DNA from: Mytilus edulis | Taxonomy: Eukaryota | DNA length: 64,000 nucleotides | Direction: 5' to 3' | Assembly (NCBI RefSeq): GCF_963676685.1 | Contig: NC_092357.1 | Coordinates: 52,328,001-52,392,000, forward strand | Shown: positions 1 to 64,000 of the stretch, piece by piece | Position numbering within the stretch: the first letter of the stretch is position 1 | How the letters are laid out: each line of letters opens with the position of its first letter | Made by a program: the position numbers and the translations under genes | Notes under the pieces: generated by a model | Databases searched by the model: none | Told to the model about the DNA's origin: nothing | The model's input: the letters and a program-made list of their open reading frames with translations, nothing else

Positions 1-298
1 GGTCCAAAAATAAACTTTGTTTGATTTCATCAAAAATTGAATTCTTGGGATTCTTTGATATGCTGAATCTAACCATGTATTTCGATTTTGGATTTTGGAC
101 CATACTAGGTAAATTTAAAATGTTTAAGTTCTGAGACCACATTCATTCTGTGTCAGAAAACTATGCTGTGTCAAATATTTAATCACAATCCAAATTCAGA
201 GCTGTATCAAGCTTGAATATTGCGTCCATACTTGCCCCAACTGTTCAGGGTTCGACCGCTGTGGTCGTATCAAGCTGCGCAAAGCGGAGCATTTTATT
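1..298 (+). mobile_element. 3' part of a Helentron-like non-autonomous (HINE/pearl-type) repeat
   Basis: Ends in a short GC-rich hairpin (gctgcgcaaagcggagc) followed by a T-run, like other HINE ends in the window; family recognised by architecture only. Confidence 0.4.
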
Positions 299-467
299 AC
301 AAATTGTGACTTGGATGGAGAGTTGTCTCATTGGAACTCCTACCACATCTTCTTATATATATATCTTTGTACCATTTTCATGCAACTCTAAAATTCCAGT
401 TTTTATTTTTGCACCCAGTTGTGAAATTAACTGTCATCTCTAAATCTCTTTAAATATTTTTTTACAG

Positions 468-627
468 CTGGTTCCAGCATGTTTGAAGGTTTATGGTCAG
501 ATAATTCACCTGATATCAAAGATAACTACTTCTTCAAACCATCTACATACGGTAATAAAATATGCAGTGGAGGGTGTAACTGTAACGAGAAAGATAACAT
601 TGTCACAGGCTGTTCTGGACCCACAGT
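468..627 (+). CDS. LRR gene exon (LRRNT cysteine cap)
   Basis: tttttacag|CTGG...CCCACAGT|gtaagt; 160 nt; encodes CSGGCNCNEKDNIVTGCSG. Confidence 0.8.
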
Positions 628-3600
628 GTAAGTAACTAACTTTGTGATTTAAACATAAACATGTTTAACTCCACCACATTCTGTATGTATGTCCCAAGTC
701 AAGAGCCTGTAATGCAGTGGTTGTCGTTTGTTTGTGTGTTACAATTACATTGTCAAATGTTGTTCTAGATATACTCTGTAAGTAACTTAATATTTGGTTT
801 AAAGATTAGAATTACTTTGTCACAGGCTGTTGAAAACTGGACCTATGTGAACATTTACATGAGCAAAGGAGTAGGCCCTTATAAGACCCCTTTGTCCCAA
901 AAATATTGCATTTTAACAAATTAGTTGTAAATTTAAAGTAAACATGAGCTATTAACTGGAAAGAAGAATACATTTGTTACATAAATATGGGCTGATTTTG
1001 ACAATACAATGCACACACACAAAGCTTGAAGACTACTTCAAATGTTTATGCTGATACACAGCTTGGTTTGTGTTTCTCAAACACTGTTTTCATGCACTGA
1101 TGCAATATGTTGATAGTTTTGATAAAATTCATAGTAGTTTGTCAGTTCTTCTTCCATAGGAGTTTGAATGTCTAATTAGTAGCTTCTGTCTAGGTGTTAC
1201 ACAATTTCTCCTAGAATGGAGGAAATAACTTGGAGAAGAATAAGACAAACTAAAACACAGATGATTAAAACATTTCTCAGTGGTGCTAGTTTGTAGTATA
1301 TTTTGTTCTTTCTCGAAAGGTGCAACGAAAGTTTTGTCTCTTGAATGTTATGGGTGCTCAAAGAAGGAGGACATAAGTAAGAGAAGACAATCTAAAACAT
1401 TCTGATGAATTAAAACATATCTTCAGTGGTGCGAGTTTGTAGTTTTTTTCTCAAGTAGTGAGACAGTGTGGCGCGGCTGCTCCTAGAAAGGTCGACTTTA
1501 CTGTAGTCTAGCTAATAGCTAAGAGAAGGAGAAAACAATCCAATAATTTCTTCGAGTTTGTTATATTTTTTCCCCTTCAGTTTGATACAGTAATAATAAG
1601 TGAGAGTGTTTGAGTGGTGTGAGTTAGCCTAGGACTAAGTTGTCATAAATTCATGACAAATTGAACAGAAAACCATTTCCGCCTGCTAACAAAACATAAA
1701 TTTAACAGTAAAGAACCAGCTATCATGGCTATTGGACTTTATTTGGGGTTTATATATATATATAATTAACTAAGCTATTTTAATTAAAGCAATTACTATA
1801 TTAAGTTATAAAGTACATTGCATATACTTATAAATTAGTCATCTTATGGTTTATATATTTCTCGATCAACTTGTAAAATTGGCTCGTGTATGTAACAACA
1901 TATTAGATTTTAGCGAGAGAAATTTATGTATTACTGAAAAATTATTACACCAGGGTTTTCGATATCACAAACTAGTCAAAACATTTACTAAATTTTATCA
2001 TCAGTATAAGGACAAAATTCGTAAATATAACTCAATATGCAGACTTCTTATACGTTCAGGTATTTCACATCCATTTTTTATGGTAATATTCTTTACAAAG
2101 CACAAAAATGTCAGTATTCACCTCAAATGCTAACAAAACCTGTAAACAGACTAATTAAGATGGGATATAGTTACGATACTGTTGTCATGTCATTAAAGAT
2201 TGCATATTTTGGCTTTAATATTGATTCACTTATGTATAGGGTCTTTGCATCGGAATTAAACACATTCATTAAAAAACCAGTTGTTGGTATGACACGGGTT
2301 ATGTTCTTCACATATATTTTATGATGGTATAATGCAAAATCCCTAACAGCAGGGGCATTTGTTTTATTTGAGGACATTTTAGTTATCCCCTTTGCCTATT
2401 AGACTGGATATTTAGAGATACAACATGTAGTAGATACAATGAAACTGTCAAGATAAGCCAAAGTTCAATTCAATCAATGCATCTTCTCATATAATATGTT
2501 ATGATGGTTATTTAACCCCGCCACATTATTTAAGTATGTGCCTGTCCCATGTCAGGAGCCTGTAAATTCAGTGGTTGTCGTTTGTTTATGTGTTACATAT
2601 TTGTTTTTCATTCATTTTGTTTACATCAATAAGGCCGTTAGTTTTCTCGTTTGAATTGTTTTACATTGTCTTATCGGGGCCTTTTATAGCTGACTATGCG
2701 GTATGGGCTTTGCTCATTGTTGAAAGCCGTACGGTGACCTATAGTTGTTAATGTCTGTATCATTTTGGTCTTTTGTGGATAGTTGTCTTATTGGCAATCA
2801 TACCACATCTTCTTTTTTATATGATGTTATGATGGTATGATACTAAACCCCTAACGAGAAGGATTGTGCCTGATATTCATATGATGAAGACATAATTTTT
2901 CAATCTGTTTAATTGAGGTCTGGAGCTGGCATGTCAGTAACTGCTAGTAGTCTGTTGTTATTTATGTATTATTGTCATTTTGTTTATTTTCTTTTGTTTC
3001 CTATTCTGACATCGGACTCGGACTTGAGTTTTACTGTACGTATTGTTAAGGTCTTTCCCCTACGTGAGGAAAGACCTTATTGTTTTTCTAATGTTTTTTT
3101 TCTTTTTAAGGTCTTTCTCCTACGTGAGGAAAGACCTTAATATTGTTTTTCTAATGTTTTTTCTTTTTCTTTTTTTTTCTTCCAACATTTTTTTGACATG
3201 GCCTCCTCATGTTTCTTTTGAAGTTGTCAAGACCAAATATTAACCATCGATAGACATCATCATGAGGTATTACCAAATGACCCTGTTAAGGATTTCATCA
3301 TATCAGTTATCTCCCCTTTATTCGTTTTTTTTCCTCTCTTTGTTTTTGAAGATATCATTACCTTATTTGGACAATTAGTAGGTTTCATCATGATGTAATA
3401 CTGTATGAGGCTGCGTAGGATTTCATCATCCATTTTGAGAGTTATACCCCCTTGAAGCAATTTCTTTTATTTGTATTTTTTTTCTCAAAAAGTATTAAAG
3501 ATAGAATCGAATTGAAAACAACAACATGTACATCCCTTTTACAGGAAAGACCTTTCAATTGTTTGTAAATTGTTTTACAAACAATTGAGATACTAGTTGT

Positions 3601-6600
3601 GCATTGGCAAGAGGTATAGGGGGAGGGTTGAGATCTCATAAAATATGTTTAATCCCGCATCATTTTTGCTTCTGTCCCAAGTCAGGAGTCTCTGGCCTTT
3701 GTTAGCCTTGTATCATTTTTAATTTTAGTTCCTTGTTTATATTTCGGAGTTAAGTATGACGTCCATTATATATCACTGAACTAGTATACATATTTGTTTA
3801 GGGGCCAGCTGAAGGACGACTCTGCGTGCGGAGTTTCTCGCTGCATTTAAGACCCATTGTTGGCCTTCGGCTGTTGTCTTCTCTATGATCAGTTTGTTGT
3901 CTCTTTGACACCTTCCCCATTTCCATTCTCAATTTTAATTTTACTAACTATTTATTGTTATTATTACTTCAGATGATCCTCTCCACAAATACAAACTGGC
4001 TTAAAAAATTTGGTCGCCAAATTTATAGTATAGGTATATATTGAGAATGAACAAGAATGTGGCCAAAAACCATCTGAAAAGTGACGTTTTATGACATATT
4101 TGATATATTTTTCATATCTAAGCTGAGCATCTGAAATGGTGAAATTAGTTTTAATCTATTACATCAACTAATTGAATTGACTGTAGAAGACATGTACTTT
4201 AAATTTAAGGCCAAAATTATCCTTACATGACCTCCTCCTCAATTGTATAAAGCCAAAATTAGCACTAAAGGATTTTTGAAATAATGTGGTAAATGTTTTG
4301 AATATTGATGAAAGCCCAACACATGACAAAATTTTCATAGAATATTGCTTCATGGGGAATTGTTTCCAGTCATTTGTTTTGACTGACCTTACTCTCTGCT
4401 TCATGTCAGTGCTTGCATGTTCTAGACTCAGCCTAAAACAGATTACCCATCTTTTGGGTAGAATATAAGAAATCTGCACTGAAGATTGAGTCCTGTACAT
4501 GTTATAAAAAAATACAAAAATATTGTACAAATTATAATTTGTATTTTGACTTTGTACGAATTTTAATTTGTACAAAAAGTGCTTGTACAAATTACAAATT
4601 ACAATTTGTACAAAATAGGACAAAAATTCACTTACAACTTGTACAATAATTGTTCATATGGATTTTGGCGAAAAAAGCATTGATACACATTATTGAATTG
4701 CTTGCTACGTTCTAAATGACCAGACAGTACACCTAAGTTACAAAATTCAAAAGTAGTTCTTTGTCATTCGTTTGAGCAGGTGATCTAGTGATTTTTGGTA
4801 TCAGGTATTGCAAACGATCTTTTGACTCTCAAATCGATAACGACCTGTTTTACAGGCATTTTAACTGTTCCATATAGCGAGCGTTGAAGCTCAGGAACCG
4901 TTACTGTGAATAAACATGTGTATTTAACTGCTTCAGTCAGACTTTTAGACAAAATAAATATCCCAGAAGATTAAACACCCCATTTGGTTAGGAATATGAC
5001 TATGCTAAAGTCAGGAATATGTCAGTTGTTTTTTTGCCGTTTTTTATCAATGTTTTTTTTTTCAACAAGGATCTTTGTTTTATGACTAGGCATAACACTT
5101 AACGGAAATCAGTTGAGACAATCTAAACTTTAAAAACAAAATAAAATGTATGCAGAGCAGACAGACGGACTTTTATTTTATAAGAAAACTAGTTGGTGTA
5201 GTATTATAAAATCATCAGACCCAATGGCATTGAACAATCAATCATTTCACAAACAAAAATGAAGCGGAATAAGTCATGTAAATCCAATCTTTTGATGTAC
5301 CAATTACAAATATAAATTATCACTTGCTTAAAGAAAGATTTGATTGTTTTCATGGACTTTTGGAAATAACGAATAAGTGGCAACAAATCTTTTGAGATCC
5401 TTTTCATTATCATCAAAACGCTGTACACGATCTTTCACGATACAAAATATGAAATTTTACAAATATAATCGTTTGCAAAGTTTCTGAATAAAAAAAAATA
5501 CCTCAAAATAACGATAAGAACTAATCAAGCAGTACTATTGAATGACATATTTTTTTTAAGAAAAAGACGTTTATCTATTAAAAATTTGAAAAAAATCCTA
5601 TTTGTTTACTTTTTTTTTTTCTCTCAAAAATTTCGAAGATCAGCCTGCCTTTTGTAGTTGTGTATAAACGTAAACTGGTCCGCCGTTCTATCTATAGCTT
5701 CGCACCGAAGGAACGGGTTGGAGCTATTGTCACATTGGCATTAATTGGACGAGTCGTACAAATTCAACGATTCGCTAATAAAACTGGCCAATTAAAGTGA
5801 TAGGAAATTGACCTCAAATGTTACTTCTGCGATGCCGCAAAATAAACAAGTATCTGTTAATTAACCCCATGGTGGTACTCGCAGATAAATGACCAACGAG
5901 CGTGTTAACATGTTCTTGACAAACTGAGCCGGTATCTTTCATTCCCTAAAGAACTCAGTAGGGTTATAAATGTGCTAATTTCTCTTTGATTTGCTATCAG
6001 TATAATACATAATCAACCATAGCACATGATGTACTAGTCTCGTCAAATTATTAAATCCCGTGGTCAGAATTCTGACCACGGGATTTAGGCCATACCTGTT
6101 GTCAGTGTAGTGATAAGTGAACACAACAGGGGTCCAGTTTAGTATAAACGGTGTATTATGATGATAAGGTTTAGTGTGTGGTCAGTTAATTACAATTCTA
6201 TCATGTGAATCATTGCATTTTTCACCAAAATTCGTATTTAAAAGTGTTGTACAAGTTATAAGTGAATTTTGGTCAAATTTTGTATGTAATTTGTACAGGC
6301 ACGTTTTGTACAAATTATTTGAACAAAGTCAAAATACAAATTATAATTTGTACAAAATGATAACTTGTACACAACATATATATTAATCAAATCAAATCAA
6401 AAATCAGATCTGTGAAAAACATAACATATATACAAAAATACACAATACAATATTAAAATACAAAATGTATGAAAGATATCAGGAGGTTTAAGTCACTTGA
6501 ATCAACATTTGCATTTGTTTATTATTGCAGCAAGATCCAGGGATATTCTTTTGAAAATGTTACCATGGATTCCTTTGAGAGCAGTGTCACCAGCATGTAA

Positions 6601-9600
6601 GTTTGTATGCTTTATAGAACAAATTTAAAAGGAAATAAGAAAATTGTGTAGGTATGTATATATGAGACAACATCAAGTGAGAATATAAAGAAAACTGAAA
6701 ACTGAAACCATGTTCCGTAAATTAATATGAGCATTTTATTGATAAGTTTTATGTTTTAATCATAACTTATTTACCTCTAGATAATTCCCTTATATTTACC
6801 TTGTATAAGGTCCAGAGTTCATTCTCCCCTACCAAACAAGAGTCAGCTATCATCCCTATAAAGCATTTAGAGGAAATCTGACAGGTACAAATATTAAGCA
6901 GGTGAAAATCTATCTGCCCTGAAATTGTCAGATGAATCAGACAACCTGTTGTTGGGTTGCTGCCCCAGATTAGGTAATTTAAAGGAAATTTTGAAGTTTT
7001 TTGTTATTATTTTGAATATTATTATAGATAGAGTCAAACTGCAAACAGCAATAATGTTCCGCAAAGTAAGATTTACAAGTAAGTCAACATGACAAAACTT
7101 GTCAATCGACCCCTTAAGGAGTTGTTGCCCTTAAGAGTCAATTTTTAACAATTTTTCGTAAATTGTTGTAATCTTTTACAAAAATCTTTTCCTGAAACTG
7201 ATGAGACAAATTTAACCAAACTTATCTACAATAATCACAAGGGTATCTAGTTTAAGAAAATGTGGCTGATGAACCTGCCAGCCAACCAAGATGGCCGCCA
7301 TGGATAGAAATAAAACATGGGGGTAAAATGAAGTTTTTGGCATTATATCTGAAACTAAAGCAAAAGTATAATATTTATTGACGTTGCGCACGATATTGGT
7401 GTCACTTTGCAAATATGGGTTAGAAGGCGGGTTATTCAAATTCAAGCTCTTATCCTATACAATAAATAGCCATGTTATGCATATCATTCGAAAGGAAATA
7501 AACCACAGAAATCAATAACATAGATGATTTTGTGCTTTGTCTATTTTTTAATGAAAAACTTTGCTCATTTCGATGCCTATAACGTCATTTCAAGGGTGTC
7601 CCGCTGTTACAATTTTGTTTTATGCGAGTCTTTAAAATCCCAGTGCGGATTCATTAGTAAGTAGAATGGTTAAAAAATTTACAATTGTTTTGTATACATT
7701 TAACTTTAAATGAAGTAACAGACGTTTTAAACTGTAAGAGAAGAAAGATCGTCAAAAGAGTTTAAATAAAAAAGAGAAAAAATGTCCCAATTAGCTGCTC
7801 AACACCGTAAATTTTTTTTCTGTCTTCACTTTCATAAGATATAACGGAAGAAATGGATTTTAATAATATCAGAAAAGTTATACATGTCCCGAAGAAGCTA
7901 TCTGAAGTCATCATTATGTAACTGCGGTCTTATTTTAAAAACATCGTAATTTTTCCCGTGTCCAATAAAATGTCCCGATGGACAAAATAACACAAAGAAT
8001 AATTCAGAGGCTTTTTATCAAACGAAATTCTACTATATCTCAATTTTTTAACACCTGTTAACTGATATGAATGGAAAATACATTTAATTTCCTTTAAAAT
8101 GATATAATATGGACTTTTGTTTGAGTTGCAGGTAGAAAATCCGAAACGATCTAAGATGTCCAATGAAATGTCCCCGTAACCGTAACTTGACGTTCGCGAT
8201 ATAATAACGTTAAATTGTATACGAATTTTCTTGCATATTTGGCATAGCAAACGTCACGCACGCTGTTCCTACAACCCCTATGATTTAAAACAAAATCTTC
8301 GAAATTTCCTCCGCAAAACAAAATAAAATGTTAACAAACACTAACCACTATAAAAACTAATTTAGTATATGTTTTCCTTTATGTTCTTATAGATCTTGGT
8401 CATATGCTTAGTAATATCTAGTATATTTGAGGATTAATACAACAAAGCTATGGGAAAAAAACGGATGTCCAACGTTACATTTTTAAACAACTGTTTTATC
8501 TCTTATGTATAGTGATCCTATTTCTTATTCTCTGATCTTCCCGAAACTTGGCAGAAGCAACAAAGTGTGTCAGTTCTCGATTAAATTAAAGCCGTTCTTT
8601 TGTCGAATTTCGTTTGACTAGGTGGCTGCATATTAAGCTGGAATAAGAAAAATGTCCAATGACGTTTTTCGTTGACTTAACGACTGAAAGGTAGTTTTAT
8701 AAGTAGACATAGCTAAAAATGACTAAAAAATATGAGATAATTATAACATCTACCGAAAGAACAAACATTTGCCTCATTGTTCGTGAGTTCAGAAATTGTA
8801 GATTCTATAAAACCACCCCTACACAGTCGTTTTTCAAGCGGTAGCCATTTTGTCCAAGTTGATATTTCATTTGTCCAAGCAATTAATCCGGTTTTTTTAC
8901 CTGATATTTCATTTATAATTTACCAAAACAAAAGTTAGATACACGAAAAGTACATAAAGTCTTGATTCTTTTTTTTTATTAACTGCATGTTTGGGTCTTA
9001 CAGGAATAAAATGCTACGAAACATTACAAAACGGTAGCCATTTTGTCCAAACGTCGAAAAATCCAAACAAACGCTTTTTTTTCGACGTTACATGTGCAAA
9101 ATTTGTTCCATTGTATATTCCTGATACTTAAAACTAATCGCGTGGTGAAATTTAAAAAAAATGCTGGTTGTCGAAAAAAAAACCCACGTTGAATGTTTTG
9201 CATGAAACGGAAGTAACTGAAAGACTTATCGGAAACAGCGACAAAAACAGATTCATTGAATTAATGCAACCCCGTATTATACGGACGATTCAGGAGAAGA
9301 TTAGTACATTTTAAAAGCAAACAACTTCAAATGACTGGGAAAATAATTTTCAAGATCGGGTTGTAGTAATTTTATTTAATGGTTGTATTTTCGACAAGTT
9401 ATGTGTCAAGCAAATTTTTAATACAATTCAATTCAAATTAATCAAGGGTAAATATGTTTTTATTTACTTGCAGAGTGTCGGATATATTTGTATTATTTAG
9501 AGTTGGATCAAGATATGAAAAATTTACAATAACAGATGATATGCACCATGCAATTTTAGCAGCCTGCGATTAAAGTTTTGTTATAATTCATTTATTGAAA

Positions 9601-12600
9601 ACCGTATACTTCTGTCCCATTTTTCCTTCCTTTAAGTTCATTACTTACGACAATACAACATTTTAAGGTGAATTAAGGGTAAAAATTATTTAATCGATTT
9701 CCACAACTTGAGGTAAATAAATTCATGGTAAATAGACATCACAAAATTAATAAGAGACAGATTTAGAATCAACCAACAACATAAAAAAAAGCAAATGAAA
9801 CTTACAAATTGAATAAATGTACGTCAAAAGTTTCAGAAAACTTTCTTTGACGTCGTGGTGGTGCAACGTCGCGTCGTGTTGTAGGAACATCGTGCGCAAC
9901 GTTAGCTCATAATTTCATGAAATGGTCTGATTTATATAAAATAAAGTTTTTGTTTAAAAATATGCATTAAAATACAGATCTGAATTAATTCATGCATATA
10001 AGATGTCGAAATATTTAACTCGGATATTTCATAAAGACAAGGCCCCGGAGGTAAAACAAAGAGATAATTTACGAATGACCACACTCACACGATACATTGA
10101 AAAAGAAAATGCGATCAAAATTGAGATCTTCTTAATTATCCTCCTAAGCCAGATAGTATCTGTAATTCCTAGCGTTGCTATTAAAAGATTCGAAGCTATA
10201 CACATGAATGAAAATTCTCACAAAAATTTTATGAGAAAAAGTACACCTTAGTCGTGAACCTTTCGTTAAAACGTACAATCCTTTTTTTATTTTGTCGCAT
10301 TGACTCATTTAACAAAAAGTTTTCAAATCAGAGAAATACTTGTATGTCATAAAACATTTCAGTATATCTGACGATCATTTTTTTTATATCTTCTGTGAGT
10401 AGAAAAATTCCTAGTCATCTACCTAGCTATATGTGTATGAAAAATAAAGTTATTACATTTAGAAGTATTGTGGGAGAATGACTATTACTTTCTCGAATCT
10501 CCAACAGAATTGCCTGGTACATAGGCATGTGATTGAAATAGAAACTTTTCTTTTACCATAAGTTGAGAAAGAACGAAAGAGAGAGAGTTATAGAGTAGTT
10601 GTCCGACATATATGATGGATGGCACACAAACATGTAGCAGCTAGCTCCAAGGTATTAATTTACAGACACTCCCAACTCATTCTAGAACAAGAAAAATCAA
10701 CCAATCAATCTGCGGTGTAAAGTAGATCTTTTTGTTATCTTCGTAGAACGCCACAAAACATAGCTTGAATATTAATTTTTACATCTCGATGACCGTGAGG
10801 GCATTCCGATGTATTGTTGCCATAGAGATTTGACTTTCGTTTTTGACTGGTAACCGATCGTATAAATACTCGGATATCATCGAGTGCAAATTAACATTTC
10901 TTATCGCTTGTTATGAATTCTCTTCTTCAATGAATACTCATAAGAACAGAAATTGGTAATACGAAAATATTATGTGGTTAGAAATATTTATATGCATTAA
11001 AATCTATACAGAAAATTTGTGCTAGCGCATGCGGAAAAATATCACAAGAAAGTTTTTTGGGAAAATATGAATGTCTACTCAAATCCAATCTATTGGAAAA
11101 ATCGAATTGTTAAAGAAAAGTGTCCACCATGCACTTGTACTGCACTTTTAGTAGAATCGTAGAATATAATGATATACAATTGGATGAAAATTATACATAC
11201 ATGTAACTGCTATATACAATATTAATATATTATATAACAACAAACCAGAGTATACGTATTTGTATCACCACAATATAATAGATATTAAAGCAGTGAAGTT
11301 GAATTCCTTGTCATTTATTAATCATCCACGCACGAACTTGTTTTTAGAAAAATACATCTTTGTACATAAACCTTAGTTTTCTGGTAAAACAATGTGATTT
11401 TTTTTGTAAGACAAGTGCCTGTGACCATCCACAAGAACTTGCGGTCATCAGAGGTTCAGTACTTCAGCACTTTGATTATACTTTTAAAACAATGTAAAAA
11501 CTAAACCAAAAAGATTGATACCAAAAACATAAAAATAATCAGATGATTGTCAAAGAAGATTTAGTGTAAACCGATACTCAGTTATATGTTGAAAATGGAA
11601 GCGCTGAACCAATTATATTGTATAGTATAAAAAATGCATGAAATGCATTCCTGGTCCATAGTTGTTCGCTTGAGAAAACACTGATCTATGTAAACATGCA
11701 CATATAGCAGTTACTTAAAAAATCACATCTAGTAAAAAAATAAATTGTATTATTCCAAATCGGATTTCGACCTGCTGGTAATCTGTGAGGTAGGTATTGG
11801 TCTGTGTAAGAGTTTTCCATACTTTGCCAAATTCTATAATTTCAAACATTTAAAAAAAAGTATTAATTGTCGACTCTTTTTTTAAGCTTGAGTTTGTGAA
11901 AAAATATGAGATGAAAGGATAGGTTGTAAAATATGTTTCCGAAAACAAAAACAAAACAATACAGATTCACGGTTCTCATATTCAAAATAAAGTAGAAGAT
12001 GCAGCCGTGTAAGACCAATTAATAATTCCTATATGAAAACAACAATGAGCAAAACTAACCTTATAGTCAGCTATAAAAAGCCCCGAAATGACAAATGTAA
12101 AACAATTCAAACGAGAAAACTAACGTCCTGATTTATGTACAAAATGTGTAAATTCCTACATAACAGTAATTTTCTTAATTATTTGCCAGGTAAAACAATC
12201 CTGATTTAAAAAATTTAATCAATGAAAACATTTTCTTTTTAAAAAAAATAATTTAGACCCGACCAACTTTAAATCATTGAAAGTTGACAACGGCAGCATA
12301 TAAGAGCATGTATTTTTTTTTAAACATGATGCACATTTTATAAAGTGTTTTTGTTAGAGATTTTTGAAATAATGATATATTTAACATGTTCCATAAAATC
12401 GGGATTGATGTTACGATTGTGGACTTACTTATACGTTGAAATAAATAATATGAATAAAATGTAATTATAAGTCACTGTTTAATTTTTTAAAAATAAAACT
12501 AAATGCTGGGACTTTTATATTAACGTTAGGATAATAGCCCAGGATTAAAGCGTTGATAAAATAAGATTATGAAAAGAAAAATAGCTGGCGATATACTACC

Positions 12601-15600
12601 TACATCTTTCACATAATCAAAGACAAATCAAGAAGCATTCGAATATTAATGTTAATTGAGGGAGCGAAATAACCAAATTACAAGAACATAATAAACGTGT
12701 AATTGGGGAAAAGAGACAGAAACAAGAAACGAAATATTTACTATTTCACTAGCAAATATAGGAGACGTCTTCTGGCAGAGCAAACATTGCTTAATTTTAA
12801 GAAATAGAAGAAACTGATTGTTGAAGGCCGTACAGTGACCTATAGTTGTTAATTTCTGTGTCATTTTGATCTCTTATGGAGAGTTGTCTCATTGGCAATC
12901 ATACCACATCTTCTTTTTATATATATTTAAATCATTTTACAAGACATCAAATTGTCATTTTGTGCTATTGTTGCAGGCAATTCCTCGCAAAAGTTAAAAA
13001 ATGTTTATGTATCTAAAATTTTGTTTTAATTCAATGGAATTTTGCATTTGCATCGGCTTGAAAAAATAAAACCATATAAAGAAGCAACTTCGAACATCTC
13101 TTTACTTTAAGCGGCATTTTCACATGAGTAGAATATAAGGTAAACGTTTGAAACTTTCCGTGGAAGAACGTCAAAATCGTCGTTTTATTAGGAACTTTAC
13201 TGTTCAAGATGGTCACCAGGGTTTACTTTTAAATTATGGGGCCAAATTGCAATATTAAACCAAATTTAAAAGTACATGTATCTGTTATGATTTTTATCTT
13301 TTTTTATATGATTTCAAAAACCAAAGTAGATCGAGTCAGGTGAGCGATGCAGGCTCTTGAGAGTCTCTAGTTTAGTTTAGTGATTTAAATAAATAAAAAA
13401 AAATAAGTCAGAATTTAAATTGTTCCCCCACTAAAGACTCCTCTAAAATCATGAATGGTCATGCTGTACAGTCATCAGAATTTCTTTGCATTGGTACTGT
13501 TACGAATTTACAGTTTAAGAAGGTTTAATATTTCTACAGTTGTATATTTTTCGAAACCTCTATGAATTTTCCATTTGATCTCTTTTTCATTGAAAACGGC
13601 ATTTAAAATCATCCCTTTATTCTTGGTTCCTATCAGACGCTTTACCTGTATAATTGTTGCTAAGGTGCTCTCTTCGAGGTCCGCGTTCGAAGTATATAAA
13701 TAGTGGGTAGCTATGCAGTTCTAATAATACCGACCGTGCAAGGGCTGTATAGCCAGTCAAGGTCGTTAAAAACTTCCATTTGCAGTTCTAATCGTCTGAA
13801 GTACTCGTACTGATCACTACTCACTTTTTGGACAAATCATCATGGAAATCCCCGATGAATTGAGCGCTTTGTTAGCCGCCATGAAGTTGACTGGTAAAGA
13901 ACCTGCCTGGAAGTTCTCGGCAAGTTCTGACAAGGTTACAGTACAGTTGACGTGGACCAAGGCTAAGGAACAAGAGGCATCATCCAGTAAACCCAAGCCG
14001 GCCCTGAAAAAGAGTAAGCCACCATCCTCCAGTAGAAAAGACGCCAAGCGTTACGACCAGTGGATGGCAAACAAAACAGCCGTGGTACCTGCTGCCCAAA
14101 TCCAACAAACCACCATCACGCAAAACGAGGCAAGAGACAGCGTAGTTGGACATGTTGATGTGATTTCCGAGTATTATCACTTAATACTAATATCAGTGAT
14201 ACAATACAATGCTTCTTATTGAACTAACTCACCAAATATACTCTGATACGCTCTGGTTAAGTCTTATTACTTGTACTTTACTCCCGCCAATACGCCAACT
14301 CTCGTTACCTGGTAACTATCCGAGATCTTATCCTGAGTTGGGTAATTATCAATGGATCATCCCGGGAACCGGACTACGCGGTATGTCTAACTACCGTACT
14401 GTCTACATAGTAATGTCACGTCCATTATACTATATTACACAACACTCCTCCCAACTTTGAAAGGAGTGAGTTTACTTCCTATTTGAATATTCACTATATT
14501 CCTTTAGTCCACCCCGTCTGGTCGCACCACGGGGATAAAAAAAAATTAATCTCCAACTATCATGAATGTATATTTCCAATGTTGATCCACATATTAACAA
14601 CACACCTATATATATATAATATATTTATATTCAAAATTCACAATTTCTCCGTTGTCGCTTTGCGGATTCACTTTATAACTAACATATCATTCCTTGATAT
14701 ATATATTGTAAACAATTCCACTTATGGTCTAATTTTCAATTAAAATTTACAGCTGATTTTCTATGTCCACATGAATCTGATCTATATACATATTGTCTCA
14801 TTTTTAAATTATCTTGCGGTCCCAGAGTCCTGGCACCGTGGACATCTAAACTTTAGCATAGTGTCAGCCAGTGCTGGTGTCAAATCTATACAAGCTCCAT
14901 GGTACCATTCATCGCAGAAATCACACTGTATCATAAACAGTCCATCGTCTGGTTTTCTGCACAAACAGTACAAGTCTGGGTTAGTCGCCTTAGTCACATC
15001 TTCACCGTCCTGTAACCGGTGCTGGCACTGTTTTAACCAGGGTGGTACATCTCTGTCCTTACATGGCTTTAAACGGTCATGATTTATTGTCAGTACAGAT
15101 TTTTGTAGTTTTATCTTGTAAACATACGAAGATAATTTTTCACATACAAGTCCTGGACCTTTCCAAGGTGGGTCCAATTTCTTCGCTCTACCTTTAATTT
15201 TTGCTGTGTCTAAAACATAAACTAAATCTCCTATTTTGTATTCTCTTTCCAGAATACGTACATCATAATCACGTTTCATGAATTCTGGGTAGTTTTTAGC
15301 GTATTGCGCGCTATTTCGTGTGCAGATGTTATGGCATCTCGGAGTCTCATCACATACTCATCTTGTGACTCATCTGTTTTAGCACCAGGTACACTGTACA
15401 ATAAATCAACAGGCTGGTTAACCTCTCTCCCAAGCATCAGCATGTTTGGCGTAAAACCAGTACTCCTGTTTACTGACGATCGAACAGCTCCTGCCAACTG
15501 TGCCAAATGTTCATCCCAATTGTCTTGTTGTTTAGACACGAAGCAACGGACTGCGTCCATTAAGGTTCTGTTGCAACGTTCTGCTTGTCCGTTTGATGAT

Positions 15601-18600
15601 GGTCTGTACGGAGTAGTTCTCGCTTTGTGCATTTGCAAGATTTCACAGATGGATTTGAAAAGCTTGCTTTCAAAATTGCGTCCTTGGTCTGTAAAAACCT
15701 GAAATGGGAATCCAAAACGAGATAAAAACTCATTCCCTGCAGCTCTTGCCGTATGCTCTGCGGTTTGAGCTGGTAACGGAATACATTCCATCCATTTGGA
15801 AAACTGGTCAACCATAACTAGTACATGAGCATTCCCAAATTTCGTCTCTGGCAGTGGTCCTAGAAAATCTAAGTGGACTCGCTCCATTGGTGCACCTGCA
15901 TGAAACTGGGTAAGCGGGCATTTAGCCTTTCTGTTTGGCTTCTTGTGTAGATTGCATGTACTACATGTTTTGACAAAGTCTCTTATTTTTTGTGTCATAC
16001 CATACCATTGATATTTTGCCTTAATTCTCAATGTGGTCCTGTTCATACCTTGATGACCTGCAGCAGGAATATCATGACATAATGATATCACTTGTTCAAC
16101 AAGATCTCTTGGTACAACAAGTCTTGGTGTTCTGTCTTTCTTGTCCAAATTTCTCAATATACCATTATCATCTAAATAGAACATATCTTTGTTTATCCAA
16201 TATTTCTTTGCTATTGGACTGCATCTGAATATTGTAGCTTCTGATGGTTCTGTTTTGTCCCTGAACCATACCAGTATTAACTCCAAGTCTGGGTCTTTAG
16301 ACTGATAATCTTGTAATTGTTCTGGTGAAGTACTAGCTTCTATGCCAGTCTCAGTAATGGCATTTACATTTGGAAGGTCCAAATATGTCGCGTAAACTGA
16401 CATACCAAGTGGTGTAGTGACTATTTCAACTGAACTGTGGCAAACATTTTGGTTCTGGCTCACTGTATCTTGATTTGTACTGTCAAATACTTGTTGCTGG
16501 ACCTGAGATGTACCTAAATTTTCGTTCACGTGACTAGTCACGTTCTGGTCCTCATCTTGTGGTATTGAACTGTCTGGTCTAGTATTGTCCTCTGTAATTA
16601 CATGTATATGTTGGGTATTGTCCTGTTTCATTAAATTGTCATCAGAAATCAAAGAACTCGGTAGTACTGTGTGTGGTCCTATAGGTTCAAAACTTTTACA
16701 GTCCTGATGTGAAGCTAAAGGAATAACATTATCTACATCCTCTTGAAAACCAAGCCAACTTTGGTGAGCACGAATACAGTAATCGCATGCTCCACAGGGT
16801 AGATTGTGTTTTAGCACGTTTCCAGCTGCTAATCTATTCTGTGGACAGGCTAAATCTGGCAGACGTGATACTGCGTCCGCATTTTGGTGTCTTTTACCTG
16901 GCCTGTGTTTTACTGTCATGTGATACTGGCTTAGCTCCTCTAGCCATCGAGCTAGTTTTCCTTGTGGCTCTTTAAAGTGCAACAACCATGTTAAACTGCT
17001 ATGGTCTGTACGGACTATAAATTCTCTTCCTAAAAGGTAATGTCTGTAATGTCTGGTGAATTTCACTACAGCAAGCAATTCTTTTCTTGTCGTGCAATAC
17101 CGCTTTTGCTCATGGGTCAATGAAAAACTTCCGTATGCAACTGGACGCTCTACGCCATCGTGGACTTGTATCAACTGTGCTCCAATTGCGAAATTGGAAG
17201 CATCTGTGTCCAAAATAAACGGGTCTTTATTGTTGGGTAATGCCAATAAAGGAGTAGTTGTCAATGCCTCTACAAGTTTGTCAAAAGCCTCTTGCTCTGA
17301 GTCTCTCCATTTGTACGGTTTCTTACCGGTCAATTGATACAAAGGGTAAGACAGATCTGTAAAATTCTTTATGAAAGTTCTATGGTAATTGGCAAAGCCT
17401 AGAAATTGTTCAACCTCTCTGGTTGTCGTAGGTACTTTCCATTTCTTGACAACTTCAACATACTCACTGCCAATAGCCATACCATCTCTATTGATTGTTC
17501 TGCCTAAAAAGTCTATTTCTTTTTTAAAGAAATCACATTTCCTGGGTTTCAATTTGAGCCCATACTCTCTGAAACGTTCAAAAACTGATCGTAAATTCTG
17601 AAAATGGTCTTCAAATGTCTTTCCCATTACTAGAATATCGTCTAGAAAGGCAAGTACAACATTCCATGTTAAACCTCGGAGAACGAGACTCATTACTCTT
17701 GAATATGTCCCTCGGGCATTGCAAAGGCCAAAACTCATTCGGACAAAGTGGAATAATCCGTATTTAGTGATGAAGGCTGTCTTTTCTTTGTCTGAGTCCT
17801 TCACTTTTACCTGATAATACGCACTATTAGCGTTCAATTTTGAAAACCATTCATTTCTTGCCAAAGTGTCCAAACATTCGTCTATCAGAGGAAGCGGGTA
17901 GACATCTTTTTTCGTCACGGAATTCAGTTTCCTGTAATCTATACACCAGCGCACGTTGCCATCGCGCTTGCGCACAAGTACTGGCGCAGATGCCCATTCT
18001 GATATAGATGGTTCTATTATACCTGCATCTAACATTTTCTTTAAATGGCTTTCTTCTTCGTGTGCAATGCACATGGGTGTTCGTCTTATTCGTTGTTTGA
18101 TAGGGCGCGCATCACCTGTATCAATCTCATGTTCAATGTGGCTAAATGTTCCCAAGTCCAAATCATCTAGTGCGAAAACATCAACAAATTCATGAAGTAA
18201 ATTCGCAACTTTGGACTGTTGGTCTTTAGTGAGTGTACTGGATTTATCCAATATGTTCTGTAACTGTTCCGGTCGTGGGTTGTTATCTCTGGCTATTCCA
18301 GTTGTTGCTACTGACGGGGCTGGCCCCGTTTCAACTACATCAGCTTCAATTGCTTCGCCTAGAAGAGTTCCCTTTTGTAAAACTATCTTGTTATTTGTTA
18401 CATTCAGTAAACTGACACATGGCAAAACACTAGCATTGTAATAACCACGTGGGATTAACAAATCTATCTCTTTATTAGGTTCAATTATAAAATCTGTTAA
18501 TTCTGCCGACAAATCTGACTCTAATTGTACAAGTGAATTAGGCGGTATGACTGTTCTATGTGGAACGGTAATTTTAGCAACTCTTGCTATTTTGTTTACA

Positions 18601-21600
18601 GGCGGTACCAGTCCAACATCTCCATGGATCATAGGTAATGCTTCTCCATTGATGAAAAATACCAATTTTCTGTATCACTTTTGCTCTAACAAGAAAATCA
18701 AGTCCTAATACCATGTCATTATCAATTGGCGCAACATAAATATCTGTCCTGTATGTTCTTTCACCAATTTTCAATTCGACTGGTCCCACTACAAATGCAT
18801 CCATATGCATACCACGCCCTGCTGCCTGCATTGTTGTTTTTCTTTTGATGGGTGGTTTCTTAATGAAAGATTCGAAAACTTTGTCGGAAATTATTGTTAC
18901 TTCCGCTGCGGTATCTACTACCGAAATTACTGACTGTCCCTGTACTTTTAATGTGAATCGAAGCATAGATGTTGAACCTAACTGGCAAATAGTTCCTCCT
19001 AAATGTACAGGATCTTGCATCTGAAGGTCAATTACTTGCTGTAAATCATTATCAGGCTGCGTTTTGTGCAATGGTGAATTAGACAAAGTATCTGTAGATG
19101 TTGAATTGTCACATGTTTTTAACGGGGTATTCCCCGAAACAGTTGTCTTGTTAATATCGTTTGAAATAGTGTTCAATGTTAGGCGGTTAGGTTTGGACTG
19201 AGTCAGGGTTCCGCCCTCTAGTCCGACTCTTTCTGGTTTAAAGAATCTGTATAACTACTTCCTGACGGCGACTGTAATTCAGGACAGTCCCGTTGTATGT
19301 GTCCAAACTGATGACAGAAATAGCAAGCCATGTTTGCTAATTTCTCAGGTGGTATGGGTCCCTAGCGCCTTTTGAATGGTGATTGACGCTGGTTATCTTG
19401 CCTATTATCTCTGTTACGTCATTGTTGGCGATTACCTTGCTTGTTGGTTTGCTGGCTAAATGGTTGGGCTGCTGGCTGGACTTCATTCTGTGCAGGAAAC
19501 TGTTTTGCCTGCTGTTGTTTTTGAAACTGCTGTTTAAGGTCGCCTATTTCCTGTTTATACAATGCATCCATAGCAGTCATCTTTTCTAGCAATGTTTCCA
19601 TTTGTTTCGACAATTCTGACTTTGTGTCCGTCTTACCAATAGCATGAACAGCTAAGTCGCTATCATAATCATAACTAGGTTCATCTTGACTTGGTGTTGG
19701 GTCACGTCTACCTGTTGGTTTACCAAATATAGCGGTGTGGTTATGTTGGAACCATTTTATCTGATCAATTGCTGCTTCAACAGATGTTGGTCTGGCTGTG
19801 GCTCCATGTTTACCAGCTTCTTTATCTGAACATCCCTGGCATATTTTCCAGATAGCTTGTGTGTACATATAATTGTCGGGAAGATCTCTAAATGCTTTAC
19901 AGGCTAACGAGAGAACTCGATCTGCCCAATCTTCCAATTTTTCATTTGCATTTTGACGTGCACTCATGAACTGCACTTGCAACGTCTCAGGCAAGTCTTG
20001 AAAGTTAAACCTTTTCTCAAGTTTGTGAATTACATCAAAATAATCCACGCCCTGGTCCCTGTCGATTAAATTTGCATAGTAATCACCTGCTTTGCCATGT
20101 AAACACCAACACAATTGGTCTTTTCGTTCCGTGGTAGTCCACGATAAACGATCAGCATACCTCTGAAACTTGGTGTAAAAAGTTTTCCAACTTGATGAAC
20201 CATCATACTTTAGTCCTTTTGGTGTTTCTAAGTTCTTTGATTTTGGTTTAGCTGGTGGCATTAATTGTGGTGACTCATGATAACTTAAAAATGGTCTAGG
20301 TGTATACATATTTCTGTTCATTGTAGAGGAGTATGCTGGGTTTGGTGTTCTCAAGGAATATACTGGTTCCCTAAAAATTTCTGGTGAAGGTATTCTGCGT
20401 TGAATTTCAGGTAAAGGTATTCTGCGTCTGATTTCTGGTGAAGGTATACGTATTCTGTGTTGAATTTCAGGTGACGGTATCCTACGAGGAATTATAGTTG
20501 ATGGTGTATGTGATTCTAACCGTTGATGACGTCTTGGGACTGGAAAAGGCCTTTCTGTTCTAGGTTTGTGTTCATTGGGTCCTTGCTGCCTTTCCACCTG
20601 TGATGTCTGCTGATGTGGATTATGGTCTCGTGAATAATCACGTGTTTCAATGTTTTCATTGGGACCTTGCTGCCATCCCAACTGTGATGTCTTCTGATTT
20701 GGATTATAGTTACGTGAATAATCACGGTTTTCAATATTTTCATTGGGACCTTGCTGCCATCCCAACTGTGGGTTCTGATGCTGGGTAGCTTGGTGACGTG
20801 AAAATTCACGACTGTCAATATTTTCCTCAACATTTAATCTGATACTTGGTTTCGTGTACCCTAATTTATCTGTTCTATGGATGTTTTCTGGCTTAGATTA
20901 TCTATCACTAGCAAAATCTTGAACTTTATCTTGATCGTCACACTCAGTTTGAAATAACGACTTCTTTTCATCTTGTCTGGAGGTTTTTGATGAGTACCGA
21001 TGGTCTCCATGCTGCATTGTATAATCTAAAACTTTGCTCATTGCTGAACTGGGACGTGATAAATCATGCTTGACTTCCTCACGCTCAGGTTTAAGCAAAT
21101 ATTCATCAGAAGGTGTGTCTGAAAATGAAAAATCTCGAGTTTCTGCATCTTGTTTAGCATGTCCTGAATGAAATGCAGTTGTTTGCACCTCTCCCATGTC
21201 AACATAATCTTGTAACTCATAACTGAATTGTGGCTGCGAAGTGTACTCAGGTTGCTGAATAACCGGTGAAAAATCTATCAAATCTATCAATGCTTCAGTA
21301 ATTTTTAGTCTTGGTATTTCCATAAGATGCTCAGGCTGAATATTACCAAGTGTCTCTCTCATAGACATAATCTTGTCAGCTATAACATTTCCCACACCAG
21401 GCAACAACCTTAATTCTTCATAAGAACAGCTTTTGATTTTAATGCATTGCTGCTGAAAAGCTAATGTTGCCATAATGTTATATTAACACAAATACAATTT
21501 AATTAAATCACTGGTTGCTGAACCTGAGAAAAAAAATTCAATGTGTATGTGCTATGTGGCTATCCACACAAAAAAACGGCTATTTTTTCGGAAAATTGCT

Positions 21601-24600
21601 AATTTATCTGTTGCCGGTTAATTTCGCCATTTTCCGGGCAAAGTTGACAATTTTATCAAACGTGTAACGATTATGCAACAACAATTTGTAAACACTGTAA
21701 TTAAAGCAAGTTTTTATGCTTATTGTATATCCGTGTTCAAACACTTCATTGTAGCAAACGAACTCCGCAATTACACGTGACGTACTCACTTCTGTGTCTC
21801 GCTCCAAATTCTTCTTTTCCGCAGGAAACCCTGCTCGCCAAGCGCCAGTGATATGATTTCCGAGTATTATCACTTAATACTAATATCAGTGATACAATAC
21901 AATGCTTCTTATTGTACTAACTCACCAAATATACTCTGATACGCTCTGGTTAAGTCTTAGTACTTGTACTATACTCCCGCCAATCGGTCAACTTGTTACC
22001 TGGTAACTATCCGAGATCTTATCCTGAGTTGGGTAGTTATCAATGGATCATCCCGGGAACCGGACTACGCGGTATGTCTAACTACCGTACTGTCTACATA
22101 GTAATGTCACGTCCATTATACTATATTAAACAACAATGTATTCACACCAACTAAGTACAAAGGGGAACCAGTTGGGGTTGTAGTCAATAGGGATATTGTC
22201 ATCAGTCCCTACAACCCCAACAAGGCCTACCACCGCCTGGTATTTTACACCTCAACAAATGACAGAGGCAAGCGCAGTAGGATCGACTTCGAAGAAGGGT
22301 TTGACATCGACGACCCAGACCTACTGCGCACACCACCACACACATCGCCCGTCATCAATGAAGAATTCAAAGAGGCAATGCAAACAGTCATACTAGCAGC
22401 ACGACCTGATACTCCGTGCCAGCAACACCAACGCAGTCGAAGTAAAATGAAGGCCAAAAGACAAACAGACTCCGGTCTATAAAATAGATTATTACAGTCC
22501 GCAATATCCAGACAGGATAGCCGGACGTGAAACATCTACATATCATCATTATCATCAGTTCTAATCGTCATTTGTACCGAAGACAGCAGACAGTAAACAT
22601 CGGAAAGGAAGTAGTTTATAGCAGGCAGTAGGTTTAGATTAAGTAAAGTGAAGTGCTTGGAACCTGCGGACAGAATAGAGAATGGGCTGAGACTGTTGGT
22701 TCGGTACAGATTGGCCAAACAGGGCTGGTGCTAAGGTTTTGCGTCTCACATCTCTCACTATTGCAGTGAGTGTTTGCTGACATACCATGCCTCAGTGCTA
22801 TCCAGTTGTTCCGACAGTTATAGACATGCTTATTAAATAAAGTTTTATACCTTTTAAGTTTCAGCCTAGTTTGATACATTTAGGTTCAGTCCCGTTTTAT
22901 ACATTTAGGTTTCAGCCGGTTTGATACATTTCGGTTTCAGACCGTTTGAATCATTTCGGTTCAGCCCCGTTTTATACATTAAGGTTTTAAGACCCGTTCC
23001 ATACTTTCAGGTTTCAGACCAGTTCCAAACATTTAGGTTTCAGACCAGTTCCAAACATTTAGGTTTCCGACAATAGTGCCAAACCGTCTGACCAGTTTCA
23101 TACATTTAGGTTTCAGACCAGTTTCATAATTTAGGTTTCAGACCAGTTTCATACATTTAGGTTTCAGACCATTTCATAATTTAGGTTTCACAAAAACATA
23201 GTAGGTGTGTTCGAATAGCTATTTTTGACTGAAAGTACTTGACGACAGTCTTTCAAGTTGGATGATGAAAATGCATATCTTCGAAAAATTATATTTTTTT
23301 TGTGTGTGCTTACTAGGGGTTTATAGTCTTTAACCACTAAAGAAATCTAGTCTGCCCTTACACGAAATATTTAATTAGATTTTTTTTTAAATGTTTATGA
23401 ATTTTCGAAAATTCCATCTGACAACCGATCCACGGCCGACACTCGGCTAACCGAGAGATAGGTCGGTTAATCTATATTGAGTATGCGGCTATATCGGCGG
23501 TTGGTCTGTTAATCGGGTTGGTTATACGTCTGTTAAGAGTAAAACGCACAATTTTAATATTAAAATATATTTAATATACAGATTTTAGGTACATTATAAG
23601 AATCAAATCAAAAAAAGAAAAGTGTCTGACAAAATGGTATATATCATAGAACATTTTCCAACTGTAAAAACATTTCATAGTCTGCGCAGTTTTCAGTAAA
23701 ACTAAAAGGCGTCGCGCAAGTATGTAGTATTTATGCTTATACGCATAGCAATTTTTGTAATGAAAGGCGAAAAAACAATTTTAGATATCATTTAAAGGAC
23801 ACAAAATCGTACTTTGGTTCTAAAATATAAATTGAAATTAGTAAATATTTCATAATTGTAATATAACGTGAGTAATACCACGTTTTAGTGAATATTATGG
23901 GAATAAAGTCTGTTAATGGGTTGGACAATTGAAATTGTGTCAGTTAAGAGTTATTTAGCCACGACAATAGTTGTGCTACCTTTATATTTTCCCTTTGAAA
24001 AAGTTAAGAATGAGATGCTCTTGAGTAAAAAAATATGACAATACGCTGCAACAGTATCCTTCTAGTAAGAACATTTTTATTTTGACTTCCTTTGCATTTT
24101 ATTAAGAGGTGTGTCACTTCAAAATATATGGATATGGATTGCCTGCTGGAATATGCATGAATCTATTATTAACGTTTTCTTCAGCCTTAATTTTTGTGTC
24201 TGTTCAAAGTAGCACGTTCTCAAATCCGTCCGAAAGTGTCTTTCTAATACAACACAGGGTACATATAACGTGTTGTCGTTCTCATATGCACATGATATTT
24301 GTCACTGGACGTTTAACTCTAAATCGTCAACATCATCCGATTGGTTTTTTTCTTCTATTACTGAATCATCTGTTGTTTACAAATCAGTCTAAAGAAGTAA
24401 ATGGAAAGAAGCGAATGCAGCTACATTTGGTTATCTTAAGTTTTAATTCATTTTATTCCGTTTAGTTCCTTTCTACATAAGTGCAGAGGAGAACTGCAGT
24501 TGTCCGCATGTAAACTTTTAGCATTTATTACCAATATGAGTACATAGCAATCCGTTACTGTTTCAACACCCAGGGGTGTTTCATGTATTTATTCCCAAAC

Positions 24601-27600
24601 AGTTATTATTTTTTTCTATTTTTTTTATTAATGCATCACTTCCTACTGTCCTTATCTATTATTCTATATATTCTGTGTGTCCATCCAGATTCTCGTGTAT
24701 ACAATGAGGGTCCGGATTGGGGGTGTTGTTTATTTCTATACTCTTCAAATTGTCTGTTACTTTTCTCTACATTTTATTTTATCTTGCTCATTATTATTTG
24801 TTTATTCTTTATATATTCTAGCATCCCAATATATTTTACTTACTGATGTTTAGTTACATTACGACGTTTATCTCTGATTTATATACTGGTTAATACCAAT
24901 TTAGATATGTTCCAGACCATATGAGTATTTGGACCGTACGCGTACGGTCCGGACCGTATACGTATACTCGTACGGTTAGATCATACGCGTACGGTCGGAC
25001 CGTATGAGTGTACGCGTATGGTCCAGTACGAGCTGACCATACATGTTATTAGATCATATGGATTAAATTTTGAAAAAATAACATTAATCACAATCTTTAT
25101 TTTCAGATTTAATAATTTAGTATTATTACAATTACACGGATAAAATGAACAAATGAACAATTGAAATTAAATATTTGTTTAATTGTATATCTTGATCCTA
25201 ATTTTGGTACTCTCAACCAATGTTACACATGCTACCACAAGTAACGTACTAATATTTTTTACATTTACATTTTTGCAGTTCGTGTATGTTCCTTAGCAAA
25301 AATATTTTTTGGTAAAGTTGCTAAATATTCTAAAACAATTGTCCTCCCACATTATATTTACTTCCGATATTTTCAATTTTAGTGATCATAATTCAATTAT
25401 TTTACAGAGTGATCGACATGTTAAATACAAGAGATTAACAGATTCAATTAGCGTGAATTTTTTAAATCATTAAAATATATAGTTGTTTTTTTTCAATTAC
25501 AATTAAACTTTTTTATATCTATTTGAGAGTTAAGTTATATTGATCTGTTATATGGATCTAATTAACTTTGACAACTTCTTAATATTAGTCAGACCATACG
25601 CGTACGGTCCGACCGTATGAGTATTTAAAAAAAAATACGCATACGGTCCAGACCGTACGCGTACGGTCCAAATACTCATACGGTCTGGAACAGATACAAA
25701 TTAGTGTCATTCATGACAACCTAAATAGAATCAACATGATATGCGACCATTCTTTGATGAAATCAATATGTATATATTATAACATGCCCTTTTCTATATT
25801 AGCCCTGGTATCATCCCGAGACTCCCATGTCGGCCTCGAGGCTTTAGCCGAGGGCCGATATGGGTCGAGGGATGATACCAGGGCAAATATGGAAAAACAT
25901 GTCATAATCTTTAAGCTATTTATCACATATTTAAGTGTTGCAGAAAAGAGGGAAAAAAAGTTCAATTATAACAATTTAATGAAACATAACAGGTAAATCT
26001 TAAAAATTTATCCGTATCCGTAACAAATATGTGATAAGATATAAATAACACATAGCTGAGAGGGTGATAGAGCAGATTGGGTCCCGAGAAAACATTGTCA
26101 ACCGCGGCGAAGCCAAGGTTGACAATGTTTTTTCGAGGGATACCGATCTGCTCTATCACCCTCTCAGCTATGTGATATTTGATTTATTATAATGAATGTC
26201 CTATCATAATTTTCTTTAACAGATGAGTTTTATTATAAAGTATTTTCTATGTAGTCACGTACTTGACAGCGTAACGGGTATTTGAAAAATCATCAGAAGT
26301 GAAGTAAATAGACAATAGTAGTGCATTGACTTGACATATAAACGATACAAGGATTAGGCCCGAAACGGGAAAAAAGCTCTGCTATCAAGAAAAAAAATAT
26401 TTTCAATTGTTGTTATTTTGTTATTGTTATTTATTTTATTTAGATTTTGGGTAAATACCCCTTTCAAAAGGCCTCATATCTGGCTGAGAAATATACATCA
26501 CAATGAACTAGTGGGAGATATTATGGACATAATTGTGCAAATCGTGATACAAGCATGAAATTTGGTACAAAGGTTGACTAAATGATAATTAAAAAAAATC
26601 AGGTGCTGGCCATCAAAAATTTTCATTTTTTCAAGATGGCCGCCGATCATTTCCAATGGCGTCATATCCAATTGGCTACATTCCGTAAATCCTTGAAAGC
26701 TGTGTTATAGGTATAATACAGTGTAAGTTTTGGTAAAACGTAAATTACAGTTCCTAAAGTACGACAAAACAACACATAAATGACAAAAAAGAGTGACTTC
26801 CGATTCCAAAATGGCGGCAAAACTTTTGAAAATGTATTCTACTACATCTGTGTCAGTGCTACCTAAAATTACCGTTTTACAATAATTTTCATAATCATGC
26901 AAAACATGGACAAACACTAGTGTATATGCTTCTCCATTATTACAAGGGGTAGCTGGAAAGTATTCTTATTAGTCTCTAAAGAAGCAAATCTGTCGGCAAG
27001 AAACTTGAACAATTTCGTTTCGTTGTCATCTTCACAGAGAAAACTACTCCATACCCTTGGTGTTCTACCAGAACCAACACCTTTCCGTCTAGCACAAGAA
27101 ACTTGCTTTTGTCTTGTCACATCTAGCCTGTAAATCATTCATTTAGTAAACATCAAATACAATGTGTACTCTTGAATACTGATCGATTCAAGATTTTATG
27201 TAAGGTAGTATGATATCATTTGCAAAATCACCAAATAGTGTTGCCCAACAAGGTGGCCTGGAATAAACAATTGCTGCCCCACCAACGACAAATGCGTCGG
27301 AATTTGGATCAGCAAATCTCAAAATGTTTCAAGTATACCCCTTTGCACCGATTTAATACCACTGTTTAAAGTGACATCCTGCGACAATGCAAAAACGGAG
27401 GAGCAGTTTTTTTTTTTTTTATGGATAAAGAAATATTCCAAGTCAATTTGTCTACTGTGACAAGAAATAAAAGTCTAGAAAAGATATCGCAATCACTTTT
27501 AATGTTCTCTAGCTTTGTTTTTGACAAAGACGTTTACAGTTTTATTTTACGGACAAAATAGGAAGTTGTTCTTTTTGATCTGGTTATAAGAAACAGGTTC

Positions 27601-30600
27601 TCCTTCGTTTTGCATTTGCTTCAAACGATATTCGTATTGATTGCCTTTGATCTTTTTAAAGAAATCCTTTTGTGTTTTTGTAGAGTGTTCATTAAGTCGT
27701 TCATCAGTTATATAATGCCTCAAACCACTAGATCTTTCAAATTCATCTGATAGTCTACTGACTTCTGGTCCAGCTACCATCCATATGTCTAAAATGGATC
27801 TTTGGTTAGACCTATGACAACAACATCGCCCTTCACAACAGCATTATTCTGTTTTTTTGCCTGATCAATTGTGCTATAAGAAAAATATTTGCTGGTCTTA
27901 CGTACAGTGAAATTATCATTTTCAAAATCAATTGCCACCTGTGGGTTACGTTAGAGAAGGGAAGCCATATCTCGGAGAAGGTCGGTAATGATCGAGAATA
28001 ATTTACACTATCAAGACCTTGATAAATACGGCATCATGCTTTATATGGACTGTTTGTACAAAATCTGACTCATGAAATGACCATACTACTAAATTCACAA
28101 GAAGTTCTTATTTTATAATTGAACGCCAGGAATTAAACTGTGCTCGAGATGACTCTATTTCCTTAGACCAGTCTATCAAATACTTGAACGTCACAGAGTC
28201 ATAACATGATTACAATTTCTGTGTTTAGCTTTCTTAAGCCAATATATACAATTCAAGCAAAACACATACAGTTATCTGATGCCCGTGTCTAGTCCTAGGT
28301 ACATTTGAACATACATACAAAGAATCTGTCGTTCTAGGTGTTGCAATATTGGTTTTAGTGAAGACACATGTCCATCCACTATCACGTTATATATCACCCA
28401 TAATTTAAATAAGTCATTTCAAGGTGCAGCCCACCTCACATGACGATAAACTTATCTTCTCCGTACAAATCAGGCCATTCCCACCGAAGAGCCATTACCA
28501 AAAGTGACTGATCTGCCATTACTATTGATGTTTCTCCCGTATTAACTACATTTTTCGCCTTATCCATCGAATACCTGATGTGTGCAACTGAATGGGCTTG
28601 TTTTTAAACAGTGGCACCATAGATGTTCCACTTACTTGAACAGCTCTACAAGAGCCTCGATTTTTAGAGTAATGAAATAAACTACGATTTATACCAGTGT
28701 GCCCTGGTAGTGCATACAAATCGCTCTTTATGTCTATAAAAAGTTTGCGCATGCGCAAAATTGGTAAATCATGTGTATCATAACCTTGAAAAATGTTATA
28801 AAACCAAATCATAATATCATTGAAAATCCCAAAAACATTAATTTTATAGTAAATAGTTCAAATATTTTTTAATGAATTTTTATACATTTCGCGCATGCGC
28901 AAACCCTGGATATGTCAAATATTCATTTCTAGTACATTTTTCCCATGTAAGGAAGGTAGCTACCAATCATGATAGCTGTTTTTCACTAAAAGAAGGTAAA
29001 AGAAAAGTTTTCCAGAAAAAATCAGTATTTTCAAACTGTAAAAACAGCCATTTTAGAAAAAGGCCGTGGCCATCTTGAAAAAAAAGGATTTTTTTTAGTG
29101 GCCAGCAGTTGTTTCTTAAAAAGTATATAATAATGATGCTTTGTGGTAATTTTCATGCTTGTATCATCATTTGCACAATTCTCGCGATTTTGCCTTCTAA
29201 TATCTCCCACTAAACATGATGAAATGTACATCACCAGTTAAAACCCATCGATGGTGAACGAATGCGTTTAATATCAACAATAATCATAACAAACAATGAT
29301 TTATAGGTTTTAAAGTAAACATATTAACAAGTGAAATACGTTTTTCCAACAATTGTAAAAGAAATAAGTTTGAGTCGTTCCACGCTTCGTTGTATAGTAA
29401 ATTAGAACTTTAAGCATTGTCTATAAAATAACTTGATGTAGATTCAATTCATTGTCGTTTAAACTGCCGATTTTTGATTGGTCTAGCCGAGAGGGTGACA
29501 TTCCAAAAAATTGTCACCCGCTCAGCCATGTGATAGAGTAAATTAACACCTTCGTATTAGGCAACCAAAATATGGCATTTCAATATTCATGCCCTAAATT
29601 CATTGTTCATGTCAGTGTTTCCGTATATATTATGTTTCATTGCTCATGTGTTGTTTCCGTATATTTTAGCCACTCGTCTTGAGCCTACCCATTTGATCCG
29701 ATAACACCCCATACAGCAATAAAATTATACTTTTATTGCCATTCATAACTCTTAACAGACCAATTAACAGACCGGGTTTTATACATCCGACCCATTAACA
29801 GACCTGGTTTTAAATAAAGATTGATTTATGTCACCAAAATACAGATTTTTGTGTAAATTTTTCACACAATGATATCAATTTGGTTGACAAACATAATGCC
29901 TGTCTTTGTTCGATGTTCAAAATATCGCATGCAAGTAAATTCAACCAACGTGTCTTTTTGTGTACATTTTGTGTGTGTAAAATGTGTATAAATTTATTGA
30001 TGAGTAACACGCCTTTTCATTTTATAGATCGTACATCGAAGCTTGAAAAATAATAATTACACCACTGGATTCAGTACATTGAATTGTTTTGTTAGACATG
30101 AATAATTTTTATGATAAACATATATTTAAAAAGTTATACAATGAAACATTCAGAATTTCCAATGATTTCCTCGATAACACCTGATTAACAGACTTTAGCC
30201 AACCCGATTAACAGACCCACCGCCGATATAGCCACATACTCAATATAGATTAACCGACCAATCTCTCGGTTAGCCGAGTGTCGGCCGTGCGATCAGACAA
30301 TAGTTTTAAGTTGAATCAATGCAGACAAGATCATTAACTGATGATCATTAGCTAGTTGATACATTTGTCTTTTAAAATACAACTGACATATAATGATCGT
30401 AATGGTGCAATGTGGATAAATTTATCGGTTTCCGAGAGCAAAATTGGCAGCGCGTCATCCCTACAATGGCTTCCATTTCTACGATTGTAAAAATGAACTG
30501 GCGTAATGGGGAGATAAGTGGTTAGGAGACGTCCCATGAGGTCTTACGTATACAGGTTCACATTTATAATGGTTTGTGATATAACATTTTACAAGGTTTT

Positions 30601-33600
30601 ATGAAATTCACACTTCTGCATGTTTATATATGTCTCTGGTTAAGAGAACCGTCTTGAGGTGTGTATTATAACACACTTTTTTTTATCCCCAAAAAACAGT
30701 TAGTAGAGGAGATGCGTATTATACACAAATACAGACGGTTTTCTTAAATTATTATTACATTGTACTTTTTTCAATTTTTTTTTTTAAACTGTTTTTCTTC
30801 ATTATTTGATATTTTAAATCACAAAAATATTTTATTGTATGATTTACTTTTATAACTATATACATATCTGAAATCTATTAAATATAAATCGTACATCTTA
30901 ATCTAGAACCTTAGAAAGTTTACTTTACTTTTTTGATTATTAGATGATTAATAGCTATGCCAAATAGTCATCTAGGCCCTTCTAGTCACGTTATTAGATG
31001 ATGAACGAACAAAGACTTAAAATGAGATTAATGTCCACTCAGTCTAAAAGTATGTCACAGTAGACAGGAAGTTGGAATAAAAAAACAAAAAATTCAAATT
31101 ATCTTCTTTATTAATATTACAGTTCATATCTAGATAAAACTTGGTGAATATGTTTTTTTTTTATGTTATTGTGAACATAATAAGATGTTAAGTAAAAAAT
31201 CGTGAATTTTCCCAAATGGATTTTTTTTTACATGAAAGGGCCATTGTTGAAGATGCAGGTGAGCGACATATGCTGTTTAGAGCCTCTAGTTTCTTTTTGT
31301 AATGCATTAGAATAGAAATAATAAAGCATAATTATATTGTTTTTTTAAACTTTTTATTTGGAATTAATTTGGAAGCCATAGATTTTTTGCATGTGTATAG
31401 TTACTAAAGTGTTCTATCAAACTGTCAACCAATGGACAAATCTGATTCAAATACTTGTTGATATTGATATAACAATTTAGATTACTTCATCAATTGGACA
31501 GATCATATCAATCCATTCATGGAAACATATACAAACTAAAAATCTTTGAAGTTTCTTATGTTTGTCATTTGGGAACGGTTCACTGCTTCACCAGTTGATG
31601 ATAACAGTAAAATGATAATATGATTCTCTTCTTCAGCCAACTTCTAGAAATGCCAAACTTCAAATATTTTGGGAATGCTACATTTGATCACTTGACTAAT
31701 TTACAAAGTTTGTAAGTATATTTGTATGAGATCACGTAAAACAAATTTACAAAGTTTGTAAGTATATTTGTATGAGATCACCTAAAACCAATTTACAAAG
31801 TTTGTAAGTATATTTGTATGAGATCACCTAAAACCAATTTACAAAGTTTGTAAGTATATTGGTATGAGATCACCTAAAACCAATTTACAAAGTTTGTAAG
31901 TATATTTGTATGAGATCACCTAAAACCAATTTACAAAGTTTGTAAGTATATTTGTATGAGATCACCTAAAACCAATTTACAAAGTTTGTAAGTATATTTG
32001 TATGAGATCACCTAAAACCAATTTACAAAGTTTGTAAGTATATTTGTATGAGATCACCTAAAACCAATTTACAAAGTTTGTAAGTATATTGGTATGAGAT
32101 CACCTAAAACCAATTTACAAAGTTTGTAAGTATATTGGTATGAGATCACCTAAAACCAATTTACAAAGTTTGTAAGTATATTTGTATGAGATCACCTAAA
32201 ACCAATTTACAAAGTTTGTAAGTATATTGGTATGAGATCACCTAAGACAAATTAAAAATCTGCTGCAACAGTTCACCAGAAGTCAGTAAGGGTGCAGACA
32301 CATTCTTCTTTTAATCTTACCTGATTATAATTTTACTATTTCTTCAATAGTCAACAGGTTACATTCACTTGATATCAATTCTTTATTTAAAAGAATAGTT
32401 ATGAAGTAAAACTTTCCTGTCTCCTCTGATTTGCTGATTGTGATGTCATTAAAAAAGAGGAACATTTTTGAAGATAATTATAAGAGAAGGATTATGTTTG
32501 CCAACCTATCGGCTAAAAACTTTAGAGAAATAGATTTTATCACTCTATGACGTCCTATAACATATCTCCATTCAAAACTAATACCTTTTCAATTTATATT
32601 AGAACATATAAGTCTTCAGTTTTATATATCACATTCCATAAAGTGATAGAAAGAAAATTTCTGTTATAATTCCAACAGTCTTGAATGAATGTATGTTTTT
32701 AATTAACAGGACTATTCATTCCACAAGTCTGATTCAGTTCCCTGACATATCTACAACTCAGATGGAGAAAATGTAAGTTTAATCTTAACAGGCAATGAGA
32801 TAAACTGCTATAAGACAGTTCAATCTTTCTCAGAAACCGATGCTCAGCCTCAAAAGCTTTTTGGGGGTTGTCTATAGAATTTATATTAGCAACTAACATG
32901 TTAAAATTTTTAAGATTTTATTTTCTCATACTATCATAAACTTTGTATGAATAAAGTATACATTTCAGTTTATCTCCCCTGACTAAGGCCATGGCAGATA
33001 GAAACTGTTGTTTCTTTGTAATATATTATGTTTATCCGCCCTGACTAATCATTCAGCCAATGGACATACAGGTGGTTACTGTTGTTTCTATGTAATATAT
33101 TATGTTAAACTCTCCTGACTAGGGATTCAGACCATGGACATACAGGTGGTTACTGTTGTTTCTATGTAATATAGTATGTGTATCTCCCCTTACTAAGGAT
33201 TCAGGCAATGGTCGATGGTTACTGTTGTTTCTTTGTAATATATTCTACTTATCTCCCCTGACTAGGGATTCAGGCCATGAACATACAGGTGGTTACTGTT
33301 AATTCTATGTAATATATTCTGTTTATCTCCCCTGACTAGGGATTCAGGCCATGGGCATACAGATAGTTATTGTTGTTTCTATGTAGTATATTACGTTTAT
33401 CTCCCCCTGACTCAGTATTTAGGCCATGGCAAAAAGTTAGTGTTGATTCTATGTAATATATTATGTTCATCTCCCCTGACTAGGGATTCAGGCAATGGAC
33501 ATACAGATAGTCACTGTTGTTTCTTTGTAATATATTATGTTTATCTTCCCCGGATTAAGCATTCAGGCCATGGACATACAGGTGTTTACTGTTGTTCGTT

Positions 33601-36600
33601 TCTATGTAATATATTATGTTAATCTCCTCTGACTAATGGTCAAGGCAATAGACATACAGATAGTCATTGTTGTTTCTTTGTAATATATTATATTATCTCC
33701 CCCTGACTAAGCATTCAGGCCATGGCAGATAGTTACTGTTGATTCTATGTAATATATTATGTTCATCTCAGCTGACTTATGATTCATGCCATGGACATAC
33801 AGATAGTCACTGTTGTTTCTTTGTAATATATCATGTTAATCTCCCCTGATTAAGCATTTAGGCGATGGACATACAGGTGGTTACTGTTGTTTCTATATAA
33901 TATTATGTGTATCTCCCCTTACGAAGGATTCAGGCAATGGTCGGTGGTTACTGTTGTTACTTTGTAATATATTATGTTTATGATAATATCTTCCCCTGAC
34001 TAAGCATTCAGGCCATGGACATACAGATAGTTATTGTTGTTTCTATTTAATATATTATGTGTATCTCCCCTGACTAATGATTCAGGCCATGGACATACAG
34101 ATAGTCACTGTTGTTTCTTTGTAATATATTATGTTTATCTCCCCCTGACTAAGCATTCAGGACATGGCAGATAGTTACTGTTGATTCTATGTACTAATAA
34201 TCTATTATGTTTATCTCCCCTGACTAATGATTCAGGCCATGGACATACAGGTGGTTACTGTTGTTTCTAAGTAATATATTATGTTTATCTCCCCTGACTA
34301 AGCATTCATGCCATGGACATACAGGTGGTTACTGTTGTTTCATTGTAATAGATTATGTTTATCTCCCTTGATTAAACATTTAGGCCATGGGTATACAGGT
34401 GGTTATTGTTGTTTCTATGTAATATGATATATGTATCTCCTCTGACTAAGGGTTCAGGCAATGATCGGTGGTTAATATTGTTTCTTTGTTATATATTATG
34501 TTCATTCCCCCTATCTAAGGATTCAGGCCATTGACATCCAGGTAGTTACTGTTGTTTCTATGTAATATATTATGTTTATCTCCCCTGACTAAGGATTCAG
34601 GCCATGGATATACAGATAGTCACTGTTGATTCTTTGTAATATATTATGTTCATTCGTCCTGACTAAGAATACAGGCCATGGACATACAGGTAGTAACTGT
34701 TGTTTCTTTGTAATATATTATGTTATCTCCCCTGACTTAGCATTCAGGCCATGGCAGGTAGTTACTGTTGTTTCTATGTAATATATTATGATTATCTCCC
34801 CTGACTAAGGAATAAGGCCATGGACATACAGATAGTTTCTGTTGTTTCTATGTAATATATTATTTTTATCTCCCCTGACTCAGCATTCAGGCAATGGCAG
34901 ATAGTAACTTTTGTTTCTATATAATGTATAATGTTCATCTCCCCTGACTAAGGATTAAGGCCATGGACATACAGGTAGTCACTGTTGTTTCTATGTAATA
35001 TATTATGTTTATCTCCATTGACAAAGCATTCAGGCCATGGCTGATAGTTACTGTTGTTTCTATGTAGTATATTATGTTTATCACCCCTGACTAATGATTC
35101 AGGCCATGGACATACAGATAGTCACTGTTGATTCTTTGTAATATATTATGATTATCTCCCCTGACTAAGGATTAAGGCCGTGGACATACAGGTAGTTACT
35201 GTTGTTTCTATGTAATATAATATTCTTATCTCCCCTGATTAAGCATTCAGGCAATGGCGGATAGTTACTGTTGTTTCTATAAAATATATTATGTTTATCT
35301 CCCCTGACTAAGCATTCAGACCATGGCAGATAGTTACTGTTGTTTCTATGTAATATATTATGTTTATCTCCCCTGACTCAGTATTCAGGCCATGGATATA
35401 CAGGTAGTTTTTGCTGTTTCTTAGTAATATAATATTCTTATCTCCCCTGACTAAGCATTCAGGCCATGGCGGATAGTTACTGTTGTTTCTATAAAATATA
35501 TTATGTTTATCTCCCCTGACTCAGCATTCAGGCCATGGCCATACAGATAGTTACTGTTTTTTCTATGTAATATATTATGTTTATCTCCCCTGACTAAGGA
35601 TTAAGGCAATGGACATACAGGTAGTTACTGTTGTTTCTATAAAATATATTATGTTTATCTCCCCTGACTCAGCATTCAGGCCATGGACATACAGATAGTT
35701 ACTGTTTTTTCTATGTAATATATTATGTTTATCTTCCCTGACTCAGCATTCAGACCATGGCAGAGTGTTACTGTTGTTTCTATGTAATATACATGTTTAC
35801 CTCCCCTGACTCAGTATTCAGGCCATGGATATACAGGTTTACTTCTGTTTCTATGTAATATAATATTCTTATCTCCCCTGACTAAGCATTCAGGCCATGA
35901 CAGGTAGTTACTGTTGTTTCTTTGTAATATATTATGTTTATTCCCCTGTCTAAGGATACAGGCCATGGACATACAGTTAGTTACTGTTGTTTCTTAGTAA
36001 TATATTATGTTTATCTCCCCTGACTAAGCATTCATGCCATGGACATCCAGGTAGTTACTGTTGTTTCTATGTAATATATTTTGGTTATCTCCCTTGATTC
36101 AGCACTCAGGCAATGGACATACAGGTGTTTACTGTTGTTTCTATGTAATATATAATGTGTATCCCCTGACTAACGATTCAGGCAATGGTCAGTGGTGATT
36201 GTTGTTTCTTTGTAACATATTATGTTTATCTCCTCTGACTAGGGATTCAGGCCATGGACATACAGAAAGTAACTGTTTTTTCATTGTAATATATTATGTT
36301 AATATCCCCTGACTAAGCATTGAGGTCATGGTAGATAGTTACTGTTGATTCTCAGAGGCGGATTTTAGGGGGGGGGCAGGGGGCCCGGCCCCCCCTTTTG
36401 GGAAAAAATTTGGTTGCTTATATAGGGAATCACTGAAGCGTGACTGGAGCGGGCCCCCTCTTAGGTCAGTCAGTGGGCCCCCACTTATGAAAAATTCTGG
36501 ATCCGCCACTGATTCTATGATTCTGTTCATCTGCCCTTACTAGGGATTCAAGCCATGGAGATACAGATAGTCACTGTTATTTCTTTGTAATGTATTTTGT

Positions 36601-39600
36601 TTGTCTTCCCCTGATTAAGCATTCAGGCCATGGACATACAAGAGGTTACTGTTGTTTCTATGTAATATATTATGTTTATCTCCCCTGACTAATGATTCAG
36701 ACCATGGACATACAGATAGTCACTGTTATTTCTTTGTAATATATTTTGTTTGTCTTCCCATGATTAAGCATTCAGGCCATGGACATACAGGTAGTTACTG
36801 TTGTTTTTATGTAATATATTATGTTTATCTCCCCTGAATAGGGATTAGGCCACGGACATACAGGTAGTCACTGTTGATTCTTTGTTATATTTTATGTTTA
36901 TCTCCCCCAGATTAAACATTCAGGTCATGGACAAACAGGTGGTTACTGTTGTTTCTATGTAATATATTATGTTTATTCTCCCTGACTAAGGATTCAGCCC
37001 ATGGACATACAGTTAGTTACTGTTGTTTCTTAGTTAATATTATGTTTATCTCCCTAGCTTTCAGCCAATGGACATCCATGTAGTTACTGTTGTTTCTATG
37101 TAATATATTATGTTTATCTCCCCTGACTCAGCATTCAGACAATGGCAGATAGTTACTGTTGTTAATCTATGTAATATATTATGTTTATCTGCCCTGACTA
37201 AGGGTTCAGGCAATGGTCGGTGGTTACTTTTGTTTCTTTGTAATATATTATGTTTATTCTCCCTGACTAAGGATTCAGCCCATGGACATACAGTTAGTTA
37301 CTGTTGTTTCTTAGTTAATATTATGTTTATCTCCCTAGCTTTCAGCCAATGGACATCCATGTAGTTACTGTTGTCTCCCCTGACTAAGCATTCAGACAAT
37401 GACAGATTGTTACTGTTGATTCTATGTAATATAATATGTTTATTTCCCCTGACTAGGGATTCAGGCCATGGACATACAGATAGTCTCTGTTTTTTCATTG
37501 TAATATATTATGTTTTTCTCCCCTGACTAAGTATTCAGGTCATGGCAGATTGATACTGTTGATTCTATGTATTATATCATGTTAATCTCCCCTGACTAAG
37601 CATTCGGACCATGGACATATAGATAGTCACTGTTGTTTCTTTGTAATATATTATGTTTATCTCCCCTGACTAGGGATTCAGGCCATGGACATACAGGTAG
37701 TTACTGTTGTTTCTATGTAATATATTATGTTTATCTCCCCTGACTAGGGATTCAGGCCATGGACATACAGATAGTCACTGTTGTTTCTTTGTATAATATT
37801 ATGTTTATCTCCCCTGACTAGGGATTCAGGCCATGGACATACAGATAGTCACTGTTGATTCTTTGTAATACTTTATGTTTATCTCCCCCTGATAAGGCAT
37901 TCAGGCCATGGACATAATGGTGGTTACTGTTGTTTCTATGTAATATATTATGTTTATCTCCCTCGACTAAGCATTTAGGCCATGGCAGATAGTTACTGTT
38001 GTTTCTATGTAATATATTATGTTTATCTCCCCTGACTAAGCATTCAGACCATGGACATACAGGTGGTTACGGTTGATTTTATGTAATATATTATGTTTAT
38101 CACCCCTGACTAGTGATTCAGGCCATGAACATACAAATAGTCACTGTTGATTATATGTAATATATTATGTTTATACCCCCCTGACTAAGCATTCAGGCCA
38201 TGGCAGATAGTTAGTGTTGATTTTATGTTATATATTATGTTTATCTCCCCTGACTAGGGATTCAGGCCATGGACATACAGATAGTCACTGTTGTTTCTTT
38301 GTAATATATTATGTTTATCTCTCCTAACTAAGCATTCAGGTCATGGCAGATAGTAACTGTTGTTTCTATGTAATATATTATGTGCATCTCCCCTGACTAG
38401 GGATTCAGGCAATGGACATACAGGTGGTTACTGTTGTTTCATTGTAATAGATTATGTTTATCTCCCTTGATTAAACATTTAGGCCATGGGTATACAGGTG
38501 GTTATTGTTGTGTCTATGTAATATATTATGTTCATTCGTCCTGACTAAGAATTCAGGCCATGGACATACAGGTGGTAACTGTTGCTTCTATGTAATATAT
38601 TATGTTTATCTCCCCTGACTAAGGATTTAGGCCATGGACATACAGTTAGTAACTGGCGTTTTTAAGTAATATATTATGTTTATCTCCCCTGACTAAGCAT
38701 TCAGACCATGGACATGCAGGTAGTTACTGTTGTTTCTTTCTAATATATTTTGTTTATCTCCCCTGACTTAGGATTCAGGCAATGGTTATACAGGTAGTTA
38801 CTGTTGTTTCTTTGTAATATATTATGTTAATCTTCCCTGATTCAGCTTTTAGGCAATGGACACACATGTGGTTACTGTTGTTTCTATGTAATATATTATG
38901 TTCATCTCCCCTGACTGAGCATTCAAGCCATGGCAGGTATTTACTGCTATTTCTTTGATACATATGTTATTTTTATCTCCCCAGACTTAACATTCAAGCC
39001 ATGGCAGGTAGTTACTATTGTTTCTTTGTAATATACTAGTATTATGTTTATCTCCCCTGACTAAGCATTCAAGCCATGGCAGGTATTTACTGTTTTGTCT
39101 TTTAAACATTTATTATTTTTATTTCCCCTGACTATGCATTCAAGCCATGGCAGGTAGTTACTGTTGTTTCTTTGTAATATATTATGTTTATCTCCCCTGA
39201 CTAAGGATTCAGTCCATGGACATACAGGTAGCTACTGTTGTTTCTATGTAATATATTATGTTTATCTCTACTTACTAAAGATTCAGGCCATGGCAGGTAG
39301 TTACTGTTGTTTCTTTGTTATATTTTATATTCATTTCCCCTGACTGAACATTCAAGCCATGGCAGGAAGTTACTGCTGTTTCTATGTAATATATTATGTT
39401 TATCTCCCCTGACTTAGCATTCAAGCCATGGAAGGTAGTAACTGTTGTTTCTATGTAATGTATCATGTTTATCTCCCCTGACCAAGCATTCAGGCCATGG
39501 CAGGTAGTTACTGTTGTTTCTTTGTAATATTTTATATGTATCTCCCCTGACTAAGGATTCAGGACATGAACAGGCGGGTTGTTAATGTTTTTTTCTTTGT

Positions 39601-42600
39601 CATATATTATGTTTATATCCCCTGACTGTCACTAAGCATTCAGGCCATGGCAGGTAGTTGCTGTTGTTTCGTTCTATAAACAATACTTTTAACATTACAA
39701 TTTTTGTTACTTATGAACTAAATTGTTAATTGGTGATTTTTACTTTTGCTGTTTAGGAGTTATTGCCCTTTATTGTTTGAACAATGACACAAATAAATGT
39801 AATACAAGCCCAATTTGCTGTTATTTTGATAACCTCTTGTTAAACATGTTACATACCAGCTTGACCTTGACATATTAGAACACCAGCAATCACTGTTAAA
39901 CATAAATATGTTTGATTTTGTAGGAAAATCGACCTTATTAGACCACATTTTTGTCTGACATAGATCAGCATGACCTGAACAGACAATGGACATTTCTGTT
40001 GTGACCGACCGTGCAAGGGCTGTATAGCCAGTCAAGGTCGTTAAAAACTTCCATTTGTTGATTTCTGTTGTATTTATTATTTTAATGTATGTTTTTAGGA
40101 TGCTTTGTGACAACCAGATAAAGTTTTTCCAACACAACCATACAAATCCAATATGGCCATCAACCCTGAAGAGATTGTAAGTCTTATATGTAAAAGCAGT
40201 ATGTTGTTTTGAACTGTGTTCTGCCAATTATAAGGAATCTTTGGAATGCGTAGGTCATCTAATACCGTGTTCACACTATAAAATCTGCTCCGGGTTGAAC
40301 TCAAATTAATAAATCCGCATTAGTTACCCCAGTTCACACTTGATAAAAAATTAACCCGGTTTTGGATTTTCCCTCTCAACACAAATAGAAATGTTAGCGC
40401 CAAAATTGTAACCCCGCATCTATCCACTGTACATATTTACATTTTTGTATCAGTAAAGATACATTATTTGAAAGTCTGATATTTTTTACCGCACTCCTGG
40501 CCGCTTTGGAGGAGTTCAATCACCATCAACCACTTTCCGTGTCTACAAATAACGTCACTTTATCCAAAATTAAATTGCACCCATTTTTCGCCCTTACACA
40601 GTCCGATGCGGTTCAAATAGAACAAAGGAATTCGACCTCTTGTGTTTAAAAGGTAGAAAAGTGAAATGAATTTCGTATACGGTTGTCAAGATGTCTCAAA
40701 AGTTACTTTCCGTAAAGTCATTATAAATATTTACATTCACGTTGTTTAATTTTCATATTGTACAATTGTTAACAATGCAACTTGCAAACAATCGCTTTTA
40801 AAACAACCATAAGTCAAGCTGTTACGTCATTTAGGGAATTTCCTTATAAACTGCTACTATTTTTTGCCCGACATAGAAAAAATCTGGGGAAAATTACCAA
40901 AATTGAGAATTGAATTGTCAATCGTTTAAGACCATTAGGCACACCTAAATTTGACATTTGTACGCAATTTCAAAGTTGGATGTTATATGACGGGGTTTTG
41001 TTAATTAATTTACGCATTGAACACACCCGTCCTATATATGTAACATCACATGACTTTTAAGTGATTAAAACTATTTTTTTCAAAATAATATTTGCATGTC
41101 TGACATGTTTTTTTTTCTTAAACAATTATAATTACACCGACAGTCATAACTATTGTATTATTTAAAAAAGTTGTGTTACACGTTTTGTTACACCTTAGTT
41201 ATACACCTTAGATTGGTTGACCATTGTGAAGTTGAGTTTTTGGGGTAGCATAGATTTTTAAGACAGACAGCTAGATATCATAAACATACTATGTATACAC
41301 AAGCCAGAGTCTGAGCTTGATTTGCTATATGATATAAAAACTAAACTGACGAAAGAAGGTTATTTATTCAAAATCATAAAATGCAAAAAATACATTTTGC
41401 AAATAAAACATTTGACATAAAAGTTCATATTAAATATGAAATAATAATACATAATTAATACGAAATTACATCAACTAATATCATGTCAATTGAATAAATG
41501 ACAAAGAATAGCAAAGGTGGGGAGAAAAATCTGCCACAAATCCACTCTTAGGCTGAAAGAGCGGATCCCCCACCCGAGGACTCTGACGACGTGAATACAA
41601 TTATATATGACTTGAAAAAAAAAAATACATTCACATACATGTACACCAAACACATATCACTTTATTATGTAAAACGTTTCCACATTCAGCAGAAATATTA
41701 AAAGTTCATATTATCATATACCAAGATATTACTGGTAAAAATTATTAAAGGTGTAAATCTTATTCCGGCCAGCGAAAATTCAAACAAAACTAAAGTACAT
41801 TTTTACGAAGCCCTGGATCCTTCCTAAATACGAAGTTTTATATCTGACTATTTCTGTAAGGGATCATGAGCAAAGGATTCTCATACTACACTTGACATTT
41901 TTCAATCGAAAATGTATAAATATAAAAAAGAAGATGGTATGATTGCCAATGAGACAGTTCACCACAAGAGACCAAAATGACACGGAAATTAACGACTATA
42001 GATCATCGCACGGCCTTCAACAATGAGCAAAGCCCATATTGCATAGTCAGCTATAAAAGGCCCCAAAATGACCATGTAAAACAATTCAAACAAAAAACTT
42101 AAATGTAACACATAAACAAACGACAACCACTGAACTACAGGCTCCTAACTTGGGACAGGCACATACATACATAATGTGGCGGGGTGAATTCCATAGGGTA
42201 AAAGTTTTTAAATTGAAATTAGTAAATAAGTATTTAGTGTAAACCTTATTTAGCTCTCAGTTAATTTTGTTGTGATCCGAATTGGTTATATCGTTGTATT
42301 CCTTTTGTTTGCGTTAACCAATTGTCGTTCGGATTTTTTTTTTTTTTATATACATCGTTTATTGATCTTGCAATTTCTTGTAATTTACTTTGCGTCTTAT
42401 TTCTTTGGTGTCATATTTTGGCTATGGTTGTGTTCGATCATACTGCAGAATAATAAGTCGGTAGTTGCCCGCGAATGGATTTTTTATTTATTTCTTGTGA
42501 CTCTTTGCGTGTCTTATTTGTTTATTGCAGTCGGTTTTTGTTTTGTGTCATGCGGGGATATGGTGTGGTGTGATTTTGTTTTTCTTTTGATGTGTTTGCA

Positions 42601-45600
42601 TCTTAAATAGGGATTGCACTGAGTTATTTCATGATTTCTTTTGTGCTATATTTTCCATACATTTTTATTCTATCTTATAGCATCTTACAATTGTCCCACG
42701 ACATAATGTGATACTTTTTTTGTTCGCCAATATTATTCATACGATTTGAATTTGCTATTTATATCTTTTTCTTTTCTTAATAGTTTACCTACAGTTGAAA
42801 ATTTGCAATAGTTTACCTACAGTCGAAAAGTTGCAAGACATTAAGAGTCTTTATACTTATTTAACAGTTTTACATTAGACTCAATTTTATTATAGTTTAT
42901 CACATAAAGACTCGATTGTATTTTAGTACTTTACTTGAATAACCGTCCCACTGTTAGTTGTATGTTAGTTCATCACAACCCAGAAACAGATTCCAGAATA
43001 TCAAAGTTTCCGTATATTAATTTTACCGGTCCGTATACGGTGATTCACTTTTTTTCTCATACATGCTCACTATTACAAGTCAAGTACTAAAGTAGTACAC
43101 GGATGTCTTCATATTTCATGTACTACACATGCGTATATATATTACTCGAATCCGCCTATATTCTTGAAAATCCGTTGTTCTTATACATACTTACCTCCAT
43201 GCTATTGTCACAAGTCTTCAGTCTCTGCACCGAACACTTACAATCAACCAAGCCGTTGCTAAGACGGTGTTTAAAAGAGCAACGGCTTGGGTTAAAATTG
43301 TACTTACTAGACAGTCTTTGATAATCTGTTACAGTTTTGTACAAGAGTTAGTCCTTTGTTGTTTTTAAAATAATACAACGGAACTATTATGATGTTATGG
43401 AAAATATCGAGTTTGCTTGAAATTGACAAATCGAAAACTCAAATCACATGGTAATGTTTGGGATGCTTAAACCTTTGACATATTTTGTAAGTTGAAAAAT
43501 GAATATACTAAAGACCTTTTTTTGGTGTTAACATTTACGGTTGACTGTCATATTTTATGTAGAATGTACAACCTGTTTTATTTTAAAAAAATATGATGAT
43601 TCTAAAAGATAACGAAAATTAAGCATATGCTCTTTTAACTCTTGAACAGGGCTCCAATTTTAAAAAAAACAAGAGTTCAGATGATCAAGTTCTTTGAACA
43701 AGGAGAAAGGGGAAACCAATGACACTGCTATGTCATCTCTGAAATTATATAAATTATTACCATCACTATAACAAGACTATGAAGGATGCATTCACATCTC
43801 TTCTGTTATGGATACGTTTGACAAATTCTGTATATATATAAAAAAAACAAGGTCCTTTTGTGGCATAACTTTATTCATATAGATTATTTCTCCTACATTA
43901 TATATTGCTTTCTTTAGTTCAAATTGGAATCTCAGATTAGCATCAGGTACATTAAAACCTCTCCTCAGAGTACTTCAGAATACTTACTGACTATCAGATG
44001 TATAGCAGAATTTTTCACATAACTTCTTGACAAAACTGCTGTCTATCTCCCTTTTCGACACTGCAAACAAAAAATCGAACAGTCAATTAAAGAGAGGGTT
44101 CAACCGTTCAACATTGATAGTAAACGAAAATTCGATAAAAAATGTTGAATGTAAATGATATGAACTTCCGGTCTAGGCGGTCTTATATTAAAGGACAATA
44201 TATAAGACTTTTTAGGATCATATGATATCATTTACATTCAACGGTTTTATTTGATTTGTTTTTACTATGAACCGTTCAACATCAAAAGTTTAAAATAAAT
44301 CCGATATAAAACCGTTGAATATGAGTGATATGAACCTCCGAAAAAAATACGGTAAAAAGAATAATTGAAATTCAGTTAATTGAGTGTGGGAGGCTATTTT
44401 AATCCACTTTATGAGTGTGTATTATATAATGTTACAATGTAACAAACCTATCAAACACATCGTGAAACTGAAAAAAAAATTATCTACCCCCGGAAATGCT
44501 TAACAGCAAGACACAAAAAATTGCTACCTGTTTGCCCTATTAAATCACATAATTATGAAAACACATTACATAGATAGGGAATACTGTGCTTGTGTACACG
44601 TTTGAATGTGTCGGTGGCAAACGATCGTCTCTAGATTATTTTTTTTAAATTCGTCCCGGCCTTTCCAGGTTGACGTAGCAACACGTTTCTTTTCTTTCCA
44701 GCTATTCCTGAATCTTATGAATTAACCCAAAACATTCATTTATCGCAAAGCAACAACTATTAAACAACTCACCTTTATCTATGATGATCGTCTAATTCCT
44801 AGCTGATTCCTTTAATCGTACCTTTCTTGACGACACCCATCGTTGTAGCGTCTACCATTGGAGGTAGCGAAATTACATGATTTGATACGAGAGCGAAATA
44901 AAGAAGGGGAGCAATTTTATCGAACCGCATTCCGGACTGTACAAGCAACGGAAATGAAAAGGTTTCATCCTGTGTCATTATGCAGGTTTTTCAACATAGA
45001 CTAAAACACTTATATCCCTCTTGCTAATATGGGTTACATAATTCATGACCCAGTAAACACGGTAACTGGATGTCTGTCAAAATGTGACGTTTTCGATATA
45101 TATGATAATGACGTCACGAAATAGTTACGTCACATTGAAGACTTATTTAAGCAAACGTAACTATAGCAACAACCTCACCTTAACTTCGCTTTTCGTTCAC
45201 ATTTAGAAGTGAGGTAGTTAAACCGGGTTCGCCCCACAATTAAATTTCTTTTATTAGTAGGGCTTTTATTATTTGAAGACCTCAGATTACGCACATCTTT
45301 CTTGAAAGACTTGGTTAATAATGAATTATATTTGCCTTTCAATTAATAGATTTGTAAAAAAAAGCAAAAAATTGATGTCATCTGCAATGCTTGTCCAGTT
45401 TAAGACCTGTTAAATCAAATAAATCAACTAGTTAAAGAATAACTATTCTAAAACAATTGTTTACAATAATCAAGGAATGACAGTAATAGATTTTAAACAG
45501 TTTTTCAAGCTTCAATTGTTATTCAATAAAAGGGTTATTGTGTAAACATAAATGAATATCAGCCCTCTTAACAACAACAACAACAATGCTTTATTTTAAG

Positions 45601-48600
45601 AGGGTTGCACAGTTAGCTTTATTACTTTTAAAAAAAATTCCCGGAGGCCCTTATGATAGAAAAGCGGGAACAAAAAACATGTTGAAATGCACAATGCAAG
45701 CAAGGAAATATATGGCATACATTAGCATGAAAGTCAAGTGTTATGATCAATACAACTGCATACCTGGTAAATTGCAGTTTAAATAAATAAGAAAAATAAT
45801 CACCATATAAAAAATAATGGATATCTATACTTTTAAATGAAAAGACCTCATTTTGTGTGTCGCTTCTCTTCCTTCCACAATAAATTGATCATTATGACTC
45901 TGTGTCCTTTAGGTACCATGCATAGTCGTATTTGTCATCCTTGCTAATGATTAGGTAGCACTCCACAGTTAGGTGTGTAGTTTCGCATTTTGGCCCCTAT
46001 GGATCTTTCAAATATGAGAGCTAGTGTGCAATAAAATTCATTTTTGGATAGCTGAGTATTAAAATAGCCTTTGTATTGGGTTTATATGAACATCAAGGTT
46101 ATGTAATGTATGTAATATAGGTTGTTTTCTGTATGATAGTCCGTATTTGCATTTCCCCACCATACATTGGTCATAAATTTCTTTTCGTTATAAGGCTTAA
46201 CGAATACCGTTATGCGTAGTAATTTGCACGGGTGGATTCACCCGTGCATGGATTCACCCGTGCATACCTAAGCGGGAATTAAATCATTCGACGGTTTGCA
46301 TTCAATCAGTCTACACGTTTAATTCAATTGCTGTTAAGGTCTGTTTGACTTTTTTCTACTTCATGTCTGACGAGGAAGTGCAAAGTTCTCCTGAATGTGC
46401 ACCTGCAAGAAGTCATTATAGGAGTGAAGATGGCAATCCTACTAGCATCCCTACAGCTGATGCTTTCTCGTTGTTTTCCACAGGACATTGGTCGTCTAAA
46501 TGTCCATAAATAAGCGGTCTAACAACACCAACAGTTCCAAATGAGGTATTATCTTTGATTAACTTTAATTTATGTTTAGACACATATGAGTATGACAATG
46601 AGTTAGTACAAGTTTATAATGTAAAAGGTCGATTGTACAATAGCCTACAATTTTGGAAAGAAAAACTTTTATTGGCCGAGTTCAAAAAATTAGTTTTACC
46701 TATAGAATAGAATAGAATAGAATATACTTGAATCTGGCTTTTTTGGAAAATTACCGATGCACCTACTTCTGTATTTTTGGTGTTTACGGGAGTCGCTAAG
46801 AAAGTTAGCACTCCCCCTTTTGTTGTTAATCCTTTATCGTTGTTGATTCTTGACCTCAGACACGTACATCAATACGAAATGTTATTTAAATTTAAATACG
46901 AGGTTGTAAAAGAGGCCAAAACGTATGCAGCAAATAAAAAATTTGCATTTAAGTTTGATTCAAGACATCATCGGGGTACCTTCATATAGATATGCATGTT
47001 GAATCACAAAAGTTTCTTGTGTTTTCATAGAAAAGTGACACTTATAAATCCATGTTATACGACTGCAAGGAAATTTGCAGCGGATTTTGGTAAAATCATT
47101 GCATTATAACCCGCATTAGGTAATATATGTAGAATTTTGACAAGACACAAATGATCGATCCTCTTGGGACTCTAGAGTTAAGCTAGATCTTGTGTTTATT
47201 AAAGAGTTAGAATTTTTGCATTCTTCACTAAAATCTCAAGGTCAACTTGGCGAGAATTAAAGGCAGTGATTTTGACTTGGAAAGCTTTCCTGATCATTTT
47301 AAAATAAATTTCAAACTACTCACCGATTACCAAAACGTAGATAAAATATTCGAAGTTGGCAGTATGAAACTGGATTTGCCCAATTTAACTATTTTCATAA
47401 TTGATGCATTCACGTTTGACTGGTCAACCGATAATAATTTGCTCTTGTCACATGTATCTTTAATAGCTTACACTGTAAAACATATTCAATTATGAAAAGC
47501 TAACGGTACATTGGGTATCCCTTACTTGAAATCGACAGTTTTCTGGCCGATACTGGAGTCTGTTGACACCGGCAAGTTTGTTGGTTTAGTGCAAGACTTT
47601 GTTGAGTATAAAACCCCTTCTAAATTTTTTTTCAACAGGGGATGTGCTGAGAATTCGGTTTTAAACGATTATAGGTTTATTTCACATGTGCTTGTATTGA
47701 AACTTGATGCTAAAGTGAATGAATGAATTTCGAGAAAAAATTCTTTATGCGGACCTTGCCGCTTTTTGATTTTTGATATTGTAACTGTAGATTGTACAGT
47801 GTACATATGTTTAATATGCGGACCTGGCCGCTTGTATCACGGACCTGGCCGTGATTTTCTGTCCTTGAAGGATAGGACATTGCATATCTTTCCATGTCTT
47901 GTATTGAAACTTGATGCTAATATGAATAAATGAATTTTTAGTAAAACTTTCTTTATGCGTACCTTGCCCCTTTTTTGTTTTTTCATATTGTAACTTTAGA
48001 TTGTACAGTGTACATTTGTTAAATATGCGGACCTGGCCGCTTGTATTTCGGACCTGGCCGTGATTTTCTGTCCTTGAAGGATAGGATTTTGCATATATTT
48101 CCATGTCCTATATTGAAACTTGATGCTAAAATGAATGAATGAATTTTTAATAAAAATATCTTTGTGCGGACCTTGCTGCTTTTTTGTTTTTTTTTATATT
48201 GTAACTGTAGATTGTACAGTGTACATATGTTTAATATGCGGACCTTGCCGCTTTTATCACGGACCTGGCCGTGATTTTCTGTCCTTGAAGGATAGGACAT
48301 TGCATATCTTTCCATTTCTTGTATTGAAACTTGATGCTAATATGAATGAATGAATTTTTAGTAAAACTTTCTTTATGCGTACCTTGCCCCTTTTTTGTTT
48401 TTTCATATTGTAACTTTAGATTGTACAGTGTACATTTGTTAAATATGCGGACCTGGCCGCTTGTATTTCGGACCTGGCCGTGATTTTCTGTCCTTGAAGG
48501 ATAGGATTTTGCATATATTTCCATGTCCTATATTGAAACTTGATGCTAAAATGAATGAATGAATTTTTAATAAAAATATCTTTGTGCGGACCTTGCTGCT

Positions 48601-51600
48601 TTTTTGTTTTTTTTAATATTGTAACTGTAGATTGTACAGTGTACATATGTTTAATATGCGGACCTTGCCGCTTTTATCACGGACCTGGCCGTGATTTTCT
48701 GTCCTTGAAGGATAGGACATTGCATATCTTTCCATGTCTTGTATTGAAACTTGATGCTAATATGAATGAATGAATTTTGAGTAAAACTTTCTTTATGCGT
48801 ACCTTGCCCCTTTTTTGTTTTTTCATATTGTAACTTTAGATTGTACAGTGTACATTTGTTAAATATGCGGACCTGGCCGCTTGTATTTCGGACCTGGCCG
48901 TGATTTTCTGTCCTTGAAGGATAGGATATTGCATATCTTTCCATGTTTGTATTGAAACTTGATGCTAAATGAATTAATTAATTTTGAGTAAAAAATTTCT
49001 TTATGTGGACCTTGCCGATTTTTGTTTTTTGGTATTGTAACAGTAGATTGTACATTGTAAATGTGTTTAACAGCGGACCTGGCCGCTTGTATCACGGACC
49101 TGGTCGTGTTTTTCTGTACTTGAAGGATAGTCGAAAACCATACAAAAGAAAGAATTTAACTTCCTATTTAACCTGAATCATGATAATTCTAACCTGTCCT
49201 ATTGTAGGTCACTTTGTATGTTATAATTGGCTTATGCTTGATTTTTTAGATACAAAGAACTCTCGCTTATAATAATGAGTGATATCAATTTTCATAAAAC
49301 ACACGTTGAAATTATAGTTCACAATGGCAAAACCGATATTTATAGACAAGGTAGTATAGTTATGATACCAAATACGGATATACCAACTTATCCTGTTAAT
49401 TTTTTTAAAAATATTATTGTGACTTAATTAGCAATCTTAAGATTAATTCTTCGGAGTACATTTTTGTTCTTTGCAGCCCCAAAAGATACCTTAGTATTGA
49501 GTAAAATATATAAGCCTTCATCTTATACTAGAGCCAGAGAAGCTTTTAGTTGCAATAGGGTTAGACAAAAACAATTTAGTTTGTATAGTTTACGAAGAGG
49601 AGGCGCTTCTCAAGCCTCAAACAACGGCATTTCAGATATGCTTTTCAAAGTTAATGGCCGTTGGCGAGCCGAAAATTCTAAAGACGGATAGGTGAAAGAC
49701 AGTCTGTTTCTTATACCTTGGCATCTAATATACACTCTTTCGCCTTTTGTCTCGACTGGATGCTGCAAACCTACATCCCATAGTATATTTGTGTTTTGTG
49801 TTATTAAGCCTTGTATAGAAAAGAAATGCTTTATGTTCGGTTGAACCCGTGAAAAAGAACATAAATAAATTTCTTTTCGTTATAAGGCTTAACGAATACC
49901 GTTATGCGTAGTAATTTGCACGGGTGGATTCACCCGTGCATGGATTCACCCGTGCAAACCTAAGCGGGAATTAAATCATTCGACGGTTTGCATTCAATCA
50001 GTCTACACGTTTAATTCAATTGCTGTTAAGGTCTGTTTGACTTTTATTTTGTTTTTGTTTAAAAAAACACTTGTTGTTCTAGATCTATAGGTACTGTCTT
50101 TCACACGTATATTAAGATTATTCTTATAGAATTGTACAATTCAATAGATGCACATGTATACTGTCCAAAGTTACAGTATTTAATCAATTTCTCTTTTCAT
50201 TCATTTAAATGTAGTTGCTAATTGTTTCTAATTTTTGTAATTATATTTTGTAGATTGTTCAGGCTGTTGATCATACTTCTAGTGAAGAGAATGTGATAAG
50301 GACCGTTTTTTGGCGTAACACCTGCCATTCTAATTTTTTTTTTTTCCACATGTTATGGTCCGAATGTATTATTAAAAGACTGGATGCTGCAAACCTACAT
50401 CCCATAGTATATTTGTGTTTAGTGTTATTAAGCCTTGTATAGAAAAGAAATGCTTTATGTTCGGTTGAACCCGTGAAAAAGAACATAACGGCAATTATTG
50501 TAATGTTTTTTTCTAACTTTTCATCGCACGAAAGACACCCATTTTTTATTTGATCATTAGAAAGATTTATTGCAAAAGTTTCTGAAAAGGTATCACTCAA
50601 AGGCATTAACATTTTAGTTTGATCCACATTTTGGGGGGATATGTGACATGTCCCCCCCCCTTTTTGCAATATTTTATGGTAAATAAATACAGAATGTTTC
50701 CATGGATACACATAAAAGGAATTATTTTTCACCCTTTTAACTTTTGAAAATAAACCTATGGAAGATACTGATTACATACATATGCACATGTACAACACAA
50801 ACAGTTAGGTTAATGCATTAGAAATCCAGGAATATAAGATGATAAAACCTTTTGTGGCTCATTTTTAATTTTATTTTCTAACTGTGGAGTGCTACCTTAT
50901 TCAGTTTGGGTTATTTTTGGAGTAATTACACCTTATGTAAGAATCCAGGGTTTTTGATTGGTTAATAGCCAGTGTATTTTTCACCAATTTACTGTTATCA
51001 AATGAATATCGTTCATTTTTAACGCCGCCGGGGTATTTGCTAAAAGGATATGCCTTTTTTACCCTCTCTGCCGTGGTATTTGCCAAAAAATACTCTATCC
51101 GACTGGACGCTTGTAACGTCACGGTCATCAATGCGTTTTAGTACATTAACATTCGGTGTAATTAAACAGATATATCATGTTATTGAGGGGTATTTGCGAA
51201 AAATACCAGTCTTGAGAATGAATTTCCCTCGCCTTACGGCTCGTGAAATTTAACATTCTCTCGACTGGTATTTTTCGCAAATACCCCTCCTTAACATGAT
51301 ATATCTGTTCAAAAACGAAAATAATGAAGTCCGGATATTGTTTCCATCAATGGTTGGACTTTTAAGTCATAGACTTCCGTTAACGTCTGTTTTATACAAA
51401 TCCTTTGTACTTGGGGACAGGCCAAATATTTTCACGTTTTTCTGTATCCTTTAATTATACTTATACTATAAGCACAGTGTATTTGCCATTTACAATCAAT
51501 TCTAGTTTATCCACAGCGGTCACTGATATATTATATAGAGATTATCTATTTAGTATATCAGTGACTGCCGTTGATAGTAAGTAAACTTTGATTGGTTCTA

Positions 51601-54600
51601 ATTTAAATAACAAAAATTAATACACTTAATTTTTAGTACATGTATGTACATAGTATACAGAAAAACAGAAAAAAAAAAAATAACGGACTTTGGAAAAAAG
51701 GGGGAGGGCTAAAAAATGTCCTGTCACTACAGTACCAACAGGCATAGACTTTTGATACCTTGCCTAAAATTCTCCAGTCATAAAATCTTTTAGAAAATTC
51801 ATTCTACAACAATTTATATACTTGATCACGGACTAAATGCCCGCGATTTCACTGGTGGTGTGTTCTAGTTTTATAACCATAAGAATAAAAACATGTAATA
51901 TTCCGTTATGACTTTGGCAAATTATTCCGCAAGGATGATCCTGAATACATAAGATTTCTTGAACAATTCCATTTTTGGGTTTGGGAATATGAAATTTCCT
52001 TGAATAGCAATTCTCAAGGCGGAGTATGGATTTTTGTCTGAAACATAAAGACAGTTTGCTAGTAAGATGGAGCATCATGTTTAATGTACTTTTATAAATG
52101 TTTTAAGATATATACTGCACTGGAAAAAGCTGGTTAAATAAAACATAATCAGAAAAGTATTTACCAATATTACTGCAAATACTCTATCATATCCCATAAA
52201 TACATCCTATATCTATAGAAATGTATAATGTTTTTAAAATTTCAGATCACTGATTCAGAATGATATAGAGTGGGTTCCAGATAATTTCTTAACATTTAGC
52301 AGTATTGAATATGTGTAAGTTATTGATAGTACTATAGAAAATATGTAAGTTATCGATAGTCGGCAGTATTGAATATGTGTAAGTTATAGATTGTTGGCAG
52401 TATAGAATATGTGTAAGTTATTGATAGTCGGTAGTTTTGAATATGTGTAAGTTATTGATAGATGGCAGTATTGAATATGTGTAAGTTATAGATAGTTATT
52501 CCAATAGAATATGTGTCAGTTATAGATAGTTGGCAGTATAGAATATGTGTAAGTTATTGATAGTCGGTAGTATTGAATATGTGTAAGTTATAGAAAGTTC
52601 TTACTATAGAAAATGTGTAAGTTATAGAGAGTTGGCAGTATAGAATATGTGTAAGTTATTGATAGTTGGCAGTATAGAATATGTGTAAGTTAATAGATTG
52701 TTGGTAGTATAAAATATCTCTAAGTTGTTGATAGTTAGCAGTATTGAATATGCGTAAGTTATAGATAGTTGCAGTATTGAATATGTGTAAGTTATTGATA
52801 TTTTGCAGTATAAAATATGTGTAAGTTATTGATAGATGGTAGTATTGAATATGTGTAAGTTATTGATAGTTGGTAGTATTGAATATGTGTAAGTTGTTGA
52901 AAGTTAGCAGTATTTAGGAGATAACTGTATTGTATTTTAAGCTCCGACGGCATCAATTGGGGATTTGATGGTCGCAAATTAAGTTTAAGCGGAGACAGTA
53001 AACGGGTATTTGCGACCATCAAATCCCAAATTGATGCCGTCGGAGCTTAAAATACAATATTGTTATCTCCATTCTAATGGAACTGACAGAAAACAACGTT
53101 AAAACATGTATTTAAAATCTGTCATATGACGTCTACGCTTGCGCGTACGTCCCATAGCATCAATTGTCAATTGATGCCATGCAAGAAAGTGACGTTATCC
53201 AATCAAAATGAACGTTACAAACGTTGTTGCATTAGAAGGATAGTTGGTAGTATTGAATATGTGTAAGGTATTGATAGTCGGTAGTATTGAATATGTGTAA
53301 GTTATTGATAGTCGGACATGAATATCAATACTGTGGTAATTTTTATAAATTTCCTGTTTACCAAACTTTTAACTTTTTGAAAAACTAAGGATTTTTTTTT
53401 ATCCCAGGCATGGATTACCTTAGCCATATTTGGCACAACTTTTTGAAATTTTGGATCCTCAATGCTCTTCAACTTTGTTCTTGTTTGGCTTTATAAATAT
53501 TTTGATATGAGCGTCACTGATGAGTCCTATGTAGACGAAACGCTCGTCTGGCGTACTAAATTATAATCCTGGTACCTTTGATAGTTGGTGTGTACAAAAA
53601 ATCTTTTCCAGTGTATCAATGTACAATAGATATGTGAACCAAGTATCGTATATGGTTTTGTCATAGTTAGTAGTATTGAATATATGAAAGTATTAGGTGG
53701 TTAGCAGTTCTGAAAACATGTAGATATTTTAAAGTGGTAGTTTTTAATTTATAAGTATTTTATAGTTATGTGTAAGTAATGGATAGCTGGTAGTATTATT
53801 TTGAAATTGAAATGTTTTGGTTCACATGAATATTGTTGTTCATTTCTTTATTTCTTCATATTGTTAGATAAATTATTTCAAATGTGATACACATTGTTTT
53901 TGTCCCCCCTAAGTACCAGAAAGATACTTTTAATGAACCAATTTCCACTCCAAATTTATCAGTATTTGTTATAATATTAATTATGAATATTATATGAATT
54001 TTATCATTTTTTTTCTTGACATTTCTTGCAGTATATAATGATTTTTATCATAATTATTTTCCAGGTCATTTTCCAGGAACAGTATCAGATATTTTCCATC
54101 TCTAGCTTTGAAGGATGTCACCAGTTTAATATATCTGTAAGGCTTTCATCTTTTATTGTCAAATTTATATATATCACCGTATCATAAATTTGAAATCTGT
54201 ATATGTTCTATATAGTTTTAGAATCTATACTCGTATGCATATTGTGATAAATTGATATAAATACATAACTGAAAAACACTCTTTCACTTTAATAACCGTA
54301 TACCCCTGCCACAAAAAAAAATGGAATATTGTTTTCTGTCCATTTGTCTGCTGTTATGATAGCTACCTGGTTTGATTGCTTCTACCGTTATTCCTAATAT
54401 GTTCATATGTAGCAGTATGCACATAATGAAAATAAGCATAACGTCAAATGATATTACTAAATTCAGGCTCGTTTAGTATGTGGTTTTATTCTCAATAATT
54501 GAACCTGCCAGATAGGGATGCAGACTATAAAATATGATAAACAAGAATTAAGAGAAAAAAATGATTTTTTGAAGGTTTGTTTACATTCCACCATGTTTGT

Positions 54601-57600
54601 TATTGAAACTGTAGAGGGCTCTCTTATCATATTCAAACATATAATTTACCTTATCCATATTGATATGCATTTTTTTTTATCAAATATTAATCAATAAATT
54701 TCAAAATCTAATGCTTCATTACAAAATTCTTGTTTTAGTCAAGCCTGTGACTTTAGTTATAATGATCCGGTGGCGTCGGCGTCGGCGTTTACTAACTTCT
54801 TTTAAAAAAGCTTTATATTTTAGAAAGTGGGAGACCTGGATGCTTCATACTTTGTATATAGATGCATTATGTTACGAACTTACCATTAGTCATATGCTCA
54901 TTGTCCTTGATCTCATTTTCATGGTTCAGTGAACACTTGAAAAAAAAATTTAAGATTTTTTTGTAATGTTAGTTTCTCTTATTATGAGCAATAGGATACC
55001 TATATTTGGTATTTGTGTACCTTGCAAAGTTTTAATACCCGTCAGACAATTTTCCCTTGACCTCAACCTCATTTCATGGATCAGTGAACAAGGTTAAGTT
55101 TTGGTGGTCAAGTCGATATCTCGGATACTATAAGTAATAGGACTACTATATTTGGTGTATGGAAGAACTGTAAGGTATACATCCCAAACTGGCAGGTGTC
55201 ATCTTACCTTGACCTCATTTTCATGGTTAAGTGGTTATAGTTAAGTTTTTGTGTTTTTAATCTGTTTTAGTCTTTTTCTTATACTGTACGCAATAGGTCT
55301 ACTATACTTGGTGTATGGAATGATTGTAAGGTGTACATGTCCAACTGACAGGTGTCATCTGACCTTGACCTCATTTTCATGGTTCAGTGGTCAAAGTTAA
55401 GTTTTTGATTTTGGTCTTTTTATGCCCCATTTATGGGCATTATGTTTTCTGGTCTGTGCCTCCGTCCGTCTGTTCCTTCGCCCGTTCGTCCGTTTGTTCG
55501 TCCGTCTGTCCCGTTTCAGGTTAAAGTTTTGGTTAAAGTTTTTGGTCGAGGTAGTTTTTGATGAAGTTGAAGTCGGATCAACTTGAAACTTAGTAAACAT
55601 GTTCCCTATAATATGATCTTTCTAATTTTAATTCCAAATTAGCGATTTTATCCCATTTTTACGGTCCACTGAACATAGTAAATAATAGTGCGGATTGGGC
55701 ATCCGTGTACTTGGGACACATTCTTGTTTTCTAATACTATATGCAATAGATCAATATTTGGTGAAGGCAAATATGTTATGTACATGTCAGTCTAGCAGGT
55801 TCCATTTGATCTTGACCTCAATTTTATGATTCATTGCTCAGTGTTAAGTTTATGTGTTTCGGTCTTTTTTTCTTAAACTATAAGCAATAGGTCAACTATA
55901 TTTGTTGTATGGAAGGATTGTAAGCTGTATATGTCTGCCTGGCATAGTTCATCTGAACTTGACCTCATTTTCATGGATTATTGGTCAATTTTTAGTTTTC
56001 TTGCTTAAGTCTGTGTTTTAGAAACTATATAAGCAATAGTTTAAGTATATTTAGCGTATTTAATGGTTGTTAGGTGTACATGTATTTCATTTTTTGGTTT
56101 AATTAACCTTCACCTCATTTTCTTGGATCATGTTTAGTTTATTTAATAGTTGTAGTAAAGATCTCAATTTAGGCGAGACATTCAGTCTGTGCACTATTGT
56201 TTTCCTTATAGTAAACTTTATATAATAGGAAGTGTTATTTTTCTGTATTTCAGGGGACTTGAGGAGAACAAGATTAGGAAGATATCTAAGAATCATTTAT
56301 CATCTGTAATTAATTCACCATTGATTCATCTGTAAGTTTATTTATCATCTGTCATTAACTCACCATTGATTCAACTGTAAGTTTATTTATCATCTGTTAT
56401 TAATTCACCATTTATTCATCTATAAGTTTATTTATTATCGGTCATTAACTCACCATTGATTCCTCTCTAAGTTTATTTATCAACTGTCATTAACTCACCA
56501 TTGATTCATCTGTAAGTTGTTTAGAAGTAAATTGATTTTACTGATTTTATAATGTTTTACCATTGAAGTAAACCGTATACCAAGAGAAGTCCAGAAAAAA
56601 GTATAAAAAAAATGTTTGACCATTAAAGGCAATAATGTAAAAAAATGTTCATTTTAGTCATGTTTTAAAAGATTTGGGTCTCATATTTATACACAATTTT
56701 AAATTTTATTCAACCATTTACTGACATATACTTCCTCATGTTAAACTGCATCTGCTATGCTTCCTCAATATATACATGGATTTAAATAAGAATTCACGTA
56801 CTAAAATAAAGCTGACTTCAAGAAAATAAACAAAATTAAGTAAACCACAGTGAGAAAAGAAACTCTGATATGTTCCAGGTACCAATAGATCAAATTGTAT
56901 GCATAAGAGCATCGGTTGCTACTCATTTTCTTTAAAATAACCCAGTTATAACATGTACATCAATTATGCAACTTCTAAATAACACAATTTAAAAAACAAT
57001 TATACCACTCACTTAACTTGTAGAACACTCGTCTAAAAAAAACTTATTTTTTAAAAATATATAAAAACAAAAACATTTTGTTTGCTTGCCCCTTATTTTT
57101 TATCACTTGGCATCTGTCATCGTCATCGTCTTAACGTTTAAATTATTCAGCAAAGTAAGATCTACGAATAAGTCAACATAAACAAACTGTTAATAGACAC
57201 CTTAAGGGGTTATTTTTTTTTAAAGTAAATTTTTCACTATTTTCTTAAAAATTTTACAAAGTTTTTATCTGACACTCCTGGGCCAAATTAAACCAAACTT
57301 GGCCTAAATCATCCTTATGGTATCTCGTTAAAAAAATGTATTTTAGAAGACCGCCATTGCTCAAATTAGAACAAAGAGGTTTATTATAGAAGTCTATAGG
57401 AAAATTGTTAAACAACAATGTTAAATGGTCACAACTTGAAAACGATAAGGGGTCTTCAGTAACTATTGTAAGACTGCAATGGTATTACCTGATTCTAATG
57501 TAACTACTGGGCCAAATTGAACCAAAATTGGTCTCAATCATTATTGGGGCTAACTGATATATATTATTTATTATGAGTTTAAACTTATTTTACATGATTT

Positions 57601-58843
57601 CCAGTAGATCTAATCAGGTGAGAGACACAGCTCTGAAGAGCCTCTAGTTTGGAGCTTTTGTCTGAAGAACTAATAAACAAATTGGTGTCACTCAGGCCTT
57701 AGAAAAAACCTACAAATATTTCAACATGCTTCTAGACTCTTTATATTATTGAAGTTATTGCCCCTTAATGAATACTTTAACAGTTGGTTCATTATAGGAT
57801 TGATTGCAATTAAATGATGATTTTACCAATTTTTTGTGTTATTGCCTATCATTTTGAAACTATATAGATGGAAAGAAACTTGAAATAGCAAAATTGATTT
57901 AATACATATAAGTCAATGGAACTACTGGTAAGGTCATTGGTCAATTCTTAAAAGGGGTTAGAGCCCTTAAATGTAAAAGATTTTCTTTTTGCATTCTTTT
58001 GCCTAATAATTGAAAATATAATAGATAGAAATTTCAAAACACAAAAATGATCTGAGAGACAACTTTTATAACTTGAGCATTATAGATGAAATTGTTTTAT
58101 TGTATTCATATGGGAGTTATTGCCTGTAAATGATGATTTTTTTTTTAAATTGTGCTTCTGCAAAAACTTTAAGAGAGAAACTGAAAAACTGAACATGACA
58201 ATCAACTATACAAGATAAACAAAAGATATATATTTAGTCTTGAATTATGTTCTAGTCTAAAATTTTGGAGGATTTCTATTGTTCAAGATGCTAATAGACC
58301 AAGGTTATGATGATTTCTATTTGTTTAAGATGCTAATAGACTAAGGTTGTCAACATAGCTCTATAAAGCCCCTATAAAATGAACGTATTAGAGAAAAACC
58401 TTAGATTTCCTCTTTATTCATGCATAACCACAAAAAAATTAGAAACAGACGTGTACTTGTTAGAATATCTAAATTTAATTATTGTTAGAAATATACCTAA
58501 AAGTAAACAATTATAACAATGTGAACAGGCCAGTGTAAGGGAACACAGTGTGCTAAATGTTTTATCAATTTCAAATAAAAAAACTTTATTCTTGTGAATT
58601 TCATTTGATGTAGAAAGATGTGTTATTGGAATTTATTGAACCTATATTTTTCCATAGACTACTACAACCCAAAAATAATTGCTATTTGACTTGTCAGTAC
58701 AGGAAGTGACCAATCTCTGTGTTATAGTAGTCTCAGATTTTTCCAACAATTATATGTTATTTTATTTTCAGAAATTTAAGCAATAATATCATAGATTACA
58801 TTGAACCAAATGGATTGAAGCAGTTATCATCATTAAAAATTTT
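468..58843 (+). CDS. Multi-exon extracellular LRR protein gene, partial (5' and 3' ends outside the window or not found). Exons: 468-627, 6531-6596, 31637-31711, 32710-32772, 40099-40176, 52246-52314, 54065-54136, 56254-56331, 58772-58843
   Basis: Every exon has an AG acceptor and a GTAAG donor, with phase-2 junctions. They join without stops: ..GSSMFEGLWSDNSPDIKDNYFFKPSTYGNKICSGGCNCNEKDNIVTGCSGPTV/KIQGYSFENVTMDSFESSVTSI/QLLEMPNFKYFGNATFDHLTNLQSL/TIHSTSLIQFPDISTTQMEKM/MLCDNQIKFFQHNHTNPIWPSTLKRL/SLIQNDIEWVPDNFLTFSSIEYV/SFSRNSIRYFPSLALKDVTSLIYL/GLEENKIRKISKNHLSSVINSPLIHL/NLSNNIIDYIEPNGLKQLSSLKIL. The CxxxCxC..C cap is followed by LxLxxNxI repeats, one per exon, as in LGR/Slit-type ectodomains. 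The family cannot be assigned and extra exons may have been missed. Confidence 0.88.
1846..3045 (+). mobile_element. 5'-truncated Penelope-like retroelement fragment (RT C-terminal region plus 3' tail)
   Basis: Frameshifted translation QLVKLARVCNNILDFSERNLCITEKLLHQGFRYHKLVKTFTKFY aligns by eye with SQLIRYSRAC...LLTRKLLNQEFQMVKLKSSLRKFY of the RT at 62867-63511. Confidence 0.7.
2509..2823 (+). mobile_element. SINE-like non-autonomous retroposon with 13-bp TSD
   Basis: Flanked by ATGTTATGATGGT at 2496-2508 and 2824-2836. Related pieces lie at ~300-360, 660-745, 12040-12140 (-), 12818-12925 and 41920-42186 (-). Confidence 0.75.
3046..3160. repeat. Two tandem ~60-bp copies of the palindrome AAGGTCTTTC..GAAAGACCTT (probable HINE-type terminus)
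   Basis: Direct duplication visible; a further half-site GGAAAGACCTT lies at ~3544. Confidence 0.55.
3598..3940 (+). mobile_element. Short interspersed repeat (SINE-like) with GC-rich structured core
   Basis: Shares the tttaatcccgc...tgtcccaagtcaggag module with 2509-2823; GC-rich island in AT-rich DNA. Confidence 0.55.
4500..6380. mobile_element. Non-autonomous DNA transposon with ~150-bp imperfect inverted repeats rich in TGTACAA
   Basis: 4520-4650 is the reverse complement of 6245-6360 (e.g. tgtacaaattataatttgtattttgactttg vs caaagtcaaaatacaaattataatttgtaca); exact ends and TSD not resolved. Confidence 0.65.
6531..6596 (+). CDS. LRR gene exon
   Basis: ttattgcag|CAAG...CAGCAT|gtaagt; 66 nt, phase 2-2. 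Confidence 0.72.
6895..7362 (+). repeat. HINE-type internal repeat fragment
   Basis: Motifs ccttaaggagttgttgccc and aaccaaactt recur at ~57150-57650 and 57750-58130. Confidence 0.5.
13693..13725 (+). promoter_or_regulatory. TATA box and Inr-like site of the intronless ORF
   Basis: TATATAAA at 13693 and GCAGTT at 13715, ~150 bp upstream of ATG 13842; matching AATAAA at 22836-22841. Confidence 0.45.
13726..13780 (+). mobile_element. Ultra-short retroposed element, copy 1 (12-bp TSD TGCAGTTCTAAT)
   Basis: TSD at 13714-13725 and 13781-13792; 54-bp core identical to 40004-40057. Confidence 0.85.
14156..14444 (-). repeat. 3' LTR
   Basis: Direct repeat of 21849-22135 with about ten differences by eye; preceded on the - strand by polypurine tract AAGTTGGGAGGAG (14445-14457). 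Confidence 0.97.
14809..19242 (-). pseudogene. pol: pol: protease, RT, RNase H, integrase, GPY/F module and PHD finger; two frameshifts (~18670, ~15282)
   Basis: VDTAAEVTII (PR); WCIDYRKLN, FLDDILV (RT); TDAS, TDHSSL (RH); H-H-C-C, LDFLGP, TDQG, AERCNRTL (IN); WKGPG; YCLC...CPRC. The first RT catalytic Asp appears as Asn (KLNANSAYYQ). Confidence 0.95.
19200..19242 (-). promoter_or_regulatory. -1 ribosomal frameshift signal (gag-pol)
   Basis: Slippery heptamer T TTA AAC at 19242-19236, followed by a GAGTCGG...CTGACTC stem; the -1 frame is open into the protease. Confidence 0.8.
19218..21473 (-). pseudogene. gag: gag (N-terminal HhH, repeats, capsid-like region, CCHC zinc knuckle) with three premature stops
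   Basis: ORFs 20898-21473 and 19419-20765 are in one frame. Reading through stops at 20898, 19419 and 19362 reaches CYFCHQFGHIQRDC (19284-19325) and TAG at 19218. Confidence 0.9.
21828..21847 (-). promoter_or_regulatory. Primer binding site, tRNA-Ser-like
   Basis: TGGCGCTTGGCGAGCAGGGT, 1 nt after the LTR; resembles the complement of tRNA-Ser(UGA) 3' ends (..ACCCUGCUCGC(A/U)GCGCCA) with a ~2-nt bulge. Confidence 0.7.
21849..22135 (-). repeat. 5' LTR
   Basis: Direct repeat of 14156-14444; followed on the - strand by the PBS. Confidence 0.97.
22860..23190. repeat. ~25-26-bp minisatellite (ATACATTTAGGTTTCAGACCAGTTTC)
   Basis: About 12 copies, interrupted by ggtttccgacaatagtgccaaacc. Confidence 0.85.
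24908..25692. mobile_element. MITE with TGT...ACA TIRs and 4-bp TSD GATA (Ginger-like)
   Basis: TGTTCCAGACCATATGAGTATTTGGACCGTACGCGTACGGTC is inverted at the right end; GATA at 24904-24907 and 25693-25696. Confidence 0.85.
25776..26191. repeat. Two adjacent long hairpins (25776-25908, 26041-26191) from foldback-type non-autonomous elements
   Basis: Arms gccctggtatcatcc/ggatgataccagggc and cacatagctgagagggtgatagagcagat/atctgctctatcaccctctcagctatgtg; a related end lies at ~29470-29580. Confidence 0.7.
26509..29212 (-). mobile_element. Academ-type DNA transposon relic
   Basis: TIR TAGTGGGAGATATTA/TAATATCTCCCACTA, 3-bp TSD AAC; decayed transposase motifs NFTVRKTSKYFS..IDQAKKQNNAVVK, WMVAGPEVSRL, STDTDVV. 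Confidence 0.78.
31637..31711 (+). CDS. LRR gene exon
   Basis: ctcttcttcag|CCAA...AAGTTT|gtaagt; 75 nt; ATFDHLTNLQSL. Confidence 0.9.
31698..32250 (+). repeat. 46-bp minisatellite x12 containing the exon end and splice donor
   Basis: Unit AATTTACAAAGTTT|GTAAGTATATTTGTATGAGATCACCTAAAACC, nearly perfect. Confidence 0.97.
32710..32772 (+). CDS. LRR gene exon
   Basis: taacag|GACT...GAAAAT|gtaagt; 63 nt; LTIHSTSLIQFPDI. Confidence 0.85.
32969..39670. repeat. 6.7-kb satellite array, 74-bp and 69-bp unit variants (~90 copies)
   Basis: Consensus TTTATCTCCCCTGACTAAGCATTCAGGCCATGG(ACATA)CAGRTAGTTACTGTTGTTTCTATGTAATATATTATG. Confidence 0.97.
36353..36511. mobile_element. 159-bp GC-rich MITE inserted in the satellite
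   Basis: TIR CAGAGGCGGAT/ATCCGCCACTG, flanked by duplicated ATTCT. Confidence 0.85.
40003..40060 (+). mobile_element. Ultra-short retroposed element, copy 2 (11-bp TSD ATTTCTGTTGT)
   Basis: TSD at 39992-40002 and 40061-40071. Confidence 0.85.
40099..40176 (+). CDS. LRR gene exon
   Basis: gtttttag|GATG...GAGATT|gtaagt; 78 nt; MLCDNQIK...PSTLKRL. Confidence 0.85.
41920..42186 (-). mobile_element. SINE-like repeat, same family as 2509-2823
   Basis: Reverse-complement similarity over ~260 bp. Confidence 0.75.
47685..49130. repeat. ~210-bp tandem repeat x~7 with 420-bp dimeric higher-order structure, inside the YR element
   Basis: Units start at ~47893, 48102, 48313, 48522, 48733, 48943; alternate units are near-identical. 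Confidence 0.95.
49215..49700 (+). pseudogene. Tyrosine recombinase relic
   Basis: R..K..(H>Y)SLR..(H>N)GRW..(Y>stop) layout of the catalytic residues; frameshifted. Confidence 0.8.
50925..51312. mobile_element. Foldback-type non-autonomous element with terminal hairpin at 51165-51309
   Basis: Arms aacagatatatcatgtta..gaggggtatttgcgaaaaataccagtc and their reverse complement; TTTTGATTGG at the other end. Confidence 0.6.
52246..52314 (+). CDS. LRR gene exon
   Basis: atttcag|ATCA...ATATGT|gtaagt; 69 nt; LSLIQNDIEWVP. Confidence 0.88.
52298..53315 (+). repeat. ~33-bp minisatellite containing the exon end and splice donor (about 20 copies), interrupted at 52913-53237
   Basis: Unit GCAGTATTGAATATGT|GTAAGTTATTGATAGTTG; degenerate copies continue to ~53795. 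Confidence 0.93.
52914..53236. mobile_element. Foldback-type element inserted in the minisatellite
   Basis: Hairpin 52918-53070 (ggagataac..gtattttaagctccgacggcatcaatt and reverse complement), plus CCAATCAAAA near the other end. Confidence 0.7.
53316..53583 (+). mobile_element. Penelope/retrozyme-type repeat carrying a hammerhead ribozyme
   Basis: Non-minisatellite block containing the HHR motif. Confidence 0.65.
53511..53554 (+). ncRNA. Minimal type I hammerhead ribozyme
   Basis: Stem I GCGTCA/TGGCGT; core CTGATGA; stem II GTC..GAC; GAAA; short stem III AC-GCTC-GT; cleavage triplet GTC at 53546-53548. Confidence 0.85.
54065..54136 (+). CDS. LRR gene exon
   Basis: ttttccag|GTCA...ATATCT|gtaagg; 72 nt; SFSRNSIRYFPSLAL. 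Confidence 0.88.
54733..56202 (+). mobile_element. HINE/Helentron-like element with internal tandem repeats
   Basis: T-rich start, (GGCGTC)n microsatellite, repeated gaccttgacctcattttcatgg units, 3' hairpin and TTGTTTT. Confidence 0.7.
55417..55729 (+). mobile_element. Second HINE nested in the first
   Basis: ATGCCCCATTTATGGGCAT subterminal palindrome, (CGTC)n-like tract, 3' GGGCAT..GGACACATTCTTGTT; inserted in a T-run. Confidence 0.75.
56254..56331 (+). CDS. LRR gene exon
   Basis: gtatttcag|GGGA...TCATCT|gtaagt; 78 nt; LGLEENKIRKI. Confidence 0.88.
56295..56518 (+). repeat. 45-bp minisatellite x5 containing the exon end and splice donor
   Basis: Unit ATTTATCATCTGTCATTAACTCACCATTGATTCATCT|GTAAGTTT. 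Confidence 0.95.
58772..58843 (+). CDS. LRR gene exon
   Basis: ttattttcag|AAAT...AATTTT|gtaagt; 72 nt; LNLSNNIIDYIEPNGLKQLSSLKIL. Confidence 0.92.
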
Positions 58844-59147
58844 GTAAGTATATCTATTTATTACAGAAATATGAGGAAGCTTTTTTTCTCTTTGAACTTT
58901 ATATTCATTTAAAAAAAAAGGAAGAGAGTTATGGGACATTGACTGTCAGATTTGAAGGCATTTCCCCATAAATAGAACTCAAAATGTAAATACTCGTGTG
59001 GTTGTAGTTAGAAACATTGATGACGACGAAGATGACGATGTAGAAGATTTTCTTTTTCTGTATATATCTTATAAATCATTGTTAGCTATCGAATGAAAAC
59101 AAAGCAGTCCATAATATTTTCGAAATAATAAATACAAATAGAAGGAA

Positions 59148-59574
59148 ATTCAAAACAGTGTGGTCCTGGCCATTGATTGACGACCTAAATTATCCCATTG
59201 ACTGGGAAAGATTAGGTGAACGTTTGTCTGTAACGACCATTGCTCACTTCTTGCTTATTATAGAATTTAAACTGTGGGGTCACCAAAGGTTCTTAACGTC
59301 TTTAATAATAAAATAATTCGAAAAATTATTCAGGAATAACCTTTATGTTTTGATTTAAATTATTGATATAAATCAACACATCGTATTATTCCGGATTCGT
59401 TTTTCGAATTTTTTTATTTAGGTGTTGAGAACCTTTGGTGACCCCACAGATTCAGTGTCTTTAACAAGTACATAGTGAGCAGTGATTGTTACCGACAAAC
59501 GTTCACCTAATATGTCCCAGTCAATGGGATAATTTAGGTCGTCAATCAATGGCCAGGACCACACTGTTTTGAAT
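59148..59574. mobile_element. 427-bp palindromic MITE
   Basis: ATTCAAAACAGTGTGGTCCTGGCCATTGATTGACGACCTAAATTATCCCATTGACTGGGA is exactly inverted at the right end; imperfect pairing continues inward. Confidence 0.88.
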
Positions 59575-62564
59575 ATGATTCTAACAGAAATTTTATTTTT
59601 ACCTAGAAATTGACGAACACCTTACTATCAAAAGACGTGAAAATCACATTTCTTTTTCGACAAATGATTAAAAAAAAAACCATCTGTAGATCGTACTTGT
59701 AACGAATTGAATACAAAAATTTCAATTTTAGAAATTGAAATAGGTTAAGGTCACTGTTATTTAACAGCTATTCGAAATTTTCAAATTTGCACCCTATATG
59801 CAAAAAAGTCAATCTAAAGTCATTTTTGGCGTTAAAGTACAAAATAAATTCTAAATGTAGATACAAAAGATAATTTCTATAAATTGGTTGTTTTTATTTT
59901 GCTCAAAACGCATATATGTAGGAGAAACAAGCTATCTAAATGTGACTGTGCATTTTTCATGATTTTTTGCTCTGACCTTTGACCCTGATTTAAAAAAAAA
60001 CTTGACCACGACAGACAGCGACGACAACGCTATTTCGATGAGGCTTGTTCTTCTCTTTCCAACGATATAAAATATAGCCGTGTGTTATTCCGTTAAGGCA
60101 AATCGATAAAATTTGTTGATTGGGCACCCTACTATCATGACTGAAAGGTCAAAGGTCACTCTCAGAATCATTCAAAAGTCTATCTCGGAATATCACGGAA
60201 TTTGATGAGATTGTCATCAAAGTGAGAGGGTTAGCGCTATAGAACCAGGTTTAATCCACCATTTTCTACATTTGAAAATGCCTGTACCAAGTCAGGAATA
60301 TGACAGTTCTTGTCAATTCGTTTTTGGTGCGTTTTGTATTTTAATTTTGCCATGTCATTATGGACTTTCCGAATTGATTTTCCTCTCAGTTCAGTACTTC
60401 TGTGATTTTACTTTTCCCTACTTGCAAACTACGCTTTCATATAAATCATAACTACCAAATAGGGCCTAAAACGTTCTATACAATTCATTCGTCTCATACA
60501 CCTCAAAGTAAAGACAAAAAGTGCATTCTTACCTTATAAAGTAAATATACTAAATTCCATATGACCAAAATACTGCAAATGACTAACAATGAAATATTCG
60601 ATTCCAAACCGTATAGATATAGCATAAACTAGAGTAAATACAAATTCTCTGTTTTTCTCAAACCATACCAATTTTAAATAACAAAATTTGCTCAATGTTG
60701 CTAAAATGTCGATACGTAATACGTGAAAAATGTATTTAAAACGGATAATATTAGGCAAACCGTTATGACCGAGTCTTCTCATTTATCTTATCAATCGTTT
60801 TAAGGTGAGAGGTACGTAAATGAACGCCTCTAGCGGAAAACGGGAAAATCGACGTTTGTTGCTATGGGAGTTATCTCCCGTTCACCAGAAAAAATATTTT
60901 CAAGATGTCGGAATATATTCCGCTTCGTCGGAATAATGGTCAATGTGGTGGAAGAGTATTGAATACATCTCATCAATATGTATCAAAAATTGGAGTGTGT
61001 AAAATAAAATATTTTGTAACAGTAAAACAGTGCTTCTCTCCCATGAAAATGAAAGTAACTTGGCATGTTGTGATGGTTTACTAGCTGACCAACATTAATG
61101 CTTCCAAGAACTTCTATTCACCATAATATTTCTACAAAACTGTTTAAAGTACAAAGAATGGGTCTCGGAAGTATTTTGTTTATACCTTGTGGTAACTGTC
61201 CATAGATTAACTTACTATACGCTTGTAATCGGCACAGACCAGAGAATTTCCCGTTGCGCGGTATATTTCGCCTCCCTTATTGTGAAGCAGCAATATTGTG
61301 GTCGCAAATGTGAACATTGAATGTATATCGTCACTCGGAGAATCTATTTTAATGACAATATCTTTTATTGTTGCTGTTAATTATGTTTATAAACATATGA
61401 ATATTTTTTTTAAGATGTCCTTTTACATTGTGGTTTATCATTCCAGAAATACATTATAAATACATATGATCTCGTATAATCACTTAAAAACAATAATAGG
61501 TAATCAATCCTTTTTCAGACAGAATAATATTATGCTCTATAGCGCATTTGTATAATTGAACAAGTTATAATGAAGCAGTCGTTGTCTTTATAATTCTGTT
61601 GATATAGCCTTGACGTTGCGTAATCCTTTCGGCGACGTCATGATTTTTTCTCTCTTTTTCCGTCAGCAGCACCCTTTCAAAGGCTGATATATAAAAAGGG
61701 AGTTCGGTAACCCCATGAAAATTATATATCAAAAGAAAGAAAAATAATACCTTAAAAACATTTGGTTTTTATAGAAAAATCGTAGGATTGGTTTAAACTG
61801 TAGAATAACTCAAGCTAGAAATTTCTTATTTTTTGGTTTAAATTTGACGTAATGTCTATGTACTTTATGTTGTCTCCTTACCATTTTCAAATGCCTGCAA
61901 CTCGGAAATTAGATCGGTGACCAACTTAAATTTTTCGATTTTTCATTATCTTTTCATAAGTTCTACGTGTATACAATTTCTTTTAAAAATCGCCGGACAA
62001 GCCATTTACGTACCTGTTACCTTAAATCGTCATTTAAACATCGTTTATGGCAAGTTCGAAGCTTTTTATCTCTCATTATTAACCGTTTTGACTTTCCGTT
62101 TCCGACCGCCGTTGTATTGACGATGTACAATAATATTATTTTTTCAAATCATGCATTTAATTAAATATATGTAATTATAAAATTTCGTAAACAATTTTAT
62201 TAACTGGTTTCGGCTGTAATAAATGTTTTATCAAACAATTACTTTAACTATTTAGAATTCCGCACAAAGGATATGTTTAGGACGTCCTAACATGAGATGC
62301 GTCTGAAATAGCTTCGAGACACAACTTAAGAGTGTCCTAAGTCGATCCCAAGTCCATCCTAAAATTGCTTTTATCTATGACTTAGGACGAATCTTATGAT
62401 ACTTTCGAGAACACCACCCCTGAGCTCTCTAACTAATGATATATAAATTGTACAGGTAGAAACAGTTACCCAGGTGCGGTCAAGCACAGCTGATTAATAA
62501 TAAATACTCTCATGATTAAATAATACATAGATACATAGATAAACTGATCAATAAGTAATAATGA

Positions 62565-63690
62565 TAAAAGAGGGACGAAAGATACCAAAGGGACAGTCAA
62601 ACTCATAAATCTAAAACAAACTGACAACGCCATGGCTAAAAATGAAAAAGACAAACAGAAAAACAATAGTACACACGACACAACATAGAAAACTAAAGAA
62701 TAAACAACACGAACCCCACCAAAAACTAGGGGTGATCTCAGGTGCTCCGGAAGGGTAAGCAGATCCTGCTCCACATGTGGCACCCGTCGTGTTGCTTATG
62801 TGATTACAAATTCGGTAAATAGTCTAATTCGGTAGGTCATATTCATGAAAGGGACGGGGATTGTAGTTACGACGTAAGGAACATATCCGATATCATTTGT
62901 GAAACGGTTATTTCATAACGGTCAACCAACTCGTGATGGCGTCCGTAAAATTTACGAAGGGATGATTTCAACTTCACCATTTGGAACTCTTGGTTTAATA
63001 GCTTCCTTGTGAGCAGCAAACCTCTATCAAGAAAATCATGATAGGAAATGCAAGCACGGGAATATCGTATCAATTGGGAGATATATACCCCGTATGCAGG
63101 TGCTGCTGGAATGTTGCTACTTAGAAATGGAAAGTTCACAATTGGAAAGCTGAAATCATCTCTTTTGTCGTAAAGTTTTGTTTTCAACCGACCCTCATTG
63201 TCAATTTCTAGATGTAAGTCAAGATATGAAGCCGACTTAACTGTATCTGTAGTATCCTTTATCTCTAGTTCGATTGGATAGATGCGTTCCACATAGTCAC
63301 CAAATTTTGAATTGTTTAGTGAAAGAACATCATCTATATAGCGGAAAGTAGAGTTAAAGGATATTGCTAACTTCTTATCTTTCCTGCTTGAAGTCAGCCT
63401 CATAATAATAAAAAAACAAGTCGGCGAGTAGAGGGGCACAGTTTGTTTCCATTGGAATGCCGACAGTCTGTTGAAAAACACATCCTCCGAACGTAACAAA
63501 TATGTTGTCAATCAAGAAATTAAGCATCTTGATAATATCAGTTTCAGAGAATTTTTTGTTTGAATCAGAGTGATTCTTTACAAAGTAGGATTTATCCCTC
63601 CCTAAGACAAGATACTTGTATCTACGTTGGCCATTCTTTTTTATGAAGCAAAGTAATACCAACTCTTTCAATTTGTCTTTTAGTTTGGAT
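62565..63690 (-). mobile_element. 5'-truncated Penelope-like retroelement (RT core, thumb, 3' tail), frameshifted
   Basis: QQTVGIPMETNCAPLLADLF, FRYIDDVLSLNN, LYDKRDDFSFPIVNFPFLSSNIP. Confidence 0.85.
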
Positions 63691-63714
63691 AAACTTCAAG
63701 TGATCAAACATAAT

Positions 63715-63985
63715 AAAAAAAAATCATAAGGGTTCCGCGGAACCCAGTGTTTCGCCTTCTTTTGCTGTTAATCCCAGGCTTAAAAAAAAGGAATAAATTA
63801 ATAAAAATATTCCCGAAAGAAGCTTCTGTCCAAGTTTGGTAAAAATCCAGGATAGTTTAAGAAAGTTATTAAAATTTCTAAAACTTTAATCACAGAGTGA
63901 ATATTTAAACGATGACGCCGACGACGACGGAATGTAGGATCGCTATGACTCGCTTTTTCCGAAAAAGTCGATTGCTCGACAATCA
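63715..63985 (-). mobile_element. Short HINE-like element
   Basis: Palindrome GGGTTCCGCGGAACCC, (GAC)n tract and subterminal inverted repeat. Confidence 0.55.
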
Positions 63986-64000
63986 ATGAAAATCGTCTCT

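Follow-up and report, generated by a model that had tools for sequence, protein, structure and literature searches.

How a reading frame cut in two by a Gypsy retrotransposon came to lie behind a TATA box is the question raised by the window, the 64,000-nt stretch of Mytilus edulis DNA analysed here (NC_092357.1, positions 52,328,001 to 52,392,000). An earlier note had proposed that excision of the Gypsy restores the frame, and the proposal was borne out. Neither half of the ORF (314 nt and 343 nt) contains a stop codon, and the two join into 219 codons once the element is removed, with the TSD ATGT on either side (14152-14155 and 22136-22139); shuffling left one half stop-free in 129/20,000 trials and the other in 135/20,000. 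The 5′ part (13797..14155, plus strand) consists of a 45-nt leader and codons 1-104, with the ATG at 13842, and the 3′ part with the stop codon occupies 22140..22482 on the same strand. The upstream TATATAAA at 13693, the AATAAA at 22836 and all sequence motifs quoted for the rebuilt protein are present, and the Gypsy lies 463 bp from the TATA box, in keeping with the estimate of about 460 bp. Nesting inside an LRR gene of the same orientation is likewise supported, though by pattern prediction only, of LRR-like plus-strand exons on both sides (6531 upstream; 31637, 52246, 54065, 56254 and 58772 downstream), the single upstream exon being the weakest of the predicted set. The interrupting element (14156..22135, minus strand) carries gag with HhH, protease, RT, RNase H, integrase, an SH3-like domain and, behind the integrase, a PHD finger (Pfam E 1.2e-9), as the earlier suggestion of PHD-guided targeting presupposes; its coding region is spread over several separate frames. 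Its LTRs (14156-14444 and 21849-22135) share 277 identities with 10 mismatches and 2 gaps (K2P 0.036), and 28 other matches to the LTR were found.

TATA box, ORF and AATAAA follow one another in order on one strand, and they had been read as a compact gene carried as cargo by a bigger element, mobile or viral, of which the neighbouring 26-bp array was taken as the sign. Membership in a mobile element stood; the single gene and the array as carrier mark did not. A 14-bp TSD (13783..13796 and 22556..22569, plus strand) parts the ORF from both the TATA box and the AATAAA. Outside it lies a pre-existing LTR, whose 5′ part (13498..13725, plus strand) starts with TGTTACG, matches the empty copy L062 with 215 identities and 14 mismatches, and carries the TATA box (13693..13700, plus strand). 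The remainder (22570..23190, plus strand) contains the AATAAA (22836-22841) and a 25-26-bp array (22841-23190); the window LTR ends early, where 14 other copies run on. Its promoter pattern has 88 exact matches, and all 14 of 14 empty LTR copies keep TATA, AATAAA and array without the ORF. Since the TSD fences the ORF off and the empty LTRs retain both signals, the ORF is not a self-contained Pol II gene; TATA, AATAAA and array are parts of the host LTR that was hit. A second, diverged copy of the ORF unit (L082) does sit in the same LTR family, as a cargo gene would, but the empty sites refute that reading, the flanks of other copies are unrelated, and no viral sequence or fold match was obtained. 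We therefore give it almost no probability.

The split ORF is instead the sole gene of a non-autonomous non-LTR retroposon of about 775-790 bp, referred to below as the cassette. Scored candidates matched its two halves in 110/140 and 150/150 cases (216 found), and cassette matches number at least 150. Homology among 29 other fetched copies ends about 60 bp 5′ of the ATG and at a (CAT)n tail. In the window, the 3′ end consists of a stem-loop (22497..22526, plus strand; 5-bp stem, CAA/GC internal loop, 5-bp stem; z −5.0), folded as in I/Nimb-type LINE 3′ ends, and an AAAC-spacer with the (CAT)n tail (22527..22555, plus strand). TSDs could be called at 55 of 131 loci and measured 7-18 bp, with one of 169; the copies bearing them range from 138 to 937 bp with fixed 3′ ends, and 29/54 are 5′-truncated by more than 60 nt. 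The cassette thus shows the marks of target-primed reverse transcription, namely TSDs of variable length, a fixed 3′ end with a simple-repeat tail, and variable 5′ truncation. No reverse transcriptase or endonuclease was found in its one ORF, which has no Pfam match. Leaders vary from 44 to 81 nt across copies, and full-length copies begin at the same 5′ start across subfamilies, which could reflect an internal promoter.

Uninterrupted homologues, on which the earlier reading of the frame depended, do exist as intact copies of 212-224 aa, and conservation at the codon level was confirmed. The ORF is under purifying selection: comparison of its two halves in the window with 10 copies gave dN/dS of 0.22-0.36 (every p ≤ 1.2e-3). 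SINEs are defined as non-coding in the part of PMC5786205 available, and the selected frame sets the cassette apart from them. Retrocopies processed from a normal host gene would also be intronless, TSD-flanked and 5′-truncated, with a frame under selection. In the cassette, however, poly(A) is replaced by a LINE stem-loop and (CAT)n tail, the near-identical, dispersed copies fall into several subfamilies that diverge to dS >1, and the homologues are themselves intronless and without name; we consider a retrocopy origin very improbable.

Codons 1-104 are predicted to form a helix, a beta-hairpin and a basic helix, with a model pLDDT of 74 for this N-terminal part and 63 for the full protein. 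The family had been described as unidentified, and Pfam indeed returned nothing on the halves or the intact copies. An Atlas search with the protein gave no usable match, and Foldseek against viral and PDB structures gave 0 hits at E ≤ 0.001, its PC4/Pur-alpha rows appearing only at E 0.5-1.8, which we do not trust. The best Z in a VIA fold comparison was 2.9, and 0/32 pattern matches in viral contigs were confirmed, an absence that is weak as evidence. The protein contains TQT motifs, which we take to be of the LC8-binding type, and it shares its N-terminal module with single-ORF elements that target tRNA genes. Several database gene models start with the cassette. No RNA dataset was listed as containing it, and 4 of 19 runs examined were contigs of presumed kind that attest presence only.

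Which enzyme copies an element of this kind is suggested by its 3′ end. The cassette 3′-end model matches four EN-RT LINE copies, all from a single family, at their 3′ ends; fold and loop letters are alike, whereas stems and tail differ, the LINEs ending in (GAA)n or (AAC)n, not (CAT)n. In an alignment of 7 distinct rows from cassettes and LINEs, which are related sequences arranged around a chosen structure, 97% of cells pair and 6/10 pairs have changed on both sides; inside the cassette family no covariation of the stem-loop was seen. The matching LINEs encode a zinc-knuckle ORF1 and an EN-RT-RNase H ORF2 (RNase H was scored in L418 and L079, and in L422 seen solely via similarity to that region), and the label Nimb refers to this domain layout rather than to a tree. 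When an autonomous LINE bearing the stem or the tail of the cassette was sought by pattern, almost nothing but the cassette family came up, and no such LINE combining the exact stem with the (CAT)n tail was found. A Penelope/Naiad partner, considered for the preference for TA repeats noted in the available part of PMC8557442, was rejected: no TSD was callable, and the fold of the 3′ end speaks for I-group LINEs. Copying by an I/Nimb-type LINE is likely.

The same 3′ end would be expected if the cassette were an ORF1-only derivative of a LINE family lying outside our sample, with the cassette protein as that family's ORF1. A single ORF with a LINE-type 3′ end is the layout of HAL1, HeT-A and Ag-Sponge (PMC5786205, available part), and our sample covers 150 of 2203 RNase H-region candidates. 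Against this stands the comparison of the family profile with the ORFs of 20 fetched LINE loci, whose best E was 0.44, no match; sampled LINE ORF1s bear zinc knuckles, and, as judged by sequence, the cassette protein is not the ORF1 of the sampled I/Nimb LINEs. The 9 longer homologues include no LINE ORF, and no ORF2 lies in phase behind the cassette frame in 20 divergent loci read for 7 kb downstream. The sole adjacent LINE, at L079, has its own 12-bp TSD, and a cassette-LINE chimera there was rejected. We regard an ORF1 derivative as quite unlikely.

The position of the window copy behind a TATA box follows a rule. Cassette copies lie in sense orientation about 22-35 bp behind TATA boxes. 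Among the 54 copies with a TSD used here, TATAWA occurs at −29..−18 in sense at 23 and in antisense at 1, against a background of 31/1080 windows (2.9%) and a local shuffle mean of 2.2 (maximum 10), while TATAWAW with ≤1 mismatch at −24..−19 occurs at 39/54 in sense versus 2/54 in antisense (background 9.8%), both test windows having been picked after data inspection. The strict box is missing at 31/54 sites and even a near match at 15/54. Full-length (11/24) and truncated (12/29) copies are both represented among the TATAWA-positive ones, and the 54 target sites are mostly unrelated, with 1 related pair.

The claim of a second retro-insertion at the window promoter also proved correct. It is a 55-bp non-coding retroposon with a hairpin and tail (13726..13780, plus strand; 12-bp TSD at 13714-13725 and 13781-13792), which has 857 exact matches, shows the TATAWA geometry in 6/19 TSD calls in sense and 0 in antisense, and sits at the start site in 6/30 host-LTR loci. 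The two insertions at this promoter are an instance of a general targeting rule rather than chance. LINE copies with a TSD, a small sample, had TATAWA in sense in 3/11, in antisense in 0 and with ≤1 mismatch in 5/11; 9/20 LINE 3′ ends yielded no TSD. LINE L421 and cassette L014 occupy the same base of one repeat, and full-length LINE L422 occupies the corresponding promoter position in a related, homologous repeat. As a negative control, families outside the I group yielded 3 poly(A) sites with TSD, 0 of them with TATA, which is too few TSDs. Because the LINEs and the 55-bp element share with the cassette both the 3′ stem-loop design and the TATA geometry, targeting likely stems from LINE machinery that the cassette borrows and that works at Pol II start sites, and we infer that the TATAs are working promoters.

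The LINE protein might, alternatively, read the TATA sequence itself and cut at a fixed distance; element and partner would be the same, no transcription complex would take part, and promoter borrowing would be a by-product. The spacing is very sharp (11 of the 23 loci at −22), as a sequence ruler would predict, and other LINEs are said to owe their choice of target mainly to the endonuclease (PMC4494074, available part). Yet the bias is one-sided (23 versus 1) although TATATA is near-palindromic, the LTR promoter was hit repeatedly, and the TATA at the L422 site, a single case, is 2 mismatches away. This makes a sequence ruler unlikely in our judgement.

We thus favour, as the probable explanation, a single-ORF retroposon lacking reverse transcriptase that inserts in sense behind TATA boxes, is likely copied by an I/Nimb LINE at likely Pol II start-site cuts, and likely borrows its promoter. 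The LINE ORF2 protein would bind the cassette 3′ stem-loop in trans, and the machinery would be brought to a TBP-anchored initiation complex or cleave DNA opened there. TATA boxes usually stand about 30 bp from the start site; with such spacing the TSD would span about −9 to +4. A new copy would then be transcribed from the promoter at its landing site. Given its basic helix and TQT motifs, the small protein may be an ORF1-like adaptor that serves its own RNA in cis, in packaging or in transport. In the window, the LTR would have come first, then the cassette at the LTR start site and, likely after it, the 55-bp element there too; the Gypsy would have broken the ORF some time after the cassette arrived.

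A wider reading is possible, and we advance it tentatively: mussel I-group LINEs cut opened Pol II promoters behind TATA and serve a superfamily of single-ORF passengers with a shared, portable N-terminal adaptor module that had no name so far. One branch would use Pol II start sites and an I/Nimb 3′ end, the other would insert inside tRNA genes and end in poly(A), and the helix/beta-hairpin/basic-helix module, distinct from LINE ORF1, would allow an RNA that lacks a promoter to take over unrelated LINE enzymes.

LINE insertion behind TATA at many unrelated loci, if true, offers a testable model coupling target-primed reverse transcription to transcription initiation, and such a system would be a natural promoter-trap mutagen of mussels. 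With a selected protein unrelated to the partner's ORF1, the use of a passenger protein to its own RNA could be tested cleanly. For annotation, this element accounts for dozens of Mytilus proteins labelled 'uncharacterised'. We found no published description of the cassette or of TATA- or start-site-targeted LINEs in a search that left subscription journals, Repbase Reports and supplements mostly outside; within those limits the habit was not found in print for I-group LINE systems, and the cassette may already be present in some curated repeat library.

A known case of base-precise, oriented insertion at start sites is Ty3 of S. cerevisiae, which TBP/Brf1 leads to integrate where Pol III starts (PMC6673722, available part). 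Ty3 and the cassette both show a fixed register at the transcription start and a TSD in the region that opens, but Ty3 is an LTR element that uses an integrase at Pol III genes, whereas the cassette uses target-primed reverse transcription behind a Pol II-type TATA, a register known from spacing alone. Tx1-Mar, Tx1-8_Crp and Keno with SINEU resemble our system in that a passenger and the LINE hit the same targets within other transposons, and transcription from the flank has been proposed for them (PMC4494074, available part, where 'TATA' occurs 0 times). Tx1 LINEs favour one sequence family and, unlike the cassette partner, bear no RNase H; the cassette uses 54 mostly unrelated sites with a common TATA at a fixed distance. 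HAL1 (L1), HeT-A (Jockey) and Ag-Sponge (CR1) are ORF-bearing non-autonomous LINEs that, like the cassette, have one protein, no reverse transcriptase and a LINE-type 3′ end and, as is likely for the cassette, are moved in trans, but they encode their partner's ORF1p (PMC5786205, same part); the cassette shares its 3′ end with an autonomous LINE, its likely partner is of the I group, and its ORF has no ORF1p homologue among the 20 LINE loci. Related too are the bivalve Nimb LINEs of the I group and the Nimb-dependent Meta/V SINEs, for which the available texts mention no TATA-anchored insertion, with 'TATA' occurring 0 times (PMC10294476) and 'transcription start' 0 times (PMC11481361). They likewise share a 3′ end with an EN-RT-RNase H LINE and have similar TSD lengths (PMC10294476, PMC11481361, PMC4758252, available parts), and the cassette differs from these SINEs in being a protein-coding passenger.

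A Gypsy element lies on the minus strand at 14156-22135. Its LTRs, 289 and 287 bp long, share 277 identities (divergence, 0.036), and its target-site duplication (TSD) is ATGT. The flanking 314 and 343 nt, neither containing a stop, sum to 219 codons. This confirmed the claim of the earlier note that the Gypsy element splits one rebuildable ORF, the 218-codon frame of the unit here called the cassette. In a domain search (14809-15357 and 20898-21482, minus strand), the integrase proved to be followed by a PHD finger, and gag to begin with an HhH motif; the Gypsy LTR has 30 matches in the genome. LRR-like plus-strand exons are predicted on either flank, in agreement with the proposed LRR surroundings; the introns of the LRR gene hold tandem arrays of 46 bp (31698-32253), 74/69 bp (33004-39627), 209 bp (47680-49130), and 34 bp (52299-52914).

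The TATA box (13693), AATAAA (22836), 26-bp array (22841-23190), and second small insertion were all located as that note had described, and it had read TATA, ORF, and polyadenylation signal as one gene and the array as a mark of the ORF's carrier. However, the sequence outside the cassette TSDs is a repeat, and 14/14 fetched copies are empty at the cassette site and carry TATA, AATAAA, and array without the ORF. Thus, what stands of that reading is a mobile-element ORF with a conserved frame; the single gene is a stack of four insertions, and the array belongs to the host repeat. Copies of the latter begin with TGTTA and are paired, with a purine tract ahead of the second copy, and hence LTR-like. 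This host LTR family (13498-23190; L062-L075 and L357-L386) has an internal 25-26-bp array and pair spacings of 1.7-1.8 kb or 4.3-5.2 kb; the window copy ends at 23190, where other copies continue. The start site of this family acts as a hotspot for insertions. As for the order of arrival, the host LTR would already have been present in the intron when the cassette inserted at its start site; a 55-bp element would then have entered the same start site, since in the reverse order the cassette's register would be off by 67 bp. The Gypsy element would have inserted inside the cassette ORF.

The two ORF halves have at least 110 and at least 150 matches in the mussel's own genome, and the window cassette is bounded by a 14-bp TSD (13783 and 22556). 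In 29 other copies, homology extends from roughly 60 bp ahead of the ATG to a (CAT)n tail lying 70 bp past the stop codon. TSDs were callable in 55/131 loci, and removal of one segmental duplicate left 54 copies, with TSDs of 7-18 bp (one of 169), lengths of 138-937 bp, and fixed 3' ends; the exceptional copy (L004:1270-2390) has a 169-bp duplication on its flanks where others have a short TSD. The uninterrupted copies with codon-level conservation that the earlier note had called for were found: dN/dS was 0.22-0.36 between the window halves and 10 copies and 0.16-0.43 for all other pairs except one near-identical pair (1.18), in a sample of long open copies, a choice that biases the ratio downward. 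These data indicated that the frame is under purifying selection and that the cassette is a protein-coding non-LTR retroposon without reverse transcriptase. Named database homologues are models from Mytilus edulis and M. coruscus, and further homologues reach up to 30-40% identity. Six gene models (P0044, P0098, P0099, P0101, P0005, and P0032) start with the cassette protein and continue into fused host domains; these fusions are likely annotation joins at insertion sites. A diverged subfamily (L246:6315-6994; about 33% protein identity) has the same outer stem as the cassette, and no close matches to it were found in the genome that holds the window.

In 23/54 cassette copies, a TATAWA motif begins between 18 and 29 bp upstream of the TSD, 11 of them at -22. 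The corresponding figures were 31/1080 for background windows and 1/54 for the opposite side, and shuffling gave at most 10; this window and that of the following test were picked after inspection of the data, and every other 12-bp window gave 6 or fewer. With one mismatch allowed, the motif was present at 39/54 sites versus 2/54 on the opposite side (background, 9.8%). Only one pair of copies has related target sites. Selection for expressed copies does not account for the pattern, because truncated copies show it equally (12/29 versus 11/24 full-length copies, strict motif). Counted from the first T of TATA, the TSD spans about +22 to +35, which textbook TATA-to-start-site spacing would place at the start site.

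The second retro-insertion reported at the same promoter was borne out as the 55-bp element (13726-13780), a member of the group sharing this TATA geometry. It is non-coding, has 857 exact matches, and ends in a hairpin-AAAAC-tail similar to that of the cassette. Among 30 loci chosen regardless of flank, 6/19 TSD calls showed the geometry in sense and 0 in antisense orientation; the element sits at the start site in 6/30 host-LTR loci. Since it is non-coding, the targeting rule does not require the cassette protein. The same sequence (also L186-L215) forms the 3' end of a non-coding element of about 600 bp, whose copies end in TA repeats.

A covariance model built from 26 cassette 3' ends and run over 27 sources matched four copies from a single EN-RT LINE family at their 3' ends, and two LINE families fold into the same two-stem structure as the cassette, with the same CAA/GC loop. 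In an alignment of seven distinct rows, which are related and whose structure was picked by the analyst, 97% of cells pair and 6/10 pairs changed on both sides. These LINEs encode a zinc-knuckle ORF1 and an ORF2 with EN-RT-RNase H, which is the I-group layout; Nimb, a two-ORF I-group clade, is listed for bivalves in PMC10294476. Of 42 LINE loci, 20 have a visible 3' end and 11 a TSD, with strict TATA in 3/11 in sense (antisense, 0) and 5/11 within one mismatch. LINE L421 and cassette L014 occupy the same site in two copies of one repeat. Pattern searches for a LINE that combines the cassette's own stem with a (CAT)n tail yielded none, which counts against these LINEs as the cassette's probable partner. 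Several RNase H-bearing LINE families (L387-L436) have an intact ORF2 of 1260-1310 aa and 3' UTRs of 1.1 to >1.7 kb.

The assignment of the rebuilt protein to no known family held, as Pfam, Foldseek, and other structure comparison gave no family or fold match, and profile comparison gave none with ORF1 of the sampled LINEs. The predicted structure comprises a helix, a beta-hairpin, and a confidently modelled basic helix, followed by a stretch predicted to be disordered, which contains TQT and S/T-P motifs, and then by another hairpin. Residues 1-80 match the 289-298-aa protein of poly(A)-tailed single-ORF elements of about 1.6 kb (probability 92%, E 7e-7; 67 matches to their N terminus; L277-L279 and L282-L311, e.g., L284, L287, L295, L299, L306, and L308). 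By eye, 23/26 of their tails lead into the 3' portion of a tRNA gene immediately past the D-loop, with 14 distinct flanks; an overly strict regex recovered 11. The elements occupy a single position in many different tRNA genes. More distant single-ORF families (L312-L326; about 280-305 aa) lie within or adjoining tRNA arrays or clusters at 7/15 loci by ARAGORN, with one more having two doubtful calls; L321 additionally has a Tx1-like LINE adjoining tRNA genes. Because targeting works without the cassette protein, yet its frame is kept, we favor a role for it as a cis-acting packaging or transport adaptor.

Literature searches found no published report of the cassette element or of TATA-anchored I-group insertion. 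The closest systems are ORF-bearing non-autonomous LINEs (PMC5786205), Tx1/SINEU pairs, which share targets (PMC4494074), and Ty3, which inserts at Pol III start sites (PMC6673722).
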